A stretch of 64,000 nucleotides of DNA from Planctomycetota bacterium. Lineage in GTDB: Bacteria; Planctomycetota; UBA8742; UBA2392. A program made the position numbers and the translations under genes. The DNA is taken from contig JABARW010000019.1 in the NCBI GenBank assembly GCA_019186845.1, forward strand, positions 130,427 to 194,426. Direction: 5' to 3'. Shown one piece after another: positions 1 to 64,000 of the stretch; the first letter of the stretch is position 1; every line of letters begins with the position of its first letter. A model generated the notes under the pieces. The model saw only the letters and a program-made list of their open reading frames with translations, was not told where the DNA came from and searched no databases.

Positions 1-779
1 TTTTCGGCCTGCTGCGTCATACGGGTGTCGGTGAACTTGAAGAAGTTCTGAACGCCGAAGAAGTCGTCGGTGGTGATTTCCTCGTAGGGGTGCTTGTGGC
101 ACTGGGCGCACTGGATCTGCTTGCCCAGGAAGACCTTGCTGGTGATGCCGGTCAGCGCGGGCCGGTCGTTCTCGAAGCTGATGATGTAGCCGATGGCCTT
201 GTTGTTCTCGCTGGAGCCGCTGGCGGTAACGAGGTCATAGACCAGTTTGTCGAAGGGGCGGTTCTGGGCGAACTGGCCCTGGAGCCACTCCTGCAGCATG
301 TTGCGATAGGTCGCGTTGGCCTCCCGGCCGATCAGCGTGATGGCCCAGGTGCGCGCCCAGGACTCCGCGTATTCGGGGCTGGCCAGCAGGGCCTCGATCA
401 ACTTCTCGCGGCGCTGATGGGACTTGAGGCGGGCGAACTCCTGACCCTCGGGCGTGGTGAGGTCTGGAATCAGCCAGGTCTTCACTTCCTCGCGCGAGGG
501 AATCCGGCCCAGGATGTCGAGGTAGGCGCGACGAATGAACTCGGCGTCCGTGCAGCGTTCGGCCAGGGGCATCTTCGCGGCCTTGCGCTTGGCGCGCAGG
601 GTTTCATCGAGGAAGTCCCTAGCCCGGGTCCAGTCCTTGCCCATGGCCTCAGTTTCGGCGCGGGTCTCGGACTTCCTTTGGGCCTGCAGCGGCTCTTCGC
701 CCTCCAGGGCGAGGACACCGCATAAGGCAGTGAGCGTCAGCAGGGCAAAGGCGACGACGCTGCGGCCGGAAGGTGACAT
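1..779 (-). CDS. DUF1549/planctomycete-cytochrome-like (PSCyt/PSD-type) protein, N-terminal part; 3' end runs off the window
   Basis: Hand translation of the minus strand from ATG 779..777 gives a signal peptide (MSPSGRSVVAFALLTLTALCG...), then 'AEFIRRAYLDILGRIPSREEV' and 'VFLGKQIQCAQCHKHPYE', the hallmark DUF1549 motifs. The plus ORF 90..725 is its antisense shadow. Confidence 0.6.
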   Translation of the reverse strand, partial: MSPSGRSVVAFALLTLTALCGVLALEGEEPLQAQRKSETRAETEAMGKDWTRARDFLDETLRAKRKAAKMPLAERCTDAEFIRRAYLDILGRIPSREEVKTWLIPDLTTPEGQEFARLKSHQRREKLIEALLASPEYAESWARTWAITLIGREANATYRNMLQEWLQGQFAQNRPFDKLVYDLVTASGSSENNKAIGYIISFENDRPALTGITSKVFLGKQIQCAQCHKHPYEEITTDDFFGVQNFFKFTDTRMTQQAE

Positions 780-1002
780 GCTGCCTCCATAAGGCTGGTA
801 TAATTCGCGTGAAGCGTGACAGGGTCGATTCTAGGCCGGTTCCAGGGGAGAGTCACCGGATTCTTCAGGTTTCAAGCATCATCCCTTTATGGGTGGCTTG
901 TCATTTCTCGCCCTTACAGAAATTCGGCAGGGAAAGGTACACCCTTGCCGCGTAAGCTTTTGCGGCGCGCGGGCACAGAGCGAGCAAAGACAGGGGAATA
1001 CC

Positions 1003-3078
1003 TTGACGACAAAATGGGTCCGGCTCTTCGCGCTGCTGTTATGCCTCCTGCTGGGCGCTCAGGCCGCCGTGGCCGACGCCAAGGCCCTGAAGGATCGTCT
1101 CAAGGACATCAAAAAGGCCTGGCCCAAGGCGCCCAAGAGTGAGCGCCTGGAATGGCTGACTGAACTCGGGCTAGAGAGCGAGCGCACGGTCGATGATTTC
1201 CTGCTGGAACTCGTGGAGAAAGAGGCCGATTTCGATACCGCCGGCGAGGCGGCCAAGGCCCTCGTGGCCCACAAACTCGCGAAAGACGGAAAGGACCTGC
1301 TCAAGCTCTACAACCGCTGCAAAGAGCCCCAGCGCCGCGCCGCCTGTGTGCGCTGGCTGGGCGGCTACGGCGTTGAAGCGCCTTTGCGCGAGCTCAAGGA
1401 CGTCGCCCTGACAGACGACGGCTCGGCGCCCGCGGCCGCCCTGGCGCTGATTGACGCCGGAGGCCCGGAAGCACTCAAGCAGCTCGACACCGTGTCCCAG
1501 ATTTCAAAGAGCACTGACGCCCGGCGCCTGGCCGTGGGCGGACTTCTCAAATATGGAGACCGGCGCGGCATCGACGGCCTGTCAAAGCTGGCGGGGATTG
1601 AGGATGCCAGCTTTGCCGCCCACTATGCGGTGGGCGGTGCGCTGGAAACAGACGCTCTGAGCGAAGTGCTGAAGTTCGCCAAGAAGCGAGTGAACCTGGG
1701 CGTGGGAGTTCGGCCGCACCTGTTTGGCAGCCTGTTGTCGAGGTTGACGCGCAAGGAATCGCATCAGGCTGTTTTCGAGGCCCGCGACGCCATCGACAAA
1801 AGCGTGGACATGGAGCTTTTCTCGTGGCTGTTCAGCTATTGCGCGTGGGGCGTTGACGTCAAGCTGGTGTTGAGCGCCCTGGGGCGCAGCGAACCTGACG
1901 AGATTCTGCTGGGCCTGCGCTGGTTGCAGCGCGCGCCCAAAGCGTTGGAGGGCGATGATCTGGCCAAGACGGCCCTGGCGCTCTCGCCCCTGTTGGCATC
2001 AGACAACGACAAGCTCGCGGGTCACGCCCTGCTGGCGGCGGCGGCGGCCGGCATCACGGGCGAGGCATTCAAGGGGCGCCTGAATGCGTGGCTGGCCGAC
2101 AAGGAGAAGCCGCAGCGTCGCTCGGCCGCCCTGCTGGCAGCCGCGAAGTCCCAATTGCCGGAATGTAAGCAGGCTGCCCTGGAACTGATTGCCGACGACT
2201 GCTGGTACGTGGCCAGCGCCGCTCTGGAGTATGTGCTGGCCCTGCGCCTGCCTGAAGGCGCGTCCCTGGCCTTTGCCCTGGCCAGGCGTCAGGGCGATGG
2301 CCGCCTTTTCCACGAGGCCATTGCGCTGCTGGTGGACCTGACGGGAGTGGACTTCGGCGACGACTTGGCCAAATGGGAGCAATGGTTCTCGGCCAACCCA
2401 GACTTCAAACCCGCCGAGGGCAAACTGGGAACCCTGCGGGGCGCAAGGGCTGCCCGCACCTCCAAGAAGACTCGCGCCCGCTTCTACGGCCTCGAGATCG
2501 ACAGTGAAAACGTGGAGTTTGCCATCGATCGCAGCATCTCCATGATTGATCCCGTCGCGCGCGAGCCCAGGCGTCCCGACTTCAAGGCCCGAAAGGCTGA
2601 CGTGCTCAAGCGCCGCGCTGAGGTCAACCGGCTGGTGCGCGACGGCTTTCTGCCGCGCTTTCATGTGGCGGCCTGCGAAGTCGCGGCGGCCCTGGACGGC
2701 ATGAACGAGAAAGCGAAGTTCGGCCTCACACTGTTCAATACGGAGAGTGTGATGATGGGGGACAAGCGGATGGTCAATGACCCGGAGTCCCGCCGCAACG
2801 CTCTAAGCTGGCTGCTTTCGAGTGAAATCAAGGGCGGCACGGACATCAAGGCGGCGCTGTGCGCGCTGTGCGAACGGGGCGAGGCCGACACTGTTCTGGT
2901 GCTGACGGACGGCGACCCGCTGAGTCTGGCGCTGATCGAGCAGATCCAGCGCAGCAACGCCTTCACCCGCGTGAACATCGAGGTCGTCAGTCTGCACGCC
3001 AAAGAGCACTGGCGTTTCTATCTGGACACCGTGGCGCGGCTGAACGCGGGACGGCTGGTCGAGGCCGAGCCGAGGTAG
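1003..3078 (+). CDS. Secreted HEAT-repeat protein with C-terminal von Willebrand factor A (VWA) domain
   Basis: In-frame TTG at 1003 precedes a signal-peptide-like 'KWVRLFALLLCLLLGAQAAVADA'. Ala/Leu-rich HEAT-like repeats follow. The C-terminus reads 'FAIDRSISMIDP...LTLFNTES...GGTDIKAAL...VLVLTDGDP', a VWA fold with a DxSxS MIDAS motif. Confidence 0.6.
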   Translation: MTTKWVRLFALLLCLLLGAQAAVADAKALKDRLKDIKKAWPKAPKSERLEWLTELGLESERTVDDFLLELVEKEADFDTAGEAAKALVAHKLAKDGKDLLKLYNRCKEPQRRAACVRWLGGYGVEAPLRELKDVALTDDGSAPAAALALIDAGGPEALKQLDTVSQISKSTDARRLAVGGLLKYGDRRGIDGLSKLAGIEDASFAAHYAVGGALETDALSEVLKFAKKRVNLGVGVRPHLFGSLLSRLTRKESHQAVFEARDAIDKSVDMELFSWLFSYCAWGVDVKLVLSALGRSEPDEILLGLRWLQRAPKALEGDDLAKTALALSPLLASDNDKLAGHALLAAAAAGITGEAFKGRLNAWLADKEKPQRRSAALLAAAKSQLPECKQAALELIADDCWYVASAALEYVLALRLPEGASLAFALARRQGDGRLFHEAIALLVDLTGVDFGDDLAKWEQWFSANPDFKPAEGKLGTLRGARAARTSKKTRARFYGLEIDSENVEFAIDRSISMIDPVAREPRRPDFKARKADVLKRRAEVNRLVRDGFLPRFHVAACEVAAALDGMNEKAKFGLTLFNTESVMMGDKRMVNDPESRRNALSWLLSSEIKGGTDIKAALCALCERGEADTVLVLTDGDPLSLALIEQIQRSNAFTRVNIEVVSLHAKEHWRFYLDTVARLNAGRLVEAEPR

Positions 3079-3116
3079 GTGCCCGGCAGCCCGCCGGCGT
3101 TGAGTCGACTAAGAAA

Positions 3117-3150
3117 GGCGGGACGGCCGTGAGGGCCGCCCCGCCGTTTT
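3117..3150. terminator. Putative bidirectional intrinsic terminator between convergent genes
   Basis: GGCGGGACGGCC-GUGAG-GGCCGCCCCGCC inverted repeat followed by GUUUUG, lying between the stop at 3078 (+) and the stop at 3185 (-). Confidence 0.4.
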
Positions 3151-3184
3151 GTCGCGGTCGCGAAGACCGCACCGATCACTGACG

Positions 3185-5962
3185 CTAGGCGGCGCGCAGG
3201 GCGTGCCTTTCTTCCTCGTCGCGTGAGGGCAGGGCGAGTTTCCTGCCGAAGCTGCGCTGGCCCTGGGGGCTGTCGGGCGAACCGTCACCGTCGTCACCCT
3301 CGTCATCGCGGACGCGGGCGCCGGAGGTGTCCTTGCCGACGTTCTTGGCCTCGAGGTCGAGCGTGAACTTGACGAACTCTTCGTCCAGCTTATCCCAGTC
3401 CTTGTCGCTGCTGATGGCGAACAATTTCTTGAAGTGGTCGATGAAGGGCTTGGGGTCGAAGGACTTCTTGTCAATCTCGCCGGCGTAGTCCGCCTTGACG
3501 TAGTCGAGCCACTTGTCGCGATACTTGTGCCGGCCGCTTTCCTTGTAGTGATAGAGGAAGGTGCTGGCCTGGCAGGAGGCGGCGTAGAAGACGGCCACAA
3601 AGAAGTTCTGGTCCACACGAAGGTTGAGCTTGAGTTCGCGCATGCGCTCAAAGCCAACCTGGGCGCACTGGCCGTAATTCATGCAGCGCAGCATGTCCTG
3701 TATGCGGAACAGGTTCTTCTTGCCCGTGTATTTTTCATAAACCAGCTTCCAGTTGTTGAGGCGGATGAAGTTGGTCTGCATGAACTTGTATTCGGCTTTC
3801 TCGGTGTCGTCAGACTTCACAAAGCCGGCCACGGAGTCTGTCAGCCCTTCCTGGATCATGACGTTGAAGTAGCGGGGGCGGGTTTCCCTGGGGCGCCATT
3901 GGCGGTTGACACGGTCCCAGTCCAGAGGGTTGGCGGCGTAATGGTCTGACAGCATGTGGAAGGTCTCGTGCATCAGAGTGGATTCGTTGGACCAATCCTC
4001 TTCGTTGCCCGCCACTGCATTGGGGTCATCCCAGGTCACGATGTGGCGCAGGGGCAGATAATAGTGGGCACGGGCGCCAGGCATGCCGCCGCCCATGAAA
4101 TCCTCCAAGAACTGCTGGTAGGTCTGGCCGTCCTTGAGCACGAGGATTTCAAGGGCCCAGCCCTCAGCCTCGGCAAGCTGCCCGGGGGTATCGAACTTGC
4201 GGCCCTTGAGCTCGGATTTGCGGCTGACGGTAGGACCTTCCGTGGGCACCGTGCGCTGGAGGTTGAAGGGCTTGACCAGGTTTTCCTGGAACCAGTTTAC
4301 GAGCTGGCGCAGCATGTTGGCCTTGACGGCGAAGCTGCGCTCGAGGTCCGCCACGTCGCGTCCCGGTGCCTTCTCCACCAGCACGAGGAAGGGGTTCCAG
4401 TAGGTGTAACCCCAGACCTCTTCGAACTCTTCGGTGCCGCGCCCCAGGGCGTCGGGCGAGAACATGGCCTTCTTCATGCCCTTCAAATTGGCCTGCTTGA
4501 AGCGCAGAAAGGCCTCGCGCGCGTTGATGGCAAAACCGTCCTTGGCGTGACGCGCCTTGAGGGCTTCGCCCGCTTCGCGGCACTTGGCCTCGTAGCCCTT
4601 GATCTCTTCGAGCTGCTGGGGGTTGAAGTAATCGTCACCACCGACGTCGTTCTGGATGTCCCGCAGGCGCTTGGCCCAATCGCCCCACTCCTTGAGGGCC
4701 CAGGCCTGGTAGTCGTCGAACTCCGGGGGTTGCTCGTACTTGCGGTAGCCCAGGATCTCGCAAATCTGCATGTAGGCTTCGCTGGGCACCTTGAACTCGC
4801 GTTCGACTCCGTTTTCAACCTTGCGCACCACGCGATAGCGGTCCATTAGCGTGCGGGCCTTTTCGAGCAGGGCGGTCACCTGGTAGCCGTCGTTGTGCAG
4901 CATGAGGGCGACTTCCGTGACCTCGCGCTTGTTGCTCGACCCCGTCACGCGCTTTTCCAGCAGCGCCTGGAACTGGTTCTGGTAGCTCTTGAACTTGTCC
5001 TTGAACTTGCCTTCGGCCTTGGCCTTATCGCGGGCCTGCACGTAGCGGTTCTTGATGTCTTCCGACTGGAGGCCGATTTCATTCTTGAGGTCGGTGTCGA
5101 ACTGGGCCAGCAGCTTTTCGTCTTCGCTCAGGCCGGGGGTCTTGGCCCCGTCTGACGCGCTCTGGCCGTCCTTGCCTCCGCCTCCGCCGGACGGTCCCTG
5201 GGTCTTGCCCGAGTTGCCGATGATGACGCCGACGATGATGATTACGACAAGCACGCCGCCGCCGATACCGAGATAGAGCGGCATGGGGTTCTTCTTCTTC
5301 GCGCCCGGCTGGCCGGGCACGGGGGCGGGACGGCCGCCCGGAACGGGACGGCCCTGGCCTCGCGCGGGTGGCGGTGGGACACGCGAGGGATGGGGCCGGG
5401 TGCCCACACCCGTGGGCGGGTGCGAAATCACGGTCTCTTCCTTGCGCAGGACGGAGTCGCCGCCCTTCATGTCGACATCAAAGTTTGCCGTGGGCTTCTT
5501 GGGGCCGGGCTTGGGCACCGGTGCCGTGGCCTTCTTGACCACGGGGGCCGCGCGCTCAGACGAGCTTGCATCCTCGATGTCCGACCGGCGGATGGTGCGG
5601 GTCCCGCCGATGATGGTCGGGTTGGCCACCTGCGGCACGGGCACCATGATGGAGGCGCCGCACTTCTTGCAGGTGGTGGACTTGCCCGCATGCTGCTGGG
5701 GCACGCTGTACTTCGTGCCGCATGCCGGGCACGGGAAAACTATGGGTTCCATCGGTGGCTCCTTCGCCCCGGCCTTGGCCGGTCCTGCCTTGCGCTGTGG
5801 TTCAACATCGTAGGACTTCTGTCCCGAAACAAAAGGCGGCGCATCTCCACCCGCCGCCAATGCCGCGGCCTTGGCCGACGCCCGTGCCATGATTGCGGCG
5901 TCGAGGCTGGGTGGCGGCTGCGGCGGCCGCAGGTGATTCAGAAATGCGTCGTCTTGCGTCAT
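3185..5962 (-). CDS. Putative membrane anti-sigma factor: N-terminal zinc ribbon, Pro-rich linker, one TM helix, large periplasmic domain with HExxH motif
   Basis: Sits 7 nt downstream of the ECF sigma gene on the same strand. Carries 'CPACGTKYSV...CKKCG' (CxxC...CxxC), a TM 'LYLGIGGGVLVVIIIVGVIIG', and about 670 aa of extracytoplasmic sequence including 'LMHETFHMLSDHY' (HExxH). Confidence 0.55.
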   Translation of the reverse strand: MTQDDAFLNHLRPPQPPPSLDAAIMARASAKAAALAAGGDAPPFVSGQKSYDVEPQRKAGPAKAGAKEPPMEPIVFPCPACGTKYSVPQQHAGKSTTCKKCGASIMVPVPQVANPTIIGGTRTIRRSDIEDASSSERAAPVVKKATAPVPKPGPKKPTANFDVDMKGGDSVLRKEETVISHPPTGVGTRPHPSRVPPPPARGQGRPVPGGRPAPVPGQPGAKKKNPMPLYLGIGGGVLVVIIIVGVIIGNSGKTQGPSGGGGGKDGQSASDGAKTPGLSEDEKLLAQFDTDLKNEIGLQSEDIKNRYVQARDKAKAEGKFKDKFKSYQNQFQALLEKRVTGSSNKREVTEVALMLHNDGYQVTALLEKARTLMDRYRVVRKVENGVEREFKVPSEAYMQICEILGYRKYEQPPEFDDYQAWALKEWGDWAKRLRDIQNDVGGDDYFNPQQLEEIKGYEAKCREAGEALKARHAKDGFAINAREAFLRFKQANLKGMKKAMFSPDALGRGTEEFEEVWGYTYWNPFLVLVEKAPGRDVADLERSFAVKANMLRQLVNWFQENLVKPFNLQRTVPTEGPTVSRKSELKGRKFDTPGQLAEAEGWALEILVLKDGQTYQQFLEDFMGGGMPGARAHYYLPLRHIVTWDDPNAVAGNEEDWSNESTLMHETFHMLSDHYAANPLDWDRVNRQWRPRETRPRYFNVMIQEGLTDSVAGFVKSDDTEKAEYKFMQTNFIRLNNWKLVYEKYTGKKNLFRIQDMLRCMNYGQCAQVGFERMRELKLNLRVDQNFFVAVFYAASCQASTFLYHYKESGRHKYRDKWLDYVKADYAGEIDKKSFDPKPFIDHFKKLFAISSDKDWDKLDEEFVKFTLDLEAKNVGKDTSGARVRDDEGDDGDGSPDSPQGQRSFGRKLALPSRDEEERHALRAA

Positions 5963-5969
5963 GGTTGCT

Positions 5970-6506
5970 CTAGCGGGCGCTCAGGGCGGCCCTGAGTTTC
6001 TCCAGGGCCAGTCTGTGCCGCGACATCACGGTCTTGGCCGGCGCGCCCGTCAACTCTGCCATTTCTTCAAACGTAAACGCGCCGTAAAGCCTCAATAAAA
6101 CTGTTTCGCGCTGCTCCTCCGGAAGCTCCGCCAGGGCCTCATTGAGCCTTGCCGCTTCCTCCGCGCCGGCCACGGGGTCTGCCGGAAGCACCAGCGCTTC
6201 CTGCTTCCCTTGATGCTCCAGGGCCTTCTGCTCACTCTTGCGCCGGCGGGCGTCGTCAATCACCCGGTTGCGCAGGACCGTGTAAAGATAGGCGCCCAGC
6301 CTCGTGTCCGGCGGCAATTTTTCCACGCGCTCGATGAACTTGATCCATACATCCTGGGTGACGTCCTGGGCCTGTGCCGCGCTGCCGCACAGGCTCAGGG
6401 CATAACCATAGAGGCCGGCCTTGAAGCGCTCATAGATCTGCGTGAACGCCTCGAGGTCGCCCCGCTGATAACGGGCCAGCAACTCGGCTTCCGAAACATC
6501 CGTCAT
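5970..6506 (-). CDS. ECF (sigma-70 family) RNA polymerase sigma factor
   Basis: ATG at 6506..6504 gives 'MTDVSEAELLARYQRGDLEAFTQIYERF...'. Region 2 reads 'DVTQDVWIKF'; region 4 reads 'LPEEQRETVLLRLYGAFTFEEMAELTGAPAKTVMSRHRLALEKLR'. Length 178 aa. Confidence 0.85.
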   Translation of the reverse strand: MTDVSEAELLARYQRGDLEAFTQIYERFKAGLYGYALSLCGSAAQAQDVTQDVWIKFIERVEKLPPDTRLGAYLYTVLRNRVIDDARRRKSEQKALEHQGKQEALVLPADPVAGAEEAARLNEALAELPEEQRETVLLRLYGAFTFEEMAELTGAPAKTVMSRHRLALEKLRAALSAR

Positions 6507-6812
6507 CGGGGCGATCACCACACTGAATTGAACGAAGCAGCCACCCGCATTCCTCACTTGGAATTCAGGGAACACCTGGAAATGTGCAAGACCCCCGGGC
6601 GGCCCCACGCCAAATATCGGCCCCGGACAGGGTTGCTTGCCGCCCGCGAACTCCAAAGCGCACAATTTGCCTATGAAACCACCGCGAAGGGAACTTGTCG
6701 CAGGGAAAAAGCCCTTACCCAAAGCAGGTCGTTGCCAGGGTCCGGTGGAGGGCGTTTGCAGCGGAAGCAAAAGGATTGGGGGCTGCTGAACAGTGATGTC
6801 TTCTGCAGCCTT

Positions 6813-7544
6813 CTATTCCACCAGGGCCAGGCTGACCGTGATGTTGTCGCTGCCCCCGGCTGCGTTGGCCGCCGCCACCAGGTCCTTCGTGGCGGCCTCA
6901 AGCTCCTTGCCGTGCTTGACAAGGATGGACTTGATCTGCTCGTCGGGCACGAGGTCCGTCAGGCCGTCGCTGCAAAGCAGGAACAGGTCACCGGCCTTGA
7001 CCTTCTCCCACTTGACGTCTACTTCCACGGCGGGCTCCATGCCCAGGGCCCGCGTGATAATGTTCTTGAGCGGGTGCGAGCGGGCATCCTCAGCGGAAAT
7101 CAGGTTCTTCTTGCGCAGTTCGCCCACCCAGGAATGGTCTTCCGTGATCTGGCTCAGCTCGCCTTCGCGCATGCGGTAAATGCGGCTGTCGCCCACATTG
7201 GCAAACACGACGTAATCCCCGGAAATCACCACGGCAACAATGGTCGTGCCCATGTTCCGTAGCGCGGCATCGGAGTTGCCCCGCCGGTAGATTTCCTTGT
7301 TGGCGTTCTTGATGGACTTTGTGAGGAGTTCGGCGTCTTTGCGCTCGTTTGAGCTGCCATTGCGCGACTTGAAGGCCTGCTGAAGCGTCTCAATGGCAAT
7401 GTGGGAGGCGATTTCGCCGCCCAAATGGCCGCCCATGCCGTCGGCCACAGCGCAAAAGCAGGATTCCTCGATGACGATCGAAGCGTCCTCGTTGTTCTTG
7501 CGCTGCATCCCTACATCTGTGGCGGCGGCAAATCTTACGACCAT
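6813..7544 (-). CDS. PP2C-family Ser/Thr protein phosphatase
   Basis: 'MVVRFAAATDVGMQRKNNEDA...AVADGMGGHLGGEIAS...GGSDNITV' is the canonical Stp1/PrpC-like motif set. The alternative upstream start is at 7580. Confidence 0.8.
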   Translation of the reverse strand: MVVRFAAATDVGMQRKNNEDASIVIEESCFCAVADGMGGHLGGEIASHIAIETLQQAFKSRNGSSNERKDAELLTKSIKNANKEIYRRGNSDAALRNMGTTIVAVVISGDYVVFANVGDSRIYRMREGELSQITEDHSWVGELRKKNLISAEDARSHPLKNIITRALGMEPAVEVDVKWEKVKAGDLFLLCSDGLTDLVPDEQIKSILVKHGKELEAATKDLVAAANAAGGSDNITVSLALVE

Positions 7545-7794
7545 GACGCCGTCCTTGTGCCCCACATCAGTGTCCGGCATGGAGGGTAGTCCAGGCTAAA
7601 CGCACAGAAACACACGCCTCACAACTTCAGGTAGTCCGGTAACGTACCCGCTTGGGGAAAGACTGTCAATTGTCGTGCGCAAAGTAACGCTGCTTCAGCA
7701 CTTGGATTACCGGACCCTGCCCAAGCTCGGCCCGCCGACTGTTCCTGGGTGTCTCTTGTCCCCGCTTTGGCGGTCAGTCGCGCGGCGCCCGAAT

Positions 7795-8547
7795 TCAGGC
7801 CATGCGGTCTTCGTCCAGCTTGAAGCGTTCGCCCAGGTACTCGCGACGCACGATGGCGTCATCAGCAATTTCGCGCGGTGCCCCCTCCTTGATGACCTGT
7901 CCCTCGACAATGATGTAGCTCTTGTCGGTCATCGGAAGGACTTCCCGCACGTTGTGGTCCGTCAACAGGATGGCCATGCCGCGTTGTACCAGGCCCGAAA
8001 CGAGCCCGCGCAGGTCTTCAACGGCGATGGGGTCTACACCGGCAAAGGGCTCATCCAGCAGGATGACCTTGGGCTCGTTGATCAGAGTGCGGGCGATTTC
8101 CAGCCGGCGACGCTCTCCGCCGCTGCAACGGCCGGCAAGGTTACCCCGCACGCGGGCGAGGCCGAAGTCGGCCAGCAGTTCTTCCAGCCGTCGCGTGCGC
8201 TCAGGGCCCTTGAAGCGGCTACTCTCGATCACGATGCGCAGGTTGTCCTCGACGCTGAGCTTGGCGAAGATAGTGGGCTCCTGGGCCAGATAGCCCAGGC
8301 CCAGCCTGGCGCGCCTATGCATGGGCAGGGCCGTTACGTTGCGGCCGTCCAGCTCCACCTCGCCGCCATCCACCGGCAGCAGGCCCGCCAGCATCTTGAA
8401 GGTCGTGCTCTTGCCGGCGCCGTTTCGGCCCAGCAGGCCCACAATCTGGCCCGGCATCACGCTGACGGAAATGCCGCGGACGACGCTGCGGCTGCCAAAG
8501 CGTTTGGTCAGGCGGTCGCCACGGAGCACGGGAGTCAAGTCGGTCAC
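7795..8547 (-). CDS. lptB: LPS export ABC transporter ATP-binding protein LptB
   Basis: Walker A 'GRNGAGKSTTF', signature 'CSGGERRRLEIAR', Walker B 'ILLDEPFAGVDP' and the LptB-typical C-terminal 'REYLGERF'. Length 250 aa. Confidence 0.85.
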   Translation of the reverse strand: MTDLTPVLRGDRLTKRFGSRSVVRGISVSVMPGQIVGLLGRNGAGKSTTFKMLAGLLPVDGGEVELDGRNVTALPMHRRARLGLGYLAQEPTIFAKLSVEDNLRIVIESSRFKGPERTRRLEELLADFGLARVRGNLAGRCSGGERRRLEIARTLINEPKVILLDEPFAGVDPIAVEDLRGLVSGLVQRGMAILLTDHNVREVLPMTDKSYIIVEGQVIKEGAPREIADDAIVRREYLGERFKLDEDRMA

Positions 8548-8591
8548 GCCTGTGTTTTAGCGTTGCGGCCGGTGAAGCAAAAGCGGCTGGG

Positions 8592-9590
8592 CTATCGAGC
8601 GCGAATCAACCGGGCGTCATCAAGGCCCAGCCGGCAGCGCAGGTCAGCGGTATCCTGCAGGAAGCGGCGGCCGTCCTGGTAGTAGCCCGCCGTGCGCTTC
8701 AGGCCGGGCTGGCGCGCGACGAACCAGTTATTGAACAGATGCATCATGGCTTCGCGCAGGTACTTTGCGGCCATGCTGGCAAGGGCCACAGGCAGGTGGT
8801 CGTTGTCGCCTTCTTCGACAAAGGCAATGAACAGGCGCGGCTCGTTGCGCTCGCCCGGCACCACCAGCTCGTAACTCGATATCTTGGGTGATTCCACGAA
8901 TGCCGAAACGTCGGCCTCGGGGAACTGACCCTTGAGCGCGCGCCCGTATTTCTCACGGCCGCCCTGACGGTCACAAACCACGGCCAGGTGCCGGTGCCGA
9001 CTCCAGAGTTCTCCCACGACTCGGCCCACGACTTCGAACTCGGCCCTCGATTTGTTGTCGGTGCGGCCGATGAGCCGGTTGAGTTCGCCCTCGAATACGG
9101 GCACAGCCCCCAGCTCGCGCAGGGCCAGGCCCCCTTGCGCCAAGGCCCGCGACAGGGCCTCGGCGCGCAGCGCGGCACGCTCGGGGCCGGCCTCCAGCGG
9201 GAAGGGAGCCAGAGTTGCAGCGTACCAGTCGTAGGCGCCGCGTTTCTCTCGAGCCAGCGAGCAGAAGGAGGCATAGAAATTTTCGAAGCTAGACAGGTTG
9301 AAGCCGTGCAGGCAGGCCCAGCTGAGGAGTTCTTCTTCGAGGGGCTTGAGACCCTTGGAGGGGCTGTAAATCTGTTTGGAGTCACAGACGACGGGCCGCT
9401 GCTTGCGCTCGCCAGGCTTGCGGCCGATGGCTCCGCCCGTGCGCTGCCAGAGGTTTTCGGCAAGCAGCGCGTCGGCACTCAGGGGCTGAGGCAGGGCAAT
9501 GGCGGCGTAGCCCAGGGTAAGGGGGCCCAGGATGGGGCCGAGCCCGGCTTCATCGATGCCGGCAATGACCTGATAGTGGGCCTGCGCCAT
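8592..9590 (-). CDS. RNase HII-like protein, atypically long with a variant active-site motif
   Basis: ATG at 9590 gives 'MAQAHYQVIAGIDEAGLGPILGPL' (RNase HII has DEAGRGP). It also has 'CDSKQI' (DSK motif) and 'VALASMAAKYLRE' (SIIAK-like). Length 333 aa. Confidence 0.5.
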   Translation of the reverse strand: MAQAHYQVIAGIDEAGLGPILGPLTLGYAAIALPQPLSADALLAENLWQRTGGAIGRKPGERKQRPVVCDSKQIYSPSKGLKPLEEELLSWACLHGFNLSSFENFYASFCSLAREKRGAYDWYAATLAPFPLEAGPERAALRAEALSRALAQGGLALRELGAVPVFEGELNRLIGRTDNKSRAEFEVVGRVVGELWSRHRHLAVVCDRQGGREKYGRALKGQFPEADVSAFVESPKISSYELVVPGERNEPRLFIAFVEEGDNDHLPVALASMAAKYLREAMMHLFNNWFVARQPGLKRTAGYYQDGRRFLQDTADLRCRLGLDDARLIRAR

Positions 9591-9645
9591 GGCGAAATTG
9601 TGTCGCGCCCGCCCCGTGCGGCAACTGAAAACAACCACAAGGGAT

Positions 9646-10242
9646 CTACAGGAACGTGATGGTGAGAGTGTTTTGCATCGCGTTTTGCCCGATGGCCACG
9701 TTTTCCACGGGGTTGGCAACCCAGTCCAAGGCTGGAAGGCCGCTATGCTCCAAGACCAGCACCGTGCGCCCCAGCGGATCCTTGCGCACCAAAAAGCGCA
9801 GTATCCTGCGATCGCGGGCCGCCCCGCAGTGGACCGAGGCCAACTGAAGCAGTTCCCCCAGAAAGTTCAGAAGTTGCCGCCTGCGCACCACGACGCTGTG
9901 GATGCCGCGATAGCGGCGCAGCACCACCACGCCGCACAGTTCCAGCGCGGCAGCCCAAGTGTGCAGCAACTGGTCGAGCAACTCTTCCAGTTCCAGTTTC
10001 TGGGGGGCTTCGGTGTGCGGAGCGTTCGGGGCTCCGTTTGGTCTCTGGCGCAGCGCATCCTCGATGTCCTCGACGAGGTCCAGGGCCGTAACGGCGTCGC
10101 AGCCGTTTTCAACGACGTGGCGCAGTTCAGCCAGCAGCTTGAGCGCATCCACCTTCGCGGCGGTCGGCAGGAGGATGTGACTGATGGGCGGTTGTTCTGG
10201 CCGGGCGGAAACCGTGGGCGGGAAGGAACGTTCAAAGGACAT
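9646..10242 (-). CDS. Hypothetical protein
   Basis: A 198-aa ORF that fills the gap between accC and the RNase HII-like gene on the same strand. No motif is recognised. Confidence 0.3.
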   Translation of the reverse strand: MSFERSFPPTVSARPEQPPISHILLPTAAKVDALKLLAELRHVVENGCDAVTALDLVEDIEDALRQRPNGAPNAPHTEAPQKLELEELLDQLLHTWAAALELCGVVVLRRYRGIHSVVVRRRQLLNFLGELLQLASVHCGAARDRRILRFLVRKDPLGRTVLVLEHSGLPALDWVANPVENVAIGQNAMQNTLTITFL

Positions 10243-10346
10243 GGCAGGGCTCCAGGGCTCTGCATGCCAATGTCGTGTCGGGGAACTTCAGGTGCAGGAA
10301 TCCCGGAAAATCGTGCGTGCAAAGGTCACGACTTGCGCGGCGCCGC

Positions 10347-11693
10347 CTACTTGGCCAAGAGTTCCTTCTCGATGTAACTGGTATGGACGGTGCCGTCGAT
10401 GAAGCGCTTGTCGCTCATGATGCGCAGATGCAGGGGCACTGTGGTCTTGATGCCCTCGATGCGCATTTCCTGCAGGGCGCGCTTCATGCGGGTGATGGCC
10501 TGCATGCGGTCGGGAGCGAACACCAGCAGCTTGCCCACCATGCTGTCGTAGTTCGACGGAATGGTGTAGCCCGCTTCGATATGGCTGTCCCAGCGCACGC
10601 CTGGCCCGCCGGGGATGAAGACCCGCGTGATCTTGCCCGGGCAGGGGCGGAAATCGTTGTCCGGATCCTCGGCGTTGATGCGACACTCGATGGCGTGTCC
10701 GCGCACCTCGACGTCGCTCTGGGAGAATGGCAGCTTCTCGCCAGCCGCCGCCAGAATCTGGGCGCGAATCAGGTCCGTGCGCGTGACCAGCTCGCTCACC
10801 GGGTGCTCGACCTGGATGCGGGTGTTCACTTCCATGAAGTAGAAGTTGTTCTTCGAGTCCACCAGGAACTCGCAGGTGCCCGCAGTCACGTAGTTGGCGG
10901 CCTTGGCCAGCGTCAGCGCGGCTTCACCCATCTTGCGGCGCAGCTCCGGCGTCATGATGGGCGAAGGCGCTTCTTCGACAAGCTTCTGGTGGCGGCGCTG
11001 GAGTGAGCAGTCGCGCTCGCCGCAGTAAACGAAGTTCCCGTGGGAGTCCACGATCATCTGGATTTCGACGTGGCGCGGGCGCTCGAGGTACTTCTCCACG
11101 TAAACGCTGTCGTCCTTGAAGGCGATGGCGGCTTCACTCTTGGCCTGGAGGAAGCCCTGCACCAGCGCGATCTCGTTGTGGGCCACGCGCATGCCGCGGC
11201 CGCCGCCGCCGGCGGCCGCCTTGATGATGACGGGGTAGCCGATGTTGTTGGCAATCTCGATGGCCTGCTCTTCGCTGTCCACGTTCTCCTTCACGCCCGG
11301 CAGCATGGGCACGCCGACCCTTCCGGCCACCTCGCGGGCGCTGGTCTTGTTGCCCAGCAGGCGGATGCTCTCGGGCGAGGGGCCGATGAACGCGATGCCG
11401 GAGCTGCGGCAAACCTCCGCGAAGTGGGCGTTTTCGCTCAGGAATCCGTAGCCGGGGTGGATGGCGTCCACGTCGGAGATCTCGGCCGCGCTCATGATGC
11501 GGGAGATGTCGAGGTAGCTTTTGGCGCTGGGTGCAGGGCCGATGCAGATGGCTTCGTCGGCGAGGTCGAGGTAGGGGGCGCCGCGGTCGGCCTCGGAGAA
11601 AACGCAGACGCAGCGCACGCCGAGTTCGCGGCAGGCGCGGATGACGCGCAGGGCGATTTCACCCCGGTTGGCGATAAGGATTTTTGAGAACAT
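10347..11693 (-). CDS. accC: Acetyl-CoA carboxylase biotin carboxylase subunit
   Basis: ATG at 11693 gives 'MFSKILIANRGEIALRVIRACRELG'. An ATP-grasp domain is present, and the C-terminal 'IEHPVSE...' biotin carboxylase domain. Length 448 aa. Confidence 0.9.
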   Translation of the reverse strand: MFSKILIANRGEIALRVIRACRELGVRCVCVFSEADRGAPYLDLADEAICIGPAPSAKSYLDISRIMSAAEISDVDAIHPGYGFLSENAHFAEVCRSSGIAFIGPSPESIRLLGNKTSAREVAGRVGVPMLPGVKENVDSEEQAIEIANNIGYPVIIKAAAGGGGRGMRVAHNEIALVQGFLQAKSEAAIAFKDDSVYVEKYLERPRHVEIQMIVDSHGNFVYCGERDCSLQRRHQKLVEEAPSPIMTPELRRKMGEAALTLAKAANYVTAGTCEFLVDSKNNFYFMEVNTRIQVEHPVSELVTRTDLIRAQILAAAGEKLPFSQSDVEVRGHAIECRINAEDPDNDFRPCPGKITRVFIPGGPGVRWDSHIEAGYTIPSNYDSMVGKLLVFAPDRMQAITRMKRALQEMRIEGIKTTVPLHLRIMSDKRFIDGTVHTSYIEKELLAK

Positions 11694-11777
11694 GGGTTCG
11701 CGTTTCGTGCTGCGTGCTTCGTGTTCCGCTGCGTGGCTCGGGACTGCGCCCGGACCCCCAGACACGAAACACGGGTC

Positions 11778-12227
11778 TTACGAAGGCTTCACCAGGAACA
11801 GGGGCTGGCCGTACTCGACGCTCTGGCCGTTCTCGACCAGAATCGCGGCGATGGTGCCCTCCATTTCCGCCTTGATCTCGTTGAACACCTTCATGGCCTC
11901 GATCATGCACACCGTCGAGTCCTTGTTGACGTTGTCGCCCTCCTGCACATAAGGGGGGGCCTCGGGGTTGGCGGCGCGATAAAAGGTGCCCACCATGGGG
12001 CTCTTGATCGCAATGGTGCCCGCGGGCTGGGCCGCCTGGGCCGGGGCCGCCGCGGGTTGCTGGGCCGTGGGCGCCGCCGCCAAGGGCGCCATGGCCGGCA
12101 CCACCCTCATGCCGCCATCGTACTTCTTCTTGAGGCGGATCTTCTTGGCGTCCTCTACCAGCTCGACCTCCAGCAGGTCGTTCTTATTCATCAACTCGAT
12201 GAGGCGATTGATTTCGTCGAGGTCCAT
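11778..12227 (-). CDS. accB: Biotin carboxyl carrier protein
   Basis: Ala/Pro-rich linker followed by the biotinyl domain 'CMIEAMKVFNEIKAEMEGTIAAILVENGQSVEYGQPLFLV' with the EAMK biotinylation motif. Lies directly upstream of accC. Confidence 0.9.
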   Translation of the reverse strand: MDLDEINRLIELMNKNDLLEVELVEDAKKIRLKKKYDGGMRVVPAMAPLAAAPTAQQPAAAPAQAAQPAGTIAIKSPMVGTFYRAANPEAPPYVQEGDNVNKDSTVCMIEAMKVFNEIKAEMEGTIAAILVENGQSVEYGQPLFLVKPS

Positions 12228-12374
12228 GGCGCAGCTTCCCGTGGTTCAAGGGCGGGGACTGTATCGCTGACTTGCCCCTGACTCAAGAGCAATGCCCAAG
12301 CCCGGTTTCCATGCCGCAAGTCCGCCAAAAACACGTTTAATGACCAAGCCCCGCCCGTTGGGGGCCCGGGCCTA

Positions 12375-14657
12375 ATGACTTTCACGACTGGGGAACCTGT
12401 GACCCGCTTCATCGCTCTCTGTGCCTTCGCCGCCCTCGCGGCGGTTGTTACTTGTCTCCAACCCGGCGTCGCCCAGGACAAACCCGACAAGGGCGAACCC
12501 GTCAAGCTTCCCCCTGTGCCCACCGGCGAAGTCTTGCCCGAAGGCGTGCGCTTTGAGGTACCTTACCCGCGCGGCAAGGGTTACCTCACGCTTTCGCGCC
12601 AGAACGGCTATCTGCGCGTCGATGCTGAGGTGCACTTGCTTTACAACGCGGGCGACGGGGACCGGTCCATCGGCAGCGCCGTGGCCCTGGTGCTTTCCGT
12701 GGACGGCTACAACGGCCGCATCCTGATGCATTACCCCAACGCCGTTTGGGTGCCCAAGGCTGCCATGCCCGTATTCCGCTATGAGAAGACCTACACCAAG
12801 GAAAGCGCGCCCGTCAATTCAGCCCAGAGCCCGGGGTTTGCCGCTTCAAGCAACGTTTGCTTCACCGACCGCTGGACCACCACCTACTGGGTCAACCTGC
12901 GCCGCCTGATTACCGCAGGCAACACTCCCGACAGCCCGGCCGACCACTGGCGCGCCGCCTTCCACGCCGGCGACAGCGCCGCCTATCAGGTCTTCCCCGA
13001 GGGGGTCAACGGGCAGAACCCAGCCATCACGCCCGATCGCATGTTCACCTTCAAGTTCAGCACCCTGCCCCAGCGCCAGGATGAGGCCCAGGACCCCATG
13101 GCCGCCGTAGCCGCGCGCGAAGACAGCATCTACAAAGACATCCAGTCTCTGCTGGCCACCTTCAGCGTGCCCCAGAACGCCAGCCAGGCGCAGGTGCAGG
13201 AGGCCTTCGTCAAGGGCTTTGCCGCGCTCAAAACCATGGGCAAGGCCTACCCGGACCTGTTGCTGGTCAAATTCCTGCTCTGGCAACTGGGCCTGCGTTT
13301 GGGTGCCGGCGAGGGAGTGGATCCCATTGCCCTGCTCAAGGATTACCTGGATGCCTGTCCCAGTCAGCTGCGCGTGCACGTCAATTACATTGACACCCTG
13401 ATTCGCGCACAGCGCAAGGCCGAGGCCCTCAAGCATATCGACCTGCTGCTGGCCAGCGACATGGCCAAGGGCCACGAGCCCACCAGGGTGCGGGTGCACC
13501 TGGACATGGCCCCGCTGCTGATTGACGCCCAGGAGGCCGCGGCCGCCGACAAGGTATACGACGCCATCAAGGATTCGCCGGTTCTGAACACCGACCTGCT
13601 CCAGCGCCTGCGCTACACTGTGGGCGCCTCGCGCGCGGCGGCCGCGCTGGGCAACCGTGAGCGCGAAGCGGCGCTCATGAACCTGCCCGCGCGCGAGCCG
13701 GGCTTCAGCCACGCCGAGGTCAAACCCCTGGTGGACTATGCCCGCTCGCTGTTCCAGCTCGGCTACGAAGACGAGGGTGTGCGCGCCGCCGAGGTGCTGT
13801 GCGGCTCGCCCTGGCTCTCCAAGAGCGGCAGCGTGCACTCCCAGGTGCGCATCGACATGGCCGAGTACCTGCTGCGAACAAATTACGCCGCGGACAAGGC
13901 CTTCGCGCAGTACGAAGCGGCGCTCAAAAGCGGGCACTTCGCCACGGATGATGTGACGCGATTTGGCTGCTACGTCGGTCTTGCCCGCTGCAAGGAAGCC
14001 CAGGGTGACATGAAGGCCGCGGCTGAGATCTATCGCAAACTTCTGGAGACGGAGCAGGCCAAGCTGACGGCCCAGCAGGTGGCGGGCATCAAACAGCTGC
14101 TCGAGTTCCAGACCAAGGGCCAGAGCCAGTGGGAAGAGGAGCTCAAGTTCATCGACGAAGACGCTAAGAAGCAGAACCCGCGCCTGACGCTGGAAACCAC
14201 CAAGGGCAACATCGTGGTGGAACTCTTTGAAGACGACGCGCCCAACACCGTGGCCAGCCTGGTGAGCCTCACTCAGAAGGGTTTCTACAACAATCTCTCG
14301 TTCCACCGCTTTGAGCCCAACTTTGTGATTCAGGGCGGCTGCCCGCTGGGCAATGGCACGGGCAGCGGCGGCTACCGCCTCAAGAGCGAGGTCAGCCGGC
14401 GCAACCACTTCATGGGTACCTTCGCCATGGCCTGCTCGCAGCCCAAAGGAAACACAGAGGGAAGCCAGTTCTACATCTGCACGTCCAACGGGCCCAACGT
14501 GCTCAATCTCAGCGGCAGCTATGTGGTGGCCGGGCGTGTCATCGAGGGAATGGACGTGGCGCGGCGGTTGCGTGCCGGTGACCGCATGGTCAAGGTGACG
14601 GTCACTAACCTGCGCAGCCACGAGTACAAACCGGAAACTCTGCCCGAGAGGCGCTAG
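12375..14657 (+). CDS. Secreted multidomain protein with C-terminal cyclophilin-type peptidyl-prolyl isomerase
   Basis: Signal peptide 'FIALCAFAALAAVVTCLQPGVAQ'. The C-terminal ~170 aa read 'GNIVVELFEDDAPNTVASLVSLTQKGFYNNLSFHRFEPNFVIQGGCPLGNGTGSGGY...QFYICT', a cyclophilin fold. The N-terminal ~590 aa are unassigned. Confidence 0.75.
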   Translation: MTFTTGEPVTRFIALCAFAALAAVVTCLQPGVAQDKPDKGEPVKLPPVPTGEVLPEGVRFEVPYPRGKGYLTLSRQNGYLRVDAEVHLLYNAGDGDRSIGSAVALVLSVDGYNGRILMHYPNAVWVPKAAMPVFRYEKTYTKESAPVNSAQSPGFAASSNVCFTDRWTTTYWVNLRRLITAGNTPDSPADHWRAAFHAGDSAAYQVFPEGVNGQNPAITPDRMFTFKFSTLPQRQDEAQDPMAAVAAREDSIYKDIQSLLATFSVPQNASQAQVQEAFVKGFAALKTMGKAYPDLLLVKFLLWQLGLRLGAGEGVDPIALLKDYLDACPSQLRVHVNYIDTLIRAQRKAEALKHIDLLLASDMAKGHEPTRVRVHLDMAPLLIDAQEAAAADKVYDAIKDSPVLNTDLLQRLRYTVGASRAAAALGNREREAALMNLPAREPGFSHAEVKPLVDYARSLFQLGYEDEGVRAAEVLCGSPWLSKSGSVHSQVRIDMAEYLLRTNYAADKAFAQYEAALKSGHFATDDVTRFGCYVGLARCKEAQGDMKAAAEIYRKLLETEQAKLTAQQVAGIKQLLEFQTKGQSQWEEELKFIDEDAKKQNPRLTLETTKGNIVVELFEDDAPNTVASLVSLTQKGFYNNLSFHRFEPNFVIQGGCPLGNGTGSGGYRLKSEVSRRNHFMGTFAMACSQPKGNTEGSQFYICTSNGPNVLNLSGSYVVAGRVIEGMDVARRLRAGDRMVKVTVTNLRSHEYKPETLPERR

Positions 14658-14714
14658 CGTGAAAGCGAAAGGCGCAGTCCGGCAACAATCAATGAAACTC
14701 CAATTGGAGCTGCC

Positions 14715-15407
14715 ATGAAAGCGCTGAGCTTCGCGACACCCCTGTTGGCCCTTTTCCTCGTTGCGGTCTGCCTGCCTGGCCACGTTGACGCCGGCGAGAC
14801 CCAGACACCCGAGGCTCAGGCCAAGGATGACGGCTCGCGTGTGGCCGAACTCGAAAAGGAGGTTGCCGCGCTGAAGAAGAAGCTGGCCGAACTCGAGGCC
14901 CGCCTGGCCAAGCTTGAGAAGGGGGCCTCCACGGCGGAGGTCACGGCCACCAAGAACTTCGAGGAGGCCATGGTCCAGCTGGATATCAGCGACGCCGAAA
15001 AATCGGCCATCCGCGACTCAATCTTGAAGTGCAAGAAATCGATGGTGGAAACACTTGAAGTGCCCACGGCAGGCGGCCGCATTCCTGCCGAAGAAGTCAT
15101 CGATTGTCTGGTCAAGATGCAGGATCAGGAAGCGGGTGCCGCCGAAGAGTTCCAGAAACTCATTTTGTTCCTGAGCACGGAGAAAGTGCCGGGCGACGAG
15201 AAGAAACGCAGCTACGTGCAGGCGATCGAGGACTACAAGAAGCTCAACCGCGAGACCATTGCGAAAATCCTCTCGCCCTCTGACCGCAAGCGCCTGGACG
15301 CCTGCCACGCTGACTGGTCGGAGTTCGAGCTGGGCGAGGATGACCCGTTCACCCAGCTCTATCTCGCGCGTGTCAACAAGACGGCGCGCAAGAAGGACAC
15401 CAAGTAG
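14715..15407 (+). CDS. Secreted coiled-coil protein, paralog A of a tandem pair
   Basis: Signal peptide, a coiled coil 'VAELEKEVAALKKKLAELEARLAKLEK', and a ~150-aa C-terminal domain shared with the next gene ('TKNF...EVPTAGGR...EEVID...VPGD..RSY.QA.ED.KK.NR.TI..ILSP.D.K.LD..HADW..FE...DPFT'). Confidence 0.6.
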   Translation: MKALSFATPLLALFLVAVCLPGHVDAGETQTPEAQAKDDGSRVAELEKEVAALKKKLAELEARLAKLEKGASTAEVTATKNFEEAMVQLDISDAEKSAIRDSILKCKKSMVETLEVPTAGGRIPAEEVIDCLVKMQDQEAGAAEEFQKLILFLSTEKVPGDEKKRSYVQAIEDYKKLNRETIAKILSPSDRKRLDACHADWSEFELGEDDPFTQLYLARVNKTARKKDTK

Positions 15408-15420
15408 CCCCGGAGAAGCC

Positions 15421-16326
15421 ATGAAACCACTTTTCTTGCTGGCCATGGCGCTGCCGCTGGCGGCGCTGGGCTGCAGCGATCAGCGTGAAATGGAAGCCCT
15501 GCGCGCGGAGTTGGCCCGCACCAAGACTGAACTGAGCGATGCCCGTGAAGAGGCCAGGCTCGATCAGGCCCGCCTGCAGGAACGTCTGGCGCGGCTGGAG
15601 GCCCGCCTGGGGCGCGAAGGCACCGCCGGACAACGCAGTGTTCAGGAAGAGCTTTCGGCCTTGAAGGCTGAGATGGCCAAGGCTGCTTCCGGCGAGGAGA
15701 AGGCCGAGCTGGAAAAGCGTATTGCGGCTGTCGAAGCCCGCGTCGAAAACGTGAAGACGGAGGCCATGGACGAAGCCCGCAAGGGCCAGGGTGGCAGTGT
15801 TGTGGACGAGCAGCGCATCGCGGAGATGGCTGCAAAGAAGCTGGCCGAGGAACAGGCCGCCAACTCGCCCACCAAGAATTTCGCCCAGGCCATCGCCCGT
15901 CTCAGCGCCAGTGAGGCGGAGAAGCAGGCTGTGAAGGACGAGATCGTGAAGTCCAAGAAGGACATCCTCGAATTGCTGGAGGTTCCCACGGCTGACGGCC
16001 GCAACTTCGGCGAAGAAGTCATCGATGCCTTCATCGCCTCGCAGATGGGCGCCGAGGGCGCACAGGCCAAGCTGCTCAATCTCTTCGCTGACCTGGCCAA
16101 CACCCGGGTGCCAGGCGACGCCGACAACCGCAGTTACGCCCAGGCGCTGGAGGACATTAAGAAGAAGAACCGCCAGACTATCGGCCGCATCCTCTCACCC
16201 GACGACCAGAAGAAACTCGACCGAGCCCACGCCGACTGGACGGATTTCGAAGGGCTCGAAGGCGACCCCTTCACGGACTTCTACCTGCAACGCCTCAAGA
16301 AATATCAGGACGCCAACAAGAAGTAG
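15421..16326 (+). CDS. Secreted/lipoprotein coiled-coil protein, paralog B of a tandem pair
   Basis: ATG at 15421 gives 'MKPLFLLAMALPLAALGCS', a lipobox. A longer coiled coil follows, then the same conserved C-terminal domain as paralog A, collinear and with clear identity. Confidence 0.6.
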   Translation: MKPLFLLAMALPLAALGCSDQREMEALRAELARTKTELSDAREEARLDQARLQERLARLEARLGREGTAGQRSVQEELSALKAEMAKAASGEEKAELEKRIAAVEARVENVKTEAMDEARKGQGGSVVDEQRIAEMAAKKLAEEQAANSPTKNFAQAIARLSASEAEKQAVKDEIVKSKKDILELLEVPTADGRNFGEEVIDAFIASQMGAEGAQAKLLNLFADLANTRVPGDADNRSYAQALEDIKKKNRQTIGRILSPDDQKKLDRAHADWTDFEGLEGDPFTDFYLQRLKKYQDANKK

Positions 16327-16375
16327 GCCCGGGCCTTCAGGGAACCATTCGTCGGCATTTGCCGTTAGTAGGGCC

Positions 16376-18247
16376 ATGCAACAGGGCAATCTACGCTCCC
16401 GTCGAAGACTTTGGTCGCTGTCAGTTCTCCTCTTGCTGGCGGGCTTGCTCGCGCTTGCCGTGCTTTACCGGGCCATGCCGTCCAGCCGCACCGGATCGGT
16501 CTCCGATGTGGCGGCCTGCGCCTCGTTTGGGCAGGCGGAGCACCCTGTGGTCTTGGGGCCGCAAGGTGCTGGTGTGGGCGCGAAGGCGCAGGGTAGGGCA
16601 CCGGCGATTGGCGCGAGCACGCAGCCTGCCTCAGGGGAAGAGCCGTCCAAGGTGCCGCGGGATGCCGCCGATGCGTCGGTCACTGAACCAGGGCCGACCA
16701 GGCCGGTACCCGTTCCTCGGACGCTGCCCGAGGTACCGCCGGGCGCGGTTGTGCTTTTGGGCCTGGTGCTGTCGGCGGCCGATGATTCGCCGGTTGGGGG
16801 TGTCGATGTCTATCTTCAGATCACCGCGGGGAGTGCAAAAGAAATCCGGCACACAACAACGGCCTCCGACGGCACGTTCATGTTTGAACGTCTTTTCGCC
16901 GGAGATCGGGCCAGGGTGGTCACACGGGCAGAGGGATACATCAGCCCCCTGCATCACGACACGCCTGAACACTATTTCACCCAGGCAGCCAACCCCCGCG
17001 CGTCCGTGAAACCCGAAGAGTATCGGGACTTCCCAGTCCGCCCGACCCGGACGGGGACCAGCAAAACTACGTTGCAGTCCCTGGTGCTCAAAGAGGGTTT
17101 CAACGAACTGACCTTTCGTCTCGAGCCCGGCATCTGGCTTTCAGGCCATGTCGCGGACGTTTCGGGAGCCGGGATCAGGGCCGCCAGCGTGGAGGTGTCC
17201 GGGACCGGCATGGACTACGGGTTGGTCTGCTCGACGGGCAACGACGGCCGTTTCCGCATCGGCCCGATTCCAATGCGTTTGCAGAGACTCAAGTACAAGA
17301 TTGAGGCCAGCAACTACGAGAGGCTCCACGGCGAACTCACATGTACCGGTGCCAGCATGGAGGACGTCAAGTTCTTCCTCAAGTCCGCTGCGTCTCTGCG
17401 GGGCAGGTTCATACCGGCGGTTGAGGCTCCCAAGGGAAAGCTCGAGGCGCACCTGTACAACGACGAAGGTTACCGACGTGTCTGCAAACTCACACGTGAC
17501 AGTGACTACCGCTTCCAGTTTGAGGACGTCCCTGTTTCGGGCCGATTCACGCTGCGCATCCTAGTCGATCGCTCCACCCCCAATTTCACTCGAGTCCACA
17601 ACGTTCTTGCCACCGTGGAGGGTCTGGACTCGGCCAGTTTTCCCTCCTTTCTGGAGGTGCGGCAACCGCGACCCATGACCATAGTGGTCGAGCTTCCACC
17701 CATGCCCGATGGCATGGAAAATCGGAACTATCGGGCATGCATCATGACCGCCGGCTCCATCTCGGGTTCCATTGATTGGCCACAATTTGATGAGACGGAG
17801 CAAAGGGGGCCGATGACTTCTGACAGCAGCGAGTGCATCCTCAGCACCTCGATTGAGCGCTTTCGTGCCGTGGTCGTGCAGCGCTACAACGCCCCGGATC
17901 GCGGCACGGTCAGTGTGTACTTCCTTTCAGAAATCCAGGAGTACCAGCCGGGTGAAACGGTGCGGTTGCGGGTCAACCCTCTGACCGAACTTGCCGGACA
18001 AGTGCACGGCAGCGTGCCAGGGAAGACCGGCGGCTATGTGGTCCTGGCTGGTGACGAAGGCCAGGTCGTGTACTGTCCTCTGCACACGGACGGCAGTTTC
18101 AAGACCGGGCAGCTTCCGGCGTTGCTGCCCGGCCGCTATCGCATCTGGTGGCAGGCGGACTCCAGGAAAAACACTTCACCGGTATCCGCCGGTGAAGTGC
18201 TGGTGCTGCTGCCGGGGCAGACGCTCGAGGTCACTGTCACGCCCTGA
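16376..18247 (+). CDS. Membrane-anchored protein with carboxypeptidase-regulatory-like beta-sandwich domains
   Basis: ATG at 16376 gives 'MQQGNLRSRRRLWSLSVLLLLAGLLALAVL', a TM anchor. There are two CarbopepD_reg-like segments ('GLVLSAADDSPVGGVDVYL...ASDGTFMF' and 'LSGHVADVSGAGIRAASVEV...TGNDGRFRI'). It is co-directional with the paralog pair. Confidence 0.5.
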   Translation: MQQGNLRSRRRLWSLSVLLLLAGLLALAVLYRAMPSSRTGSVSDVAACASFGQAEHPVVLGPQGAGVGAKAQGRAPAIGASTQPASGEEPSKVPRDAADASVTEPGPTRPVPVPRTLPEVPPGAVVLLGLVLSAADDSPVGGVDVYLQITAGSAKEIRHTTTASDGTFMFERLFAGDRARVVTRAEGYISPLHHDTPEHYFTQAANPRASVKPEEYRDFPVRPTRTGTSKTTLQSLVLKEGFNELTFRLEPGIWLSGHVADVSGAGIRAASVEVSGTGMDYGLVCSTGNDGRFRIGPIPMRLQRLKYKIEASNYERLHGELTCTGASMEDVKFFLKSAASLRGRFIPAVEAPKGKLEAHLYNDEGYRRVCKLTRDSDYRFQFEDVPVSGRFTLRILVDRSTPNFTRVHNVLATVEGLDSASFPSFLEVRQPRPMTIVVELPPMPDGMENRNYRACIMTAGSISGSIDWPQFDETEQRGPMTSDSSECILSTSIERFRAVVVQRYNAPDRGTVSVYFLSEIQEYQPGETVRLRVNPLTELAGQVHGSVPGKTGGYVVLAGDEGQVVYCPLHTDGSFKTGQLPALLPGRYRIWWQADSRKNTSPVSAGEVLVLLPGQTLEVTVTP

Positions 18248-18269
18248 CCGAGGCCCCCTGCGGGCAGGC

Positions 18270-19250
18270 TCAACGGAAGTACTTTGAGCCCTCTATGGCC
18301 GTGGCCAGTTCTTTGGCTTTGGCGCCGGCTTCCGTGCCTTCCTGCGATTTCTGCACGCCGCGCAACGCCTTCACCTTCTCGGCCTTCTTGAGCTTCTTGT
18401 TCGACTCCAGGGCCTGGCGCAGGGCTTGCCAGGCGCCCATCTCCTTCTTGACGTCCTTGTCTTTGCGCAGCTCCTTGGCCTCCGTTTCAGCTTTGGCGCC
18501 GCTCTCGGTGCCCTTGAAGCCCGAGGCCAGCCTGTCCAGTGCCTCCAGGCAATCGACGTAACGCTTCTCGCCCTTGGCCAGGTCCGCCGCCGCCCGCAGC
18601 TTCTGCTCCATGGCGGCACAGGCCTCGATTATCATCTGTGCATCGGCCACGGCGGCCTCCGAGGGCTTGCCCTCCACTACCGCCTTGGCCAGCTCCGCCG
18701 CCTTGACGTAGTCACCCTTGCCAAAGGCCGCGGCCGCCTTTTCGCAGTCCTTCTCGACCTTGTCCTTGTTCAGGCCGGTGTAGGGGCGCCGGGCCAGTTC
18801 CTTCTCGACGATGCCGTCCCATCCCTCGGAGCCCTTGAAAACCAGCAGGCCCTCGGCGTTCACCACAAAGGTGTTGGGCATAGTCTTGATGTCCCAGCTT
18901 GCCAGCGAACTTTCCGAGGCAGTCACAATCGGAAAGGTGTACTTGTTCTCGCCGGCAAAGGCGAAGTTCTCAAGCGCCGTCAGGCCGTCGCCTTCCACCG
19001 CAAACACGCGCAAGCCGCGCGCCTTGTTCTTCTCCCAAACTTCCTGCAGGTGCGGCAACTGCCGCAGGCAGGGCGCTCACGTAATGCCCCAGATCTTGAT
19101 GATGATGACACTGCCCAGGCAGTCGGCGCGGGTGGTGGCGTCACTGTAAGTGGTGAGGCCGCCCATGGTGAAGTCAGGGGCCGGCGAACCCTGAGTCTGG
19201 GCGCAGGCCAAGGGGGCAAACAACAGCAGGGCCAGCAGGATGAAACGCAT
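18270..19250 (-). CDS. Candidate selenoprotein: secreted TlpA/ResA-like thiol:disulfide oxidoreductase with UxxC motif (in-frame TGA at 19079..19077) and C-terminal helical extension
   Basis: Track ORFs 19077..19322 and 18270..19058 are in the same frame, separated only by the TGA at 19077-19079. Read-through gives '...SVIIIKIWGIT-U-APCLRQLPHLQEVWEKNKARGLRVFAVEGDG...KYTFPIV...WDIKTMPNTFVVNAEGLLVF', a thioredoxin fold where the canonical motif is W-C-x-P-C. Signal peptide 'MRFILLALLLFAPLACAQ' (ATG 19250). Confidence 0.6.
19043..19072 (-). other. Putative bacterial SECIS-like stem-loop immediately 3' of the in-frame UGA
   Basis: The mRNA starting 5 nt after the UGA reads CCUGC-C-UGCGGC-AGUU-GCCGCA-CCU-GCAGG. 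That is a 5-bp lower stem, an internal loop, a 6-bp upper stem and an AGUU apical loop whose G,U lie ~18-19 nt after the UGA. Confidence 0.45.
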
Positions 19251-19302
19251 GGCATCTCCGGAATGGTAAACCAATGGCCCAGTGCGCAGCAGTGTAGCTT
19301 CC

Positions 19303-20151
19303 TCAAGCCTTTTTCGCCGCATCGAGCAGGTTCTGGTAGAGCATCTGGGTGGTCACGGGCCCCACGCCGCCGGGTACGGGCGTGATGAAACCGGCGATCT
19401 GTGAGGCGGAGTCAAAGTCTACGTCGCCGCGGATCTTGCCCTCGCCCACGTCAATGATGCCGACATCGACCACAACGGCTCCGGGCTTGATCCAGTCGCC
19501 CGTCACCATACCCGCTTTGGTTCCGATGGCCGTCACCAGAATGTCTGCCTGGCGCGCGATGGCAGGCAGGTCCCTGCTGCGGCTGTGGCAGAGCGTGACG
19601 GTGCAGTTGCGATCCAGCAACAGCAGGGCTGCGGGCTTGCCCACGATGGTGCTGCGACCGATCACGACCGCGTTGGCCCCGTTCGTGTCAATGCCGCTTT
19701 CCACGGCCAGTTCGACGGCCGCGCGCGCCGTGCAGGGAACGTTCAGGTAGCGCTTCATCACGATGGCGCCGAGGTTGACTTCGTCGATGCCTTCGATGTT
19801 CTTGGCGGGCGCGATCATGCGCGCCAGTTCCTCGCCGTTGAGGTGCTTGGGCACGGGCAGTTGCAGAATGATGCCCGTGACTGAATTGTCCGTGTTGAGT
19901 TCGTGCAGCTTCGCGACCACGGCGTCTTTGGGTGCCTCGGCCGGCAGGTCCACCATGGCATAGTCCACGCCCAGGGCCTCGGCCTGCTTCTTCTGACTCT
20001 TGCGGTAACTGGTGGTTCCGTCATCAACGCCGACGGCAAAACTGACCAGCTTGGCTGCCTTGCCCCTGGTGCGCAGGGCGGCAAACTCCAGGGCCAGCTT
20101 CTCCTTGATGCGTTTGGCGACGGCCTTGCCGTCCAGGATCTTTGCGGGCAT
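19303..20151 (-). CDS. folD: Bifunctional 5,10-methylene-THF dehydrogenase/cyclohydrolase
   Basis: ATG at 20151 gives 'MPAKILDGKAVAKRIKEKL...'. Further matches are 'TGIILQLPVPKHL' and 'VVIGRSTIVGKPAALLLL...CTVTLCHSRS', typical FolD. Length 283 aa. Confidence 0.9.
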   Translation of the reverse strand: MPAKILDGKAVAKRIKEKLALEFAALRTRGKAAKLVSFAVGVDDGTTSYRKSQKKQAEALGVDYAMVDLPAEAPKDAVVAKLHELNTDNSVTGIILQLPVPKHLNGEELARMIAPAKNIEGIDEVNLGAIVMKRYLNVPCTARAAVELAVESGIDTNGANAVVIGRSTIVGKPAALLLLDRNCTVTLCHSRSRDLPAIARQADILVTAIGTKAGMVTGDWIKPGAVVVDVGIIDVGEGKIRGDVDFDSASQIAGFITPVPGGVGPVTTQMLYQNLLDAAKKA

Positions 20152-20321
20152 GGAACCCTCGATGTATGCGCCCGGAAGGCGCAGCAGCATGTCAGTGGGG
20201 GGCGGCAATGCTAGCAATGGGGCCGGGGCTCGACAGTGGCCCCAAGCCCGCGTTCGCTATAAACGTCAAGCACTTTATCGCTTGCGCTTTGCCCGACACT
20301 GCTAGATTGCCCTTGTTCCCA

Positions 20322-21641
20322 ATGAGGCAAGACGTGACCACGGCAACAGCACAACTCAACTTCGGCGACGCCAAGGCGCTGGACGCTTCTCTCTCGGACA
20401 ACGTGCGCGGACTCAAGGGCAGCGAAATCCTTAAGATCGCTGCCGCTGTACGCGAGATGATTGCCCAGGGCAAGCAGGTCTGCAACCTGACCGTGGGCGA
20501 CTTCAACCCGAAGTTCTTCCCCATCCCTGCCGCGCTGCGTGAAGGCATCGCCCGCGCCCTGACCGGCGGTGAAACCAACTACCCTCCCTCCGATGGCGTG
20601 CTGGCCCTGCGCAAGTCCGTGGCTGAGTACGCCGCGCGCGAGTTCAGCGTGCGCTACCCCGTCGAGGGTGTGCTGATTGCTGCGGGCGCGCGACCCATTC
20701 TGTACGGCACCTACCGCTGCGTGCTCAATCCCGGCGACAAAGTTGTGTACGGCCTGCCCAGCTGGAACAACAACCACTACTCCTGGATCGCCCAAGCCAA
20801 CGCCATCGAGGTCGTCACCCAGGCGCGGCATGGCTTTCAGCCCACCCTGGACGACTTCCGCCCTCACCTCCATGACGCCAACCTGTTCTGTCTGTGCACG
20901 CCCAGCAACCCCACGGGCACAGTGATGGAGCCCGAGGTCCTGCGCGAGCTGATGCTGGGCGTAGTGGAGGAAAACGAGCGCCGCGCCAGGGCGGGCAAAC
21001 GCCTGCTGTTCGTGCTCCATGACCAGGTCTATGCCTCGCTGGTGTTTGGCGAGGCCAGGCATGTGCATCCCTGTGCATTGGTGCCGCAGAGTGCGCCCTA
21101 TGTGATTTCGCTGGACGCGATCTCGAAGTCGCTGGCGGGCACGGGTGTGCGCGTGGGTTGGGTGCTGGCGGCGCCGGCGGTGGTGGCGCGCATGCGGGAC
21201 TTTCTGGGGCATGTGGGCGCCTGGGCGCCGCGCGCCGAGCAGGTGGCGGTGGCGGACTTCCTGGGCAATCCCCAGGCGCTTTCGGCCTTCCGGCGGGAAA
21301 TGGACACTAAGGTCCAGGTGCTGCTGAACGCCCTCTACGGCGGCTTCATGAAAATGAAGCAATCGGGCCTTCCGGTGGATTGTGTGCAGCCTCAGGGGGC
21401 GATTTACCTCTCGCTGCAGCTCAATCTCATCGGAAAGAGCTTTGAGGGCCGCAGGATTGCGAGCAACGCGGACATCGGCCAGCTGCTGCTGGAGCGCGCG
21501 GGCATGGCGGTGGTTCCCTTCCAGGCCTTTGGCCTGCGCGAAGAAAGCGGCTGGTTCAGGCTCAGCGTGGGCGCGGTCAGCCCGGCGGACATCGAGACCT
21601 GCCTGCCTCGTGTCAAGTCTCTTCTGGAAGCCGTGCGTTAG
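20322..21641 (+). CDS. PLP-dependent aminotransferase (class I/II fold)
   Basis: ATG at 20322 gives 'MRQDVTTA...'. It has 'NLTVGDFNPKFFPIP', 'CTPSNPTGTVM' and 'VISLDAISKSLAGTGVRVGW' (the PLP-lysine region). Length 439 aa. Confidence 0.8.
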   Translation: MRQDVTTATAQLNFGDAKALDASLSDNVRGLKGSEILKIAAAVREMIAQGKQVCNLTVGDFNPKFFPIPAALREGIARALTGGETNYPPSDGVLALRKSVAEYAAREFSVRYPVEGVLIAAGARPILYGTYRCVLNPGDKVVYGLPSWNNNHYSWIAQANAIEVVTQARHGFQPTLDDFRPHLHDANLFCLCTPSNPTGTVMEPEVLRELMLGVVEENERRARAGKRLLFVLHDQVYASLVFGEARHVHPCALVPQSAPYVISLDAISKSLAGTGVRVGWVLAAPAVVARMRDFLGHVGAWAPRAEQVAVADFLGNPQALSAFRREMDTKVQVLLNALYGGFMKMKQSGLPVDCVQPQGAIYLSLQLNLIGKSFEGRRIASNADIGQLLLERAGMAVVPFQAFGLREESGWFRLSVGAVSPADIETCLPRVKSLLEAVR

Positions 21642-21698
21642 CAGTTTCGCGCTCAACGCTGCCTGCTCGCCACACCCGCGGCACAGACATCACGGGTC

Positions 21699-22790
21699 TC
21701 AGCGGACGCGGCGGCGGCGATTGCGCATGTAATCGACCAGGATGTTGCCGCCCAGGGAGTCCAGCGCGGAGTAGTAGGCCCGGCCCTTGTTTGTGCGCGT
21801 CAGTCGGTCAATGAAGTCCACCAGCACCTGGTCCTGGGCGATCATGAAGGTCGAAATCGAGATATTGCGCCGGCGGCAGTGATCGGCCTCCTCCAGCGTC
21901 AGCGCCACAATGCGCGGATCGAGGCCAAAGGGATTCTTGTACAGACGACCGTTCTCAAACACCGCGCTGGGCTTGCCGTCCGTAATCATGAAAATCTGCT
22001 TGTTTGTGTGCTTTTTGCGCGCCAGCAGCCGCTGCGCCAGTTGCAATCCCGCGCGCGTGTTGGTGTGAAAGGGCCCTACCTGCAGATAGGGCAAACGCGA
22101 GAGCGAGACCTGTCGCGCCTCATCGCCGAAGGTAATCACCTCCAGGGAGTCCTTGGGGTAGCGGGTCTGGATCAGTTCGGCCAGCGCAATGGCCACGCGT
22201 TTGGCGGGGGTAATGCGATCTTCGCCGTACAGGATCATGGAGTGGCTGATATCAATCATCAGTACCGTAGCACAGTTGGCGAAGTGTTCGGTTTCAAAGA
22301 CCTCCAGGTCGTCCTCGCGCAGGTCCATGTCGTCAAGGCCGCCGCGCTTGAGCGCGTTGGTGATACTGAGCCGGTAGTCGATGTCGCCGGAGAGGTCGCC
22401 AAAGGTGAAGGGCCGGGTTTCAGGCAGGCGTTCGAGGCTGGCGCCGGTGCCGGAAGTGCGATGCTCGCCCTGGCCCAGGCCCTCCAGGTTGCGGAACACC
22501 TGGTCGAGCGAGTCCTTGCGGATGGCGCGTTCGGCTTTGCGCGTGGGCACCAGCAGGCCCTGCTCGTCGGTCTGGACCAGGCCCTGCTCTGTCAAGGATT
22601 GAAGGAATCGCTCGAACCAGGCTTCGTCACCCAGGCCGTGGCGTTCCGCCAGTTGCTTGAGCCACTCCAAGGCCTGCTGGACGTCGCCGGAGGCCATGAG
22701 CAGAAGCTGGTTCCAGAGCTTGAGCAGCTCTTTTTCAGTGAGGGCCTTGCGGGCCTCTTCGGGGTTCAGTCCCAGGTATGCGATGCGCAC
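21699..22790 (-). CDS. VWA domain-containing protein (CoxE/MoxR-partner-like)
   Basis: 'TVLMIDISHSM' (MIDAS DxSxS), '...IFMITDGKPS' and a C-terminal basic tail. Length 363 aa. Confidence 0.7.
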   Translation of the reverse strand: MRIAYLGLNPEEARKALTEKELLKLWNQLLLMASGDVQQALEWLKQLAERHGLGDEAWFERFLQSLTEQGLVQTDEQGLLVPTRKAERAIRKDSLDQVFRNLEGLGQGEHRTSGTGASLERLPETRPFTFGDLSGDIDYRLSITNALKRGGLDDMDLREDDLEVFETEHFANCATVLMIDISHSMILYGEDRITPAKRVAIALAELIQTRYPKDSLEVITFGDEARQVSLSRLPYLQVGPFHTNTRAGLQLAQRLLARKKHTNKQIFMITDGKPSAVFENGRLYKNPFGLDPRIVALTLEEADHCRRRNISISTFMIAQDQVLVDFIDRLTRTNKGRAYYSALDSLGGNILVDYMRNRRRRVR

Positions 22791-22836
22791 GGCGCTATTG
22801 TCCGATGGCCCGGCCGCCTTGTCGATGGGCGGCCTT

Positions 22837-24087
22837 TCAGTGTGGATGCGCGGACAGGGCTTCCTGCTCGAGTCTGGCGGCCACCGCTGAGGGCCTTGGC
22901 AGAAAGAAGCTGACGGGCAAGGCCGCCAGGGCCCAGGCCAACTGGATCAGGCGCCCCAGAGCCGAGAGTACGAAGGCGGGCTCCGCGGCCACACCCCGAA
23001 GGCCGAAGAAATACATGGTCGCCGCCTCGCCCACACCCCAGCCGCCGAAACTGATGGGCAGGGCCGCCACCATGCCGCTAACGGGCACCAGCACGAAATA
23101 GTCGTACCAGCCAATGGCTGTGATGTTCAAACCGTCTCCCAGAGCGACGTGCATGGCAATCCAGCCCAATTGCGGCAGCACCGAAAGGGCCAGCGCCGCG
23201 AGGATGCCGCCCATGCGCCCGCGATAGACCTGCACCGCTTCGTCGAAGGCGTTCAGGGCCTCGCGAAAGGGCAGACGCGAGACTGCGTTCTCAGGAAGGA
23301 GCTTTCGCACGCGGCGCGAGAGCATGAGGGTTACGGCCGCGCTGCCCGCGGCCAGAAAGCCGATGATCACGAATGCCGCCGCGCGCATGGACTCTTCGCC
23401 GATGTTGGGCAAAAGCACGGCCAGGGCCAACGTGCCCAGGGTGAACAACCCGCAGATTCGGTCAATAAGCACGGCGGCAAAGGCGTGGGCGCGGCGCTGG
23501 GTATGGCCGGCGAGATAGAGGGCCTTGACGGCATCGCCGCCGACAGTGCCGCCTGGGATCGCGCTGTTGTAGAGCTGGCCGATGAGCGTGTAGATAAGGG
23601 CGCGCAGGAAGTTCAGGCGGTAGCCCAGCAACTGGACGAGATATTGAAGGCGCAGGGCGCCCGCGGCAAATCCCACGCCGCCCAACCCCAAAGCCATCCA
23701 GAACATTGAGGATTCGACTTTGCGCGCCACGGTCAGGACGCCGGGCTTGTGCCAGACGCCCTGCTCAGGGCTTTGGCCCGGCGTGAATTCGTGGGCGGGG
23801 ATGGTCTTGCGGCCTTCTTCGAGTTCGACGACCAGGCGGGCCCCCTGGCGCTCGACCACCGTGGCCTGGACCGCCACATCCTCCAATTGAATCTGGTAGG
23901 CAAACAAATAGGCCAGCACCGCCACTCCAAAGAGCAGCGGCAGGAATCGTTTCAGCAGGTTGGCCAGTTTCTGCTTCAAGGGCCGGGGTCGGGAGAGAAG
24001 AAAGCCCGAAGTCAATGTCCGGCGCGGCCAGACGCAAGAAGAAACAGGAAGCGGCCGGAGCGAGGCGCCGGCCGCCCTGAACAGCAC
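22837..24087 (-). CDS. UPF0104/lysyl-phosphatidylglycerol-synthase-TM-region-like (flippase-like) membrane protein
   Basis: A multi-pass membrane protein carrying 'KRFLPLLFGVAVLAYLF...LRLQYLVQLLGYRLNFLRALIYTLIGQLYNSAIPGGTVGGDAVKALYL', the LPG_synthase_TM signature. The start is uncertain; the ORF begins 3 nt after the S41 gene stop. Confidence 0.6.
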   Translation of the reverse strand: MLFRAAGASLRPLPVSSCVWPRRTLTSGFLLSRPRPLKQKLANLLKRFLPLLFGVAVLAYLFAYQIQLEDVAVQATVVERQGARLVVELEEGRKTIPAHEFTPGQSPEQGVWHKPGVLTVARKVESSMFWMALGLGGVGFAAGALRLQYLVQLLGYRLNFLRALIYTLIGQLYNSAIPGGTVGGDAVKALYLAGHTQRRAHAFAAVLIDRICGLFTLGTLALAVLLPNIGEESMRAAAFVIIGFLAAGSAAVTLMLSRRVRKLLPENAVSRLPFREALNAFDEAVQVYRGRMGGILAALALSVLPQLGWIAMHVALGDGLNITAIGWYDYFVLVPVSGMVAALPISFGGWGVGEAATMYFFGLRGVAAEPAFVLSALGRLIQLAWALAALPVSFFLPRPSAVAARLEQEALSAHPH

Positions 24088-24090
24088 GCG

Positions 24091-26244
24091 TTAGCGAATC
24101 ACCGCGGCGTACTCGGAGACCGACTTGATGTCCTTGCCCTGCTGTTTGAAGAGTTCAGTCAGGCCGGCGAGCAACTGGGGGTCTTCCTGGTAATTCTGGG
24201 TGAACTCCGAGGCGCGGTCATCGGCCACGCGCACCCGCAGGCGGAAGCGCAGCTCGCGGCGCACATCCTCGCGCGAAAGCTGCGTTCCAAGCGAGAGGTA
24301 AAAGTTTTCGAACTCGGGCCAGGCCTTGGCATCCCGGCCATCGAAAGAGGCCAGACGCATGAGCTTCTCCTTGCTGTCGCCGCGATACCAGGTGTCGAGG
24401 TATTCTTCGAGCTTCTTGGACTTGAGCAGTTTCTCGCGGGCGTAGACCTGCCAGCCCTCGAGGTACTCGGCTTCGACGTTGAGGTGGGGCGTGACGCCGC
24501 CAACGCCGTTCTTGCGGTCAATGGAGATGCCGCTGGGCAGATAGTAGCTGAAGACGGTGCACTTGAGGGTGCGGTCGGTGCGGGGGATGCGGAAGAAAGA
24601 CTGGCCGATGCCCTTGCCAAAGCTGGGGCGGCCGACCACCAGGGCGCGGTTGTTGTCCTTCAGGGCGCCGGAGAGCATCTCACTTCCCGAGGCGCTGCTT
24701 TCGTTGATCAGCACGAGTAGCGGCAAATCGGGGAAGTAGTACTCGGCGTTCTCGTCGGTGCGGCCCTTGGCGCGGTAGATGGTGCGGCCCTTCCAGTTGC
24801 CCCAGACGCCGCCAGCCGTCGAGATCAGGTCATTCTTCTTGAGGAACATGTCGGCGATGTTCAGCACGGTGCTGAGCTGGCCGCCGGGGTTGTCGCGCAG
24901 GTCAAACACCAGGCTTGTCATGCCCTGGCGCTTGAGGTTGAGCAGGGCGTTGGCGACGTCCTGCGTGCTGTTGGAGCCAAAGCGAGTCAGGCGCACGTAA
25001 CCCACGCCGCCGGGCAGCATCTCCTCCAGCGCGGTGTCGACCTCGATCTGCTGGCGCTTGATTTCGAAGGTCAGTTCCTTGTCTACGCCGCGCCGACGCA
25101 CGAACACCACGGCCGTCGTGCCCTCGAGGCCCTTGATGTAGCTCACGGCGTCGTCCACTTCGGCGCCTCTGAGGTCAATGCGCTTGCCGTTGGCGTCCAG
25201 CACACCCACCAGGAAATCGCCGCTGCGCATGCCGGCCTTGTAGGCGGGACCGGCGTAGATGGGCTGGCTGATGTGGATGTACTCTTCGTCGAGGCCCTTG
25301 GCCACAAAGGCCCCGATGCCGAAGTAGCGGCCGCTCTGGTCCTCCTCCATCTTCTTGAGTTCGGCCGCCGTGATGAAGTCGCAGTAATCGTCCACGGCCG
25401 CGGTCATGGCGCGACAGGACTGGTCAATCAGGTTGTCCACCGTCAGGGGCATGGACTCGTTCTTGTAGTCGAAGCGGTCGTCAACGAAGTGGGCGCGCAG
25501 CACGCGAATCTGCGAGGCAATCAGAGGCTCCTTGCGATCCCTGGCGCCTGACTTGATCTCCTCCATCTTCGCTCGGATGTCCACGATACCCTTGGTGATG
25601 CGCGCCAGCCTTCCGAGCTGGCCGGGCTCTTTGGCCAGCTGCTCCATGCGGCCTTGTGCCGTAGCCACCTCGCCCAGATCGGCCAGGGACAGCGCGGCAC
25701 GGGCCTTGAGGTCATGGTCCGTCGACAGCAGGAAGTCCTTGAGCTGGTCCAGGGCCAGCTTGTCGCCGGTACAGGCGAACAGCGCCTCAGACAGCGCCAC
25801 GCGCGCGCCGGCGGGCCACTTGGCGCTCTTCTTCCAGGCCTCGCGCAGTTTGGCCACCAGTTCTTCATCGTCGGGGCATTCGTCGGAAATGAGCGTGGCT
25901 GCGCCTTCCACGATGGCCGCGTCCGATTCGCTCAGCAATGCTCCCAGGGTCTCGTAGGCGGTTTCGCCGTTGCCGCGCGCCATGAGCAGGCGCGCGCAGG
26001 CCAGGCGCACCCAGGCGTTCTCGTGATCGAGGCCCCGTTCAAACAGGGCGGATAGCTTCGCGGCGTCTTCGCCCGTGTCCATGCGGCGCAGGGTGCAAGC
26101 GTAGTCCCAGGCGCGCTCGGGCCGTTGCGCGATGCGGTTGATAAGTTTTTCGGCTTCCGCCGTGACGCCGGCGGGTTCTTCCTGCGCGCAAAGCGGCGCG
26201 CATGCAACCAGCAGAGACAGCAGCGCAAGTGAGACTCGATGCAT
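24091..26244 (-). CDS. Secreted S41 C-terminal processing (tail-specific) protease with N-terminal HEAT-like repeats
   Basis: ATG at 26244 gives 'MHRVSLALLSLLVACAPLCAQ', a signal peptide. There is a PDZ region 'FGIGAFVAKG...GDFLVGV' and an S41 core 'LVFDLRDNPGG' with 'LVLINESSASGSEMLSGALKDNNRALVVGRPSFGKG'. Confidence 0.8.
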   Translation of the reverse strand: MHRVSLALLSLLVACAPLCAQEEPAGVTAEAEKLINRIAQRPERAWDYACTLRRMDTGEDAAKLSALFERGLDHENAWVRLACARLLMARGNGETAYETLGALLSESDAAIVEGAATLISDECPDDEELVAKLREAWKKSAKWPAGARVALSEALFACTGDKLALDQLKDFLLSTDHDLKARAALSLADLGEVATAQGRMEQLAKEPGQLGRLARITKGIVDIRAKMEEIKSGARDRKEPLIASQIRVLRAHFVDDRFDYKNESMPLTVDNLIDQSCRAMTAAVDDYCDFITAAELKKMEEDQSGRYFGIGAFVAKGLDEEYIHISQPIYAGPAYKAGMRSGDFLVGVLDANGKRIDLRGAEVDDAVSYIKGLEGTTAVVFVRRRGVDKELTFEIKRQQIEVDTALEEMLPGGVGYVRLTRFGSNSTQDVANALLNLKRQGMTSLVFDLRDNPGGQLSTVLNIADMFLKKNDLISTAGGVWGNWKGRTIYRAKGRTDENAEYYFPDLPLLVLINESSASGSEMLSGALKDNNRALVVGRPSFGKGIGQSFFRIPRTDRTLKCTVFSYYLPSGISIDRKNGVGGVTPHLNVEAEYLEGWQVYAREKLLKSKKLEEYLDTWYRGDSKEKLMRLASFDGRDAKAWPEFENFYLSLGTQLSREDVRRELRFRLRVRVADDRASEFTQNYQEDPQLLAGLTELFKQQGKDIKSVSEYAAVIR

Positions 26245-26391
26245 GGCAGCTCCAGGGGCCCAAACGTGCTTCCGATAATACGAAGAACCCGGCCCCGTCT
26301 GGGCGGAAAACCTGCCCCTTCGAAGCCAAGCCCGCGTGGCGACGAGACAGGCCCTCGCCAAGCGTCCGGCGGCTGGTAACGTCAAGGCCCC

Positions 26392-28191
26392 ATGGCTGGC
26401 CCTGGCCCCATCCCCGATCCCCTGCGCGAGCGGCTGCTCCAGCAGCAGCGGCGCGTACGCGTTGTGCGCGTGACCTTCGCGTTGACCTTCGCGCTGGCCC
26501 TGGCCCTCTTTCTGGGCGCCGCTGTGGTGCAGACCTATTCGCCCACGTTGAGGCTGGCGGGCATCATACTGCTTGACGTCAAGGACCCCGCCGCGCCTGA
26601 CGCGCTGCTGATCGAAGAGAGCATTGAGAGCGTGCAACCGGAGATCTCGGGCACCTTCCGCCTCGGGCTGATGCGCGCGGGGCGCGTGACCCAGGGCTCC
26701 GAGTTTTCCGGCGTACCGGGTGCCTTGGCGCTCAAAGGCGAAAGCCGCGCGCTGGTCATCTTTGATGCCCACTATCTCGAGTACGACCTGCAGGGAGACC
26801 CCACCCAGGCCGGCTGGCCCAAGCTCGTCACGCGGGGCAACCTGGGCATCAACGAATCCAACGCTTCACCCGTCGTGGCCAGCCTGGACGGGGTGGACTG
26901 GCTGTGCTGGGTGCGCGGCACGGAGATCCGGCTGCGTCCCCTGACCGAAACGGAAGTAGAGCCCGCCCTGGTGCACTCCACGCTGCGGCGCGGCGCCAGC
27001 CTGGACCTCGTGGCGGCGGAGGGGCGGCTGTGGCTTACGGTGCTGGAAAAGACCTCGGGCCAGCTCAAGCTGATTTCGTTCAAGCCCCACCTGGGCGAGC
27101 GCCAGGCCGAGGCTCCCCGCGATTTGGACCGCGATGCGGTGCCGGAGAAGGAAGCGCCGGCGCCGGCCATGGTGCGCGTGGCGCAGATTGACGGGCTGAT
27201 CACCAGTGACGTGCGCAAGGAAGTGCGCACGGCCTCCCTCGCGATTCTTCAGGGCAAGCCCGTCATTGCACTTTCCATGCGCGAGAAAGAACGAACCCAG
27301 GACTCCTGGGAAGTCTGGCGCATGGACGACAGCCGCAACTGGATTGAGCAGCCCAAGCCCTCGTTCAAGTCCGCATCGCTGTTGAGCATGGCGGGTTACG
27401 TTTCGCTGTCAGCGCACGGCGGACACCTAGCCGCGCTATACAGTGACGGCGGCAGCATCAGGCTGAGCATGGCCCAGGCGGCGGACAAAGTCGTATTTGG
27501 CGAGGCCGTGGACCTCGACCTGGGTCGGGGGCGCGGCTTTGGACCCTTCGTGACCTGGCTTGTGGGTTTGCTGATTCTGGCCGTGCTCCTGGCGGCCCAG
27601 GGTGTATGGCTGCTGCTCAATCGCTCGCCGGAGCTGGACAAGACCCTGGCCAAGCTGCTGGAGAAGCCGGGCGAGGACAAGTCCAAGCCCAAGGGCGAGC
27701 CCCTGGTGCTGGCCAGCCAGTTGGGCCGGCTCTTTGCTCTGTTGATTGACCTGGCTGTGACCAGCCCGGCGGTGATTCTGCTCAAGTCGGTTTACGGCTA
27801 TGAGTGGAGCCAGGCCTACAGTTTCTTCATGCTTGGCAGTGTGGGCGCGCCCTGGCCCCACGTGCTGGAGGCCATGCAGGCCGGCCTGGTCACCTTGGCC
27901 ATCCTGGCACTCTACGGCATCCTGTGCGAGATGTTCTGGGGCAAGACCTTTGGCAAAGCCCTGCTGCATCTGCGCGTTGTAAACACGGACGGCGAAGAGC
28001 CGGCGGCCTGGCAGATCGTTTTGCGCAACCTCCTGCGCATCGTGGAGATGGCCCATTGGGCCCTGCTTTTCGTGCCCATTGCCATGATGGCGTTGACGGG
28101 CCGACAGCAGCGCCTGGGTGATTACCTGGCGCGCACCCTCGTGATCGTTGAAGTGGTGCCCGAAGACCAGGCCGACGACCTTGAAATCTAG
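26392..28191 (+). CDS. Membrane protein with N-terminal TM anchor, ~350-aa periplasmic domain and C-terminal RDD-family domain
   Basis: An N-terminal TM 'VTFALTFALALALFLGAAVV'. The C-terminus reads 'LFALLIDLAV...MFWGKTFGKALLHLRVVNTDGEEP...LRNLLRIVE', which is RDD-like. Confidence 0.55.
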   Translation: MAGPGPIPDPLRERLLQQQRRVRVVRVTFALTFALALALFLGAAVVQTYSPTLRLAGIILLDVKDPAAPDALLIEESIESVQPEISGTFRLGLMRAGRVTQGSEFSGVPGALALKGESRALVIFDAHYLEYDLQGDPTQAGWPKLVTRGNLGINESNASPVVASLDGVDWLCWVRGTEIRLRPLTETEVEPALVHSTLRRGASLDLVAAEGRLWLTVLEKTSGQLKLISFKPHLGERQAEAPRDLDRDAVPEKEAPAPAMVRVAQIDGLITSDVRKEVRTASLAILQGKPVIALSMREKERTQDSWEVWRMDDSRNWIEQPKPSFKSASLLSMAGYVSLSAHGGHLAALYSDGGSIRLSMAQAADKVVFGEAVDLDLGRGRGFGPFVTWLVGLLILAVLLAAQGVWLLLNRSPELDKTLAKLLEKPGEDKSKPKGEPLVLASQLGRLFALLIDLAVTSPAVILLKSVYGYEWSQAYSFFMLGSVGAPWPHVLEAMQAGLVTLAILALYGILCEMFWGKTFGKALLHLRVVNTDGEEPAAWQIVLRNLLRIVEMAHWALLFVPIAMMALTGRQQRLGDYLARTLVIVEVVPEDQADDLEI

Positions 28192-28193
28192 CC

Positions 28194-28616
28194 ATGGGCG
28201 CACCTCTCATCAGCGTTGGCCTGCCCCTGCTTCAGGCTGTGGTGCCTGAAGGCGGGGCCGTGGCGATTCCCCAGGAAATCACCGTCTCAACACCGGAAAT
28301 CCTGGCGAAGTTTTCCCTGATGTTTCTTTCAGTCCTGGCCGCCGGCGGCCTTCCCTGGCTTTTGCGCAATTCCTCGGCCCCGTTGCTGCGGCGTTTTCGC
28401 ATGGGGGCCGTTTACGCCCTGCTACCCGCGGTCATCGTCGGCACGGGGCTCGCCTCGGTGCTGACAGGAATTTCGCTCACGCGCATCAAGTTCGGCACGC
28501 TGTCGGAGTTCTGGCCCCTGCCCCTGACCATCTTCGCCCTGATTCTGGCCCTCGAGTCCGCCGGTGGCGTCCTGGGCGTAGTCGCCCGCGCCGGCGAGGG
28601 GGAACCCGCGCCATGA
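28194..28616 (+). CDS. Small multi-pass membrane protein
   Basis: A hydrophobic 140-aa ORF. It starts 3 nt after the upstream stop and overlaps the downstream start by 4 nt. Confidence 0.45.
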   Translation: MGAPLISVGLPLLQAVVPEGGAVAIPQEITVSTPEILAKFSLMFLSVLAAGGLPWLLRNSSAPLLRRFRMGAVYALLPAVIVGTGLASVLTGISLTRIKFGTLSEFWPLPLTIFALILALESAGGVLGVVARAGEGEPAP

Positions 28617-29407
28617 GCATTCGCCCCGCGGCCGTTGCCGGCACCTTCTTCAGCGCCGATCCCCGCAAACTTCGACGCCAGATCGAGGGCTGGCTGGGCA
28701 CGCCCGCCAGGCCCAAGGCCCGCGCCCTGGGTGTCATGGTTCCCCATGCGGGCTACATTTACTCCGGCGAGGTTTGCGCCCGCGCGCTCGCCAGTGTCGA
28801 GATTCCTCAGAGCGTCCTCATTCTGCACACCAAACACCAGGCCGGGGGCGCCATGCTCAGCCTGGCTACCTTCGACGCCTGGGAGACTCCCCTGGGCGAA
28901 GTGAACGCCGATGCTGAGCTGGCGGCCGCCCTGGGACGCGTTGAGGGCATCGTGGCGTCCAACGCGCCGCACACGCGTGAGCACGCGGCGGAGGTCGTCC
29001 TGCCCTTTCTGCGCCTGCTGCGCGAAGACTTGCGCATCGCCGTCATCAGCGTGGGGCCCCAGGACGCCGATACGCTGCAGGCCGTTGCGCGCGCCATGGC
29101 CCCGGCCCTTGCGCACACGTTGCTCGTGGCTTCCAGCGACATGAACCACTACGAAAGCCACGAAGTCACCCTGGCCAAGGACAACCTGGCGCTTGAACGC
29201 CTGGCTGCTTTTGACCCCGAAGGCCTGCTCAACGTTTGTGTCGATCACGACATATCCATGTGCGGCGCGGCTGCCACAGCCCTGATGCTGTTTGCGGCAC
29301 GCGAGCTTGGGGCGCGGCGGGTGGAGTTGCTCGAGCACACGACCAGCGGCCCGGCTTCGGGGGACTTTGATCAGGTGGTGGGCTATGCATCGGCGCGGGT
29401 GATGTAG
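28613..29407 (+). CDS. AmmeMemoRadiSam system protein B (MEMO1-like)
   Basis: 'MSIRPAAVAGTFFSADPRKLRRQIEGWL...RALGVMVPHAGYIYSGEVCA...SDMNHYES' matches the Memo/AMMECR1-partner family (PHAGYxYSG). Length 264 aa. Confidence 0.75.
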   Translation: MSIRPAAVAGTFFSADPRKLRRQIEGWLGTPARPKARALGVMVPHAGYIYSGEVCARALASVEIPQSVLILHTKHQAGGAMLSLATFDAWETPLGEVNADAELAAALGRVEGIVASNAPHTREHAAEVVLPFLRLLREDLRIAVISVGPQDADTLQAVARAMAPALAHTLLVASSDMNHYESHEVTLAKDNLALERLAAFDPEGLLNVCVDHDISMCGAAATALMLFAARELGARRVELLEHTTSGPASGDFDQVVGYASARVM

Positions 29408-29460
29408 GGCGCCGGGGCATTGGGCTCGCTATCATGTGATTTCTGACTCGCAGAGGTTCC

Positions 29461-31488
29461 ATGGGCCGCGCCACCTTCAGGAAGCTGCTGCTCGCCCTGC
29501 TCTCGCTGGCCGGGGTGCTGCACGTCAGCGGCTGCGGGCCCGAAGTGTTCATCGCCATGGCTTTTGCCTCGGACACTTCACCCTTTACCTCTGAATTCTG
29601 GGACATCTTTGAGCCCGCCCCCGACCCCGCCGTGCGTCTGGTCATGAGCCGTCAGCCCTCAACCAGCGCAGGCCCCGGCGCGGCATTCAGTGTGCAGCCG
29701 CAAGTCACCATCGTGCGCGAAGACGGTTCGCGCGTCGAGGACGACAACTCCACATGGGTCACGGCCACGATCGTGCCGGGCACGGGCACGGCGGGTGCCA
29801 CCCTTTCCGGGGCCACGACGATTCGTGCTTCGGGCGGCCGCGCCACGTTTACGAATCTCTCCATCGACCGGCCTGGCAATTCCTACCGCCTGGCCTTTAC
29901 CGCGCCCTCGCTTCTCTCAGCCACCAGCGAGTTCTTCAATGTGGGCAGCGGGATGACCACTGCCTCCATGGCCATTCTAACCCAGCCAGGCGGCGCCACC
30001 CCCGGCAACCCTCTGGCGCGCCAGCCCGTGATTGAGCTGCGCTCCATTTCCGGGGCCCGCCACACGCAGGATAACTACACGCAAGTGACGGCTTCGATCA
30101 CGACCGGCAGCGGCACCACCGGCGCCTCCCTGCTGGGCACCGTGACCGTGACGGCGCAGGCGGGGCTGGCCACCTTCTTGAATCTCGCCATTGATCTCGC
30201 GGGTGCGGCCTACTCGCTCACGTTCAGCGCCAACCCTGTGCTGCCTACGCGAGTCTCGGCATCCTTTGAAGTGTTGCAACTGGGACCGGGCAACGCACCC
30301 TTTGCGCCGGCCGCTCCCGTCGGCAGCGCTGTCTATTTCGTGGCGCCCTCGGGCAGCGACAGCAACCCCGGCACCTCGGCCCAGCCCTTTCGCACGCTGC
30401 AACCCGCCGCCAACCTGGCCCAGCCCGGCGATATCATCGAACTCGCCCCCGGCAGCTATCCCCGCGCCGTCATCACGATCACCGCTACCCTCGCCCAGCC
30501 GGTGGTGATCCGCGGCATTGGCGCAGTCTTTGACAGCGGCACCAGTGCCGCAGCGCCTGACGGTCTGCTCTTGAATAACTGCACCTATCTCACGCTGTAC
30601 GGCCTGCGCGTCCATAACGCTTTGGGCGCCGGCATTGCCTTGAACGGCGGCAGCTTTGTGGCGCTGCAGGCAGTAACCTGCGCCAATTGCGGAGGAGCCG
30701 GCGTCGCCGTTGATGTCGCAGCCGACGTCACCGTGGAGGGCGCCACGGCCTCGGGCTGCATGCAGGCCGGCATCGTCGTGACGGGCGGCAGCGATCGCAT
30801 TACCCTGCGGGGCAACTACTGCCACTTCAACGGCGCCCAGGGCATCGACCTGCGCGGCAGCGGGCAGGACAACATCAGCTCCAACAACCTGATTGCCCGT
30901 AACCTTTGTGTGGGTAACGCCCTGGCGGGACTGCGCCTGGGCTCCGTGCGCGACAGCGATGTGCTGAACAATCTTTTGCGCAACAATCAGGGCCACGGTA
31001 TCGAGCTTCGCGATGACGGGCTGGGCGCAGGCTTTGGCTCCGTCAACAACCGGCTGCTGCACAACACCGTGACCTTCGCGGCCTCTGAGGGCCTGTTTGC
31101 CTTGGCCCTGCTGGATGGCAGCAGCGGCAATACCGTCTCGCACAACCTGCTGGTGGGCGGCGCCCGGGGCGCCATTGCCTTCACTTCTAGCTCACTGGGG
31201 GGCCTGGCCGAGGATTTCAACGTGCTGCACAGCCTCAGCGCGTACTCACTGGCCGAAGAACCCCTGGTGGCCTCCTACAGCCTGACAGGCTGGCGCGGCC
31301 TTACGGGCGGCGCCGTGAACTCGCTGGATGCCGCGCCGCAGTTCACATCTGTTTCCACGGGCGACTACTCCCTGGCGGCCGGTTCTCCGGGAGTGGACAT
31401 CGGCGGCAGTACCAGCGCAAGCTCGACCTACGACGGCCAGGCACGCCCTCAGGGCGCGGCACGGGACGCCGGCTGCCACGAACGCTGA
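29461..31488 (+). CDS. Lipoprotein with Ig-like N-terminal region and right-handed parallel beta-helix repeats
   Basis: Lipobox 'LAGVLHVSGCG'. The central region has repeating 'NCTYLTLYGLRVHNALGAGIALNGGSF...CANCGGAGVAV...GNYCHFNGAQGIDL...NNLIARN..GN...NNLLRNNQGHGIEL', a pectin-lyase-fold repeat. Confidence 0.65.
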   Translation: MGRATFRKLLLALLSLAGVLHVSGCGPEVFIAMAFASDTSPFTSEFWDIFEPAPDPAVRLVMSRQPSTSAGPGAAFSVQPQVTIVREDGSRVEDDNSTWVTATIVPGTGTAGATLSGATTIRASGGRATFTNLSIDRPGNSYRLAFTAPSLLSATSEFFNVGSGMTTASMAILTQPGGATPGNPLARQPVIELRSISGARHTQDNYTQVTASITTGSGTTGASLLGTVTVTAQAGLATFLNLAIDLAGAAYSLTFSANPVLPTRVSASFEVLQLGPGNAPFAPAAPVGSAVYFVAPSGSDSNPGTSAQPFRTLQPAANLAQPGDIIELAPGSYPRAVITITATLAQPVVIRGIGAVFDSGTSAAAPDGLLLNNCTYLTLYGLRVHNALGAGIALNGGSFVALQAVTCANCGGAGVAVDVAADVTVEGATASGCMQAGIVVTGGSDRITLRGNYCHFNGAQGIDLRGSGQDNISSNNLIARNLCVGNALAGLRLGSVRDSDVLNNLLRNNQGHGIELRDDGLGAGFGSVNNRLLHNTVTFAASEGLFALALLDGSSGNTVSHNLLVGGARGAIAFTSSSLGGLAEDFNVLHSLSAYSLAEEPLVASYSLTGWRGLTGGAVNSLDAAPQFTSVSTGDYSLAAGSPGVDIGGSTSASSTYDGQARPQGAARDAGCHER

Positions 31489-31521
31489 TCGCGGCAGGCG
31501 CACCTCCAAAGGGTATTCGCG

Positions 31522-32349
31522 TCAGGGGTCTTCGGGGTCGGGGCCGGCGTTGAGCTGTTCGCTGAACAGCTCAACATCACGGCAGCGGCCCGTTGCTGTT
31601 TCCACGGTGAAGATGGCGCCGTTCATGCGTACCCACTCCTTGGCCACCTTCAGAAATCGCTGTTCGCCCGTCATGAATCGCTTGAGCACCATGTCTTTGT
31701 CGCGCCCGATCACGCCAAGATGGGGGCCCGTCATGCCCAGGTCGGTGATGTAGCCCGTTCCGCGCGGCAGCACCTGGGCATCGGAAGTCTGCACATGGGT
31801 GTGGGTACCAAAGACCCCGCTGACGCGGCCGTCGAGGTGCCAGCCCATGGCGACTTTCTCGCTCGTGGCCTCGGCGTGGACATCGACGAAGAGGATGGGC
31901 GTGGCCGCGCGCAGACGAAGCAGGTTGGGTTCGAGGGCGACGAAGGCGGGCTGGGTGTTCTGCGGCGCCTTCATGAACACGTGGCCGCATACGGAGAGCA
32001 CGCCGATCTTGAGCCCGGGTCGGGGCTCATACACATGTGCGCCGCGGCCCGGCAGGGGGTAGTTGAGAGGGCGGAGCAGGCGCGGCTCGCGCTCCAGGTA
32101 ATCGTTGATTTCCGGGTGGTCGACGATGTGGTCGCCGTTGGTCATGCAATCCACGCCGGCCGCGAGAATCTCGTCGGCTTCCTTAGGGCGGGTGCCGGCG
32201 CCGTTGGTGGCGTTCTCGACGTTGACGATGACGAAATCCAGCGCGCGCTCGGCGCGCAGTGCCTTGAGGCGCTCGCGCAGAATGCGGCGACCCGGGCGGC
32301 CCACCAGGTCGCCCAGCGCGAGGACACGAATGGTTTCAGGAAGGTTCAA
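31522..32349 (-). CDS. ymdB: YmdB-family metallophosphoesterase (TIGR00282)
   Basis: 'MNLPETIRVLALGDLVGRPGR...DFVIVNVENATNGAG...GDHIVDH...GTHTHVQTSDAQVLPRGTGYITDLGMTGP'. Length 275 aa. Confidence 0.8.
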   Translation of the reverse strand: MNLPETIRVLALGDLVGRPGRRILRERLKALRAERALDFVIVNVENATNGAGTRPKEADEILAAGVDCMTNGDHIVDHPEINDYLEREPRLLRPLNYPLPGRGAHVYEPRPGLKIGVLSVCGHVFMKAPQNTQPAFVALEPNLLRLRAATPILFVDVHAEATSEKVAMGWHLDGRVSGVFGTHTHVQTSDAQVLPRGTGYITDLGMTGPHLGVIGRDKDMVLKRFMTGEQRFLKVAKEWVRMNGAIFTVETATGRCRDVELFSEQLNAGPDPEDP

Positions 32350-32397
32350 GCGCTTGGCTTTCCAGGCGCAAGGCGCCCAATGGCGGCACGAACGTCT

Positions 32398-33213
32398 CTA
32401 GCGACGGGGCAGGTCAATTTCAGTTTCGTCGCTCTTGGTCGCGGTGCTGGTGTCGCCGTGGCTTGTCTCGCCGGATTCGGTCTTCTTGAGCCGGTCGGAC
32501 AGCTCCGGCGGCTTGTCGATGCGTTCTGTAGCGAGCACCAGGGGCACCTTCTCGACGCGTTCGGTCTCGATCATGCCCGGGGGTTTGGCCACTTTCTCCG
32601 TGGCAATGCCGCGCACTTCCATTTCTTCGCGCGAGACCTTGCGCGTGGCCTGGACCTCGGCGGCGATGGCCGCGGACATGGCGGCATCGGCGTCGGGGTT
32701 GTGAGTGGCGTTGGAGTCCAGGCGGCGGCTTTCGCCCTCGCCGTCGTCGGTGCCGCCGTGGGCGTATTCGGGCTTGAGGCCAAAGGTGCGCCCGGCATTG
32801 ATCAGCTTCAGGGGCGGCCCGGAATACTTGGCCGGCATTGCGAAGTGCTTGGGCGCAAAGGGCAGGTTGTCGTACAGGAGGCTGACCAGGGCGGCCTGCT
32901 CGGCGAAGTCCCAGTTCTCATCGACCTTGGACACGTACACGATGGGGTGCTTCTTGATTTCGGCGGCGCGGGTACGGATGAAGTGGCCCATGGCCGACTT
33001 CTGAAGATTGACCAGAAACTCGCGCAGGGGCTCGCCGCGGTGGGCGCCCAGCATGATGATCTCGCGCTTTGAGCAGGCAATGCCCTGGGGCGTCTTGTCC
33101 AGTTTGGCGCCGACGACAGCGTAAACGGTGGCCTTCAGCGCCATTTCCGGCGCTTCTGTCATGGGCTGCTTGAGCAGCCACCAGCCCTTCCAGTCAAGCG
33201 TGACCGTCTTCAA
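32398..33213 (-). CDS. Hypothetical protein with a conserved-looking N-terminal ~130 aa and an acidic disordered C-terminal tail
   Basis: A 271-aa ORF lying between ymdB and csrA on the same strand. No motif is recognised. Confidence 0.4.
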   Translation of the reverse strand: MKTVTLDWKGWWLLKQPMTEAPEMALKATVYAVVGAKLDKTPQGIACSKREIIMLGAHRGEPLREFLVNLQKSAMGHFIRTRAAEIKKHPIVYVSKVDENWDFAEQAALVSLLYDNLPFAPKHFAMPAKYSGPPLKLINAGRTFGLKPEYAHGGTDDGEGESRRLDSNATHNPDADAAMSAAIAAEVQATRKVSREEMEVRGIATEKVAKPPGMIETERVEKVPLVLATERIDKPPELSDRLKKTESGETSHGDTSTATKSDETEIDLPRR

Positions 33214-33246
33214 TTCCCGCCGTCTCCGCGAAGCGAAACGCTCAGT

Positions 33247-33513
33247 TTACGCAGGCTGGCCCGGCTTTCCACCCTCGCCCGGCTGCTTTTTGCCCATCAG
33301 CTTCGAAAGGTCGCCTACATGCTGGCTGTCAGCCCCGGCCGCTTTCAGGTTTTCCGCCTTGATGGCCTGAGCGATTTCCTTGCGGTGGACCGCGACGCGG
33401 GCGGGCGCGCTGATCCCCAGCCGCACCTTGTCTCCCGCAATGGCGACGATGGTGATTTCGATGTCATCGCCGATCACGATGGATTCGTTGACCTGCCGCG
33501 TCAGGACAAGCAT
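33247..33513 (-). CDS. csrA: Carbon storage regulator CsrA, FliW-partner type with extended C-terminus
   Basis: ATG at 33513 gives '[47 protein letters not shown]'. Length 88 aa. Confidence 0.9.
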
Positions 33514-33579
33514 GGCTGCTCCGCCGGGCTCAGGGGGCCGCGAAGGGGGCCCCTGACGGGCAGAGTGTAGCACGGCGGT

Positions 33580-34026
33580 TCAATCCGCGAACACCCGGAA
33601 GCGCGTGACAAATTCCGGACCTGCCAGCACCAGCTGGCGGGCGCGGCGCGTGGCGGGGTTGAAGACCAGCGGCCCCTGCAGGTTGGCCGTCATCAATGCG
33701 GGATTCTGGGGCACCACCAGAATCACGCGCACCTCGCCGGCCTCGGGTCCGGGCAGGCCCAGGAGGTCCAGTTCTTCGGGAGTCACGGGCACACGGTAAT
33801 CGTCCTTGAACAGCAGGGGGTTCATGATCAGGAAGGCCAGCTCCGGGTCTTCGCAGCTTTGCAGCCACTCCAGGGGCGTGCAGTCCGGGCCGGGCAAGCG
33901 CGCGTAGTCGTGCAGGTGCCCAAAGCCCAGTAGCCCCTCGCTGAAGTGAAAGATGCGGCTTTCGTCCACCTCGATGGCGCCAAAGCGCGCCGTCTTGATC
34001 TGCCTGGTTTCAAGGGTCGTGTTCAC
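33580..34026 (-). CDS. fliW: Flagellar assembly factor FliW
   Basis: 'IKTARFGAIEVDESRIFHFSEGLLGF...FLIMNP' in a 148-aa protein lying directly upstream of csrA, as in Bacillus. Confidence 0.8.
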   Translation of the reverse strand: MNTTLETRQIKTARFGAIEVDESRIFHFSEGLLGFGHLHDYARLPGPDCTPLEWLQSCEDPELAFLIMNPLLFKDDYRVPVTPEELDLLGLPGPEAGEVRVILVVPQNPALMTANLQGPLVFNPATRRARQLVLAGPEFVTRFRVFAD

Positions 34027-34059
34027 GGTGTCTTCTCCGGGGGCGGCCTGGCCGCGGGG

Positions 34060-36909
34060 CTAGAGGTAATCCAGCACGCTTACGCGTGAAATCTGGGCGG
34101 TGACCTGCAGGCCCGCATTGAGCACGAGTTGGGCCTGCTGGAAGTCCGAAGCAGCTTTGGCGAGGTCGGTCTCCATGACCTCGGCGGAGAGGCCGGCCAG
34201 GGACGTATTCTCGGCCTCGATGCGGCCTTGGGCCAGTTCCAGCCGCTGCGAGCGCGCCCCCGCCTCGGCTCGCTGGTCCAGCACGCGGTTCAGCGCGACG
34301 TCCAGTTTCTCCATGGCGCGTGCCACGAGTGCAGGCTGGTTGCCCTCCAGCGCCTGCTGCAGTTCAGCCAGGACGTCAAAGGCGCCATCGGAGCGCATGG
34401 CGCGCGGGGCGAGGTCGCGCCCCTCGAAGCGCCCCGTGGTCACGTCAAAGCTGCCGCCCAGGCCGAGGTCGTCGGCCGTCGAGGCCCCTGGCGTCTGTTG
34501 CGCCAGGGGCTGCGGGCCGCCGGGCTGGTAGGTCGCTGTATTGAAGGTGTGGTCGCGTACTACGAGTCGCTCACTTGACTGCTCATTGAGCAGGCGCACT
34601 TCGCCCTGCGCCGAGGCCGTGCCGCCCAGACCCAGGGCCGCGGCGTCGGGGCCACTGAAACCGGCGCGGGCCAGCCCCGACTCATCCTCAATCCGTAGCT
34701 GAAGGAAGCCGCCGGTGTGGGCGCGGACGTAAACAGTGAGGCCATCGAGGCCGCTCTGGCGTGCCGCGCGCGCCAGGGCCTGCTCCATCTCCCCTGCCAG
34801 CTGGGTGAGCGTGCGGCCGCCGAGCGCGGGCACGCTGATGCTGCGCGCGGGCTCTCCGTTGAAGCTGACACTGAAGTTGAATGCCGCTGCCGGAGAAGTG
34901 ACGACGGCGCTGTCAAACTCCCGGCGGCGCAGCGCGGCGGCCGTGAAGTAGCGGCCACCGGAGGGATTGACGTTGTCGGCGGCGGCATTGATGGCGGCGG
35001 CGATTTCACGGGTCGTGCGGGCCTGGGCGAGATCCACCGGCACCGGGTGCCCGCCGGAACTGATCAGCGTGAAATCAGCGCCGGGGATGTTGTCGATGCC
35101 GCGTCCCGCGTTCAGGTCGGCGCTCTGAGCATCGGGCAGATTCCGCGTCAGGCCGAGCTGGCTGGCCAGTGTGCCGTTGAAGTCCTCCACGCTGAGTGCC
35201 GCGCCCCAGAGGCGACTGACGAGCTCGATGTGGCGTCCGTTGGGAGCCAGGCGGGCGTCGACTTCGACTCCGGCACGGGAAATGGCGGCCGCCAGATCGT
35301 GCAGTGTCGCCGCGGGATCTTCGATCAGCGGCTTGAGGTCAATCACGGCGCTGAGGTCGCCGTTTTGTATGCGCAGGCCCTGGGGCGAGCGCGGCAAACC
35401 CGCGGCGTCTGTTTCCAGGCGCAGGCCGGCACCGCCAAAGAGATCGGAAAGTCGTGTGAGATTGAAGGATGCGGGGGTGAGGTCACGGCCCAGCAGGGCT
35501 TCGTCGGTGGAGAATGCCGCCGCGCCGGAAAGGTAGCCGGGGCCGGCCAGGCTGGTGCCGCGGTGCAGGCGAAGGTCGGCGGCGGCGTCGTTGGTGGCCT
35601 CGAGCGCGAAATAGCCCGCGCCGCCGCTGTCACTGACGAAGAACTGGAGCGTGCCGTTGCCGGTGTTGGCGCTGACCGTCACAGACATGTTGCCGATGGA
35701 CGCCCCGGCGAGCGTGGCGGAGATGGCGGCATCGAGCGCGGCGGCCAGCTCGGTCAGGCCGCCGGGCGCGGCCGGTGAAACGCTCATGGGCAGCGTCTGA
35801 CCGTTGGCCTGCATGTTGAAGTTGATGGGCCCGGCAAAGGGCGCCAGTGCCGAGAGATCTTCACTCTGGAACAGGTGACTGAAGGCGGCCGTGGAAAGGC
35901 CGAGGTCGCGCGCCGTATTGCGACCGGGTTCGTCGGCGATCACGATGCGGGCGTTGGGCGAAAGGGCTCCGCCATCGAGTGGGCCACCCGGAAACACGGC
36001 CAGGCGAATGAAGCTGGCGGCGCTCTGCGAGCCCTGGGGCAGGCCGGTGGAGGCCGCCGTTTCAAGACCGGCCGAGAAGAGCTGGGCGCCCGAGGCATCG
36101 CGCAGGTTGTTGAGCGCGACGACTACGTCCTCGATGGTGCGCGCGTGGCTGAGATCGAGGCTGTAGCTCATGCGCGCCCCGGTGCCGGCATCAGGAATCA
36201 CGTCGATCAGCAGGCGGCCCGCGCTGTCCACGCCCGCGCCGTGATTCAGGGCCGACAAGGGAGTCGCGGCCAGTCTGGCGCCCACGGGCGTGACATCGCC
36301 CAGGGAGGCCCGGGCGTTGAGATCGCGCCCTGCCAGCGTCACGGTCGGGCCGAACACTTCTTCGGCGCGCAGCGAGTTCTCGAGGCTGACACCCGGTCCG
36401 ACCTCCACGCGGTTGGGGGCCTGCCTGCCACCAAGGCGCACGGCCTTGCCCAAGGCCGTGAAGGCCGCGCCCGGCCCGCCGAACAGGCTCTGCCCGCCGT
36501 GGGAGGCGTTGGCCACATCCAGCAGGGCCTGGCGCAGGGCGGCCACCTCCCGCGCGCTGTTGGCGCGGGTCTGGGCGTCCGCCGAGGCGTTGCTTTCGCG
36601 CAGGGCCAGGCCCTTGAGCCTGGAAAGAATATCGCCGGCCTCGGAGAGCTGGCTGTCGGCGAGGTTGTAGCGCTGGCGCAGGTCTTCGGCGTTGCGGTTG
36701 AACTGGACGTTGCGGCGCTGGAGCGATTCCAGCGAAAGCCAGGCCGCCGCGCCCTGAGGGTCAAAGCTGAGCGAGCCGATACGCCGGCCGCTGGAGAGCT
36801 GGGCGGCGGCAGTGTCGATGCGGCGGTTTTGGGCGGCGAGGTGCCGCAGCAGGCCTTCGCCGGAAGTCAGGGGTGTGGAGCGTGCGAGGTGGGGTCCGAA
36901 GATGGCCAT
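34060..36909 (-). CDS. flgL: Flagellar hook-associated protein 3 (HAP3), unusually large
   Basis: Flagellin-like N-terminus 'IDTAAAQLSSGRRIGSLSFDPQGAA...' and C-terminus '...LAKAASDFQQAQLVLNAGLQVTAQISRVSVLDYL', with a ~700-aa central insert. Positioned after flgK. Confidence 0.7.
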   Translation of the reverse strand: MAIFGPHLARSTPLTSGEGLLRHLAAQNRRIDTAAAQLSSGRRIGSLSFDPQGAAAWLSLESLQRRNVQFNRNAEDLRQRYNLADSQLSEAGDILSRLKGLALRESNASADAQTRANSAREVAALRQALLDVANASHGGQSLFGGPGAAFTALGKAVRLGGRQAPNRVEVGPGVSLENSLRAEEVFGPTVTLAGRDLNARASLGDVTPVGARLAATPLSALNHGAGVDSAGRLLIDVIPDAGTGARMSYSLDLSHARTIEDVVVALNNLRDASGAQLFSAGLETAASTGLPQGSQSAASFIRLAVFPGGPLDGGALSPNARIVIADEPGRNTARDLGLSTAAFSHLFQSEDLSALAPFAGPINFNMQANGQTLPMSVSPAAPGGLTELAAALDAAISATLAGASIGNMSVTVSANTGNGTLQFFVSDSGGAGYFALEATNDAAADLRLHRGTSLAGPGYLSGAAAFSTDEALLGRDLTPASFNLTRLSDLFGGAGLRLETDAAGLPRSPQGLRIQNGDLSAVIDLKPLIEDPAATLHDLAAAISRAGVEVDARLAPNGRHIELVSRLWGAALSVEDFNGTLASQLGLTRNLPDAQSADLNAGRGIDNIPGADFTLISSGGHPVPVDLAQARTTREIAAAINAAADNVNPSGGRYFTAAALRRREFDSAVVTSPAAAFNFSVSFNGEPARSISVPALGGRTLTQLAGEMEQALARAARQSGLDGLTVYVRAHTGGFLQLRIEDESGLARAGFSGPDAAALGLGGTASAQGEVRLLNEQSSERLVVRDHTFNTATYQPGGPQPLAQQTPGASTADDLGLGGSFDVTTGRFEGRDLAPRAMRSDGAFDVLAELQQALEGNQPALVARAMEKLDVALNRVLDQRAEAGARSQRLELAQGRIEAENTSLAGLSAEVMETDLAKAASDFQQAQLVLNAGLQVTAQISRVSVLDYL

Positions 36910-36919
36910 GGGAGCTCCT

Positions 36920-38884
36920 TCAGATGGACTGCATCAGTGTGGCCATCAACTGATCCACGATACTGATGAAGCGCGCCGCGGCCTGGAACGCGCGCTGATG
37001 GGTCATCATCGACACGGCCTCTTCGTCGATGTTCACGCCGCTGATGGTTTCGCGCTCGGCTTTGGCGGCCTGCACCAGCACATCCTGGTTCTCGGCCAGC
37101 TCTCGGGCCTCAGCGCCCTGCACACCCAGGGCCGCCGCCATGCCCTCGAAGTACTGCTCCAGCGTCACGCCGGGCTGAAACTGCCACTGCTGCACGGCGG
37201 CCATCTGCAGCGCCGCGCTGTTGTCTCCGGGCTGCAGCCCCGCGGAGAGGCGTAATGGATCGGCTTGGAGACGGTCTTCCAGCGCGATGTTGGATGCATT
37301 GTGGCCGCTGAAGAGAGTGTTGAGGCCCGAGGCCGCGACAAAACCGCTGCTGTCGTTCTCAAAGCGAAAGCTGACATCCGGCGAAGTGGACGCGATCTCC
37401 AGTCGCATGTCGGGCGTGACGCGGGCACCCAGGGACGCCCCGGTGCCAAACCGCGCGCGCAACTGGCCGTTGATGTCATCGACGAGCTGGGCCAGGGTGG
37501 TGTCGTTGGTGGCCGGAGGTGTGGGCCGCTGGTCGAGGTCGAGGGAAATGACGAAGCGTTCTTCGCTGCCGGCTGCGCGATTGGCCACCACCAGATCGAG
37601 GCTGCCGTGCTTCAGGGGCGAATCGAGGCTGGTAATCTGGAAGCTATCGCCCGTGGCAATGCCGCTCATGGGGGGCTCAAAGCCAATGCGCCCCAAGGCG
37701 GGGTCGTATTCGCGGATCATGGCGAACTCGCCGGCGCGCGCGCCGCTGGTCATCAGTACGCGCGCCCCTACAAAGGCCGTGGGCGAGCCGCCCACAGACG
37801 CCGGGTAGCCCTTGAGCGCGGGATCCACGATGTAGCCGCCCAGGCTCGAGGTCTGCTGCGCCTGACCCGACACCGCCAGGGGAATGTCGCTCAGGGCGTG
37901 GGCGGCCGCAAAAGGCCGCGATTGCGCCATGGAAAACCCGCCCGCGGCGGCGCCCTGCGCGTGGGCAGCGTTCACGGCCTGAATGAAGCCCTGTGCCAGG
38001 CGGTCGAGCTCTCGCGCAAAGCGCGGCAGGGTCTGGCCGTGGGCCTGAAGCAGGGTGCCCAGCGAGCCGCCCGCGGGGGCCAGCGTCTGGCCGCCCTCGG
38101 CCAGGGTCAGACGCAGGGATCCCTCGGGCCCGTCTTCCACACTGAGGCCAAAGGCCGTGGCGCCGCGAACGAGCATCTGCCCGCCGCTGGTGATGTCCAT
38201 GCTGCCGTTGCGCTGCTCGACGGCGCGGAAATCCAGCAGTTGCGCCAACTCCTGAAGTTTTTGCCCGCGCTTGTCACGCAGGTCGTTGGCCTGGCCCGCC
38301 GCCGTTCCGCCGATTTCGAGGCGCGTGATGCCCTCGTTGAGGGACGCGACCTCGCTCAACAGGCGCGACGCATCGGCGGCGCTTGCGCGCAATTCATCAC
38401 CGGCAAGCCGGCGCGAGGAAGCAAGGCCCTGGGCGATCTGGTTGAAACCCTGTGCCGCGCCCTGGGCACGCTCAAGGAACACGCGGCGCGCCGCGACATC
38501 CCCCGGCGCGCGGGACAATTCCTGGGCTGCGCTGAAGAATGCTGAAAGCTGGCGCGGCAATGCCTGATCCGACAGTGCGTTGAACGAGGCCTCCACACGC
38601 TGCAGCACGCGCTGCGAGGCATTAAGCGCGCCCAGACGGCTCGTGGCCTCGGCCAGGCGCTGCTCCACGGCGAGATCGACGATGCGCCTCACCCCGCGCA
38701 TGCCTACGCCCAGGCCGGTGAAGGCCTGTCCGTGCCGCGCTGAGTCGAGCGGCTCGAAGTTTACCCGCTGGCGCGAATAGCCCGGCGTTGCGGCGTTGGC
38801 GACATTGTTGCCCGCCACCTGCAGCGCCGCTGCCTGCGCCGCCAGCGCGGACTTGCCGATATCGAGTGCGGAGAACAGGCCCAT
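36920..38884 (-). CDS. flgK: Flagellar hook-associated protein 1
   Basis: 'MGLFSALDIGKSALAAQAAALQVAGNNVANAATPGYSRQRV' and the C-terminus 'ISGVNIDEEAVSMMTHQRAFQAAARFISIVDQLMATLM'. Confidence 0.85.
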   Translation of the reverse strand: MGLFSALDIGKSALAAQAAALQVAGNNVANAATPGYSRQRVNFEPLDSARHGQAFTGLGVGMRGVRRIVDLAVEQRLAEATSRLGALNASQRVLQRVEASFNALSDQALPRQLSAFFSAAQELSRAPGDVAARRVFLERAQGAAQGFNQIAQGLASSRRLAGDELRASAADASRLLSEVASLNEGITRLEIGGTAAGQANDLRDKRGQKLQELAQLLDFRAVEQRNGSMDITSGGQMLVRGATAFGLSVEDGPEGSLRLTLAEGGQTLAPAGGSLGTLLQAHGQTLPRFARELDRLAQGFIQAVNAAHAQGAAAGGFSMAQSRPFAAAHALSDIPLAVSGQAQQTSSLGGYIVDPALKGYPASVGGSPTAFVGARVLMTSGARAGEFAMIREYDPALGRIGFEPPMSGIATGDSFQITSLDSPLKHGSLDLVVANRAAGSEERFVISLDLDQRPTPPATNDTTLAQLVDDINGQLRARFGTGASLGARVTPDMRLEIASTSPDVSFRFENDSSGFVAASGLNTLFSGHNASNIALEDRLQADPLRLSAGLQPGDNSAALQMAAVQQWQFQPGVTLEQYFEGMAAALGVQGAEARELAENQDVLVQAAKAERETISGVNIDEEAVSMMTHQRAFQAAARFISIVDQLMATLMQSI

Positions 38885-38896
38885 GACAGTTCCTTT

Positions 38897-39385
38897 TCAG
38901 GCGTTGCGCGAAACCAGTGCGCTCGCTGCGAACTGGCTCGGCGCGCCTTTGCGGGTGTAAACCTGCTGCTCGCTGCCCAGCCCGGAGTGAGCCAGCACCT
39001 GCACGTAGCCGGCGAAGTGAGTCAAGGCCTGCTCGCTCAGTTGCGCGTTGAGGCGGTTCACGCGCGCGACTTCACCCGCGCCGCGCCGCAGGTGTTCGCG
39101 CAGCGCCTCCAGCTCGAGTCGCTCGGGGCCGTCGGCCTGAGGCAGGAGCAGGCTGAGCCGCGGGTGCCTTTCACCGGGCAGGAGCCGCGCCAGTGCCGCA
39201 GCGCGCGCGCTTTCCAGGGGAGCCAGGCGGGCCAGGGCCTCTTCTTCGCGAGCCGTGGCCTGTTCGATTTCGGAGAGGCGGCAGGCCGTGAGTGCGTCGC
39301 GCTTGGCCAGGGCCGCTGCCTTGAGGTCGTCCTGCGTCCGGGCCAGGCCGCGCAGGGTCTCCAGCAGGGGGGTTAGGTCGCTCAT
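38897..39385 (-). CDS. flgN: FlgN-like flagellar export chaperone
   Basis: A 162-aa helical protein immediately upstream of flgK with an FlgN-like N-terminus 'LLETLRGLARTQDDLKAAALAKRDAL'. Confidence 0.5.
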   Translation of the reverse strand: MSDLTPLLETLRGLARTQDDLKAAALAKRDALTACRLSEIEQATAREEEALARLAPLESARAAALARLLPGERHPRLSLLLPQADGPERLELEALREHLRRGAGEVARVNRLNAQLSEQALTHFAGYVQVLAHSGLGSEQQVYTRKGAPSQFAASALVSRNA

Positions 39386-39777
39386 GGTTTGAGTCCATAG
39401 GCTTTGCGCAGCGTCTGGCGCAGGGCGCCGTGAGCTACGCCATCGAGGCCCGAGATCAGGCTCTCGCGGACCATCCGCGAAACGCCGCCTTCCCGGCCCG
39501 CCGAAAGTTCACACAGGCGCTGATCGAGCAGTGATGAGGCGATGTCCTCGGCCATGCCGCTGCTGAAGAGTTCGCTCTTCTCGAGGGTCTGGCGCTGAGC
39601 CTTCATGAGCATCTGCCGGAAGAAGGCCTCGAAGTCGGCCGCCACCTGTTCGACTTCGCGGCGCGCGGCCAGCTCGGCGGCACGCTCTTCGGCGCTCAGG
39701 GGCCATGGGGCCAGATCTTCCCACTGGCCGGAGATGCGCGCCGTGGGGCGAGCCAGAGTCGTGGCGGCGTCATTCAT
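39382..39777 (-). CDS. Flagellar rod-binding protein (FlgJ N-terminal domain only, no muramidase)
   Basis: 'VAADFEAFFRQMLMKAQRQT' matches the Rod_binding motif. A 131-aa protein downstream of flgI. Confidence 0.55.
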   Translation of the reverse strand: MNDAATTLARPTARISGQWEDLAPWPLSAEERAAELAARREVEQVAADFEAFFRQMLMKAQRQTLEKSELFSSGMAEDIASSLLDQRLCELSAGREGGVSRMVRESLISGLDGVAHGALRQTLRKAYGLKP

Positions 39778-40885
39778 AACGCACCTTTGCCTGGAGCATG
39801 CCGTTCTGTGACAGGGCGCGGATGACCGCGACCTTCTCGCCGGCGTCCAGCTTCAGCAGGTTGAACGTGTCAATCAGTTGACGCAGTTGCACGTTGGGGC
39901 GGCTCAGGGGCACTGTCGCGGACTTCACGCTGGTGCCGGGCTCGGGTTTCTCCGGAACCTCGCCGCCGGCGCCGATGGTCACGCTGATGCCGCGCACCGT
40001 GAACGCCCCGGGCAGCACGCGTACATTGCCGGAAAACACGATCACGCCTGTCGTTTCGTCGATGGTCACGACCGCCACCAGGTCGGGGTTGATGCTGAGC
40101 GAGTCGACCAGTTCCTTGAAGCGCATTTCGTCGCCGTGGAAGGCGGGAGGGATGGTGACCTCGACCACGCCATCATTGAGCGCGCGGGCCAGGTTGGCGG
40201 GCGCGCCTCTCTCCCGGGAAACGTCGGCGTTGAGCGCCCGCGCCTCATTGATGCGCGAGGCGATTTCGTTGGCCGTGGCGCTGTCCGGGTGCGTAAGCAG
40301 CAGCGTCACGCTTTCGTGGCGCTTGCCGTAATCATCCACGCGCGTCGCGAAGAACTCGACTTTGATGTCCTGAAGCATCGAGCCCGACACCGTGCCGTTG
40401 ACGGGGTTGCGCGGCTTGTCGCCGTCCTGGGCCAGCGTGATCCTGCCTGAGGCCGTGGCGTACTCCGTCTTGTCCCCCGCGTCGAGGCTGAAAAAGAGCA
40501 GGGTGGGAAAGAGCGTGCCGTGCTCAAGCGACTTTGACTTGTCAGCCACGCTGACGCGGCAGGTAAGGGTCTGGCCGGCATAACCCTTGAAGGCCGGCAC
40601 CTCGACACTGACGATCACGCGCGCCACGTTCTTCGTGGCGTAGGCCGCGGCCGGCAGCTTGGACTGGTTGAGCTTGGACGACATGGCCTGAAGCATGAGC
40701 AGGGTCTTGGCATCCTTGTCGTCGCCGGTGCCTTTGAGCCCCACGACGAGGCCCTCGCCCGTGAGCTGGGAGTCGGCCGTGCCCTTGTAGGTCACGATGT
40801 CCTTCACGCGCACGCTGACCTCCTGGGCCAGGGCCGTGCCGCAGAACAAGAAGACCGCGAGGAGAAAACAAATCTTCCGCCGCAT
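39770..40885 (-). CDS. flgI: Flagellar P-ring protein
   Basis: 'MRRKICFLLAVFLFCGTALAQ' signal peptide, then 'VRVKDIVTYKGTADSQLTGEGLVVGLKGTGD' and '...GVIVFSGNVRV...'. The start position is ±1 nt: my reading of the sequence and the ORF-track frame differ by one base here. Confidence 0.8.
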   Translation of the reverse strand: MRRKICFLLAVFLFCGTALAQEVSVRVKDIVTYKGTADSQLTGEGLVVGLKGTGDDKDAKTLLMLQAMSSKLNQSKLPAAAYATKNVARVIVSVEVPAFKGYAGQTLTCRVSVADKSKSLEHGTLFPTLLFFSLDAGDKTEYATASGRITLAQDGDKPRNPVNGTVSGSMLQDIKVEFFATRVDDYGKRHESVTLLLTHPDSATANEIASRINEARALNADVSRERGAPANLARALNDGVVEVTIPPAFHGDEMRFKELVDSLSINPDLVAVVTIDETTGVIVFSGNVRVLPGAFTVRGISVTIGAGGEVPEKPEPGTSVKSATVPLSRPNVQLRQLIDTFNLLKLDAGEKVAVIRALSQNGMLQAKVRYE

Positions 40886-40953
40886 GGTGTGCCTCACTGG
40901 TTGGCGCGCTCGGGGCGCGACTTGCCGATGCAGAAGCAGGCTCTGTGCCAGAG

Positions 40954-41589
40954 TCAAAACGGCCACAGGAAGTTGAGCAGGCTGGTCAGCCAGCCTTGCC
41001 GCGCGCCGTCACTTACGTCGCCTTCGCCGGTGTAGCGGATGCGCAGGCCAAAGCACTTGCTGGCATCGATGCTCTTGGTGCGGCTGTCGGCCATTTCGGG
41101 GTCGATGCGGCAGGTCAACTCGACACGCTCCGTGTCCTGCATGACTGTGATTTCCTTGAAGGCCCGCACTTCGAGGTGGCCGTTGGGCAGCACCTGCACG
41201 ACCTCAGCCGTGATTACGTCAGAGAACTGGCTTTGCCGGTTGCGCGCGGCATCGTTGCGGGCTTCGTAATCCGCGGAGAGACTGATGCCCGGCGAAGAGG
41301 GCGCAGCGCTGACCAGGTTTCCTGTGCCGCCGTCAATGGCGATCCAGTCCTTGAGCTGGGCCTGGACATCGGCCTGTTTGGCTGTTTCCAGGCTGTCGCT
41401 GCGGCGAGCACTGACCTTTTCGCCGATGCGGATCTGGATCAGGTCGTGCACGCGCCAGCCGCGGGGCTTCTCCGGTTCCAGCGTGTAGTAGCTGCTGCGT
41501 TTGCCGTCCTGCTCCGTGGCGGCCTTGAACAGGGCTTGGGCGGAAAGCGGCGCGCAGGCAATCAACATCAGAAAGAGGATTCTGGTCAT
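40954..41589 (-). CDS. flgH: Flagellar L-ring protein
   Basis: Lipoprotein signal, then '...IQIRIGEKVSA...DVITAEVVQVLPNGHLEVRAFKEITV...'. Length 211 aa. Confidence 0.75.
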   Translation of the reverse strand: MTRILFLMLIACAPLSAQALFKAATEQDGKRSSYYTLEPEKPRGWRVHDLIQIRIGEKVSARRSDSLETAKQADVQAQLKDWIAIDGGTGNLVSAAPSSPGISLSADYEARNDAARNRQSQFSDVITAEVVQVLPNGHLEVRAFKEITVMQDTERVELTCRIDPEMADSRTKSIDASKCFGLRIRYTGEGDVSDGARQGWLTSLLNFLWPF

Positions 41590-41620
41590 GGTCTGCTCCG
41601 GAAGGGGCGCCAGGCGCCCG

Positions 41621-42709
41621 TTAGTCCACTTCGCACTCGCCCGCGGCTGTCACGCGGGCCAAAAGATCGACGGCCGGGCCTGCATCTTTGGCCCGGCGCA
41701 CCCGGATGCGCTCGCCCGTGGCGCCGGATTCCATGGCTATGGCCGTAGTAGAGAGCACGCCGCCGCCGGGCAGGGGGGCGCGCAGTGTCACGCTTTCGCC
41801 TTTGCGAACCAGCAGAGCAGGCTTGGTGTTGGACTCGGTCAGCCAGTCCTGGGCGCGAAGCGCGCGCGTCAGTTCGCGGCCGAGGGCGGCTTCGACGGTG
41901 GACAGGCCCGCAAAGGGGCGCGTCGTAAAGTGCTCGCGCGGCTCGCACATGTCGCGAGTGAGGCGCTCACCTGCGCGGGCGTCGCGCGTCAGAACCATGC
42001 ACATCATGCGCACACCCACTTCCACACTCAAAGTCAGGCCGGTCACCGTGTGGCCATCGATGTCCACGGTCAGCTCGTAGTCCAGCTTGCCCAGGGTTTC
42101 CTGCGCATGGCGCGTCTTGACCTCAAGCAGCGTTCCGTGGGTAACGGCCAGGAGAGAGCGGCTGCGGGACAGCTCGCGGACCTCAATTTCACCCTGGGGT
42201 GGCGTGAGCTTGGCTTGCAGGCGCCGTTTGAGGCGATCCAGCGCGTCACACACGAGTTCGTTCTGGCCTGCGGGTGCTTGCAGCGCTTCCTGAGTTGAGG
42301 TGGCTGCGGGCACCCTGGTGGGGGTGGTCGCCCGGCGGGTCCCCTCATCGTCAGGAGGGGAGCGGTACTCGCCTGAAGACTCCGTGCTCTGTGCCGAGGC
42401 GCCCACGACGAGGGGCCGGGTGTAGCCGTAGAAGGCTACTTTGTCGGCTTCCACGCCGCTCTGCAGCAGGCGCGTGCGGATGTAGGCCAGTTCGATGGCG
42501 CGGGTTTCGCCCGCAGCGGGCGCCTTGCCCAGAAGCACGGCCGAGGCGGCCTGAACCATGGCCGCGTCTCCGCTGAGGGTGCCGAGCTGGGCGAGGCTGA
42601 CGTAAGCGCTGTCGACGCGGACGCGGTCGGCGAGCACGACCTGGGCCAGGGCGCCCGACTGTGAAAAGAGCGGAGCGCAGAACAGCAGGGCAAGCGCGAG
42701 GACTTTCAT
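41621..42709 (-). CDS. flgA: Flagellar basal-body P-ring formation protein FlgA (SAF domain)
   Basis: Signal peptide and a C-terminal SAF-like 'ALLVRKGESVTL...AMESGATGERIRV'. Sits between flgG and flgH. Confidence 0.6.
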   Translation of the reverse strand: MKVLALALLFCAPLFSQSGALAQVVLADRVRVDSAYVSLAQLGTLSGDAAMVQAASAVLLGKAPAAGETRAIELAYIRTRLLQSGVEADKVAFYGYTRPLVVGASAQSTESSGEYRSPPDDEGTRRATTPTRVPAATSTQEALQAPAGQNELVCDALDRLKRRLQAKLTPPQGEIEVRELSRSRSLLAVTHGTLLEVKTRHAQETLGKLDYELTVDIDGHTVTGLTLSVEVGVRMMCMVLTRDARAGERLTRDMCEPREHFTTRPFAGLSTVEAALGRELTRALRAQDWLTESNTKPALLVRKGESVTLRAPLPGGGVLSTTAIAMESGATGERIRVRRAKDAGPAVDLLARVTAAGECEVD

Positions 42710-42721
42710 GTCGAGGCTCCA

Positions 42722-43513
42722 TCAGGCGCGAAGGTTGTTCGCCACGCGCATCATTTCGTCGGCGGACTTGATGGCATTGGCGTTGATTTCGTAAGCGCGC
42801 TGGGCGCTGATCAGGTCGACCATTTCCTTGACGACCTCGACGTTGCTTTCCTCCAGGGCCTGGTGGCGGATGCGCCCGAAGCTCGATGTCGTGGGGCTCC
42901 CGGTTTCGGCTCTGCCGCTGGCGTCCGTTTCCAGGAACAGGTTGTCGCCGATGGCCTGCAGGCCCTTTGGGTTGACGAAGCGGGCGAGTTCGATCTGGCC
43001 AATTTCATCGGCGTTGGACTGGCCGGGCATGATCGCGCTGATACGTCCGTCCTCGGAGACCGTAATACCCGTCGCCTCGGCGGGAATTGTGATGTTGGGC
43101 TGGAGCTTGAGGCCGCCGGCGGTGACCAGGTTGCCGTCCTTGTCGCGGAACAGGTTGCCTGAGCGTGTGTAGGCCGTCTGTCCGTTGAACATCAGGATCT
43201 GGAAGAAGCCGTCGCCTTCGATCGCCATGTCGAAATTGTTGCCCGTTACGCGCATGCCGCCCTGGCGGAACTCCTTGTCGATGCTGTCAAGCTTGACACC
43301 CGAGCCGATGCTGAGGCCCACGGGCGCCGTGTTGCCCTCGGGTTGGCGCAGGCCGGCGCGGCGCACTTCCTGATAGAGCAGGTCAGCGAAGTTGGCGCGG
43401 TCCTGCTTGAAGCCCACGGTGTTCACGTTGGCCAGATTGTTGGCAATCACATCCACCTGCGTCTGCAGGGCCGACATGCCCGAGGACGCCGTGTGCAAGG
43501 CTCGAATGGCCAT
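42722..43513 (-). CDS. flgG: Flagellar basal-body distal rod protein
   Basis: 'MAIRALHTASSGMSALQTQVDVIANNLANVNTVGFKQDRANF...' and the C-terminus 'AQRAYEINANAIKSADEMMRVANNL'. Confidence 0.9.
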   Translation of the reverse strand: MAIRALHTASSGMSALQTQVDVIANNLANVNTVGFKQDRANFADLLYQEVRRAGLRQPEGNTAPVGLSIGSGVKLDSIDKEFRQGGMRVTGNNFDMAIEGDGFFQILMFNGQTAYTRSGNLFRDKDGNLVTAGGLKLQPNITIPAEATGITVSEDGRISAIMPGQSNADEIGQIELARFVNPKGLQAIGDNLFLETDASGRAETGSPTTSSFGRIRHQALEESNVEVVKEMVDLISAQRAYEINANAIKSADEMMRVANNLRA

Positions 43514-43528
43514 GAGGCTCTCCCGATA

Positions 43529-44341
43529 TCAGGCGGGCTGCTGGCCCGCGTTGTTGATCAATTCGCCCAGGGTCTGATCCTGCAGCTTGAGCAGCTTCAT
43601 GTTCGCCTCGAACGCGCGGCTCACGTTCACCATCTCGGCCATCAGCAAGGTCGCGTCGCTCGTGCTCATTTCGAGCGCGCCCTGCTTCACGCGTACGGAC
43701 TGCGCAGGCCGCGCCCCTTGACCCATCAAGAGCGTATGCCCCAGCTTTGAGAGCCGGGCTTCGTCCTGCTCGCTGAACTCGGCGAGGCCCAGTCTTCGCC
43801 CGGTCTGCGCGGCGCCGCCGTTGCCGCTGACGGCGAGGCTGCCGTCCTCACTGACTTCAAGACGCGCGCCGGAGACTCCAAGGGCCCGGCCCAGCTCGCG
43901 CAGGTTCAGGCGCCGGCCCTCGTGGTCCAGCACGAAGCTCTGGCCGTTGCGGCTGATCAGAAATCCGTCCTTATCCTGGGTGAAGGCGCCCGCGCGTGAG
44001 TAAACGCGGCCGTGGCGCGCATGTTCGAGCATGAAGTAGCCCCGCCCTTCCAGCGCGAAGTCCAGCTCGTTGCCCGTCGTTTCCAAGGCGCCCTGGCGCC
44101 CATCGACGCGGCTCTGCGCCAGCTGCACGCCGCCTCCCTGCAAGTCGAGCAGGTTGTGCCGGTGGTCCTGGGCATCGGGGCCGCTGTCGTGGGCGAGACT
44201 GGCGGGCGGGCGCTGCATAAAGCTGAGCAGGTCCTGACGGAAGCCTGGTGTGCGCAGGTTGGCGAGGTTGTTGGCGAGGTTCTCAAGGCGCGCCATCTCG
44301 ACGTGCGCGCCGGTGCAGGAAACCCCGATTCCGTGGAGCAT
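43529..44341 (-). CDS. flgF: Flagellar basal-body proximal rod protein
   Basis: ATG at 44341 gives '...MARLENLANNLANLRTPGFRQD...' and the C-terminus 'VSRAFEANMKLLKLQDQTLGELIN'. Confidence 0.8.
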   Translation of the reverse strand: MLHGIGVSCTGAHVEMARLENLANNLANLRTPGFRQDLLSFMQRPPASLAHDSGPDAQDHRHNLLDLQGGGVQLAQSRVDGRQGALETTGNELDFALEGRGYFMLEHARHGRVYSRAGAFTQDKDGFLISRNGQSFVLDHEGRRLNLRELGRALGVSGARLEVSEDGSLAVSGNGGAAQTGRRLGLAEFSEQDEARLSKLGHTLLMGQGARPAQSVRVKQGALEMSTSDATLLMAEMVNVSRAFEANMKLLKLQDQTLGELINNAGQQPA

Positions 44342-44372
44342 GGCCCTCTCCGCAATCTGACGCGGAAGGGAT

Positions 44373-44389
44373 AGCAGCCGCCGTGCCAA
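44373..44389 (-). promoter_or_regulatory. Candidate sigma-54 (-24/-12) promoter upstream of flgF
   Basis: The minus strand reads TGGCACG-GCGG-CTGC, one mismatch from the TGGCACG-N4-TTGC consensus. It lies ~30 nt upstream of the flgF ATG. Confidence 0.3.
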
Positions 44390-44462
44390 AGGCGCCTGCC
44401 CCATGAGAGCAAGCGGCGCACCGGGAAGTTCGGTGCGCCGCGACGGAAAAGTTTTCCGGGCG

Positions 44463-46337
44463 CTACTTCTTGCCGCTGGGAAGCTCGTAGGTCCTGCGGT
44501 CGTCGTCGGTAAAAACGAAGGGCTTCTGATTCACGCCCTCGAGGTCCGCGATCTGACCGACCTTGGCCAGGACATAGGCCGTGAGTTCATCGACGCTGAC
44601 GTCGCGGTCCTTGTTCGCATCCGCCTTGCCCGACAGGGCCTCCAGCACGAAGGCCGTGAACAGGCCGCCGCCGAGTTCCTCCATCTCAAGGGCGCGCTCG
44701 GCCGAAGGCAGGCCCACCTGCGCGCCCGTGGCGCTCAGCACCACAAGGCGTGTGCCGCGCTCGGCGCAAAGCTGGAAGATCGGGGCCAGCAGCGAGTGGG
44801 GCTTTTCGTTCTCCGCCCGCGCCGGCAGCTTGGCCAACAGCGCGTCCGTTACGGCGCAGCGCGAATCGCCTCGCGCCAGGAACGAACAATCCAGATAGAG
44901 CACCAGGGTGCGGGGACGCTCTTCCAGCGCGGCGTCCACCAGCTCGATCAGGGGCGTGATTTCGAGCGGCGTATCGGCCGCCGAGACCGGAGGCTGGGCC
45001 AAAGCCAGGCCGAGGCGGCCGTCCTGCGTCAATGTGCCGGTGCCGCAGAACATGAGGAAGAACTCATCGTTGCCGCGCGCCAGGGGCGTGACCTTGCCGA
45101 TGGCCTCGATCACGGCGGCGCGTGTGGCGGCAGCGCCCGTGAGGGTGGTGACGGCCCCCTCGGTCAGGGGGCGCCGCGTGGCCGTCAGGGCAAAGCGCGA
45201 AAGGGCCGTAGCGTCGGCTTCGGCGTAGCGCGTCATGGGCAGGCCGGGCCGCCCCTGGGAGTCCACGCCGACAATCACCCCGGCGCGGCGGCGCAAGTCG
45301 CCCAGGAAGTCGGGATCTTCCAGTTTGCGGGAAAGGTCCTGTGTGACAAAGCGCAGGGCCTGCTTGTGGGCCGCACACTCGCCGATGGGAATCATCTTCG
45401 AGCCGACTTTGACCCAGTTGCTCTCGCCCATGTAGCCGGGGGTGCTGAAGATGGAGAGCGCGTTGAAGCCGTGGTCAAAGTCGTCAAGGCTGCGCACCAA
45501 AGTTTCCTTGGGCGCCAGGCGCTTGCCCAGGGCGAGATTGCCCGTGGAGGTGGGGTAGAGCCTCAGGTCAATGTGAACGTTGACGTCAAAATCCTCGTCG
45601 GCGATCCACCATGTGAAAACAGGGCTCATCATCCACCAGATGAACATGTTCCAGGCGTAGGCGCCGTTGCTCTCGATGTAGCCGACATCATGGCGGCGCA
45701 CGGAAGGCTGCATGACGACATCCAGCCCCTGCGCCAGAGCGAGGCGACGCAGCTCTTCGGGCGTGGAATTGGGACGCGCGCCTTCGATGGGCTCGATGCG
45801 CTCGAACATGCGATACTTCACCAGCACGTCCAGCAGGCGTTTGTGGATGCCCGTGGGCCCGTTGAGTTGCTCGGGGTTGGGGGCCAGCACCCAGCGCTTG
45901 GTGTCCTCGACGTTGGTCTTTTCAGGATTGAGTTCCAGCTCCAGCACGCAGGGAGCCAGGCCAACGCGCAGGCCCAGGGGCTGCCAGCCCGCGGGCACTA
46001 TCTTCTCGTTCTTGACGTCCTCTTCGAGGTTGGGCGTCTCGATGGTCGAACAGGCCGAGCAGGCCAGCACCAAGGCTGCTAGCGCGCACAACGCGGCCAA
46101 CGTTGAACCGCGCCTGCCTTCAGCAGGCCGCCGAAAAGGTCGAAGTGCCGACTTTCCAGGAAGGCAAGGAGCGCAGTCCCCAGGCACGTAAACCCGGCGG
46201 CCTGCAGCAAGAGACTCCTTCGGCGGGGCACCCTGAACCCGATGCACCCCTGAAGCGGTCCGTTCTGACTGGGATGATTCCATGTATTTGCCACCTGACG
46301 CCCCCGATCCGGCACGGGGCGAAGTCCAATTCCTCAC
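44463..46337 (-). CDS. Lipoprotein with C-terminal caspase-like (peptidase C14/CHAT-like) domain, catalytic His apparently substituted
   Basis: Lipobox 'LAALVLACSACS'. The C-terminus reads 'EFFLMFCGTGTL...(~50 aa)...LVLYLDCSFLAR...GGGLFTAFVLEALSGKADANKDRDVSVDELTAYV', collinear with caspase HG...DxCxSG blocks but with GTG in place of GHG. The GTG at 46337 overlaps the upstream stop by 1 nt (TAGTG); the true start is uncertain. Confidence 0.5.
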   Translation of the reverse strand: MRNWTSPRAGSGASGGKYMESSQSERTASGVHRVQGAPPKESLAAGRRVYVPGDCAPCLPGKSALRPFRRPAEGRRGSTLAALCALAALVLACSACSTIETPNLEEDVKNEKIVPAGWQPLGLRVGLAPCVLELELNPEKTNVEDTKRWVLAPNPEQLNGPTGIHKRLLDVLVKYRMFERIEPIEGARPNSTPEELRRLALAQGLDVVMQPSVRRHDVGYIESNGAYAWNMFIWWMMSPVFTWWIADEDFDVNVHIDLRLYPTSTGNLALGKRLAPKETLVRSLDDFDHGFNALSIFSTPGYMGESNWVKVGSKMIPIGECAAHKQALRFVTQDLSRKLEDPDFLGDLRRRAGVIVGVDSQGRPGLPMTRYAEADATALSRFALTATRRPLTEGAVTTLTGAAATRAAVIEAIGKVTPLARGNDEFFLMFCGTGTLTQDGRLGLALAQPPVSAADTPLEITPLIELVDAALEERPRTLVLYLDCSFLARGDSRCAVTDALLAKLPARAENEKPHSLLAPIFQLCAERGTRLVVLSATGAQVGLPSAERALEMEELGGGLFTAFVLEALSGKADANKDRDVSVDELTAYVLAKVGQIADLEGVNQKPFVFTDDDRRTYELPSGKK

Positions 46338-49300
46338 TACCCGTCCTTCTTCGGCTGATACTCCTGCACGCAGCGGAAGCCGCGCCCCGCCGAACGATCC
46401 GCCAGTTGGGCCGAACTGTTCTTGGCGCGGCGGGCATAGCCCAGAAACAGATCGGGCCTCAGGCCGGTTTCAGCGCCTTTGACCACGGCGCGACCTGGGC
46501 TGAAGGCTCCGTCGGTCCATTCGGCGCAGTTGCAGCCCAGGTCGTAAACGCCCAGCGCGTTCTTGGCCCATTCGGCTGTGCCCACTTCACGCAGGCGCGG
46601 CACGCCAATGAGCGGGGCGTCTTCGCGCTTGCCGAAGGGGTAATCGCCCTGGTCGGAGGGCTGGTTGGCGTTGGGGGCGCCGGCCGCGATTTCCCATTCG
46701 TCGGGAGTGGGAAGGCGTTTCTTGGCCCAGCGGGCGTAGGCGCGTGCTTCGTACCAGCTCACGCCCGTGACGGGCAAGCTGGACTGGCTTGGGTCAAAGC
46801 CGCCCTTGACCCAGCCCTTGGGTCCCGGCTTGCCGGTGGTGTCCACGAAGTTCTTGACCAGGGGCAGTGCCTCTTCGTCCCAGAAGCGGGGCTGGCTGTA
46901 GCCCTCGTCAGCTACGAACTTGAGGAACTCGGCATTGGTCACGGGGACGCGGTCCATGAACAGGATTTTCTGCTGCTCCACCGTGCGCTGGCGGTTTTTG
47001 TCGGAGTCGCGCAGGGAACCCACGATGAAGCTTCCGCGCGGCAGAATCACCAGGCGATCAGAGAGGTCGGCCAGGGCCTTGCGCGCCGTGATTTCGTCGA
47101 GTCGGCCCTGGGCCTCGGCGCGGTGCGCCTTCTCCACGAGGTAGATCAGGGCGCGCTTGAGGTAGTCGACGGCCACGGCATCTTCGGTGCCGCGCGACTC
47201 CTCAAGCAGAACGACGCCCAGGCGCGAGCGGATGGCCGCGATGTAGCCCTCGGCGCGCTGGACGTAGTCGGGATCCTTGATCGTCTCGCGATAGAGCTTC
47301 TCATAGGCGCCGAGAATCGCTTCCACCTGGTCGCTGGTGGTGGCTGTTGCCTCGCGCGCGTGTATTTCCTCAAGGTTTGCAAACTGCCAGAGCTGGGCGA
47401 GCCGGGCCTTGTCGCGTGCGGTAGCATACTTGCTGGCCTCAGCTTCCTTCATGGCCTTGGCCACGTACTCGACGGCGATGGTCCAGCTTGAGGAGCCCAC
47501 GGCGTCTTCGGCCGTCTTGAGCAGGCGCTGGAAGCCCGAGAAGGCCGCCTCCTTCTCCGTGAAGTCGGCGCGCAGTTTCTTGACCTGGTCGCCGCGCTGG
47601 CCCGTGATTTCGGCGATACTGAGCATCAGGTCGCACACCTCGAACTTGGGTGGCTCCTGGGAAAGAGCCTGGCGGGCGTACTCCAGAGTTACGTCCGCCT
47701 TGGCACCCGCGGCCTCAGTTTTGAGTTTGGCCGCCTGCTCGTCGGAGAGGGGCACAGCCAGGGCCAAGTCTGAGAGGCGGATGACCTCGAGCACGGGGTT
47801 CTTGGCCGCCTCGAACTGGTCAGCCTTGACCAGCAGAGTCCGGGCGGCCTGCACACGGGCGCGCAGTTCAACGAGTTTGTCGCCCAGGTCCTTGAGCTGG
47901 CGGTTGCGCTCGCGGCCGGCCTCGTAGTCTGCCAGCCACTTTTCCACGCGCAGCTTTTCGTCGCCCGCTTCCTTGTTGCCTGGGTCGATGGCCAGCGCGG
48001 CCAGCAGGTCCTGCAGAGCGGCAGTGTATTGGCCACGGATGGTGTCATCGGCGGGGCGGTTGCGGTCCTGGGCCTCCTTCAGGGCGAGGTCGGCGGATTC
48101 GCGGCTGGCCCGCGCCTTCTTCAGCGCGTCGGCCAGGCTCTTCTGCCTCTCGGCTTCCTTTTCCTTCTGGGCGGCGTCGCGGGCGGCCTGCTCCTGGGCG
48201 GCCTGCACGCGGGCCTGTTCGAGGCTGGCGTTCTGCCGGCCCTCGCGGGCGCGCTCATCGGTGTCGTTGAGCTGCAGCACCGCTTCGAACTCGCTCTGCG
48301 CCTTGACGGCCTTATCCGAAGCCGCGGCAAATTGGCCAGCCTCGCGGGCCGTGGCCGCCTCGAGCAGCAACGTCTCACCGTTCTTGAGTTTGACCGGCAC
48401 GTCGGCAAGGCGGGCCTGACGCAGCACCACGACCGTCGCCACAATGCCGCCCATAAGGGCCAGCACGATGGCCGTGCCCGCGAAAACGGCCTTGCGATGC
48501 CGCGCCAGCCATTTGCGCACGAGCTGGCCCATAGTGTATTCGACGGCCGAGAGCGTCTTGCCTTCCTGCCACGAACGCAGGTTCTCGATCAGGTCCTGGG
48601 TACTCTGGATGCGGGCGCGCGGATCCTTGTTCAGGCAGCGCATGGCCAGCTGTTCGAGTTCCTGGGGGATGGCGCGGTCCTGGGCGCGCCTTGACGGCGG
48701 CTCGGGGTCGTACTCGCGAACCTGATCGAGGATTTCCTCGGAGTTCTTGCCCGTCCAGGGCAGTTTCAGGCAGAGGATCTCGTACAGGATCACGCCCAGC
48801 GAGAAGATATCGCTCTGCACGTCCAGCGTGTCGGTTTCGCCGCGGGCCTGCTCGGGCGACATGTAGGTGGGCGTGCCGAGGATGGCGCCGACCATGGTCG
48901 TGCCTGCGTGGGCGTCGCGACGGTCACTGGCCACGGTGCGTTCGGCTGTCTCCTCGCGCGTGCCCACAATCTTGGATACGCCCCAGTCCATGATCTGCAC
49001 TTCACCAAAACGGCCGACCATGATGTTGGCCGGCTTGAGGTCGCGGTGAATCACACCACGCGAGTGAGCGAAGGCCAGGCCTTCACACAGCTTGATGAAG
49101 ATCTCTACCAGGCGTGAAAGTGGGTAGCTGCGCGTCGCATTGGCATCGCCCTGGCGCAGCCGCTTGAGCACCGAGCTGAGTTCCTCACCCTCCACAAGCT
49201 TCATCGTGAAATAGAGGTTGCCGCGCCCATCCACGCCGATTTCGTGCACGGGGACGATGTTGGGGTGTTCGAGCTGGCCGGTGATCTGGGCCTCTTCGAG

Positions 49301-50914
49301 GAAGCGCTCCACGAGGTCCTTGCGGCCGAGCATTTCCTTGCGCAGCACCTTCAGAGCTACGCTGCGACGCAAGTCGTTATCTTCGACCTCTAGCACCTTG
49401 CCCATGCCGCCGCGTGCGATCTCACGGATCACGGTGTAGCGCTTGTAGGCGCCGCCGCCCTGCTTGAGACGTTTGACCACGCGCATGGCGGTGTCCTGGC
49501 CATCGGCGATCTTCACGCCTTCACCCAGGCCCATTTTCTCCCGCATCTGCGCCAGCGTGACCTGGGAGGCCGAAATCTGCTCGCCGGCCAGGTTCTGGTC
49601 GTCCGTAATGTTGCTCTCAACGCCCACTTTGTTGCGTTTACGTCCTCCCACTTCACCCGTGGCCAGAGCCGTGCTCATGCCGCTGGTGCGCGATCCTGTG
49701 CTGGGTTCGTTGGTAATCTCGCCGGTGATTTCGTCATCGATGCCGGCCTCTGAATCGTCGTAAACGGTCTTGAGGTCCGTGGGCGCGAGTGTGTCGCCGG
49801 TCAATGTCACGCCAAAATCGGCGTCCGAGTCATCCTTGACTTCCGTCACTGCGGGCGGCTTCGAAGGCGCCTTGGAGGCCGGCGAGGCGGACTTCTTGCC
49901 GGGTGCGCGCGTCTTGCCGAAGTCGGTCACCGTGGCCGACGGGTCGTCCTCGGGCGTTCCCTTGGCCACGTCCTTCTCGGAGTCGAACAGCGTGACTTCC
50001 TCAATCTTGGCGCTGGCCAGTACGGCATCGGAAAAGGCGGGCCGCGTGAGGTCTGCGGGCTGGCCGAAGTAGCCGTCGTCGGCATCGCGCATGACGTCGC
50101 GCACGGCGCTGTCATTGAGGGCCGATGAGGGCGTTGGCGGCGCCTTGGGCTCATCCTCGATCATGGGCAGGGGCTGGCGCGCGAGGTCGGGCATGGACTG
50201 GGTCTGTGGCTCCAGCTCGCTGGCCGACTCGTCAAAGTCCACCAGAGTGTCGCCGCTGCCGCCCAAGCGCTGGTCTTCGGCCATGGGGCTGACCTGCATG
50301 GGCTCGAGATTTCCCTCGGGCGCGAGGTCCGGCTGGGCGGCTCCCTGGCTGGCGGTTTCGAGGCCCAGGTTGGTTGAGCCCAGGTCGTCCCATTGGCTGG
50401 GCGTCCGCTCCACCAGCACGGGCGAGTTCGTAAGTTCCGGGATGGGCTCAGGCCTCGGTGTCACCGGCAGGGGCGAAAGGCCGGGGTTGGATCCCTCCTC
50501 AAACAGCGAATCGCCGCTCTGGCTCGTCGGCGGCGGCAGCTCCATTTCCAGGTGCGACTCTTCGCTCGACTTGCGCAGGCCTGACTTCTTCGGCGGCATA
50601 CCGTTGGGCAGCGGCTCCACAAGCCGCGGCACTTCGTCAAATCGCTCTTCCTCGGGCGCCAGCGCCGCGGGCTCGCCCGCGCGCTGCCTAAGATCGGCGA
50701 CAGTGTCGCTGGGCCTGGCGTTGAGCAACTGCATGGCGGTCGTGACGTCAATGTAGCCGCGCTCTACCGCCAGTTCATGGACGCCGAGTTCGGGGTCGAC
50801 GCGGCGGCGCACGGCCAGCTCCTGGCGAAGGGAAGCGGCCTGGGCGGAAGTCAGCAGCCGGCGCTCCTGGGCGCGTGCGAGAAACTGAACATCAAGCGGG
50901 TCGGCGTTGCCCAT
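46337..50914 (-). CDS. Transmembrane Ser/Thr protein kinase with C-terminal extracytoplasmic formylglycine-generating-enzyme (FGE-sulfatase) domain
   Basis: Kinase 'ARGGMGKVLEVED...ALKVL...HRDLKPANIMV...DWGVSK...GTPTYMSPEQ', a TM 'AVFAGTAIVLALMGGIVATVVVL', a ~500-aa coiled-coil region, then FGE 'GVSWYEARAYARWAKKRLPTPDEWEIAAG...GVYDLGCNCAEWTDG...GRGFRCV'. Length 1525 aa. Confidence 0.85.
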   Translation of the reverse strand: MGNADPLDVQFLARAQERRLLTSAQAASLRQELAVRRRVDPELGVHELAVERGYIDVTTAMQLLNARPSDTVADLRQRAGEPAALAPEEERFDEVPRLVEPLPNGMPPKKSGLRKSSEESHLEMELPPPTSQSGDSLFEEGSNPGLSPLPVTPRPEPIPELTNSPVLVERTPSQWDDLGSTNLGLETASQGAAQPDLAPEGNLEPMQVSPMAEDQRLGGSGDTLVDFDESASELEPQTQSMPDLARQPLPMIEDEPKAPPTPSSALNDSAVRDVMRDADDGYFGQPADLTRPAFSDAVLASAKIEEVTLFDSEKDVAKGTPEDDPSATVTDFGKTRAPGKKSASPASKAPSKPPAVTEVKDDSDADFGVTLTGDTLAPTDLKTVYDDSEAGIDDEITGEITNEPSTGSRTSGMSTALATGEVGGRKRNKVGVESNITDDQNLAGEQISASQVTLAQMREKMGLGEGVKIADGQDTAMRVVKRLKQGGGAYKRYTVIREIARGGMGKVLEVEDNDLRRSVALKVLRKEMLGRKDLVERFLEEAQITGQLEHPNIVPVHEIGVDGRGNLYFTMKLVEGEELSSVLKRLRQGDANATRSYPLSRLVEIFIKLCEGLAFAHSRGVIHRDLKPANIMVGRFGEVQIMDWGVSKIVGTREETAERTVASDRRDAHAGTTMVGAILGTPTYMSPEQARGETDTLDVQSDIFSLGVILYEILCLKLPWTGKNSEEILDQVREYDPEPPSRRAQDRAIPQELEQLAMRCLNKDPRARIQSTQDLIENLRSWQEGKTLSAVEYTMGQLVRKWLARHRKAVFAGTAIVLALMGGIVATVVVLRQARLADVPVKLKNGETLLLEAATAREAGQFAAASDKAVKAQSEFEAVLQLNDTDERAREGRQNASLEQARVQAAQEQAARDAAQKEKEAERQKSLADALKKARASRESADLALKEAQDRNRPADDTIRGQYTAALQDLLAALAIDPGNKEAGDEKLRVEKWLADYEAGRERNRQLKDLGDKLVELRARVQAARTLLVKADQFEAAKNPVLEVIRLSDLALAVPLSDEQAAKLKTEAAGAKADVTLEYARQALSQEPPKFEVCDLMLSIAEITGQRGDQVKKLRADFTEKEAAFSGFQRLLKTAEDAVGSSSWTIAVEYVAKAMKEAEASKYATARDKARLAQLWQFANLEEIHAREATATTSDQVEAILGAYEKLYRETIKDPDYVQRAEGYIAAIRSRLGVVLLEESRGTEDAVAVDYLKRALIYLVEKAHRAEAQGRLDEITARKALADLSDRLVILPRGSFIVGSLRDSDKNRQRTVEQQKILFMDRVPVTNAEFLKFVADEGYSQPRFWDEEALPLVKNFVDTTGKPGPKGWVKGGFDPSQSSLPVTGVSWYEARAYARWAKKRLPTPDEWEIAAGAPNANQPSDQGDYPFGKREDAPLIGVPRLREVGTAEWAKNALGVYDLGCNCAEWTDGAFSPGRAVVKGAETGLRPDLFLGYARRAKNSSAQLADRSAGRGFRCVQEYQPKKDG

Positions 50915-50917
50915 GCC

Positions 50918-53900
50918 TTACTCGAACCTCACGATACGGACCTGGTTGAGCTTGCGCGTCTTGCCGGCGCCGAGGTCATACTCGCCGCCGATCGCGTAAA
51001 AGCGTTTGCTGGCCGGGTCGAACATGCCGCAAGCGCCTAGGCCATGTTGGGCACCGCCAATGGTCAGCGACTGCCATGTGGTGCCCGCCGGCGGGGTGAT
51101 GGCCGGGTTGCAGAAGACCAGGGCCTGGTTGTCGAACTGGGCTGGCGGCGCCGTCAGGAAGCGCTCGCCATCGGGGTCAAAGGCGCCGGCGCCGGGGAAG
51201 ATGCCCTTGGGCGCCGAGGGAGCGTGGGTGGCCAGAGCCGTCCAGGTGCCGGCGCTGACACTCGTAAAGACCCACTCGTAAAGCTGCAGTGTGCCGCTCT
51301 GCGCGGCCTGGGTGGCGCCGCCCAGCACATACATGCGGGACTTGTCGTCGCTGATGCCGCAGAACGCCCCGGCGCGGCCGTCAATGCTGCCCGTCACCGT
51401 GGGCGTGACCCAGGTGGGGGCGCCGGCGAGATTCAGGTAGTGGATGCTGCCCGTGTAGGGGGAGGCTGTATTGTCGTAGCCGCCAAACACAATCATGCGG
51501 TCGTTGCTTTCATCAAAGCAGGCTGCATGTCCCATGCGAGGCGTGGGGGGCGTGCCCGTGGTTGAGGCCTGCGCCCAGGTGCGTGTCGTCGGATTGAACT
51601 GGTACACCGAATTCTGAAGCAGTGACTGGCCTGTCGCCGCCTTGTTGCCGCCGAACAGCACGATGCGGTTGGTGGCACCATTGAACACCAGCGAAGCGCC
51701 CTGCAACTGGCCGGGCAGAGTAGCCGCGCCGGAGGACGGGTTGACGACCTCCCAGAGCACGCCGGCGCCAAACGTATCAAAGCGAACGCGCCACAGCTCA
51801 TCGCTCACGCCGTGGTCGCAGATACCGCCGTAAACGTAACCCCAGTCGAGGGACTCAATCCAGACGCAGGCGGCGTTGCGCCGGCCCTGGGGCACGATGC
51901 CCGAGGGGCTGGGCTGCAGCCAGTTCAGCGTGTTCGTGGTGGATTGCCAGAGATCGCCAAAGTAGCCCACCAGGTTGCGGCCGCCGAACATCACCAGCTG
52001 GGTTCCGGCGACAATCAGCGCGGCATCGCCGCGGGCGTCGGGTGTGCGTTCCAGGGCGATAGAGGGAAGGCCCCAGGTGGGCGGAGCGACATTGAAGTCC
52101 AGGATGCGCAACTCGTTGGTGAAGAGGCCGCCGGGCGAGCGCCCGCCGAACACCAGCAGTCGGTTGTTCGCCGCGTCAAAGGCCGCGCTGGCGTCATCGA
52201 GACCGCCGGCGGGGGCCGTTCCCAGCGTGGTGACTGCGTCCCAGTTCCAGGGGCTGACCGCAGTGTTGAGCTGCCACACCACGGTCGCAGTAGTGCCGGA
52301 CGTGTAGGTTCCCACGAGGCAATGCTTGGCCGAGGCGGAGTTATAGAAATAAGCGCACTTCTCGGTTTGCGGCGCGCCCGGCGTGCCCGTCACGCCGGTC
52401 TGGCGCGAAAGCCAGGCAGGCGAGGCGGGAGTGGTGATATCCAGGCGGAAGATCGTATCGCCCACGCAGATCCGGATTTCGTTGCTGGGCTCGTCGTGGA
52501 AGCAGAGGTACCGGTAGGTCTGGCTCAGCTTGGGCGTGTTGCCGCCGCTGCCGGAGGGCGAAAGGGCGGTCCAGGCGGGGGTGGTGGCCAGCGTATCAAG
52601 ATAGTAGACGCCCACGTTGCTGGTGCTGTTGCCCAAGAAGGCGAACAGCAGCTTGCGCGGGTTGTCAAACACCATGCTGATGGTGTTGGTGGGCAGGGCT
52701 GCGTTGATGCGCGGCAAGGAGGTGAAAGTGCCGCCCACGGGGTTGTAGATGAAGCAGAGGTCGTCGTGTTTGCCCGTGGAGTGGCTCGTTTCGCTGAGAC
52801 CGCCCATGACGAAGACGCGGTTGTTGGAGGAATCGTACGCCACGGAAGGCTCGCTGCGCGCCATGGAGATGTCGCCGCGGAAGGTGCTCACGTTGCCCAT
52901 GCCGTCGAGGTTGATGGTCGCGGTGTTGAAGACAGAGGGCACCACCGTACTGGTGGCGCGGATGATCACCGTGGCGTCGTTCTGGCCCGTGGTCGGGGGC
53001 GTGTAGCGGCCAGAGCTGTCAATGGTACCGCCGCCGCTGACCACTGCCCAGTTCACCGTTTGCGCGGCGCCGCTGGGCAGCACGTTGGCCGTGAAGATCA
53101 GGACGCGGCCCTGCACAAAGGTGCGACCGGTGTTGGGCGAGATGGTCAGGCTGGTGGGCAGGGTGCCCGTGCTGGGGTTGACGGTCACGACCGCCGTGGC
53201 TGTCACGGTGCCGGCGACGGAACTCGTCGCGGTGACCGTGACGTTCTGCGCGGCCCCGGCGCTGGAGGGAGGCGTGTAAACGCCTGAGGCGCTGTCGATG
53301 CTGCCGAACACCGGATTGATGGTCCAGATGACCGACTGATTGGCGTTGGCGGGTACGAAGTTGACGGCGTCAAAGTCTACGCCGGCGCCGCCCGCCGTAA
53401 CGATGGCCGTCGAGGGTGAGACCTGGAAGCTGGTGGGTGGCGGGGCGACCAGGTTGATCTGGTAGTCGTCCGTCACGCTGGAGACAACCTGGCTGCGCGC
53501 CCGCACGAACACTTGGCTGGGAGAGGGCAGGGCCGAGGGCGACGTATACAGGCCCGAGGAGTTCACAAAGCCCACCGTCGAATTGCCGGACCCCTGGTTC
53601 ACTCCATTCCAGTCGATGGTCCAGTAAACCTGTTGGGGAGCGTCCGGCGGGTTGACCGTTGCCATGAGACTGAGGGTCTGACCCAGGGTGACCTGCGAGG
53701 GACCCTGGCTGGACCCCACGGCCTCCGTCACCAGCAGCGAGACGGGGCTGGGCTTGAGGTTGACCACCGCCGAGCCGAAAACCGTGCCGTCAACGCTGGT
53801 GGCGCGCACGTTGATCTGCTTGACCACAGGCAGCGATGTAGGCGCCGTGTAAAGTCCGCCCTGGGTGACCGTGCCATTGGCAGAACCGCCCACCACGGAC

Positions 53901-55945
53901 CAGTTGACCTGCTGCGGGGCCCCCGCGGGAGCCACCGAGGCCGTGAACTGCTGGGTGAGGCCAGCCACGACATCGACGGGCGTGGGAGTCACGTTCACGC
54001 TGGTGGGGGCATCGCCCCAATACAGCCGCCAGGTGGCCGTGACCGCGCCGGTAACGGTGCTTGTGGCGCGCACCGTGCAGAAATTGGGGCTGCTCAAGGC
54101 CAGCGTGGCCGGGGCCGTATACAGCGCTGTTTGCGGGCCCTGCAGAGGACTCGAAACGGGCACGATACTGCCGTTGCCGCCGCCTTCCACGATATCCCAG
54201 GTTACGGTGTGGTCGGCTGCCGCCGCCGGCAGGATGGTGGCCGTAAAATTGCGCGTCTGCGAGACATTCACCGTAACGCGGCCGTTGTCCTCCACCAACG
54301 TGATACCCGCGGGCGTGGCCGCTGCCGGGTTATTGATGACGGAAAAGCTGCCCGAAAAGAACGTGGGCCCCGGCAACGCCGCCGCAGGAAAGCCCTGGGG
54401 GGCGTCCGTGGGCGTAATCTCCCAGATGAGGTCCGCAGCGTTGGTCAAGGGCAGGGCGATGTTGGAGTTCCAGATCAGGATGTTGTCCTCTCCTGACAGG
54501 CCGGAGTTCATCTGGGCCAGGTTGCCGACCACGAAATCCGCGTTACTCAACACCACGCTGTTGGCGCCTCCGTTCCAGGTCGCGGTAATTGCGCAAGAGA
54601 CTTCGTCACTGCTGCTGTCTTTGAGCTGAATGCGAACGGAGATGTTGCCGGAGTTCTGGTAAACCTCGAAGTCACTGACTTCCGGCGCTTCGTTGTCCGC
54701 AAAACTGAACGTGCCGCTGTAAACCGTTGTGCCGTAGACGGTGGGTGAAGACCCAACCTCCACGGGCGTCAGGCGCAGCTCCACGCTCTTGGCGCCTTGC
54801 GCCGCCAGGTCCGCAAGACCATTCCACTCCAGCGAGTAAAGTCGCGGATTGGGCGAGCAGACAAAGGGGCCCGCCGGTTGCGTCGTGGCCTGGCCCGTGA
54901 GCCGCGCGGGCAGCCAGTTGGTGCCGTCAACGGTGTACTCGACCGCGACCTCGGCGCTGTCACTGCCGCCGTCGCTCAACGTGAACTGCAGGGGCACTGT
55001 TCCCACGAAAGAGTCGCCGGCTATGCTGGAAACCAGGTTCAGCTCCGGCGGCCCGTTCTGGACGTTGTTGAGCGTGACGGGGCCCACGAAAACCGGATCG
55101 CCCACCGTGAACTCCGTCCAACCTGAGGGCCGGTCCACGGGAATCAGCGCGAGATAGACGTCCGAACCCACAAAGCCCGGCAGGGCCACGCTCGAATTCC
55201 AGATGAACTGGCCTGCGGCGCCCAGGGGCGTTGTGAGCAAAGCCGTGGGCGGAGTGCCTACGTAATCGCCCGATGAGAGTTCCGTAAAGGTCTGACCCTG
55301 ATCCAGCGTGAAGGCGACGACCATGCCCGCTACGTCCGCGCTTGAGTCACGAATGTTGAACGTGACCAGCACCAGGCTGCCCGTGACCAGCACATCCGGC
55401 GACTGCGGCGAAGTCGTCTGGTTCACGACGGGGGCGTCGTTGCCCGCCACCAGCCCGCCCAGAGATGCAATGGGCCCGGGGCCCGCGCCGTCGTTGGCCA
55501 CAATGGCAATGTGCAGGCCCGTCTCCAGCTCCGTCGTCAGCAGGTCAATCTCGTAGTCCCACTTGAACACCTTGGCCGAACCGCTGGGACCGGAATTCAG
55601 GAACGTGACCGGGTCGCCGCCCACGCCTTGGGTGCAGGGAAAGTAATTGATGCCGTCGCGCGACCAGGTCACCTGCACACTGCACAGGTCGGAGTTGGCG
55701 TCAATCAGCGTATAGTTGATGCTCGCAGGCGCATCTTCGCGCGTCAGGGAGTTGATTACCACCACAGGCGGAGAGTTGGTCGAGGGAGCGGTCTTGCCAT
55801 CCTTGTCCTTCTTGTTGCCCGCGAAGGCAAAGATCCCGCCGCCGGAACCACCGGCCAGGGCCAGCAAGCCCGGACCACAGCCCGCAAGCAGCACCGCCAT
55901 CAGCCCAAACGCGAAACTCAGCAAACACGATCTTGTCGTGGGCAT
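50918..55945 (-). CDS. Giant surface lipoprotein: tandem Ig-like (Big/Cadherin-like) domains plus C-terminal Kelch/galactose-oxidase-like beta-propellers
   Basis: Lipobox 'LMAVLLAGCG'. Repeated ~90-aa Thr/Val/Ser-rich beta-sandwich units. The C-terminal third has Kelch-like 'RVFVMGGL', 'QLVMFGGRN', 'RIVLFGGN' and 'MIVFGGYDN'. Length 1675 aa; the stop is 3 nt before the kinase start. Confidence 0.75.
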   Translation of the reverse strand: MPTTRSCLLSFAFGLMAVLLAGCGPGLLALAGGSGGGIFAFAGNKKDKDGKTAPSTNSPPVVVINSLTREDAPASINYTLIDANSDLCSVQVTWSRDGINYFPCTQGVGGDPVTFLNSGPSGSAKVFKWDYEIDLLTTELETGLHIAIVANDGAGPGPIASLGGLVAGNDAPVVNQTTSPQSPDVLVTGSLVLVTFNIRDSSADVAGMVVAFTLDQGQTFTELSSGDYVGTPPTALLTTPLGAAGQFIWNSSVALPGFVGSDVYLALIPVDRPSGWTEFTVGDPVFVGPVTLNNVQNGPPELNLVSSIAGDSFVGTVPLQFTLSDGGSDSAEVAVEYTVDGTNWLPARLTGQATTQPAGPFVCSPNPRLYSLEWNGLADLAAQGAKSVELRLTPVEVGSSPTVYGTTVYSGTFSFADNEAPEVSDFEVYQNSGNISVRIQLKDSSSDEVSCAITATWNGGANSVVLSNADFVVGNLAQMNSGLSGEDNILIWNSNIALPLTNAADLIWEITPTDAPQGFPAAALPGPTFFSGSFSVINNPAAATPAGITLVEDNGRVTVNVSQTRNFTATILPAAAADHTVTWDIVEGGGNGSIVPVSSPLQGPQTALYTAPATLALSSPNFCTVRATSTVTGAVTATWRLYWGDAPTSVNVTPTPVDVVAGLTQQFTASVAPAGAPQQVNWSVVGGSANGTVTQGGLYTAPTSLPVVKQINVRATSVDGTVFGSAVVNLKPSPVSLLVTEAVGSSQGPSQVTLGQTLSLMATVNPPDAPQQVYWTIDWNGVNQGSGNSTVGFVNSSGLYTSPSALPSPSQVFVRARSQVVSSVTDDYQINLVAPPPTSFQVSPSTAIVTAGGAGVDFDAVNFVPANANQSVIWTINPVFGSIDSASGVYTPPSSAGAAQNVTVTATSSVAGTVTATAVVTVNPSTGTLPTSLTISPNTGRTFVQGRVLIFTANVLPSGAAQTVNWAVVSGGGTIDSSGRYTPPTTGQNDATVIIRATSTVVPSVFNTATINLDGMGNVSTFRGDISMARSEPSVAYDSSNNRVFVMGGLSETSHSTGKHDDLCFIYNPVGGTFTSLPRINAALPTNTISMVFDNPRKLLFAFLGNSTSNVGVYYLDTLATTPAWTALSPSGSGGNTPKLSQTYRYLCFHDEPSNEIRICVGDTIFRLDITTPASPAWLSRQTGVTGTPGAPQTEKCAYFYNSASAKHCLVGTYTSGTTATVVWQLNTAVSPWNWDAVTTLGTAPAGGLDDASAAFDAANNRLLVFGGRSPGGLFTNELRILDFNVAPPTWGLPSIALERTPDARGDAALIVAGTQLVMFGGRNLVGYFGDLWQSTTNTLNWLQPSPSGIVPQGRRNAACVWIESLDWGYVYGGICDHGVSDELWRVRFDTFGAGVLWEVVNPSSGAATLPGQLQGASLVFNGATNRIVLFGGNKAATGQSLLQNSVYQFNPTTRTWAQASTTGTPPTPRMGHAACFDESNDRMIVFGGYDNTASPYTGSIHYLNLAGAPTWVTPTVTGSIDGRAGAFCGISDDKSRMYVLGGATQAAQSGTLQLYEWVFTSVSAGTWTALATHAPSAPKGIFPGAGAFDPDGERFLTAPPAQFDNQALVFCNPAITPPAGTTWQSLTIGGAQHGLGACGMFDPASKRFYAIGGEYDLGAGKTRKLNQVRIVRFE

Positions 55946-56127
55946 GGAACTGCACTCCCTGCACAGGGGATGTCCGTCACCAATAAGGGGAGAACCAATG
56001 CTACAAGGTCACAGTGCCATGGCAACCCAAACTATTACACAAAGCAAGGCGTCATGACACAGATGTGAATCTCTATCCCTCATCTCTTCCAGTCAGGAGA
56101 CTGCGCGCGATGCCTGCAAAAACGCTA

Positions 56128-57054
56128 TCACCCCCAGAACCGGTAGAAGTTGTGCCACTGCAAGGGAAACTCACGCAGTTGCTGCTCCAGGATTAACGCG
56201 TATTCCCCGGCCCATTGCCGCAAGTTGGACTCCCGTTCCCGCCTCGACCCGAACACGAAACTCTTTGGTCCCACGGCCATCACCCGATAGCGCTGGTGGC
56301 CCAATCGATTACAGAACACAAACACCACCGGCGCACCGGTGTTCGCCGCCACCACATAAGGACCGCTGGGAAACGCCGCCTCTGAGCCCAGGAATGGAGC
56401 CTTCACCGTGCCGCTGCCCACCACACGATCTCCGTGAATGGCCACAATCTCTCCGCGCTTGAGCGCGGCCACCATTTCGATGCTGGCGGCCAGGGGGTCG
56501 GAGGAGTCAATGATGTTGAAGGGCTGGCCCTGGGCCACTTTTTCGAGGTGCTGCCGTGCGCGCTGGCCCTCGTTGCGAAACCACACCAGATTGATGGGCA
56601 CTTGGGGCGCAGTAACGCCCAGGCTGCCCAGGCCGTGGGCCGCCAGTTCCCAGTTTCCCATGTGCGCCGAGATCAGAACCAGTCCTTTGCCCCCCTTGAG
56701 CGCCTCCGTGATCGACTCCGAGTTCACCCGCTCGAAGTGAAAGCTGCCCAGGGCACCCGTGAAGGCGTAGGCGCGATCCAACAGCACGCGCCCAAAGCTC
56801 AGGAAGTGGCGGTAGTTCAGCCACAGCAGGCGAAAGGAGGAGGCCGTGGGATACAGCCGTCGCAGGTAGTCGCGGCTGGCGGCCCCGTGCTTCCAGGCAA
56901 CACAGATGTAGTAGAAGACCACCGGGTAAAGCAGCGAGTAGGCAAACACCGGGCCGAAAACGCGGAACAGCCAGAACATCAGGCGTATGCCCAGGCCGCT
57001 GCGGGTGCGACCGTCCCAAGGCCGCGGAGTATTCAACGGCGCTTCACCGCTCAT
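56128..57054 (-). CDS. Lipid A biosynthesis-type (LpxL/HtrB family) lysophospholipid/late acyltransferase
   Basis: 'LVLISAHMGNWELAA' (HX4E acyltransferase motif) and an N-terminal membrane anchor. Length 308 aa. Its start overlaps the upstream stop (ATGA). Confidence 0.65.
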   Translation of the reverse strand: MSGEAPLNTPRPWDGRTRSGLGIRLMFWLFRVFGPVFAYSLLYPVVFYYICVAWKHGAASRDYLRRLYPTASSFRLLWLNYRHFLSFGRVLLDRAYAFTGALGSFHFERVNSESITEALKGGKGLVLISAHMGNWELAAHGLGSLGVTAPQVPINLVWFRNEGQRARQHLEKVAQGQPFNIIDSSDPLAASIEMVAALKRGEIVAIHGDRVVGSGTVKAPFLGSEAAFPSGPYVVAANTGAPVVFVFCNRLGHQRYRVMAVGPKSFVFGSRRERESNLRQWAGEYALILEQQLREFPLQWHNFYRFWG

Positions 57055-58469
57055 AGCGCCGGGGCCTCAACGGTCTTGACCCTGGCCTCCTGGGCGTCGA
57101 GTGCGGCATGGATATCGGCGCTTTGCAGACCGTGGGCTGGTGTGAGTTCCGGCGCGGAATCGACGGTGGTGCGACGCGGCGCCGCCGCTTCCTGCGCCTG
57201 CTTGCGCCTCCGCAAAGCGCGGATGCCGTAAAGCGTCGAAAGCCCCATCACGAAAGCCATGACCAGTCCGATGATCGAACTGCCCAGAACCCAGGCGCCA
57301 AGGCTTGCCTTGAGGTGGGGCCAGAGAATGGCCCAGTCCAGCGTACGCGGGAAATAACTGTGGTTGCCCAGCAGGAACTTGCCCAGCAGAACCGAGGCCA
57401 CTGCAATCACTGCGGTCAGGGGTCCGAAGCTTACGTTGGTCGCCGCCACGGTGGCCACGCGGTTGAGGTGCATGCGCGTGCCGGCGTAAAGCGCAAACAG
57501 CCACTGCACGCCAATCAGGGGCGTGCAGCCGATGAACGCGCCAATGCCCACGGCCATGCCCAGCTCGCCCGGCGAGTTCTTCTCGTGTACCAGGTAGGCC
57601 AGCAACTGCTTCATGCGCGCCAGCGGCCCGCCGCGCAGTTGCGCCTTCTCGGGCAGCGCGGCCAGGGCGCGCAGGCGCCGCGCCCCGTTCTTGAGCGTGG
57701 CGCCGATGCTGCCAGCCCAGAGTGGATCCTTGCGCGCCACCAGGCGCCGGTGAGGCAAGGGGACCAGCAGGTGACGGAAGTTGAGGTAGTTGTAGAGAAA
57801 GAAGTAGCGCACGTTGTCCCACACCGGATTGAAGTGGGATACACGCTCGGATTTCGGCGGATAGTGGACTCGCACCGGAACCGTGACGATGGGGCATCCG
57901 CCCCATGCCGCGCGCACCAGCAGCTCGCATTCAAATGTGAAGCGGCGGGAAAAGCAGAACAGGCGGGTAACGTGGCGCAGAGGATAGATGCGAAATCCGG
58001 ATTGTGTGTCGCCGGCGTCCACACCTGTGGCCAGCCTCATCCAGAAATTGCTGAACTGGCGCCCGAACGTCGAGATGGAGGGTACGTGCACGCCCGTCAT
58101 GTCCCGCACGCCAATCACTATGGCGTCTGGGCTGGCGTGGCTGGCCGCGATGAGCTTGGGCGCCTCCTCTGGGTAATGCTGGGCGTCGCTGTCCATCGTC
58201 AGGGCGTGGGTGTAACCGAGCTCGAGGGCCTTCGCAAAACCGCTGCGCAAGGCCACGCCCTTGCCGCGATTGCGCCGGTGGCGCACCAGCACGATGGGAA
58301 GGTCCTTGAGGAGTTCGGCCGTGCCGTCACTGCAGCCGTCATCGACGACGATGACAGTCTGGGCCAGGGCCAGCGCGCGCCGCACGACATCCGTCACCGT
58401 GGTGCGGTTGTTGTAGGTGGGTATGACAATGCAGTACCCGCTCGCGGCAGGAATGGATTTGCCGTTCAA
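57051..58469 (-). CDS. Family 2 glycosyltransferase fused to a C-terminal DUF2062-like membrane domain
   Basis: 'CIVIPTYNNRTTVTDVV...VVDDGCSDGT...TMDSDAQHYPEE' is the GT-A fold with a DxD motif, followed by a multi-TM C-terminus. The start is uncertain; a TTG at ~58469 is proposed, and the ORF is open to 58640. Confidence 0.6.
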   Translation of the reverse strand: MNGKSIPAASGYCIVIPTYNNRTTVTDVVRRALALAQTVIVVDDGCSDGTAELLKDLPIVLVRHRRNRGKGVALRSGFAKALELGYTHALTMDSDAQHYPEEAPKLIAASHASPDAIVIGVRDMTGVHVPSISTFGRQFSNFWMRLATGVDAGDTQSGFRIYPLRHVTRLFCFSRRFTFECELLVRAAWGGCPIVTVPVRVHYPPKSERVSHFNPVWDNVRYFFLYNYLNFRHLLVPLPHRRLVARKDPLWAGSIGATLKNGARRLRALAALPEKAQLRGGPLARMKQLLAYLVHEKNSPGELGMAVGIGAFIGCTPLIGVQWLFALYAGTRMHLNRVATVAATNVSFGPLTAVIAVASVLLGKFLLGNHSYFPRTLDWAILWPHLKASLGAWVLGSSIIGLVMAFVMGLSTLYGIRALRRRKQAQEAAAPRRTTVDSAPELTPAHGLQSADIHAALDAQEARVKTVEAPAL

Positions 58470-58710
58470 GCTGCGCCTTTCAGTAGCCCCACTGCCGAAT
58501 CTGTAAGTTTCCGGTGACAAGGTGCCTGTGTCAAGGCTTTGACCGGCGGCCCTTGTTGGACCAGGCTGCTCTCTTTTCGCCCCCCTGGTTATCGCCCGGC
58601 AGTGTTGGGTTCCAAGCCGTCGCCATCTGCCGACAACCACGCCTGCCGCGCCCCTTGCACCCTGAGGCGTTGGCCCTGCGCAAGGTGCGGGCGCTTGCTA
58701 CCATCGAGCC

Positions 58711-59289
58711 ATGAGCCTGATTCAACGAAATGTGGTGCTGGCCTCGGGCTCGCCCTATCGCAAGCAGTTGCTTGAAGATGCCGGCGTCGCCTTTCGGGTG
58801 GTGGTCAGCCATGTCGATGAAGACCTGCATCCGCACGACGAGCCTCACGCCTATGTGCGCTCCCTGGCCTCGCGCAAGGCCATGGCCGTGGTGCCCTCCT
58901 GCCCCGACGCTCTCGTGATTGCCGCCGACACCATCTGCACCTGGCGCGGGCGTATCATCAACAAACCGGCCGATGAAGCCGACGCCCGCCGCATGATCGC
59001 CGAGGCCTGCGATGCCAGACTTCAGCGCGTGATCACCGGTGTGTGCGTGGTGGATTCCCGCGACATGACCACCCTGAGCTTTGCCGAATGCAGCATCGTT
59101 GAAATGAAGCCCGCCAGTGCCGAACAAATCGACGCCTACGTGAGGAGCGGCGAACCTATGGGCAAGTGCGGGGCCCTGGCCATTGAGTCCAGCGGCAGCT
59201 TTGTCGCGCGCTATGAGGGCAGCTATGCCAACATCATGGGTCTGCCGGTGGAGCGCCTGCTGCCGGTGCTTCTGAAACTGGACGCGTAG
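58711..59289 (+). CDS. maf: Maf-like nucleoside triphosphate pyrophosphatase (septum formation protein Maf)
   Basis: 'VVLASGSPYRKQLLEDAGVAFRVVVSHVDED...IAADTI...' Length 192 aa. Confidence 0.8.
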   Translation: MSLIQRNVVLASGSPYRKQLLEDAGVAFRVVVSHVDEDLHPHDEPHAYVRSLASRKAMAVVPSCPDALVIAADTICTWRGRIINKPADEADARRMIAEACDARLQRVITGVCVVDSRDMTTLSFAECSIVEMKPASAEQIDAYVRSGEPMGKCGALAIESSGSFVARYEGSYANIMGLPVERLLPVLLKLDA

Positions 59290-60304
59290 ACGGGCCCGTC
59301 AGCGACACGCCGTGCCAGGTCAGCTCGCGCAAGATGGCATCCTTCAGGTCTACCGCCGGTTCATAGCCCAGTTCGCGCCGGGCCTTCTCGCTCGAGTAAT
59401 GCTGTCCGTACTCCATGTGGTAGTAACTGGTGAGCGACAGCGCGCCCGGCGACGAGCGCAGCAGCCAGGCCCACCACTCCGCGAAAATCGCCCCTATGTA
59501 AGCGCCCAGCCGCGGCAGGATCATGGGGCGGTGAAGGCCTGCCAGGGTGCAGACTTTTTCAGCCAGCTCGCGCAGTGTCGTGTTCCAGCCGCCCAGAATG
59601 TAGCGCTCGCCGGGTCGCCCCCTCTGCAGGGCCAGCACGTGGCCCCGGGCCACGTCGCGCGTGTCCACGAAGTTCATGGTGGCGTCAACCATGAATGGCG
59701 TCAGCCCCTGATAGAACACGCACACGGCCGAGAGCTTGGCGTTGCGGCTGCCCTCGCCCACCAGGCCCGTGGGGTTCACAATCACCGTCGGCGGTCCCTG
59801 GGGGTTGTCACCGGTGGTCACTTCGAGGACGGCCTTCTCCATGGCCGCCTTGACTGCGTAGTAATTGCCCCCCGACGTGCGGCGTGCGTCATAGGGCAGG
59901 CTTTCATCGGCCAGCTTGCCCCGGGGCGCCAGTCCGATGCAGGAAAGGCTGCTGGTGAACACGGCGCGCTCGATGCCGGCCTCCCTGGCCAGCACGAAAT
60001 GCCGCCGCAACTGCGGAATCCACTGCGCCAGCATGCCCTTCTGCCGCAGGTGCAGGCCGCTCCAGGGAAAGGGCGCCGCTGCATGCACAAAGAAGCGGCA
60101 TTCCTTCAGGGCCGCCGAAAGCGCGGCATCCTCATTCATGTCGCCATGGATAATTTCCCCGCCGCGGCTCTCGATTTCGGCGAGGTTGCGATGGCCCTTC
60201 GAGCGCGCCAGACAGCGCAGATTGTACCCGGCGTCGAGCAGCGCCAGGCCCACGCGCGAGCCCACAGTTCCCGCCCCTCCCAGCAAGAGCACGCGATCAG
60301 ACAT
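59234..60304 (-). CDS. NAD-dependent epimerase/dehydratase (SDR family)
   Basis: ATG at 60304 gives 'MSDRVLLLGGAGTVGSRVGLALLDAGY', a Rossmann GxxGxxG. Downstream are 'YYAVKAAMEK' (YxxxK) and a Pro/Ala-rich C-terminal tail. Confidence 0.75.
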   Translation of the reverse strand: MSDRVLLLGGAGTVGSRVGLALLDAGYNLRCLARSKGHRNLAEIESRGGEIIHGDMNEDAALSAALKECRFFVHAAAPFPWSGLHLRQKGMLAQWIPQLRRHFVLAREAGIERAVFTSSLSCIGLAPRGKLADESLPYDARRTSGGNYYAVKAAMEKAVLEVTTGDNPQGPPTVIVNPTGLVGEGSRNAKLSAVCVFYQGLTPFMVDATMNFVDTRDVARGHVLALQRGRPGERYILGGWNTTLRELAEKVCTLAGLHRPMILPRLGAYIGAIFAEWWAWLLRSSPGALSLTSYYHMEYGQHYSSEKARRELGYEPAVDLKDAILRELTWHGVSLTGPSTRPVSEAPAAGAPPADP

Positions 60305-60671
60305 GGGATTGGATGAACTCCAGATGCCTGCGCGGCAAGGCCTTGAGAGCGTACTCGCGACCGCTTGCTTCATCGCACAGCACGCCCGCTGCCAGATCCA
60401 CGCTGACTTCGCTGCCTTCGGGCAGGGCCTCCACCGGGTCAAGGGCACGGCTTACGGCACAGCCGCGCTCGTTGAGCAGGCGCTCGAGGTGGGCATCGCA
60501 GGCATCGGCGAGGATCACGGCCGGCAGCGGCGTGGGGGACAAGGCTTCCAGGGTGGGCCAGGCCCGCAGGGAGCCCTCCACGAGCAGGCAATGGCCGGGC
60601 GAGGCGGGCAGTTCGTGGAAGTTCGAGGCAGATGTCTTGATCAGCTTCATCGCTACCTCACCTTGATCCAT
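60297..60671 (-). CDS. Hypothetical protein co-transcribed between two epimerase genes
   Basis: A 124-aa ORF. Its start overlaps the stop of the upstream epimerase and its stop overlaps the start of the downstream epimerase. Confidence 0.4.
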   Translation of the reverse strand: MDQGEVAMKLIKTSASNFHELPASPGHCLLVEGSLRAWPTLEALSPTPLPAVILADACDAHLERLLNERGCAVSRALDPVEALPEGSEVSVDLAAGVLCDEASGREYALKALPRRHLEFIQSHV

Positions 60672-61651
60672 CCTTCCTTGATGTAGAAGGCGGCGGTTTC
60701 CCTGAGGCCCTCGACGATGCCGATTTTCGACTCAAAACCGAACTCCTCTTTGGCCTTGGCAGCGCTGCACACCCAATAAAGCGGCAGCAGCTCGCGCATC
60801 TTGTCGCTGTTGGGCAGCAGCGGCTTGCGCGTCACCCACTGCACGACATCGAGCACTCGCGCATAGGCCTTGGCCAGCCAGATGGGGCTCTTGAGCGTGC
60901 GGTTCTTCGTGGGCTTGAGGATGTCGCGCAACAGGGCCATGGTCCAGCTCATGGGGTAAGGCTCAGGATCGGCCAGAAAATAGGCCTGTCCAACGGTGTT
61001 CTCGTGCAGCGCGGCTTCAATGATGCCGCGCGCGAGGTCCTTGCCGTGGATCATGGAGAAGACGTGTTCTTCGCTGCCGAGCTGGATGGCGTAGCCCTTG
61101 GCCATGAACTGGAAGAACTCGAGAATGCCGGTATCGCGCGGGCCGTAAACCGCGGGCGGGCGGATGATGGTCAGCGGCAGGTCAGGCTCGTAGAGGCGGG
61201 CGAACTTCTCGCCCAGGAGCTTGCTGCGGCCGTAGAAGGTCTGCGGGTGGGGAATGTCGGTTTCGCTGACGTAGTGCCGTGAATCCTCGCTGGGGCCCAC
61301 GGCGGCCAGCGAACTGACGAGCAGAAAGCGCAGCAGGGGCTGTTTGGCCAGCTTGACGGCCTCGCACAGGTTGCGGGTGCCGTAGGCGTTGATGCGGTTG
61401 AACTCGGCCTGGGTGCGTCCTTTGATCAGGCCGGCCACATGAAAGATGTAGTCGCAGCCGGCCACGGCAGCGGTGAGTTTTTCGGCGCTGTCGGCGATGT
61501 CGCCCTTGTGGATTTCGTAGCCCTGGCGGAGTTCGGGGAAGAGGCGCCGCTCGTCGCGCACAAGCAGGCGGACGTCGTGTCCGCGGGCCTTGAGCATCTC
61601 CGCGACATGTGAGCCGATGAAGCCGGTGGCGCCGGTGACAAGCGATTTCAT
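60653..61651 (-). CDS. NAD-dependent epimerase/dehydratase (SDR family)
   Basis: ATG at 61651 gives 'MKSLVTGATGFIGSHVAEMLKARGHDV', then 'YGRSKLLGEK' (YxxxK). Length 332 aa. Confidence 0.8.
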   Translation of the reverse strand: MKSLVTGATGFIGSHVAEMLKARGHDVRLLVRDERRLFPELRQGYEIHKGDIADSAEKLTAAVAGCDYIFHVAGLIKGRTQAEFNRINAYGTRNLCEAVKLAKQPLLRFLLVSSLAAVGPSEDSRHYVSETDIPHPQTFYGRSKLLGEKFARLYEPDLPLTIIRPPAVYGPRDTGILEFFQFMAKGYAIQLGSEEHVFSMIHGKDLARGIIEAALHENTVGQAYFLADPEPYPMSWTMALLRDILKPTKNRTLKSPIWLAKAYARVLDVVQWVTRKPLLPNSDKMRELLPLYWVCSAAKAKEEFGFESKIGIVEGLRETAAFYIKEGWIKVR

Positions 61652-61835
61652 GGGCGGGAAGATAGCAGAGGCCAAGCGCGGCGCCACAAGACAACTTGCC
61701 GGCGCAGGACTCGCCAATGCGGCGTGAGAGACAGGCCAATCCTCGGTCAGGGATTCGTGAATGGGCCAAAGGGCCGCGTTGCCAAGCGCGGCAAGCCAAG
61801 GCTAAATGACCTCCTGAACCCGATTGAGAACCGTT

Positions 61836-63044
61836 ATGAGCCAGGTAGCCGAGACTGTCACCAACTTCGACCTCACCGAGGAGCAGCAGCAGGTGCGTGA
61901 AGCCGCGCGCCAGCTCGTGAAGGAAAAGGTCGCGCCATTTGCCCAGGAACTCGATGACAAGAACGAGTTCAACCACGAGGCCTTCAAGGCCCTGGCCGAG
62001 ATGGGCTTTCTGGGCATTACCGTCAGCCCCGACTACGGCGGCAGCGGCTTTGACACCCTGAGCTACGCCATCGTGGTTGAGGAAATCGCCCGCTTCTGCG
62101 CCAGCACGGCTTTGGGCTATGCGGCGCACGTCAGCCTGGGCCTCACACCCGTTTACCTCTTCGGCACTGAGGAACAAAAGCGCAAATACGTGCCCCAACT
62201 GTGCAAGGGCATGGATGACAACGGCAAGCTCACTCTGGGCTGCTTTGGCCTGACGGAACCGGGCGCTGGCTCCGACGCCGGCGGCACCAAGACCCGGGCT
62301 GAGAGAAAGGGCGACCACTGGCTGGTCAACGGCCGCAAGGCCTGGATCACCAACCCGCACTACTCCAAGACCTGCATCTTTACCGCGCGATCCAACGACA
62401 AGCCCGCCAAAGGCAAGGGTATCACGGCCTTCATCGCCGAACTGAACACCCCCGGTTTCAAGGTCGAGCCCAAGGAAAACAAGCTGGGCATGCGCTCATC
62501 GGACACAGCCCAGCTCGTGTTCGAAGACATGAAGCTGCCGCTGGATGCCGTGGCCGGCGGCATGGAGCAGGTGGACGTAGGCTTTGAGAAGTTCATGAAG
62601 ACACTGGCCGGCGGGCGCATTTCTATTGGCGCGCTGGGGCTCGGCATCGCCCAGGGTGCCTACGAGCGGGCGCTGGACTATGCCCGCCAGAGAAAGCAGT
62701 TCGGACAGGCTATTGGCAACTTCCAGGGCGTGGCCTTCATGCTCGCTGACATGGCCATGGAAATCTCGGCGGCGCGCCATCTGGTGTATCACGCGGCGCG
62801 TATGCGCGACGCCGGCCGCGACTTCACGATGGAGGGCAGCATGGCCAAGCTCTACGCCAGCGAAGTGGCCATGAAGACCTGCACCAACGCCATTCAGGTG
62901 CTGGGCGGCGTGGGCTACACGCGCGAGTACGATGTCGAGAGAATGCTCCGCGACGCCAAGCTGTGCGAAATCGGCGAGGGTACCAGCGAGGTGCAGAGGC
63001 TTGTCATCTCGCGCAAGATCCTGGGCGACTTGCGCAACGTGTAG
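61836..63044 (+). CDS. Acyl-CoA dehydrogenase
   Basis: 'FDLTEEQQQVREAARQLVKEKVAPFAQELD...', 'GCFGLTEPGAGSDAGG' and the C-terminus 'YDVERMLRDAKLCEIGEGTSEVQRLVISRKIL'. Confidence 0.9.
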   Translation: MSQVAETVTNFDLTEEQQQVREAARQLVKEKVAPFAQELDDKNEFNHEAFKALAEMGFLGITVSPDYGGSGFDTLSYAIVVEEIARFCASTALGYAAHVSLGLTPVYLFGTEEQKRKYVPQLCKGMDDNGKLTLGCFGLTEPGAGSDAGGTKTRAERKGDHWLVNGRKAWITNPHYSKTCIFTARSNDKPAKGKGITAFIAELNTPGFKVEPKENKLGMRSSDTAQLVFEDMKLPLDAVAGGMEQVDVGFEKFMKTLAGGRISIGALGLGIAQGAYERALDYARQRKQFGQAIGNFQGVAFMLADMAMEISAARHLVYHAARMRDAGRDFTMEGSMAKLYASEVAMKTCTNAIQVLGGVGYTREYDVERMLRDAKLCEIGEGTSEVQRLVISRKILGDLRNV

Positions 63045-63045
63045 C

Positions 63046-64000
63046 TCAGCCGGTTCGTGCGCGGTCAAACTCCTCTTTGAATCTTTCAACGTGAAGGAGG
63101 TCGTTGACCGCGGTCAATTGATTGATCACGCTTTGCCGAAGTGCATAGGCCTCCTCAGTTCGACCCTGCCTGAGCCTCAGCATCGACATCGCGGCTTCAA
63201 AGGCCACACGCTGGAATCCCTTGAGTTCGGTCTTCGCCCTGACCTGCTCCAGCAGGTTTTCCGCCTCGGCAAGCGTGCCTCGCTCTATCCACACTTTTGC
63301 CAGCATGATCTGCGCAGTGCGGAAGGAAGGCGATCCCTCGTTGGCCAATATGGCCTGCAAAAGGGATTCTGCCTCATCCAATGCTGCACGTTTGGCCAGA
63401 ACGCCCGCCAGGTTCAACGCTGCTTGGTCGCGGGCCTCGTTCATCTGAAAGCGAGCTGCCAGTTCGCGGGACTGCCTCAGAGCAAGTTCGGCTTTGGCAA
63501 GTTCGTCGTATCTTTCATAGGTCACGCCCAGATTCCCGAGCGCATGAATCAGCGTGAACACGTCGCCGGTTTCGCGCGAAACGGCGCACACCTCTTCCAG
63601 CGTCTGGAGCACTTCTGCGCTTCGGCCCATGCGGCTCAACAGATACCCGAGCACGTTGCGTATACGAACCTCCCGCGCGCGCATGCCGACCGACTTCGCG
63701 AGTTCAAGCGCAACCAGGGCCGTCTCATGGGCCTCGCGCATTCGGCCCAGTTCAAGCAGGGCGCGCGCCCTTTGAGTCTGCAACCACTCGAGACTCTGTG
63801 GCCTGCCGCGCGGAAGTTCTTCGATCAGGCGGTTATCAACCAGATCCAATGCCTCGGCTGCACGATCCGTGGCACGCAGCAGCCCGCTGAGATTGCCGAT
63901 CGAGATCGTGACTTGCTTTTCGTCATGGCAGGACCGCAGGAGGTCAATGGCCTGTCTCAGCGCCCTCTCGGACTCGGTCAGTTTTCCAAGGACGCGTAAC
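63046..64000 (-). CDS. TPR-repeat protein, C-terminal part; 5' end off the window
   Basis: Helical TPR-like repeats ('ALELAKSVGMRAREVRIRNVLGYLLSRMG...'). The reading frame stays open to the window edge, and the track start at 63849 is a TTG. Confidence 0.55.
   Translation of the reverse strand, partial: LRVLGKLTESERALRQAIDLLRSCHDEKQVTISIGNLSGLLRATDRAAEALDLVDNRLIEELPRGRPQSLEWLQTQRARALLELGRMREAHETALVALELAKSVGMRAREVRIRNVLGYLLSRMGRSAEVLQTLEEVCAVSRETGDVFTLIHALGNLGVTYERYDELAKAELALRQSRELAARFQMNEARDQAALNLAGVLAKRAALDEAESLLQAILANEGSPSFRTAQIMLAKVWIERGTLAEAENLLEQVRAKTELKGFQRVAFEAAMSMLRLRQGRTEEAYALRQSVINQLTAVNDLLHVERFKEEFDRARTG

Follow-up and report, generated by a model that had tools for sequence, protein, structure and literature searches.

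Two open reading frames on the minus strand of the window (the whole 64,000-nucleotide stretch of Planctomycetota DNA analysed here) lie in line with one another, parted by a TGA codon, and the locus raises the question of whether they are separate genes, the remains of a broken one, or a single gene in which UGA is translated. A preliminary description of the sequence had favoured the last possibility and proposed a selenocysteine (Sec)-containing TlpA-like oxidoreductase. Our analysis supports this proposal short of the Sec machinery: with a probability of close to nine in ten, positions 19250..18270 form one gene for a 326-residue exported thiol-disulfide (selenylsulfide) oxidoreductase with UGA58 recoded as Sec, which is the inserted residue that we infer.

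One reading frame across a conserved UGA codon

Mechanical ORF calling lists the gene as two halves (19077..19322 and 18270..19058, both minus). Read through from ATG 19250 (MRFILLALLLFAPLACAQTQG...) to the stop at 18270-18272, the frame has a sole internal interruption, the TGA at 19077-19079 (...IIIKIWGIT-TGA-APCLRQLPHLQE...), as the preliminary description had stated.

18270..19250, minus strand: candidate selenoprotein coding sequence, complete; 326 codons including the proposed Sec58, with a terminal TGA stop at 18270-18272
19077..19079, minus strand: in-frame TGA, proposed Sec codon (residue 58); conserved codon, aligned to the first Cys of CxxC

The start at 19322 that had been taken over from the ORF list is not favoured. 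ATG 19250 is the more likely start, since it opens a hydrophobic signal peptide common to all homologs and has GGAG 7-10 nt upstream, and since 19322 falls within the end of folD.

TGA occupies the identical codon in every homolog with readable DNA (>20 distinct loci, 23-97% identity), including 17 of 17 unique subfamily-A sequences as well as members of subfamilies B and C. These loci come from Planctomycetota MAGs and metagenomes, and the presence of the codon in independent assemblies from NCBI, ENA, JGI and Logan shows that it is not a sequencing error. Conservation extends upstream of the TGA in the homologs (APDF..., V[IV]IK[IV]WGIT-U-[AG]PC). Across eight subfamily-A gene pairs, dN/dS was 0.08-0.30 upstream of the TGA (34 codons) and 0.08-0.32 downstream (68 codons), and a ninth pair, the window against a relative at 97% identity (L001), showed zero nonsynonymous changes downstream. 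These ratios indicate purifying selection on both halves in one frame.

The stop had also been placed on the nucleophilic Cys of a thioredoxin motif, and the alignments agree. In ResA the TGA codon is matched by the first Cys of CEPC, and the same column holds the first Cys in 12 uninterrupted homologs that share the two-domain layout, where the motif reads WG[IVL][NDKT]C[GP]PC or FWATWC[GP]PC; the closest uninterrupted Cys homolog (P0034) aligns end to end over aa 1-322 at 41% identity. Two word-index protein searches returned 29 matches, 27 of which are ~260-aa fragments whose first residue lies just after the active-site motif, a pattern that points to truncation by gene finders at a common site. 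Among 177 retrieved family proteins, 99 have their first residue immediately past the motif and so resemble truncated Sec forms, 28 carry CxxC and 20 lack a Cys at the site. The expectation that such a selenoprotein would be mis-annotated as fragments holds beyond this locus, as gene callers truncate the family at the same place. This amounts to an annotation problem, in that each public protein record found is an N-terminally truncated ~260-residue "hypothetical protein" without signal peptide or active site; the problem seems to extend to roughly a hundred 50%-identity clusters, and reading UGA as Sec restores a complete exported redox enzyme.

A conserved hairpin immediately 3′ of the UGA codon

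The mRNA can fold into a stem-loop directly downstream of the UGA, within the coding sequence:

19043..19072, minus strand: full bipartite hairpin including the lower stem CCUGC/GCAGG; minimum free energy (MFE) structure, with a lineage-specific lower stem
19051..19066, minus strand: apical candidate SECIS mini-helix UGCGGC-AGUU-GCCGCA; nt 14-29 from the U of UGA, with loop G21 and U22

In the window the hairpin is as the preliminary description gave it, the lower-stem arms CCUGC (19072-19068) and GCAGG (19047-19043) enclosing the apical element at 19066-19051. The lower stem did not prove to be a family feature: it is missing or shorter in most homologs, and the conserved part is the apical helix of 6-7 bp together with its loop. 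At an MFE of -24.3 kcal/mol (z = -2.35), with 5 of 200 shuffles folding equally well, the stability of the hairpin alone is only modestly above chance at the 65% GC content of the window. Across homologs z ranges from -0.4 to -2.5, too weak to serve alone as evidence, and one lineage (L004/L023) has an A.C mismatch in the stem and z = +0.55. It is the comparative evidence that carries the case.

Codons +4 to +8 (CTG CGG CAG TTG CCG) show no synonymous variation among the subfamily-A sequences that keep the residue (14-17 of 17), apart from a single synonymous change at Pro +8. The rare TTG-Leu is kept in all 17, and the Gly and Pro codons that flank this frozen stretch each use four codons. 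Where subfamily A has LRQLPH, subfamily B encodes VKALPS and forms the hairpin GAAGGC-GUU-GCCUUC at the same spot; the hairpin of subfamily C is GGGGUGC-CGUCGC-GCACCUC. Stems and encoded residues thus differ by subfamily, and in all three the helix of 6-7 bp begins 10-11 nt past the UGA and the loop (AGUU, GUU or CGUCGC) presents G-U at nt 21-22 or 22-23 from the U of UGA. The subfamilies were compared by hand on 3-4 distinct hairpin sequences, the 5′ arm of subfamily B being shifted by 1 nt with no coding indel, and strict covariation support comes from only three independent hairpin types. Taken together, the frozen synonymous sites and the compensatory changes indicate that the hairpin is conserved at the RNA level.

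Like the E. coli fdhF SECIS, the loop of which carries G23/U24, the hairpin lies immediately 3′ of the UGA in the ORF and has a short G+C-rich apical helix with adjacent G and U in the loop; it differs from fdhF in its unrelated sequence, its loop of 3-6 nt, the lack of an evident bulged U and a loop position 1-2 nt nearer the UGA. The criterion worded for selenoprotein genes in PMC1088965, a stem-loop that directly follows the UGA within the ORF and has G in a small apical loop, describes the locus. Comparison with SECIS covariance models, to which the preliminary description had looked, gave no support, as no Rfam SECIS family was matched at gathering score in the whole window or at E ≤ 10 in 18950-19150; Rfam matches to Twister-sister (E = 2.8) and to snoRNAs were set aside as chance. 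The miss has little weight, because bacterial SECIS elements are too diverse for one general model (PMC12013277).

Sec machinery and competing explanations of the UGA codon

The search for Sec machinery took in the 64-kb window together with ~310 kb flanking the homologs in other genomes. ARAGORN reported no tRNA-Sec in the window or in 22 loci, and tblastn with the E. coli proteins gave no match to SelA, SelB or SelD in the 376 kb of window and homolog loci, which are portions of genomes. For the window, where there is no tRNA gene at all, this agrees with the earlier remark that selA, selB, selD and tRNA-Sec are missing. Several Planctomycetes are reported to have the complete Sec machinery (PMC4807772). 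A related MAG (L016) carries a second candidate selenoprotein ~9 kb from the family gene, a deiodinase-like protein with the motif FGSYT-U-PPC and a PF00837 score of 57.5 bits. In the window, a screen of TGA codons flanked by open frame on either side, run both with a hairpin filter and without one, yielded nothing convincing by way of further selenoprotein genes; one TGA candidate at 45820 (minus strand) was dismissed as a low-complexity alternative frame.

The UGA might be translated as a residue other than Sec, for example as Cys or Trp inserted by a near-cognate or dedicated suppressor tRNA. The gene would then specify an ordinary CxxC (or WxxC) protein, and the hairpin would either stimulate read-through or serve SelB in delivering a Cys-charged tRNA. 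In keeping with this, the conserved UGA, the hairpin and the purifying selection show recoding and not residue identity, no Sec machinery turned up in the window, and unusual tRNAs have been proposed to insert Cys with the help of SelB in some bacteria. We nevertheless regard this account as improbable. The codon stands at the nucleophilic Cys of CxxC, the classic site of Sec/Cys exchange, the position of the hairpin and its G-U loop are those expected of a SelB site, and for Cys a TGC or TGT would suffice, as it does in the 28 CxxC homologs. That UGA and hairpin are kept across three divergent subfamilies argues for a residue that is not otherwise encodable, and the deiodinase-like gene of the related MAG places a second UGA at a classic Sec site.

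Two ORFs appear in the mechanical ORF lists and in every database annotation, as if a 57-residue secreted peptide were followed by a separately initiated part of 262-268 residues (TTG 19058). Such a division would cut one thioredoxin fold between beta1 and the active-site helix, with loss of the first active-site residue, and would leave the downstream piece without a signal peptide. Moreover, the putative internal start moves from group to group, being TTG at codon +7 in subfamily A, GTG at codon +4 in B and placed differently again in others, and uninterrupted Cys homologs align across the junction, so that a split gene appears very improbable. A lone in-frame stop in a single metagenomic contig usually reflects an error or a pseudogene, which here would mean a miscall of TGC/TGT or a recent nonsense mutation, but the comparative data refute this and leave it with hardly any credence: the same TGA recurs across the >20 loci from varied samples and pipelines, with purifying selection on both sides and synonymous constraint exactly over the hairpin. 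A genetic code that reads UGA as Trp or Gly would account for the in-frame TGA without special machinery, yet only a single codon of the gene is affected, the active-site one, and UGA is an ordinary stop in this genome, where TGA terminates folD just upstream, the gene under study (18270-18272) and 11 of 28 long high-GC3 ORFs in the window. Known UGA-reassigned lineages are unlike this 65% GC genome, and an altered code, refuted by stop-codon usage in the window, has practically no probability.

Domain architecture, relatives and proposed function

With the UGA read as Sec, the single frame encodes a signal sequence and two domains:

19200..19250, minus strand: predicted Sec-pathway signal peptide, MRFILLALLLFAPLACA, with cleavage after A-C-A; read from the sequence
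18828..19193, minus strand: TlpA/ResA-like thioredoxin-fold domain, aa 20-141; active site U58-A-P-C61 and cis-Pro loop T-M-P
18273..18758, minus strand: C-terminal all-helical TPR-like domain, aa 165-326

All reconstructed homologs begin with a hydrophobic stretch that ends in AxA or AQ, consistent with export. When U was replaced by C, the protein matched PF00578 at 45 bits (cut-off 26) and PF08534 at 32.7 bits (cut-off 26.6). The thioredoxin fold is present, with its redox dyad at the start of helix 1 and its cis-Pro loop; the structure model spans aa 59-326, beta1 and the residues before U58 lying outside it. The Lys/Ala/Glu-rich C-terminal extension to which attention had been drawn is real and helical, a conserved and confidently modelled domain and not low-complexity filler, although it is not unusual as had been thought, this TPR-like domain being shared with known selenoprotein families.

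Scores against NCBIfam models stayed below the family cut-offs for ResA (56 vs 170 bits), StoA (39 vs 210), DsbE (22 vs 123) and TlpA (21.6 vs 230), which suggests a protein that shares its fold class with ResA, DsbE/CcmG, TlpA and StoA and is an ortholog of none. Compared with these Cys enzymes, it would have Sec in place of the nucleophilic Cys and has an extra TPR-like domain, and in none of the neighbourhoods seen is it linked to genes for cytochrome c maturation, CcdA or Sco. Neighbouring genes differ between homolog loci and point to no redox partner (CcdA/DsbD-type) or substrate.

Thioredoxin-fold selenoproteins with a UxxC motif are already well known, and the conceptual novelty of the gene is limited; what is understood of Sec insertion and of such proteins is unchanged by it. 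Prx-like thiol:disulfide oxidoreductases and thiol:disulfide interchange proteins (PF00578 / PF13098, UxxC; table in PMC13188914, counts in PMC1794560) share with it the thioredoxin fold and the PF00578 match, Sec for the first Cys of CxxC, a bacterial SECIS 3′ of the UGA and the existence of Cys homologs. They are single-domain proteins defined mainly in Deltaproteobacteria and Firmicutes, whereas the present protein comes from Planctomycetota and has a signal peptide, a TPR-like C-terminal domain of ~160 residues and the motif WGIT-U-[AG]PC, a separation drawn from the description of those families (reference sequences WP_010940744.1 and WP_011366075.1). A similar layout is seen in NCBIfam NF041382 ("VPGUxxT family thioredoxin-like (seleno)protein, type 1") and NF041054 ("ResA-like WAxxUGC motif-containing protein"), proteins of ~350 residues that combine an N-terminal Trx-like (seleno)domain with a C-terminal helical one. 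Residues 165-316 of the present protein show homology to the C-terminal domain of NF041382 (E = 2.8e-11; 6.9e-21 for subfamily B), and the Trx part with the linker weakly matches NF041054 (E = 4e-4). Both matches remain below the curated cut-offs (43.3 vs 350 bits for NF041382, where only the C-terminal domain matches, and 19.7 vs 300 bits for NF041054), and the active-site motif is WGIT-U-APC in place of VPGUxxT or WAxxUGC. By these profile comparisons, the present family is a sibling of the two without a curated model of its own, and not a member of either.

We propose the following course for the gene product. A SelB-type elongation factor would bind the 6-bp, AGUU-loop hairpin within the coding sequence, 10 nt past the UGA, and codon 58 would be decoded as Sec; the N-terminal signal peptide would then direct secretion via the Sec pathway. 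In the periplasm, the selenolate of U58, replacing the nucleophilic N-terminal Cys of a TlpA/ResA-type CxxC, would attack substrate disulfides or other oxidised thiols, and C61 would resolve the resulting selenenylsulfide, while the TPR-like helical domain probably binds a client or partner protein. On this basis, Planctomycetota of activated sludge and similar habitats would join the organisms with Sec in extracytoplasmic thiol-disulfide enzymes.

The E. coli chaperedoxin CnoX (YbbN) likewise fuses a thioredoxin domain to a TPR domain, and is cytoplasmic and without Sec. The resemblance, a Trx fold followed by a TPR-like helical domain with no sequence or specific structural match, is an analogy only, though the decay of CxxC in some family members (20 of the 177, as counted above) also has a parallel in CnoX. 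In one sub-clade a formylglycine-generating-enzyme (FGE)-like protein is encoded directly downstream of the family gene. We tentatively suggest, while thinking it rather unlikely in full, that the homologs represent a large uncurated family of exported "TlpA-TPR" proteins, mostly from Planctomycetota, with the Sec form as the majority state, acting as Sec-dependent extracytoplasmic chaperedoxins (TPR-guided reductases or holdases) and coupled in that sub-clade to the FGE-like protein. Were this so, these wastewater and environmental bacteria, aerobic for the most part, would maintain a substantial selenoproteome in the periplasm. The Sec, Cys and Cys-less forms make up a clean natural series of one two-domain protein, with which the benefit of Sec to a periplasmic reductase could be examined.

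A reading frame interrupted by one conserved TGA

As the preliminary description had proposed, the candidate selenoprotein gene is a single frame split by one TGA; it spans 326 codons, with the TGA as codon 58 (U58). The two ORFs joined in that description are halves produced by mechanical ORF listing. Its upstream half had been begun at an ATG at 19322, which sits within the 3′ end of folD; the conserved start is instead ATG 19250, which opens a putative signal peptide common to all homologs and follows a GGAG motif 7–10 nt upstream.

Features of the locus (window coordinates)
19250 to 18270, minus: coding frame, ATG 19250 (MRFILLALLLFAPLACAQTQG...) to the stop at 18270-18272, continuous except for one TGA
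19077-19079, minus: in-frame TGA, the sole interruption, in the context ...GSVIIIKIWGIT-TGA-APCLRQLPHLQEVWEK...
19072-19043, minus: bipartite hairpin, CCUGC/GCAGG around UGCGGC-AGUU-GCCGCA
19303-20217, minus: folD, upstream neighbour, with THF_DHG_CYH domains in the syntenic locus L001
20142-21641, plus: aminotransferase gene, divergent, beyond folD

Queried with the joined sequence, in which C stood in for U, a protein search yielded 15 relatives (37–97% identity), none of which (0/15) extends upstream of the TGA; 12 comprise 260–263 residues (74–80% query coverage) and the other three (246–257 aa) begin further downstream, so that all 15 are cut at or after one place. The DNA of these homologs, and of further loci drawn from metagenomes and a collection of species-representative genomes, shows a stop at the identical codon in every locus, TGA each time, downstream of conserved coding sequence (signal peptide, APDF[TS]MGG... 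and V[IV]IK[IV]WGIT). Beyond the window's own subfamily A, a profile search recovered subfamily B (KYWG[PT][KR]-U-GPC-VKALPS) and the more remote subfamily C (FFATW-U-GPC), both with TGA at the U codon. The nearest genome is MAG PLA1 (GCA_003576915.1, 96–97% identity), and ENA contig ERZ761602 NODE-363 is 100% identical to the window.

The carriers that are named genomes all bear the label of Planctomycetota MAGs, and one more record is labelled ‘uncultured bacterium’ only. Because all labelled genome-scale carriers are Planctomycetota, the NCBI label ‘Gammaproteobacteria bacterium’ (GPROT1_03612) of one cut-off member, P0005, on a 1.3-kb contig, probably arose by mis-binning or mislabelling. 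One ENA scaffold (L029) carries two tandem subfamily-B paralogs with KYWGTR-U-GPC and KYWGPN-U-PPC motifs, both with an in-frame TGA and a GAAGGC-GUU-GCCUUC hairpin.

Tandem subfamily-B paralogs
L029:9794-10789: TGA at 9989
L029:10856-11908: TGA at 11081

Three other explanations of an interrupted frame, namely a sequencing error, a pseudogene and an alternative genetic code, are disposed of by TGA conservation, selection and stop usage. Nei-Gojobori dN/dS across eight subfamily-A gene pairs was 0.08–0.30 over the 34 codons preceding the TGA and 0.08–0.32 over the 68 that follow it, and a ninth pair (the window and its 97% relative L001) showed zero nonsynonymous change downstream; both sides are thus translated in one frame under purifying selection. 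An error or a decaying gene is ruled out by this two-sided constraint and by the TGA conserved in all loci read. An alternative code is ruled out since UGA is an ordinary stop here: it ends folD, 11 of the window's 28 long high-GC3 ORFs and the selenoprotein gene itself. With this last TGA as terminator, one mRNA would hold one recoded and one terminating UGA.

Active-site alignment, fold and architecture

Residues 20–141 match Pfam AhpC-TSA at 45 bits and Redoxin at 32.7 bits, against cut-offs of 26 and 26.6 respectively. The best match among solved structures is B. subtilis ResA (E = 7.7e-13), whose FLNFWGTWCEPCKKEFPYM aligns with IIKIWGIT[U]APCLRQLPHL such that U lies opposite the first Cys of CEPC. 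With the post-UGA part of the family as query, HMMER was run exhaustively against 1.84 billion cluster representatives (50% identity clusters) and gave 1070 clusters at E ≤ 1e-10; uninterrupted proteins of 330–350 residues with like architecture were among those retrieved. In a MAFFT alignment with 12 uninterrupted homologs (WG[IVL][NDKT]C[GP]PC or FWATWC[GP]PC), the first Cys of their motif and the U of subfamilies A, B and C occupy one column. Among the Cys forms P0034 comes nearest, with 41% identity across residues 1–322, a span that takes in the segment upstream of the TGA. The earlier placement of the TGA on the nucleophilic Cys of a CxxC motif is therefore upheld, Cys matching the TGA codon both in ResA and in all 12 homologs. 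PDB 28db chain A (‘Redoxin domain protein’, 161 residues, E = 1.2e-11), with WGINCPPC..MPHLQELQEKF, closely resembles the Cys forms of the family and may be the nearest experimental structure to the thioredoxin domain.

In a census of 177 retrieved family proteins, 99 start immediately past the active-site motif; these are presumably cut-off Sec forms, and every one whose contig DNA was readable had TGA. The remainder comprise full-length CxxC forms (28), forms with one Cys (7) or no Cys (20) at the site, and fragments (23). This scale (1070 clusters, 99/177 apparent Sec forms) is a mildly notable aspect of the family. Full-length Cys-less forms (for example P0032, P0049, P0054 and P0058) keep the C-terminal TPR-like domain, which suggests that this domain has a redox-independent role.

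The N-terminus resembles a Sec-type signal peptide ending A-C-A, and an AlphaFold2 model of residues 59–326 (24-sequence alignment) has a mean pLDDT of 88.4. The C-terminal helical domain has a homologous counterpart in NF041382, ‘VPGUxxT family thioredoxin-like (seleno)protein, type 1’ (E = 2.8e-11; subfamily B, 6.9e-21), so that sibling families with curated models already pair a thioredoxin-like selenodomain with a helical domain; NF041054 (‘ResA-like WAxxUGC motif-containing protein’) also matched weakly. Both scores fall far under the family cut-offs. Those for every other specific curated family tested (ResA, DsbE, TlpA and StoA) lie below their cut-offs too, and the present family is without a curated model of its own. 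Bacterial UxxC thioredoxin-fold selenoproteins are long established, including ‘Prx-like thiol:disulfide oxidoreductase’ (PF00578), ‘thiol:disulfide interchange protein’, Trx, Grx, DsbA-like and DsbG-like proteins. The gene likewise has a PF00578 match, UxxC, Cys homologs and a bSECIS; it belongs to this type by its defining features and lies outside every specific curated family tested, making it a fresh member of an already known type.

The downstream hairpin

The bipartite hairpin is present exactly as first described, but its lower stem is peculiar to the window's lineage. Its folding energy (−24.3 kcal/mol, z = −2.35; 5/200 dinucleotide shuffles fold equally well) is by itself only modestly unusual for 65% GC. 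Energy z-scores are weak in other homologs (−0.4 to −2.5), and the L004/L023 lineage has an A·C mismatch in the helix, partially offset by an extra A-U pair (z = +0.55). Rfam SECIS models gave no match to the hairpin region, nor did Rfam at gathering score to the whole window; bacterial SECIS elements resist a general model (PMC12013277).

In subfamily A (17 unique sequences), Leu-Arg-Gln-Leu-Pro at codons +4 to +8 is written CTG CGG CAG TTG CCG wherever the residues are kept (14–17/17), with the rare TTG-Leu in 17/17. Only L007, whose hairpin is its own, departs synonymously, by a single CCT for Pro. Immediately 5′ of +4, Gly and Pro are each specified by four different codons, and codons 3′ of +8 vary freely, so that the constraint coincides exactly with the 6-bp helix and its AGUU loop. 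In subfamily B the encoded residues differ (VKALPS), as does the helix, GAAGGC-GUU-GCCUUC, with three base pairs changed on both sides relative to A, and subfamily C has GGGGUGC-CGUCGC-GCACCUC. In all three subfamilies the helix starts 10–11 nt past the UGA, and an adjacent loop G-U occupies nt 21-22 or 22-23, counting from the U of UGA; in the E. coli fdhF SECIS the equivalent loop bases are G23/U24. Position and small G-containing loop are alike those of bacterial SECIS elements, which carry a small G-containing apical loop directly downstream of the UGA (PMC1088965). Judged from these comparisons, the hairpin evolves as a functional RNA element would.

Sec machinery, proposed mechanism and neighbourhood

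Searches of the 64-kb window found no tRNA genes and no SelA, SelB or SelD homologs, in agreement with the preliminary description. A related MAG contig (CALLQI010000011.1) encodes a second candidate selenoprotein ~9 kb from the family gene.

Second candidate selenoprotein
L016:217-1377, minus: deiodinase-like ORF, TGA at L016:1044

This secreted protein (~350 residues if counted from the probable initiator Met, in a frame open for 385 codons between stops) has its in-frame TGA at the classic deiodinase Sec site, FIEFGSYT-U-PPC, and its own downstream hairpin, CCAUUUC-GGU-GAAAUGG, with a GGU loop; it matches Pfam T4_deiodinase PF00837 (57.5 bits, cut-off 27) and scores 70 bits against NCBIfam deiodinase_rel, under the 250 cut-off. 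Together with the complete Sec-insertion gene sets reported for several Planctomycetes (PMC4807772), it lends indirect support to Sec machinery in the genome.

Conserved TGA, Cys alignment, constrained hairpin and two-sided purifying selection indicate that the selenoprotein interpretation was essentially right, and we put the probability of a genuine selenoprotein at about 0.88. A SelB-type factor would bind the apical hairpin with the ribosome at UGA-58 and deliver Sec-tRNA(Sec), and the pre-protein would then be exported. In a reductase of the TlpA/ResA type, the selenolate of U58 would make the nucleophilic attack, with C61 as the resolving residue, and the TPR-like domain may position a client or partner protein. 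Of this picture, recoding-type conservation, the Sec/Cys alignment, the constraint on the RNA, the fold and the architecture are shown by the data, and which residue is inserted, export, the direction of the redox chemistry and the part played by the TPR-like domain are inferred. The result corrects an annotation usefully and offers a neat example, but should not surprise specialists.

The 50 nt between the folD TGA stop and the selenoprotein start make co-transcription possible. The folD/aminotransferase order is kept in PLA1 (L001), not in other subfamilies. Gene surroundings vary among lineages and thus indicate no partner, except in one sub-clade of subfamily A, where an FGE-sulfatase/Thioredoxin_7 gene lies directly downstream on the same strand.

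Downstream gene of the sub-clade
L008:5805-7301, downstream of the family gene: secreted FGE-sulfatase + Thioredoxin_7 protein, 498 residues

Absent from the window's own lineage, this gene occupies the same position in L009, L012, L013, L014, L017 and L018; its product, 68–100% identical across five distinct genomes, is a possible functional partner or client of the selenoprotein.

Follow-up and report, generated by a model that had tools for sequence, protein, structure and literature searches.

A conserved planctomycetal gene trio of a propeller lipoprotein, a transmembrane kinase and a pseudo-caspase lipoprotein: a putative envelope-sensing module

Three long genes that lie next to a flagellar cluster in a planctomycetal genome raise the question of whether they form a functional unit and, if so, of what kind. 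In the window (the whole analysed stretch of DNA, 64,000 nucleotides), the three minus-strand open reading frames reported by a first-pass annotation are present as G1 (50918..55945; 1675 aa), G2 (46337..50914; 1525 aa) and G3 (44463..46337 as first read, i.e. from its stop to the GTG of a TAGTG sequence); all features described below lie on this strand. The junction of G1 and G2 reads TAA-GGC-ATG, so that the claimed spacing of 3 nt is correct. Upstream of G1 lies a leader of 182 nt (55946..56127), which is AT-rich as had been noted (GC 51.6% versus 64.6% for the window) and contains a sigma-70-like site, TTGCCA-16-TAGCAT (56025-55998), that matches at 9/12 positions where 0.1 such sites are expected by chance; no Rfam element was found in this leader. 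The literature searched holds no description of the three genes together, in agreement with the earlier statement that the trio is not a described system.

The order G1, G2, G3 was kept in every locus with enough flanking sequence (L007-L029; about 20 species-level genomes), all carriers of the module being uncultured MAGs, and the neighbourhood comparison thus bore out the conservation of the trio. The gap between G1 and G2 is at most 8 nt in 13/20 loci, while the distance between G2 and G3 spans -17 to +156 nt. Additionally, the three genes have correlated distance matrices (r = 0.68-0.92) and congruent NJ trees, and the second trio copies carried by two genomes are sister in the tree of each gene, from which it follows that all three genes were duplicated together. 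Synteny, congruent trees and duplication as a unit therefore support the shared function that had been proposed for the three genes. Among remote relatives (22-26% identity), a kinase::FGE gene lies directly upstream of the G3-like gene in 7/8 contexts and a Kelch, NHL or FG-GAP giant is found no more than two genes away in 6/8, the exceptions being one context without the kinase and two without a visible propeller gene. One remote module is flanked by five FHA genes (downstream signalling genes). As judged by sequence comparison, the module recurs across the phylum Planctomycetota with a constant core that consists of the kinase::FGE protein (G2) and the pseudo-caspase lipoprotein (G3). The trio as first proposed stands with respect to these two components, but its Kelch/Ig giant is not obligatory, since NHL or FG-GAP giants take its place in remote relatives.

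G1 was correctly described as an Ig/Kelch lipoprotein. Its lipobox (Cys22, LLAGC), which is followed by a Gly-rich tether, is kept as [LA]GCGP in four orthologs, paralogous copies included, and internal repeats were detected within the protein: residues ~70-530 hold some four repeats of ~120 aa that belong to no Pfam family, residues ~540-1015 some five Ig repeats of the Big_2 type (Pfam 29.5-40.5 bits) and residues ~1016-1675 the blades of a Kelch beta-propeller (Kelch families up to 179 bits). The Kelch region is the quickest-evolving part of the module, at the lower end of a gradient of identity that runs from the kinase (72-77%) through the FGE domain (57-62%), the N-domain of G3 (57-60%) and its pseudo-caspase domain (41-46%) to the Kelch repeats (29-31%), and the propeller partner itself is exchanged between lineages, being Kelch in the window and NHL or FG-GAP elsewhere. 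Extracytoplasmic parts are predicted in all three proteins, on the basis of the lipoboxes of G1 and G3 and the transmembrane helix of G2. The propeller protein would serve as a sensor that can be exchanged, binding ligands or mediating adhesion either in the periplasm or at the outer membrane.

For G2, the claimed cytoplasmic Hanks kinase, single transmembrane segment and FGE-sulfatase domain are confirmed. A largely disordered N-terminal region (residues 1-490) precedes the kinase (491-790; Pfam Pkinase 493-773, 155 bits), a single transmembrane helix (807-834), a stalk of about 450 aa that is predicted to be helical and periplasmic (835-1285) and a domain of FGE-sulfatase/C-type-lectin fold (1286-1525; Pfam FGE-sulfatase 1287-1516, 101.6 bits). 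The kinase motifs VALK, HRDLKPAN, DWG and SPE are intact and the kinase N-lobe is 94% identical over 19 orthologs; G2 is thus predicted to be an active Hanks Ser/Thr kinase of bitopic topology. The stalk, which had been read as a putative coiled coil, is rich in Ala, Leu, Glu, Arg and Lys and gave one weak TPR match; it shows 20-38% identity yet aligns almost without gaps, its length being conserved while its sequence is not. Many Planctomycetota kinases carry a periplasmic FGE domain (PMC11032199), as had been stated for the fusion, and the single-pass Ser/Thr kinases with periplasmic SUMF1/FGE domains surveyed in this phylum (PMC11032199; 10.1101/2025.01.12.632604) have exactly the architecture of G2; these surveys, however, treat the kinases alone and report no partnership with a pseudo-caspase or propeller protein.

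The best PDB matches of the FGE domain are EgtB, OvsA, SUMF2, FGE and PorK/GldK. Cysteines are absent from the FGE catalytic positions of G2, the catalytic pair being missing, and the fold has been proposed as a ligand sensor of the C-type-lectin type (PMC7159879, PMC10907252); both support the earlier suggestion that this domain is a non-catalytic binding module. In PorK/GldK of the T9SS an FGE fold likewise plays a structural rather than enzymatic part in the envelope, together with partners that are lipoproteins, but PorK/GldK is a lipoprotein whereas G2 is a transmembrane kinase, the NCBIfam GldK score of G2 is only 36 bits where the cutoff is 350, and T9SS genes are absent. The conflict and DGR sensors of the FGS/C-type-lectin class (PMC7159879, PMC10907252) also resemble G2, as they employ a non-catalytic FGE fold for ligand binding and often stand beside caspase-type domains and sometimes beside inactive enzymes, as in the trio. 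These parallels raise the alternative of an extracytoplasmic conflict or defence module in which an invader, be it a phage or a predator, is sensed by the FGE/C-type-lectin domain in the manner of DGR and STAND systems, while the dead caspase serves as decoy or adaptor and the kinase sets off a defensive response. Predicted conflict systems combine FGE (FGS) with caspase domains, and inactive enzyme decoys have been proposed for them (PMC7159879, PMC10907252), FGE-type sensors are present in defence STANDs (PMC13581612) and the G2 kinase resembles those of PD-T4-6 and MAD6. We nevertheless regard this alternative as improbable: PADLOC gave no matches for G1 or G3 and matched G2 solely via its generic kinase domain, and the loci seen contain no NTPase, effector-associated domain (EAD), DGR reverse transcriptase or template repeat. 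Furthermore, the FGE domain is well conserved rather than hypervariable, and the module, which unlike the FGS systems is extracytoplasmic and conserved in sequence, is inherited vertically and congruently among housekeeping genes and is not island-like.

The TAGTG overlap of the G2 stop with a GTG is present in the sequence, but this GTG is doubtful as a start codon, as the lipobox Cys follows 95 codons beyond it and the extension that it would add N-terminal to the lipobox is not conserved in relatives. The publicly called gene (44463..46100; 545 aa) begins at a predicted TTG start at 46100, leaving a spacer of 236 nt (46101..46336) that starts with the TAGTG overlap and contains no stop in the frame of G3. 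When aligned against the relative L010, which is 95% identical, the spacer diverges by 26.8% with differences spread over the codon positions (14/11/12; syn:nonsyn 4:22), whereas the flanking genes diverge by 8.7% with nearly all differences at third positions (6/2/44). Since the spacer evolves without codon bias and its flanks evolve with it, the spacer appears to be free of coding constraint and the GTG of TAGTG is probably not the real start of G3. The translational coupling of G2 and G3 that had been read from this overlap is consequently doubtful in this genome, although relatives do have G2-G3 overlaps of 8-17 nt; a spacer of 150-236 nt in the window could hold an internal promoter.

G3 comprises a lipobox whose Cys17 is invariant in relatives, an N-domain without a Pfam family (residues 18-262; 46049-45315) and a C-terminal domain (residues 266-545; 45305-44466) that had been called caspase/C14-like. 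AF2 models of the protein (pLDDT 89 and 87) gave structure matches of the C-terminal domain to metacaspase 9, GSU0716 and MALT1, with E down to 7e-9, and by these models the domain has a true metacaspase fold. The caspase assignment thus stands at the level of fold; Kelch, Big_2 and FGE-sulfatase were all matched by Pfam in the trio, but the caspase-like part of G3 has no Pfam match and only a sub-threshold NCBIfam match (33.7 bits versus a cutoff of 140), and both catalytic residues are missing. In an alignment with Yca1, 'fsGvG' falls on 'YSGHG', so that Thr354 (codon 45039..45041) occupies the position of the catalytic His in G-x-G, while Ser406 (44883..44885), preceded by Asp404 of the S1 pocket, occupies that of the catalytic Cys in L-D-C-S-F. 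Within the close clade the former position is filled by V, T, I, L, A or M, and most remote relatives have a Tyr there; the latter is Ser or Ala in 39/39 close members, and remote members show S, G or A. The His+Cys dyad was found in 0/155 family members. Conversely, the Asp residues of the acidic S1 pocket, as defined by TbMC2 Asp95 and Asp211 (PMC6426788), are kept (D296 in 152/155 and D404 in 145/155). An EF-hand-like loop, DANKDRDVSVDE (44586..44621; residues 494-505), lies between two helices (480-492 and 503-521 in the model) and is conserved among the 155 members (D1 in 132/155, E12 in 136/155, D/N at positions 3 and 5, V/I/L at position 8), with weak Pfam EF-hand matches in relatives. 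Because both catalytic residues are lost while the acidic pocket and the EF-hand loop are conserved, we regard the domain as a pseudo-caspase; the protease-like partner originally envisaged is a pseudo-enzyme.

Pseudo-orthocaspases (Klemencic et al. 2019, PMC6426788) are similar in that a bacterial p20 fold has had its catalytic His and Cys replaced, both acidic pocket Asp residues are kept and EF-hand motifs occur in some. Their Tyr/Ser signature is found also in remote G3 family members, whereas the window clade has Val/Thr and Ser. The G3 family is further distinguished by its lipobox, its envelope-lipoprotein-like N-domain outside Pfam and the locking of its gene to kinase::FGE, and, unlike the cyanobacterial proteins, it is planctomycetal and not connected with photosynthesis. 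Caspase-FGE-sulfatase fusions (Asplund-Samuelsson et al. 2012, PMC3501461), the fifth commonest prokaryotic metacaspase architecture, pair the same two families as the trio, and their fusion argues that caspase and FGE domains work together; here, in contrast, the domains reside on separate adjacent proteins, with the FGE domain on a transmembrane kinase and the caspase dead, and none of ten longer proteins searched combines the domains of G3 with a kinase or an FGE domain in a single chain. It is conceivable, albeit decidedly improbable, that the module is instead enzymatic, with the FGE-like domain modifying G1 or G3 and with G3 acting as a non-canonical protease, for example via Ser406. Such a role would draw on the several oxidative chemistries of the FGE fold (EgtB, OvsA, FGE) and on a Ser at the catalytic Cys position beside an intact S1 pocket; however, G2 lacks both the FGE Cys pair and the DinB-type metal domain of EgtB, the Cys equivalent is often Gly or Ala in remote members, the His equivalent is hydrophobic and no nucleophile/base pair is conserved across the G3 family.

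The N-domain of G3 matches the folds of FlgT, CsgG, PelC, LpoB-C, TolB-N and GNA1162, with TM-scores of 0.3-0.6. In the models it resembles the envelope lipoproteins CsgG, PelC, LpoB and FlgT, and shares with these and TolB-N domains an alpha/beta fold and a lipoprotein context, a likeness at the level of fold only (6-15% identity, without a sequence-family match). A Trp-rich hydrophobic segment, AWNMFIWWMMSPVFTWWIADEDF (45585..45659), is the hallmark of the family (W164 in 134/155 and E169 in 146/155 members) and is modelled with low pLDDT between two long strands; its W..[IV]ADE motif and the pseudo-caspase fusion are unique to the G3 family relative to the CsgG class. As CsgG, PelC and FlgT are ring-forming outer-membrane lipoproteins, and CsgG has membrane hairpins where the Trp-rich segment lies, an oligomer of the N-domain under the outer membrane might instead be a platform or channel for assembling or anchoring the propeller lipoprotein, with the pseudo-caspase holding the cargo and the kinase merely monitoring or regulating assembly. 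The giant partner, in all cases a propeller protein that is secreted or lipidated, indeed differs in type as a cargo might. This interpretation is nonetheless rather unlikely, given that the TM-scores are modest, neither a CsgG nor a PelC sequence-family match was obtained and the non-ring LpoB-C and TolB-N match equally well; in addition, conservation is highest in the kinase, as would fit a module whose main output is signalling.

The proximity of the flagellar genes (G3 ends 121 nt before flgF) and the presence of FlgT among the fold neighbours would be compatible with flagellar accessory proteins under common regulation with the flgF-flgL cluster, for example an outer disk of the H/T-ring type. 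The FlgT match is, however, a general fold match common to TolB-N and LpoB, and a GC-rich hairpin of 11 bp without a U-tract (44413..44441) lies just past the G3 stop, in a 76-nt stretch that folds at -36.6 kcal/mol (z = -3.0), though a consensus scan called no terminator there. It is followed by the sigma-54-type -24/-12 motif TGGCACGGCGGCTGCT (44373..44388), which precedes the flgF start as called (44341) by 32-47 nt; it matches TGGCAC-N5-CTGCT exactly, as does a second copy before flgI (40950-40935), in keeping with the promoter proposed at this point, and it marks the boundary of the module. Furthermore, in the more distant of the relatives covered (42-52% identity to G3) the trio precedes unrelated genes, for example those for TPR proteins, Obg, ribosomal proteins and cyclases. 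The flagellar adjacency is lineage-specific and the suggested link incidental, and a flagellar role, largely refuted by synteny, is extremely unlikely.

We therefore interpret the trio, with about as much confidence as doubt, as a co-inherited module that is probably an envelope-spanning receptor-kinase device with an interchangeable propeller sensor. The module would be transcribed from its own AT-rich leader and would function independently of the neighbouring flagellar genes. The stalk of G2 would cross the periplasm and bring the FGE domain to a complex of the propeller protein and the pseudo-caspase, the latter acting as a non-cleaving, possibly Ca2+-dependent adaptor that would grip a basic peptide segment of its partner, be it the propeller protein or the FGE domain. 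Changes in binding would then be relayed over the inner membrane to the highly conserved kinase, leading to phosphorylation of cytoplasmic targets. In the Planctomycetota that carry it, the module most likely serves sensing at the cell envelope, and not proteolysis or flagellar function.

The module comprises three large open reading frames on the minus strand, as the first-pass annotation had described: a propeller lipoprotein (G1, 55945-50918, 1675 aa), a kinase::FGE fusion (G2, 50914-46337, 1525 aa) and a smaller lipoprotein (G3), whose longest frame spans 46337-44463. The 3-nt gap proposed between G1 and G2 is present, with a junction reading TAA-GGC-ATG, as is the AT-rich leader upstream of the module, which is 182 nt long, has a GC content of 51.6% (vs 64.6% for the window) and contains a sigma-70-like site. 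Rfam searches returned nothing above threshold in the leader, in the spacer between the G2 stop and the called start of G3, or in the remaining locus. Public gene calls, taken from window-identical contigs of several Planctomycetes MAG assemblies (e.g. GCA_013328935.1), identify LPS-type genes upstream of the module and flgF-G-A-H-I-(J)-N-K-L downstream, thus placing it between envelope-biogenesis and flagellar gene sets. The genes directly upstream (56128-59300, minus strand) encode a lipid A acyltransferase, a GT2/DUF2062 protein, Maf and a sugar epimerase.

Close homologs of G3 number only about 40, all from uncultured Planctomycetota, and a further search, whose alignment combined close and remote sequences, brought in no cultured organism. 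Synteny was assessed in public assemblies and in 27 loci among GTDB species representatives, and the order and orientation of G1-G2-G3, the conservation of which had been put forward as a check on the module, were retained at all loci whose upstream sequence extends far enough. Of 20 loci compared, 13 have no more than 8 nt between G1 and G2, and nine have exactly 3 nt. Two genomes carry two trios each (L010 and L023 in isolate PLA1, L011 and L024 in isolate SJ383), and the second copies are sisters in the kinase, G3 N-domain and Kelch trees, in which the other sub-clades also coincide. Additionally, pairwise distance matrices of the module genes correlate with each other (r = 0.68-0.92). The congruent trees, the sister relationship of the second copies and the correlated distances indicate that the three genes form a co-inherited module, which was also duplicated as one unit. 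PLA1 and SJ383 are the isolates most closely related to the window genome, and their paralogous trios split before the lineages diverged; the window genome may likewise carry a second trio copy outside the window.

The TAGTG overlap between the G2 stop and a G3 start, previously read as a sign of translational coupling, is present in the sequence, but its GTG is questionable as the functional start of G3, since the spacer at 46101-46336 displays no coding constraint. The public G3 call begins at TTG 46100, 95 codons separate the overlapping GTG from the invariant lipobox Cys further downstream, and in most relatives G3 starts approximately 20 codons ahead of this Cys. The N-terminal 'extension' is not conserved in relatives. 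When compared to L010 (a 95%-identical relative), the spacer shows 26.8% divergence, its codon positions carrying 14/11/12 of the differences at a syn:nonsyn ratio of 4:22. The flanks, taken as the 200 terminal codons of G2 and the 200 initial codons of mature G3, differ by 8.7%, and third positions account for 44 of the 52 changes. The absence of codon bias argues against coding constraint in the spacer and suggests that the TAGTG overlap in the window is probably not a functional G3 start. The same spacer nevertheless retains an open frame, also in L010 despite a net in-frame length difference of 57 nt, as well as a start codon overlapping the G2 stop (TAATG at the equivalent site in L010). 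Its first ~60 nt, with AGGTGG-N7-ATG at 46283, are better conserved between the window and L010 than the remainder. The spacer might encode a short leader peptide or contain a regulatory element. In other clades, G3 and the stop of G2 do overlap, by 8 or 17 nt.

The position of the module beside the flagellar cluster had been noted before and would favour a role as a flagellar accessory; however, the genes downstream of the module in the more distant relatives examined differ and are non-flagellar. An 11-bp GC-rich hairpin is located directly 3' of the G3 stop (44.4 kb); a consensus-based scan recognised no canonical intrinsic terminator downstream of G3. Exact matches to sigma-54-type -24/-12 motifs (TGGCAC-N5-CTGCT, minus strand) are present at 44373-44388 and 40935-40950, directly upstream of the called flgF and flgI starts, respectively, the former being the promoter motif previously noted between G3 and flgF. 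These two motifs suggest RpoN-dependent flagellar promoters within the flagellar cluster. Based on the hairpin, the separate sigma-54-type motifs and the absence of flagellar neighbours in the more distant relatives, the flagellar link is considered incidental; a flagellar role was rejected, the accessory reading ranks below that of an envelope receptor, and an appealing but wrong association is thereby corrected. The flagellar cluster ends with a 949-aa protein carrying Flagellin_N and Flagellin_C (34060-36909, minus strand), which is unusually long compared with FlgL or a flagellin.

Pfam analysis of G2 confirmed both of its assigned domains, a Hanks kinase (Pkinase, residues 493-773, 155 bits) with intact VALK, HRDLKPAN, DWG and SPE motifs, and an FGE-sulfatase domain (PF03781, residues 1287-1516, 101.6 bits, cutoff 23.3), and found no match in the first 70 aa. 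The single transmembrane segment is likewise accounted for by one hydrophobic helix (807-834). The kinase::TM::FGE architecture is common in Planctomycetota, as had been stated and as the literature attests (PMC11032199; bacterial STK atlas). Across 19 G2 orthologs the kinase N-lobe is the most conserved part (94% identity), the FGE domain is 57-62% identical among orthologs, and the stalk of about 450 aa is 20-38% identical across the 19 and almost gap-free, indicating that its length is conserved but its sequence is not. At remote locus L042 (3-3992), the FGE domain of the G2 counterpart is preceded by two Pkinase domains in tandem.

The catalytic Cys pair of FGE, Cys336 and Cys341 in the human enzyme, lies near the C-terminus. 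The FGE domain of G2 contains Cys residues at positions 1461, 1463 and 1515 only, with none in the stretch aligned to the catalytic loop (1470-1510); the catalytic pair is thus absent, and an active FGE was rejected. This absence agrees with the proposal that the domain acts as a binding module, as do papers on conflict systems and DGR targets that regard the FGE fold as a sensor of C-type-lectin kind (PMC7159879, PMC10907252, PMC13581612). Such sensors would be compatible with a function in extracytoplasmic defence, a reading that is ranked lower: PADLOC returned no matches for G1 or G3 and matched G2 only via its generic kinase domain, and membership in a known anti-phage defence system was rejected on this result. 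DGR diversification was also rejected, since no template repeat for the C-terminal FGE coding sequence exists elsewhere in the window, no reverse transcriptase is present in the gene lists of the window and relatives' loci, and the FGE domain is conserved. The best solved-structure matches of this domain are EgtB, OvsA, SUMF2, FGE and PorK/GldK; G2 is not a member of the T9SS PorK/GldK family, scoring 36.4 bits against the cutoff of 350 for the NCBIfam equivalog TIGR03525.

G3, like G1, is predicted to be a lipoprotein based on its signal peptide and lipobox (A-C-S in G3, with the Cys invariant in 39/39 close members). Foldseek analysis of its AlphaFold model (39-sequence input, pLDDT 89, pTM 0.83) assigned a caspase-hemoglobinase alpha/beta fold (clan CD) to the C-terminal domain, resembling metacaspase 9 (8a53, E 7.5e-9), GSU0716, MALT1 and Yca1. 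The caspase-like assignment consequently holds at the level of fold, but window G3 lacks an above-threshold family match, in Pfam (none at E <= 0.01, PF00656 included) or in NCBIfam (caspase_w_EACC1, 33.7 bits, cutoff 140). An exhaustive profile search yielded 96 clusters at E <= 1e-30, including many full-length proteins (500-560 aa), and remote full-length relatives exceed the Pfam Peptidase_C14 threshold (36-49 bits vs 21.4), from which the caspase homology of G3 follows by transitivity.

The suggestion that G3 is a protease-like partner failed: when 39 close and 116 remote full-length members were aligned to the family HMM, the catalytic His-Cys dyad was absent from all 155, and an active protease was rejected. 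The His position is occupied by Thr in window G3 (V, T, I, L, A or M across the clade, and Val/Thr in the family by Yca1 profile alignment) and the Cys position by Ser, giving the pairs VS, TS and LS in the close clade and YS, YG, YA and LS in remote members. True His-Cys enzymes do occur among caspase-only matches to the same profile. The S1-pocket residues D296 and D404, whose counterparts in TbMC2 are Asp95 and Asp211 (PMC6426788), are kept in 152 and 145 of the 155 members, respectively, and a lipobox-like motif is present in 96 of the 116 remote members. With its dyad replaced and both pocket Asp residues kept, G3 falls within the definition of a pseudo-orthocaspase (PMC6426788). Cyanobacterial pseudo-orthocaspases carry Tyr/Ser substitutions and retain the acidic pocket (PMC6426788); remote G3 relatives share their YS pair, whereas the window clade (VS/TS/LS) differs. 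Among prokaryotic metacaspase architectures, fusions of caspase and FGE domains rank fifth in frequency (PMC3501461). None of ten longer profile hits joins the G3 architecture with a kinase or an FGE domain, and two of the ten carry N-terminal zinc ribbons. The caspase and FGE folds might be read as a cryptic enzymatic module, but this is ranked lower, the catalytic residues of both being missing.

Between two helices of the G3 model, residues 494-505 (44586-44621, minus strand) constitute a putative EF-hand-type loop that is conserved across about 155 members; from the 12-residue EF-hand pattern (D-x-[DN]-x-[DN]-G-x-[ILV]-x-x-x-E) the window clade departs at position 6, where Arg replaces Gly. 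Pfam EF-hand matches are weak and occur in relatives only. The N-domain, modelled separately (pLDDT 87), has fold neighbours among periplasmic envelope lipoproteins (FlgT, CsgG, PelC, HpaA, GNA1162, LpoB-C, TolB-N and DUF330). Its likeness to CsgG/PelC is at the fold level only (TM-scores 0.3-0.5), and it does not belong to their sequence families, as Pfam finds no N-domain family match in any member, remote relatives included. The most conserved motif of the family is a Trp-rich hydrophobic segment in this domain (AWNMFIWWMMSPVFTWWIADEDF, residues ~148-172, 45585-45659, minus strand), which is modelled with low confidence between two long beta-strands and may insert into the membrane. In two remote profile hits (P0097 and P0185), an N-terminal extension of ~350-400 aa with zinc-ribbon (DZR) motifs replaces the simple lipoprotein signal. 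G3 thus combines an envelope-lipoprotein scaffold with a dead caspase whose basic-residue pocket is intact and which carries an EF-hand-like loop. No description of this family was found in the searched literature; it represents a sizeable new annotatable family of at least 155 sequence clusters, recognisable by its lipobox, a non-Pfam N-domain with W..[IV]ADE, the dead dyad, the retained acidic pocket and the EF-hand-like loop.

The Kelch and Ig assignments of G1 were corroborated (PF24681 at 179 bits, Kelch_1-6 above cutoffs and Big_2 at 29.5-40.5 vs 22.8). The protein begins with the lipobox and a tether, followed by about four non-Pfam repeats of ~120 aa, about five Big_2-type repeats and the Kelch blades; Pfam gave no match in the first 540 aa. 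The lipobox (LLAGC) is conserved in four orthologs, as is the Gly-rich tether, and no part of the module evolves faster than the Kelch region (29-31% identity). Eight remote contexts were analysed, in which the G3-like proteins are 22-26% identical to G3. A kinase-FGE gene followed by a G3-like gene occurs alone at L043, ahead of a 408-aa protein without Pfam match at L041, ahead of two NHL giants at L039, between NHL genes at L040, behind an FG-GAP/CBM96 giant and a 333-aa ORF without Pfam match at L033, and, as a double-kinase-FGE, ahead of an FG-GAP giant at L042. L037 presents kinase-TPR-FGE, G3-like and cyclase genes with a Kelch giant on the opposite strand, and the context of P0059 consists of a G3-like gene and an NHL giant without a kinase. 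Kinase::FGE and pseudo-caspase lipoprotein, found together in seven of the eight, thus form the constant core, and the propeller giant is a frequent but interchangeable third member (six of eight). The Kelch giant named as trio partner is accordingly kept in syntenic close loci but replaced by NHL or FG-GAP proteins in some remote contexts. An assembly platform for the giant surface protein is a further possible reading, which is ranked below that of a receptor. Class III nucleotidyl cyclase genes adjoin the module in two lineages (L007, 14035-15243; L037, 11607-12773), and five FHA-domain genes are clustered beside it at L040 (12384-17586); these neighbours are possible downstream signalling partners.

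The module therefore unites a receptor kinase that looks active, an ectodomain of non-catalytic lectin fold carried on a stalk of conserved length, a dead caspase and a propeller lipoprotein of variable type. Kelch, NHL and FG-GAP propellers are the types used by the eukaryotic surface receptors attractin, teneurins and integrin alpha chains. In the preferred reading, the module proteins would come together in the periplasm or at the outer membrane, with the propeller protein in the role of sensor or adhesin and the pseudo-caspase in that of an adaptor, and the kinase would pass the signal on. We tentatively propose, as possible rather than probable, that such modules are phylum-wide, unrecognised tripartite envelope receptors of Planctomycetota, in which swappable propeller giants signal through the lectin-fold domain and a putatively Ca2+-binding, peptide-gripping dead caspase to the Hanks kinase. 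The caspase fold would then have been recruited as a non-catalytic, extracytoplasmic adaptor, a role that we infer. No description of the three-gene association was found in the searched literature, within which the earlier view of the trio as an undescribed system stands.

Through this module, the periplasmic FGE domains on hundreds of Planctomycetota Ser/Thr kinases, as well as bacterial pseudo-caspases, gain defined partners, and a testable hypothesis emerges in which kinase::FGE and pseudo-caspase lipoprotein are the constant transducer and the swappable propeller protein is the sensor. If true, this would provide the first concrete cellular role for bacterial pseudo-caspases and for many kinase::FGE fusions, and would represent a bacterial parallel of eukaryote-style adhesion-receptor signalling.
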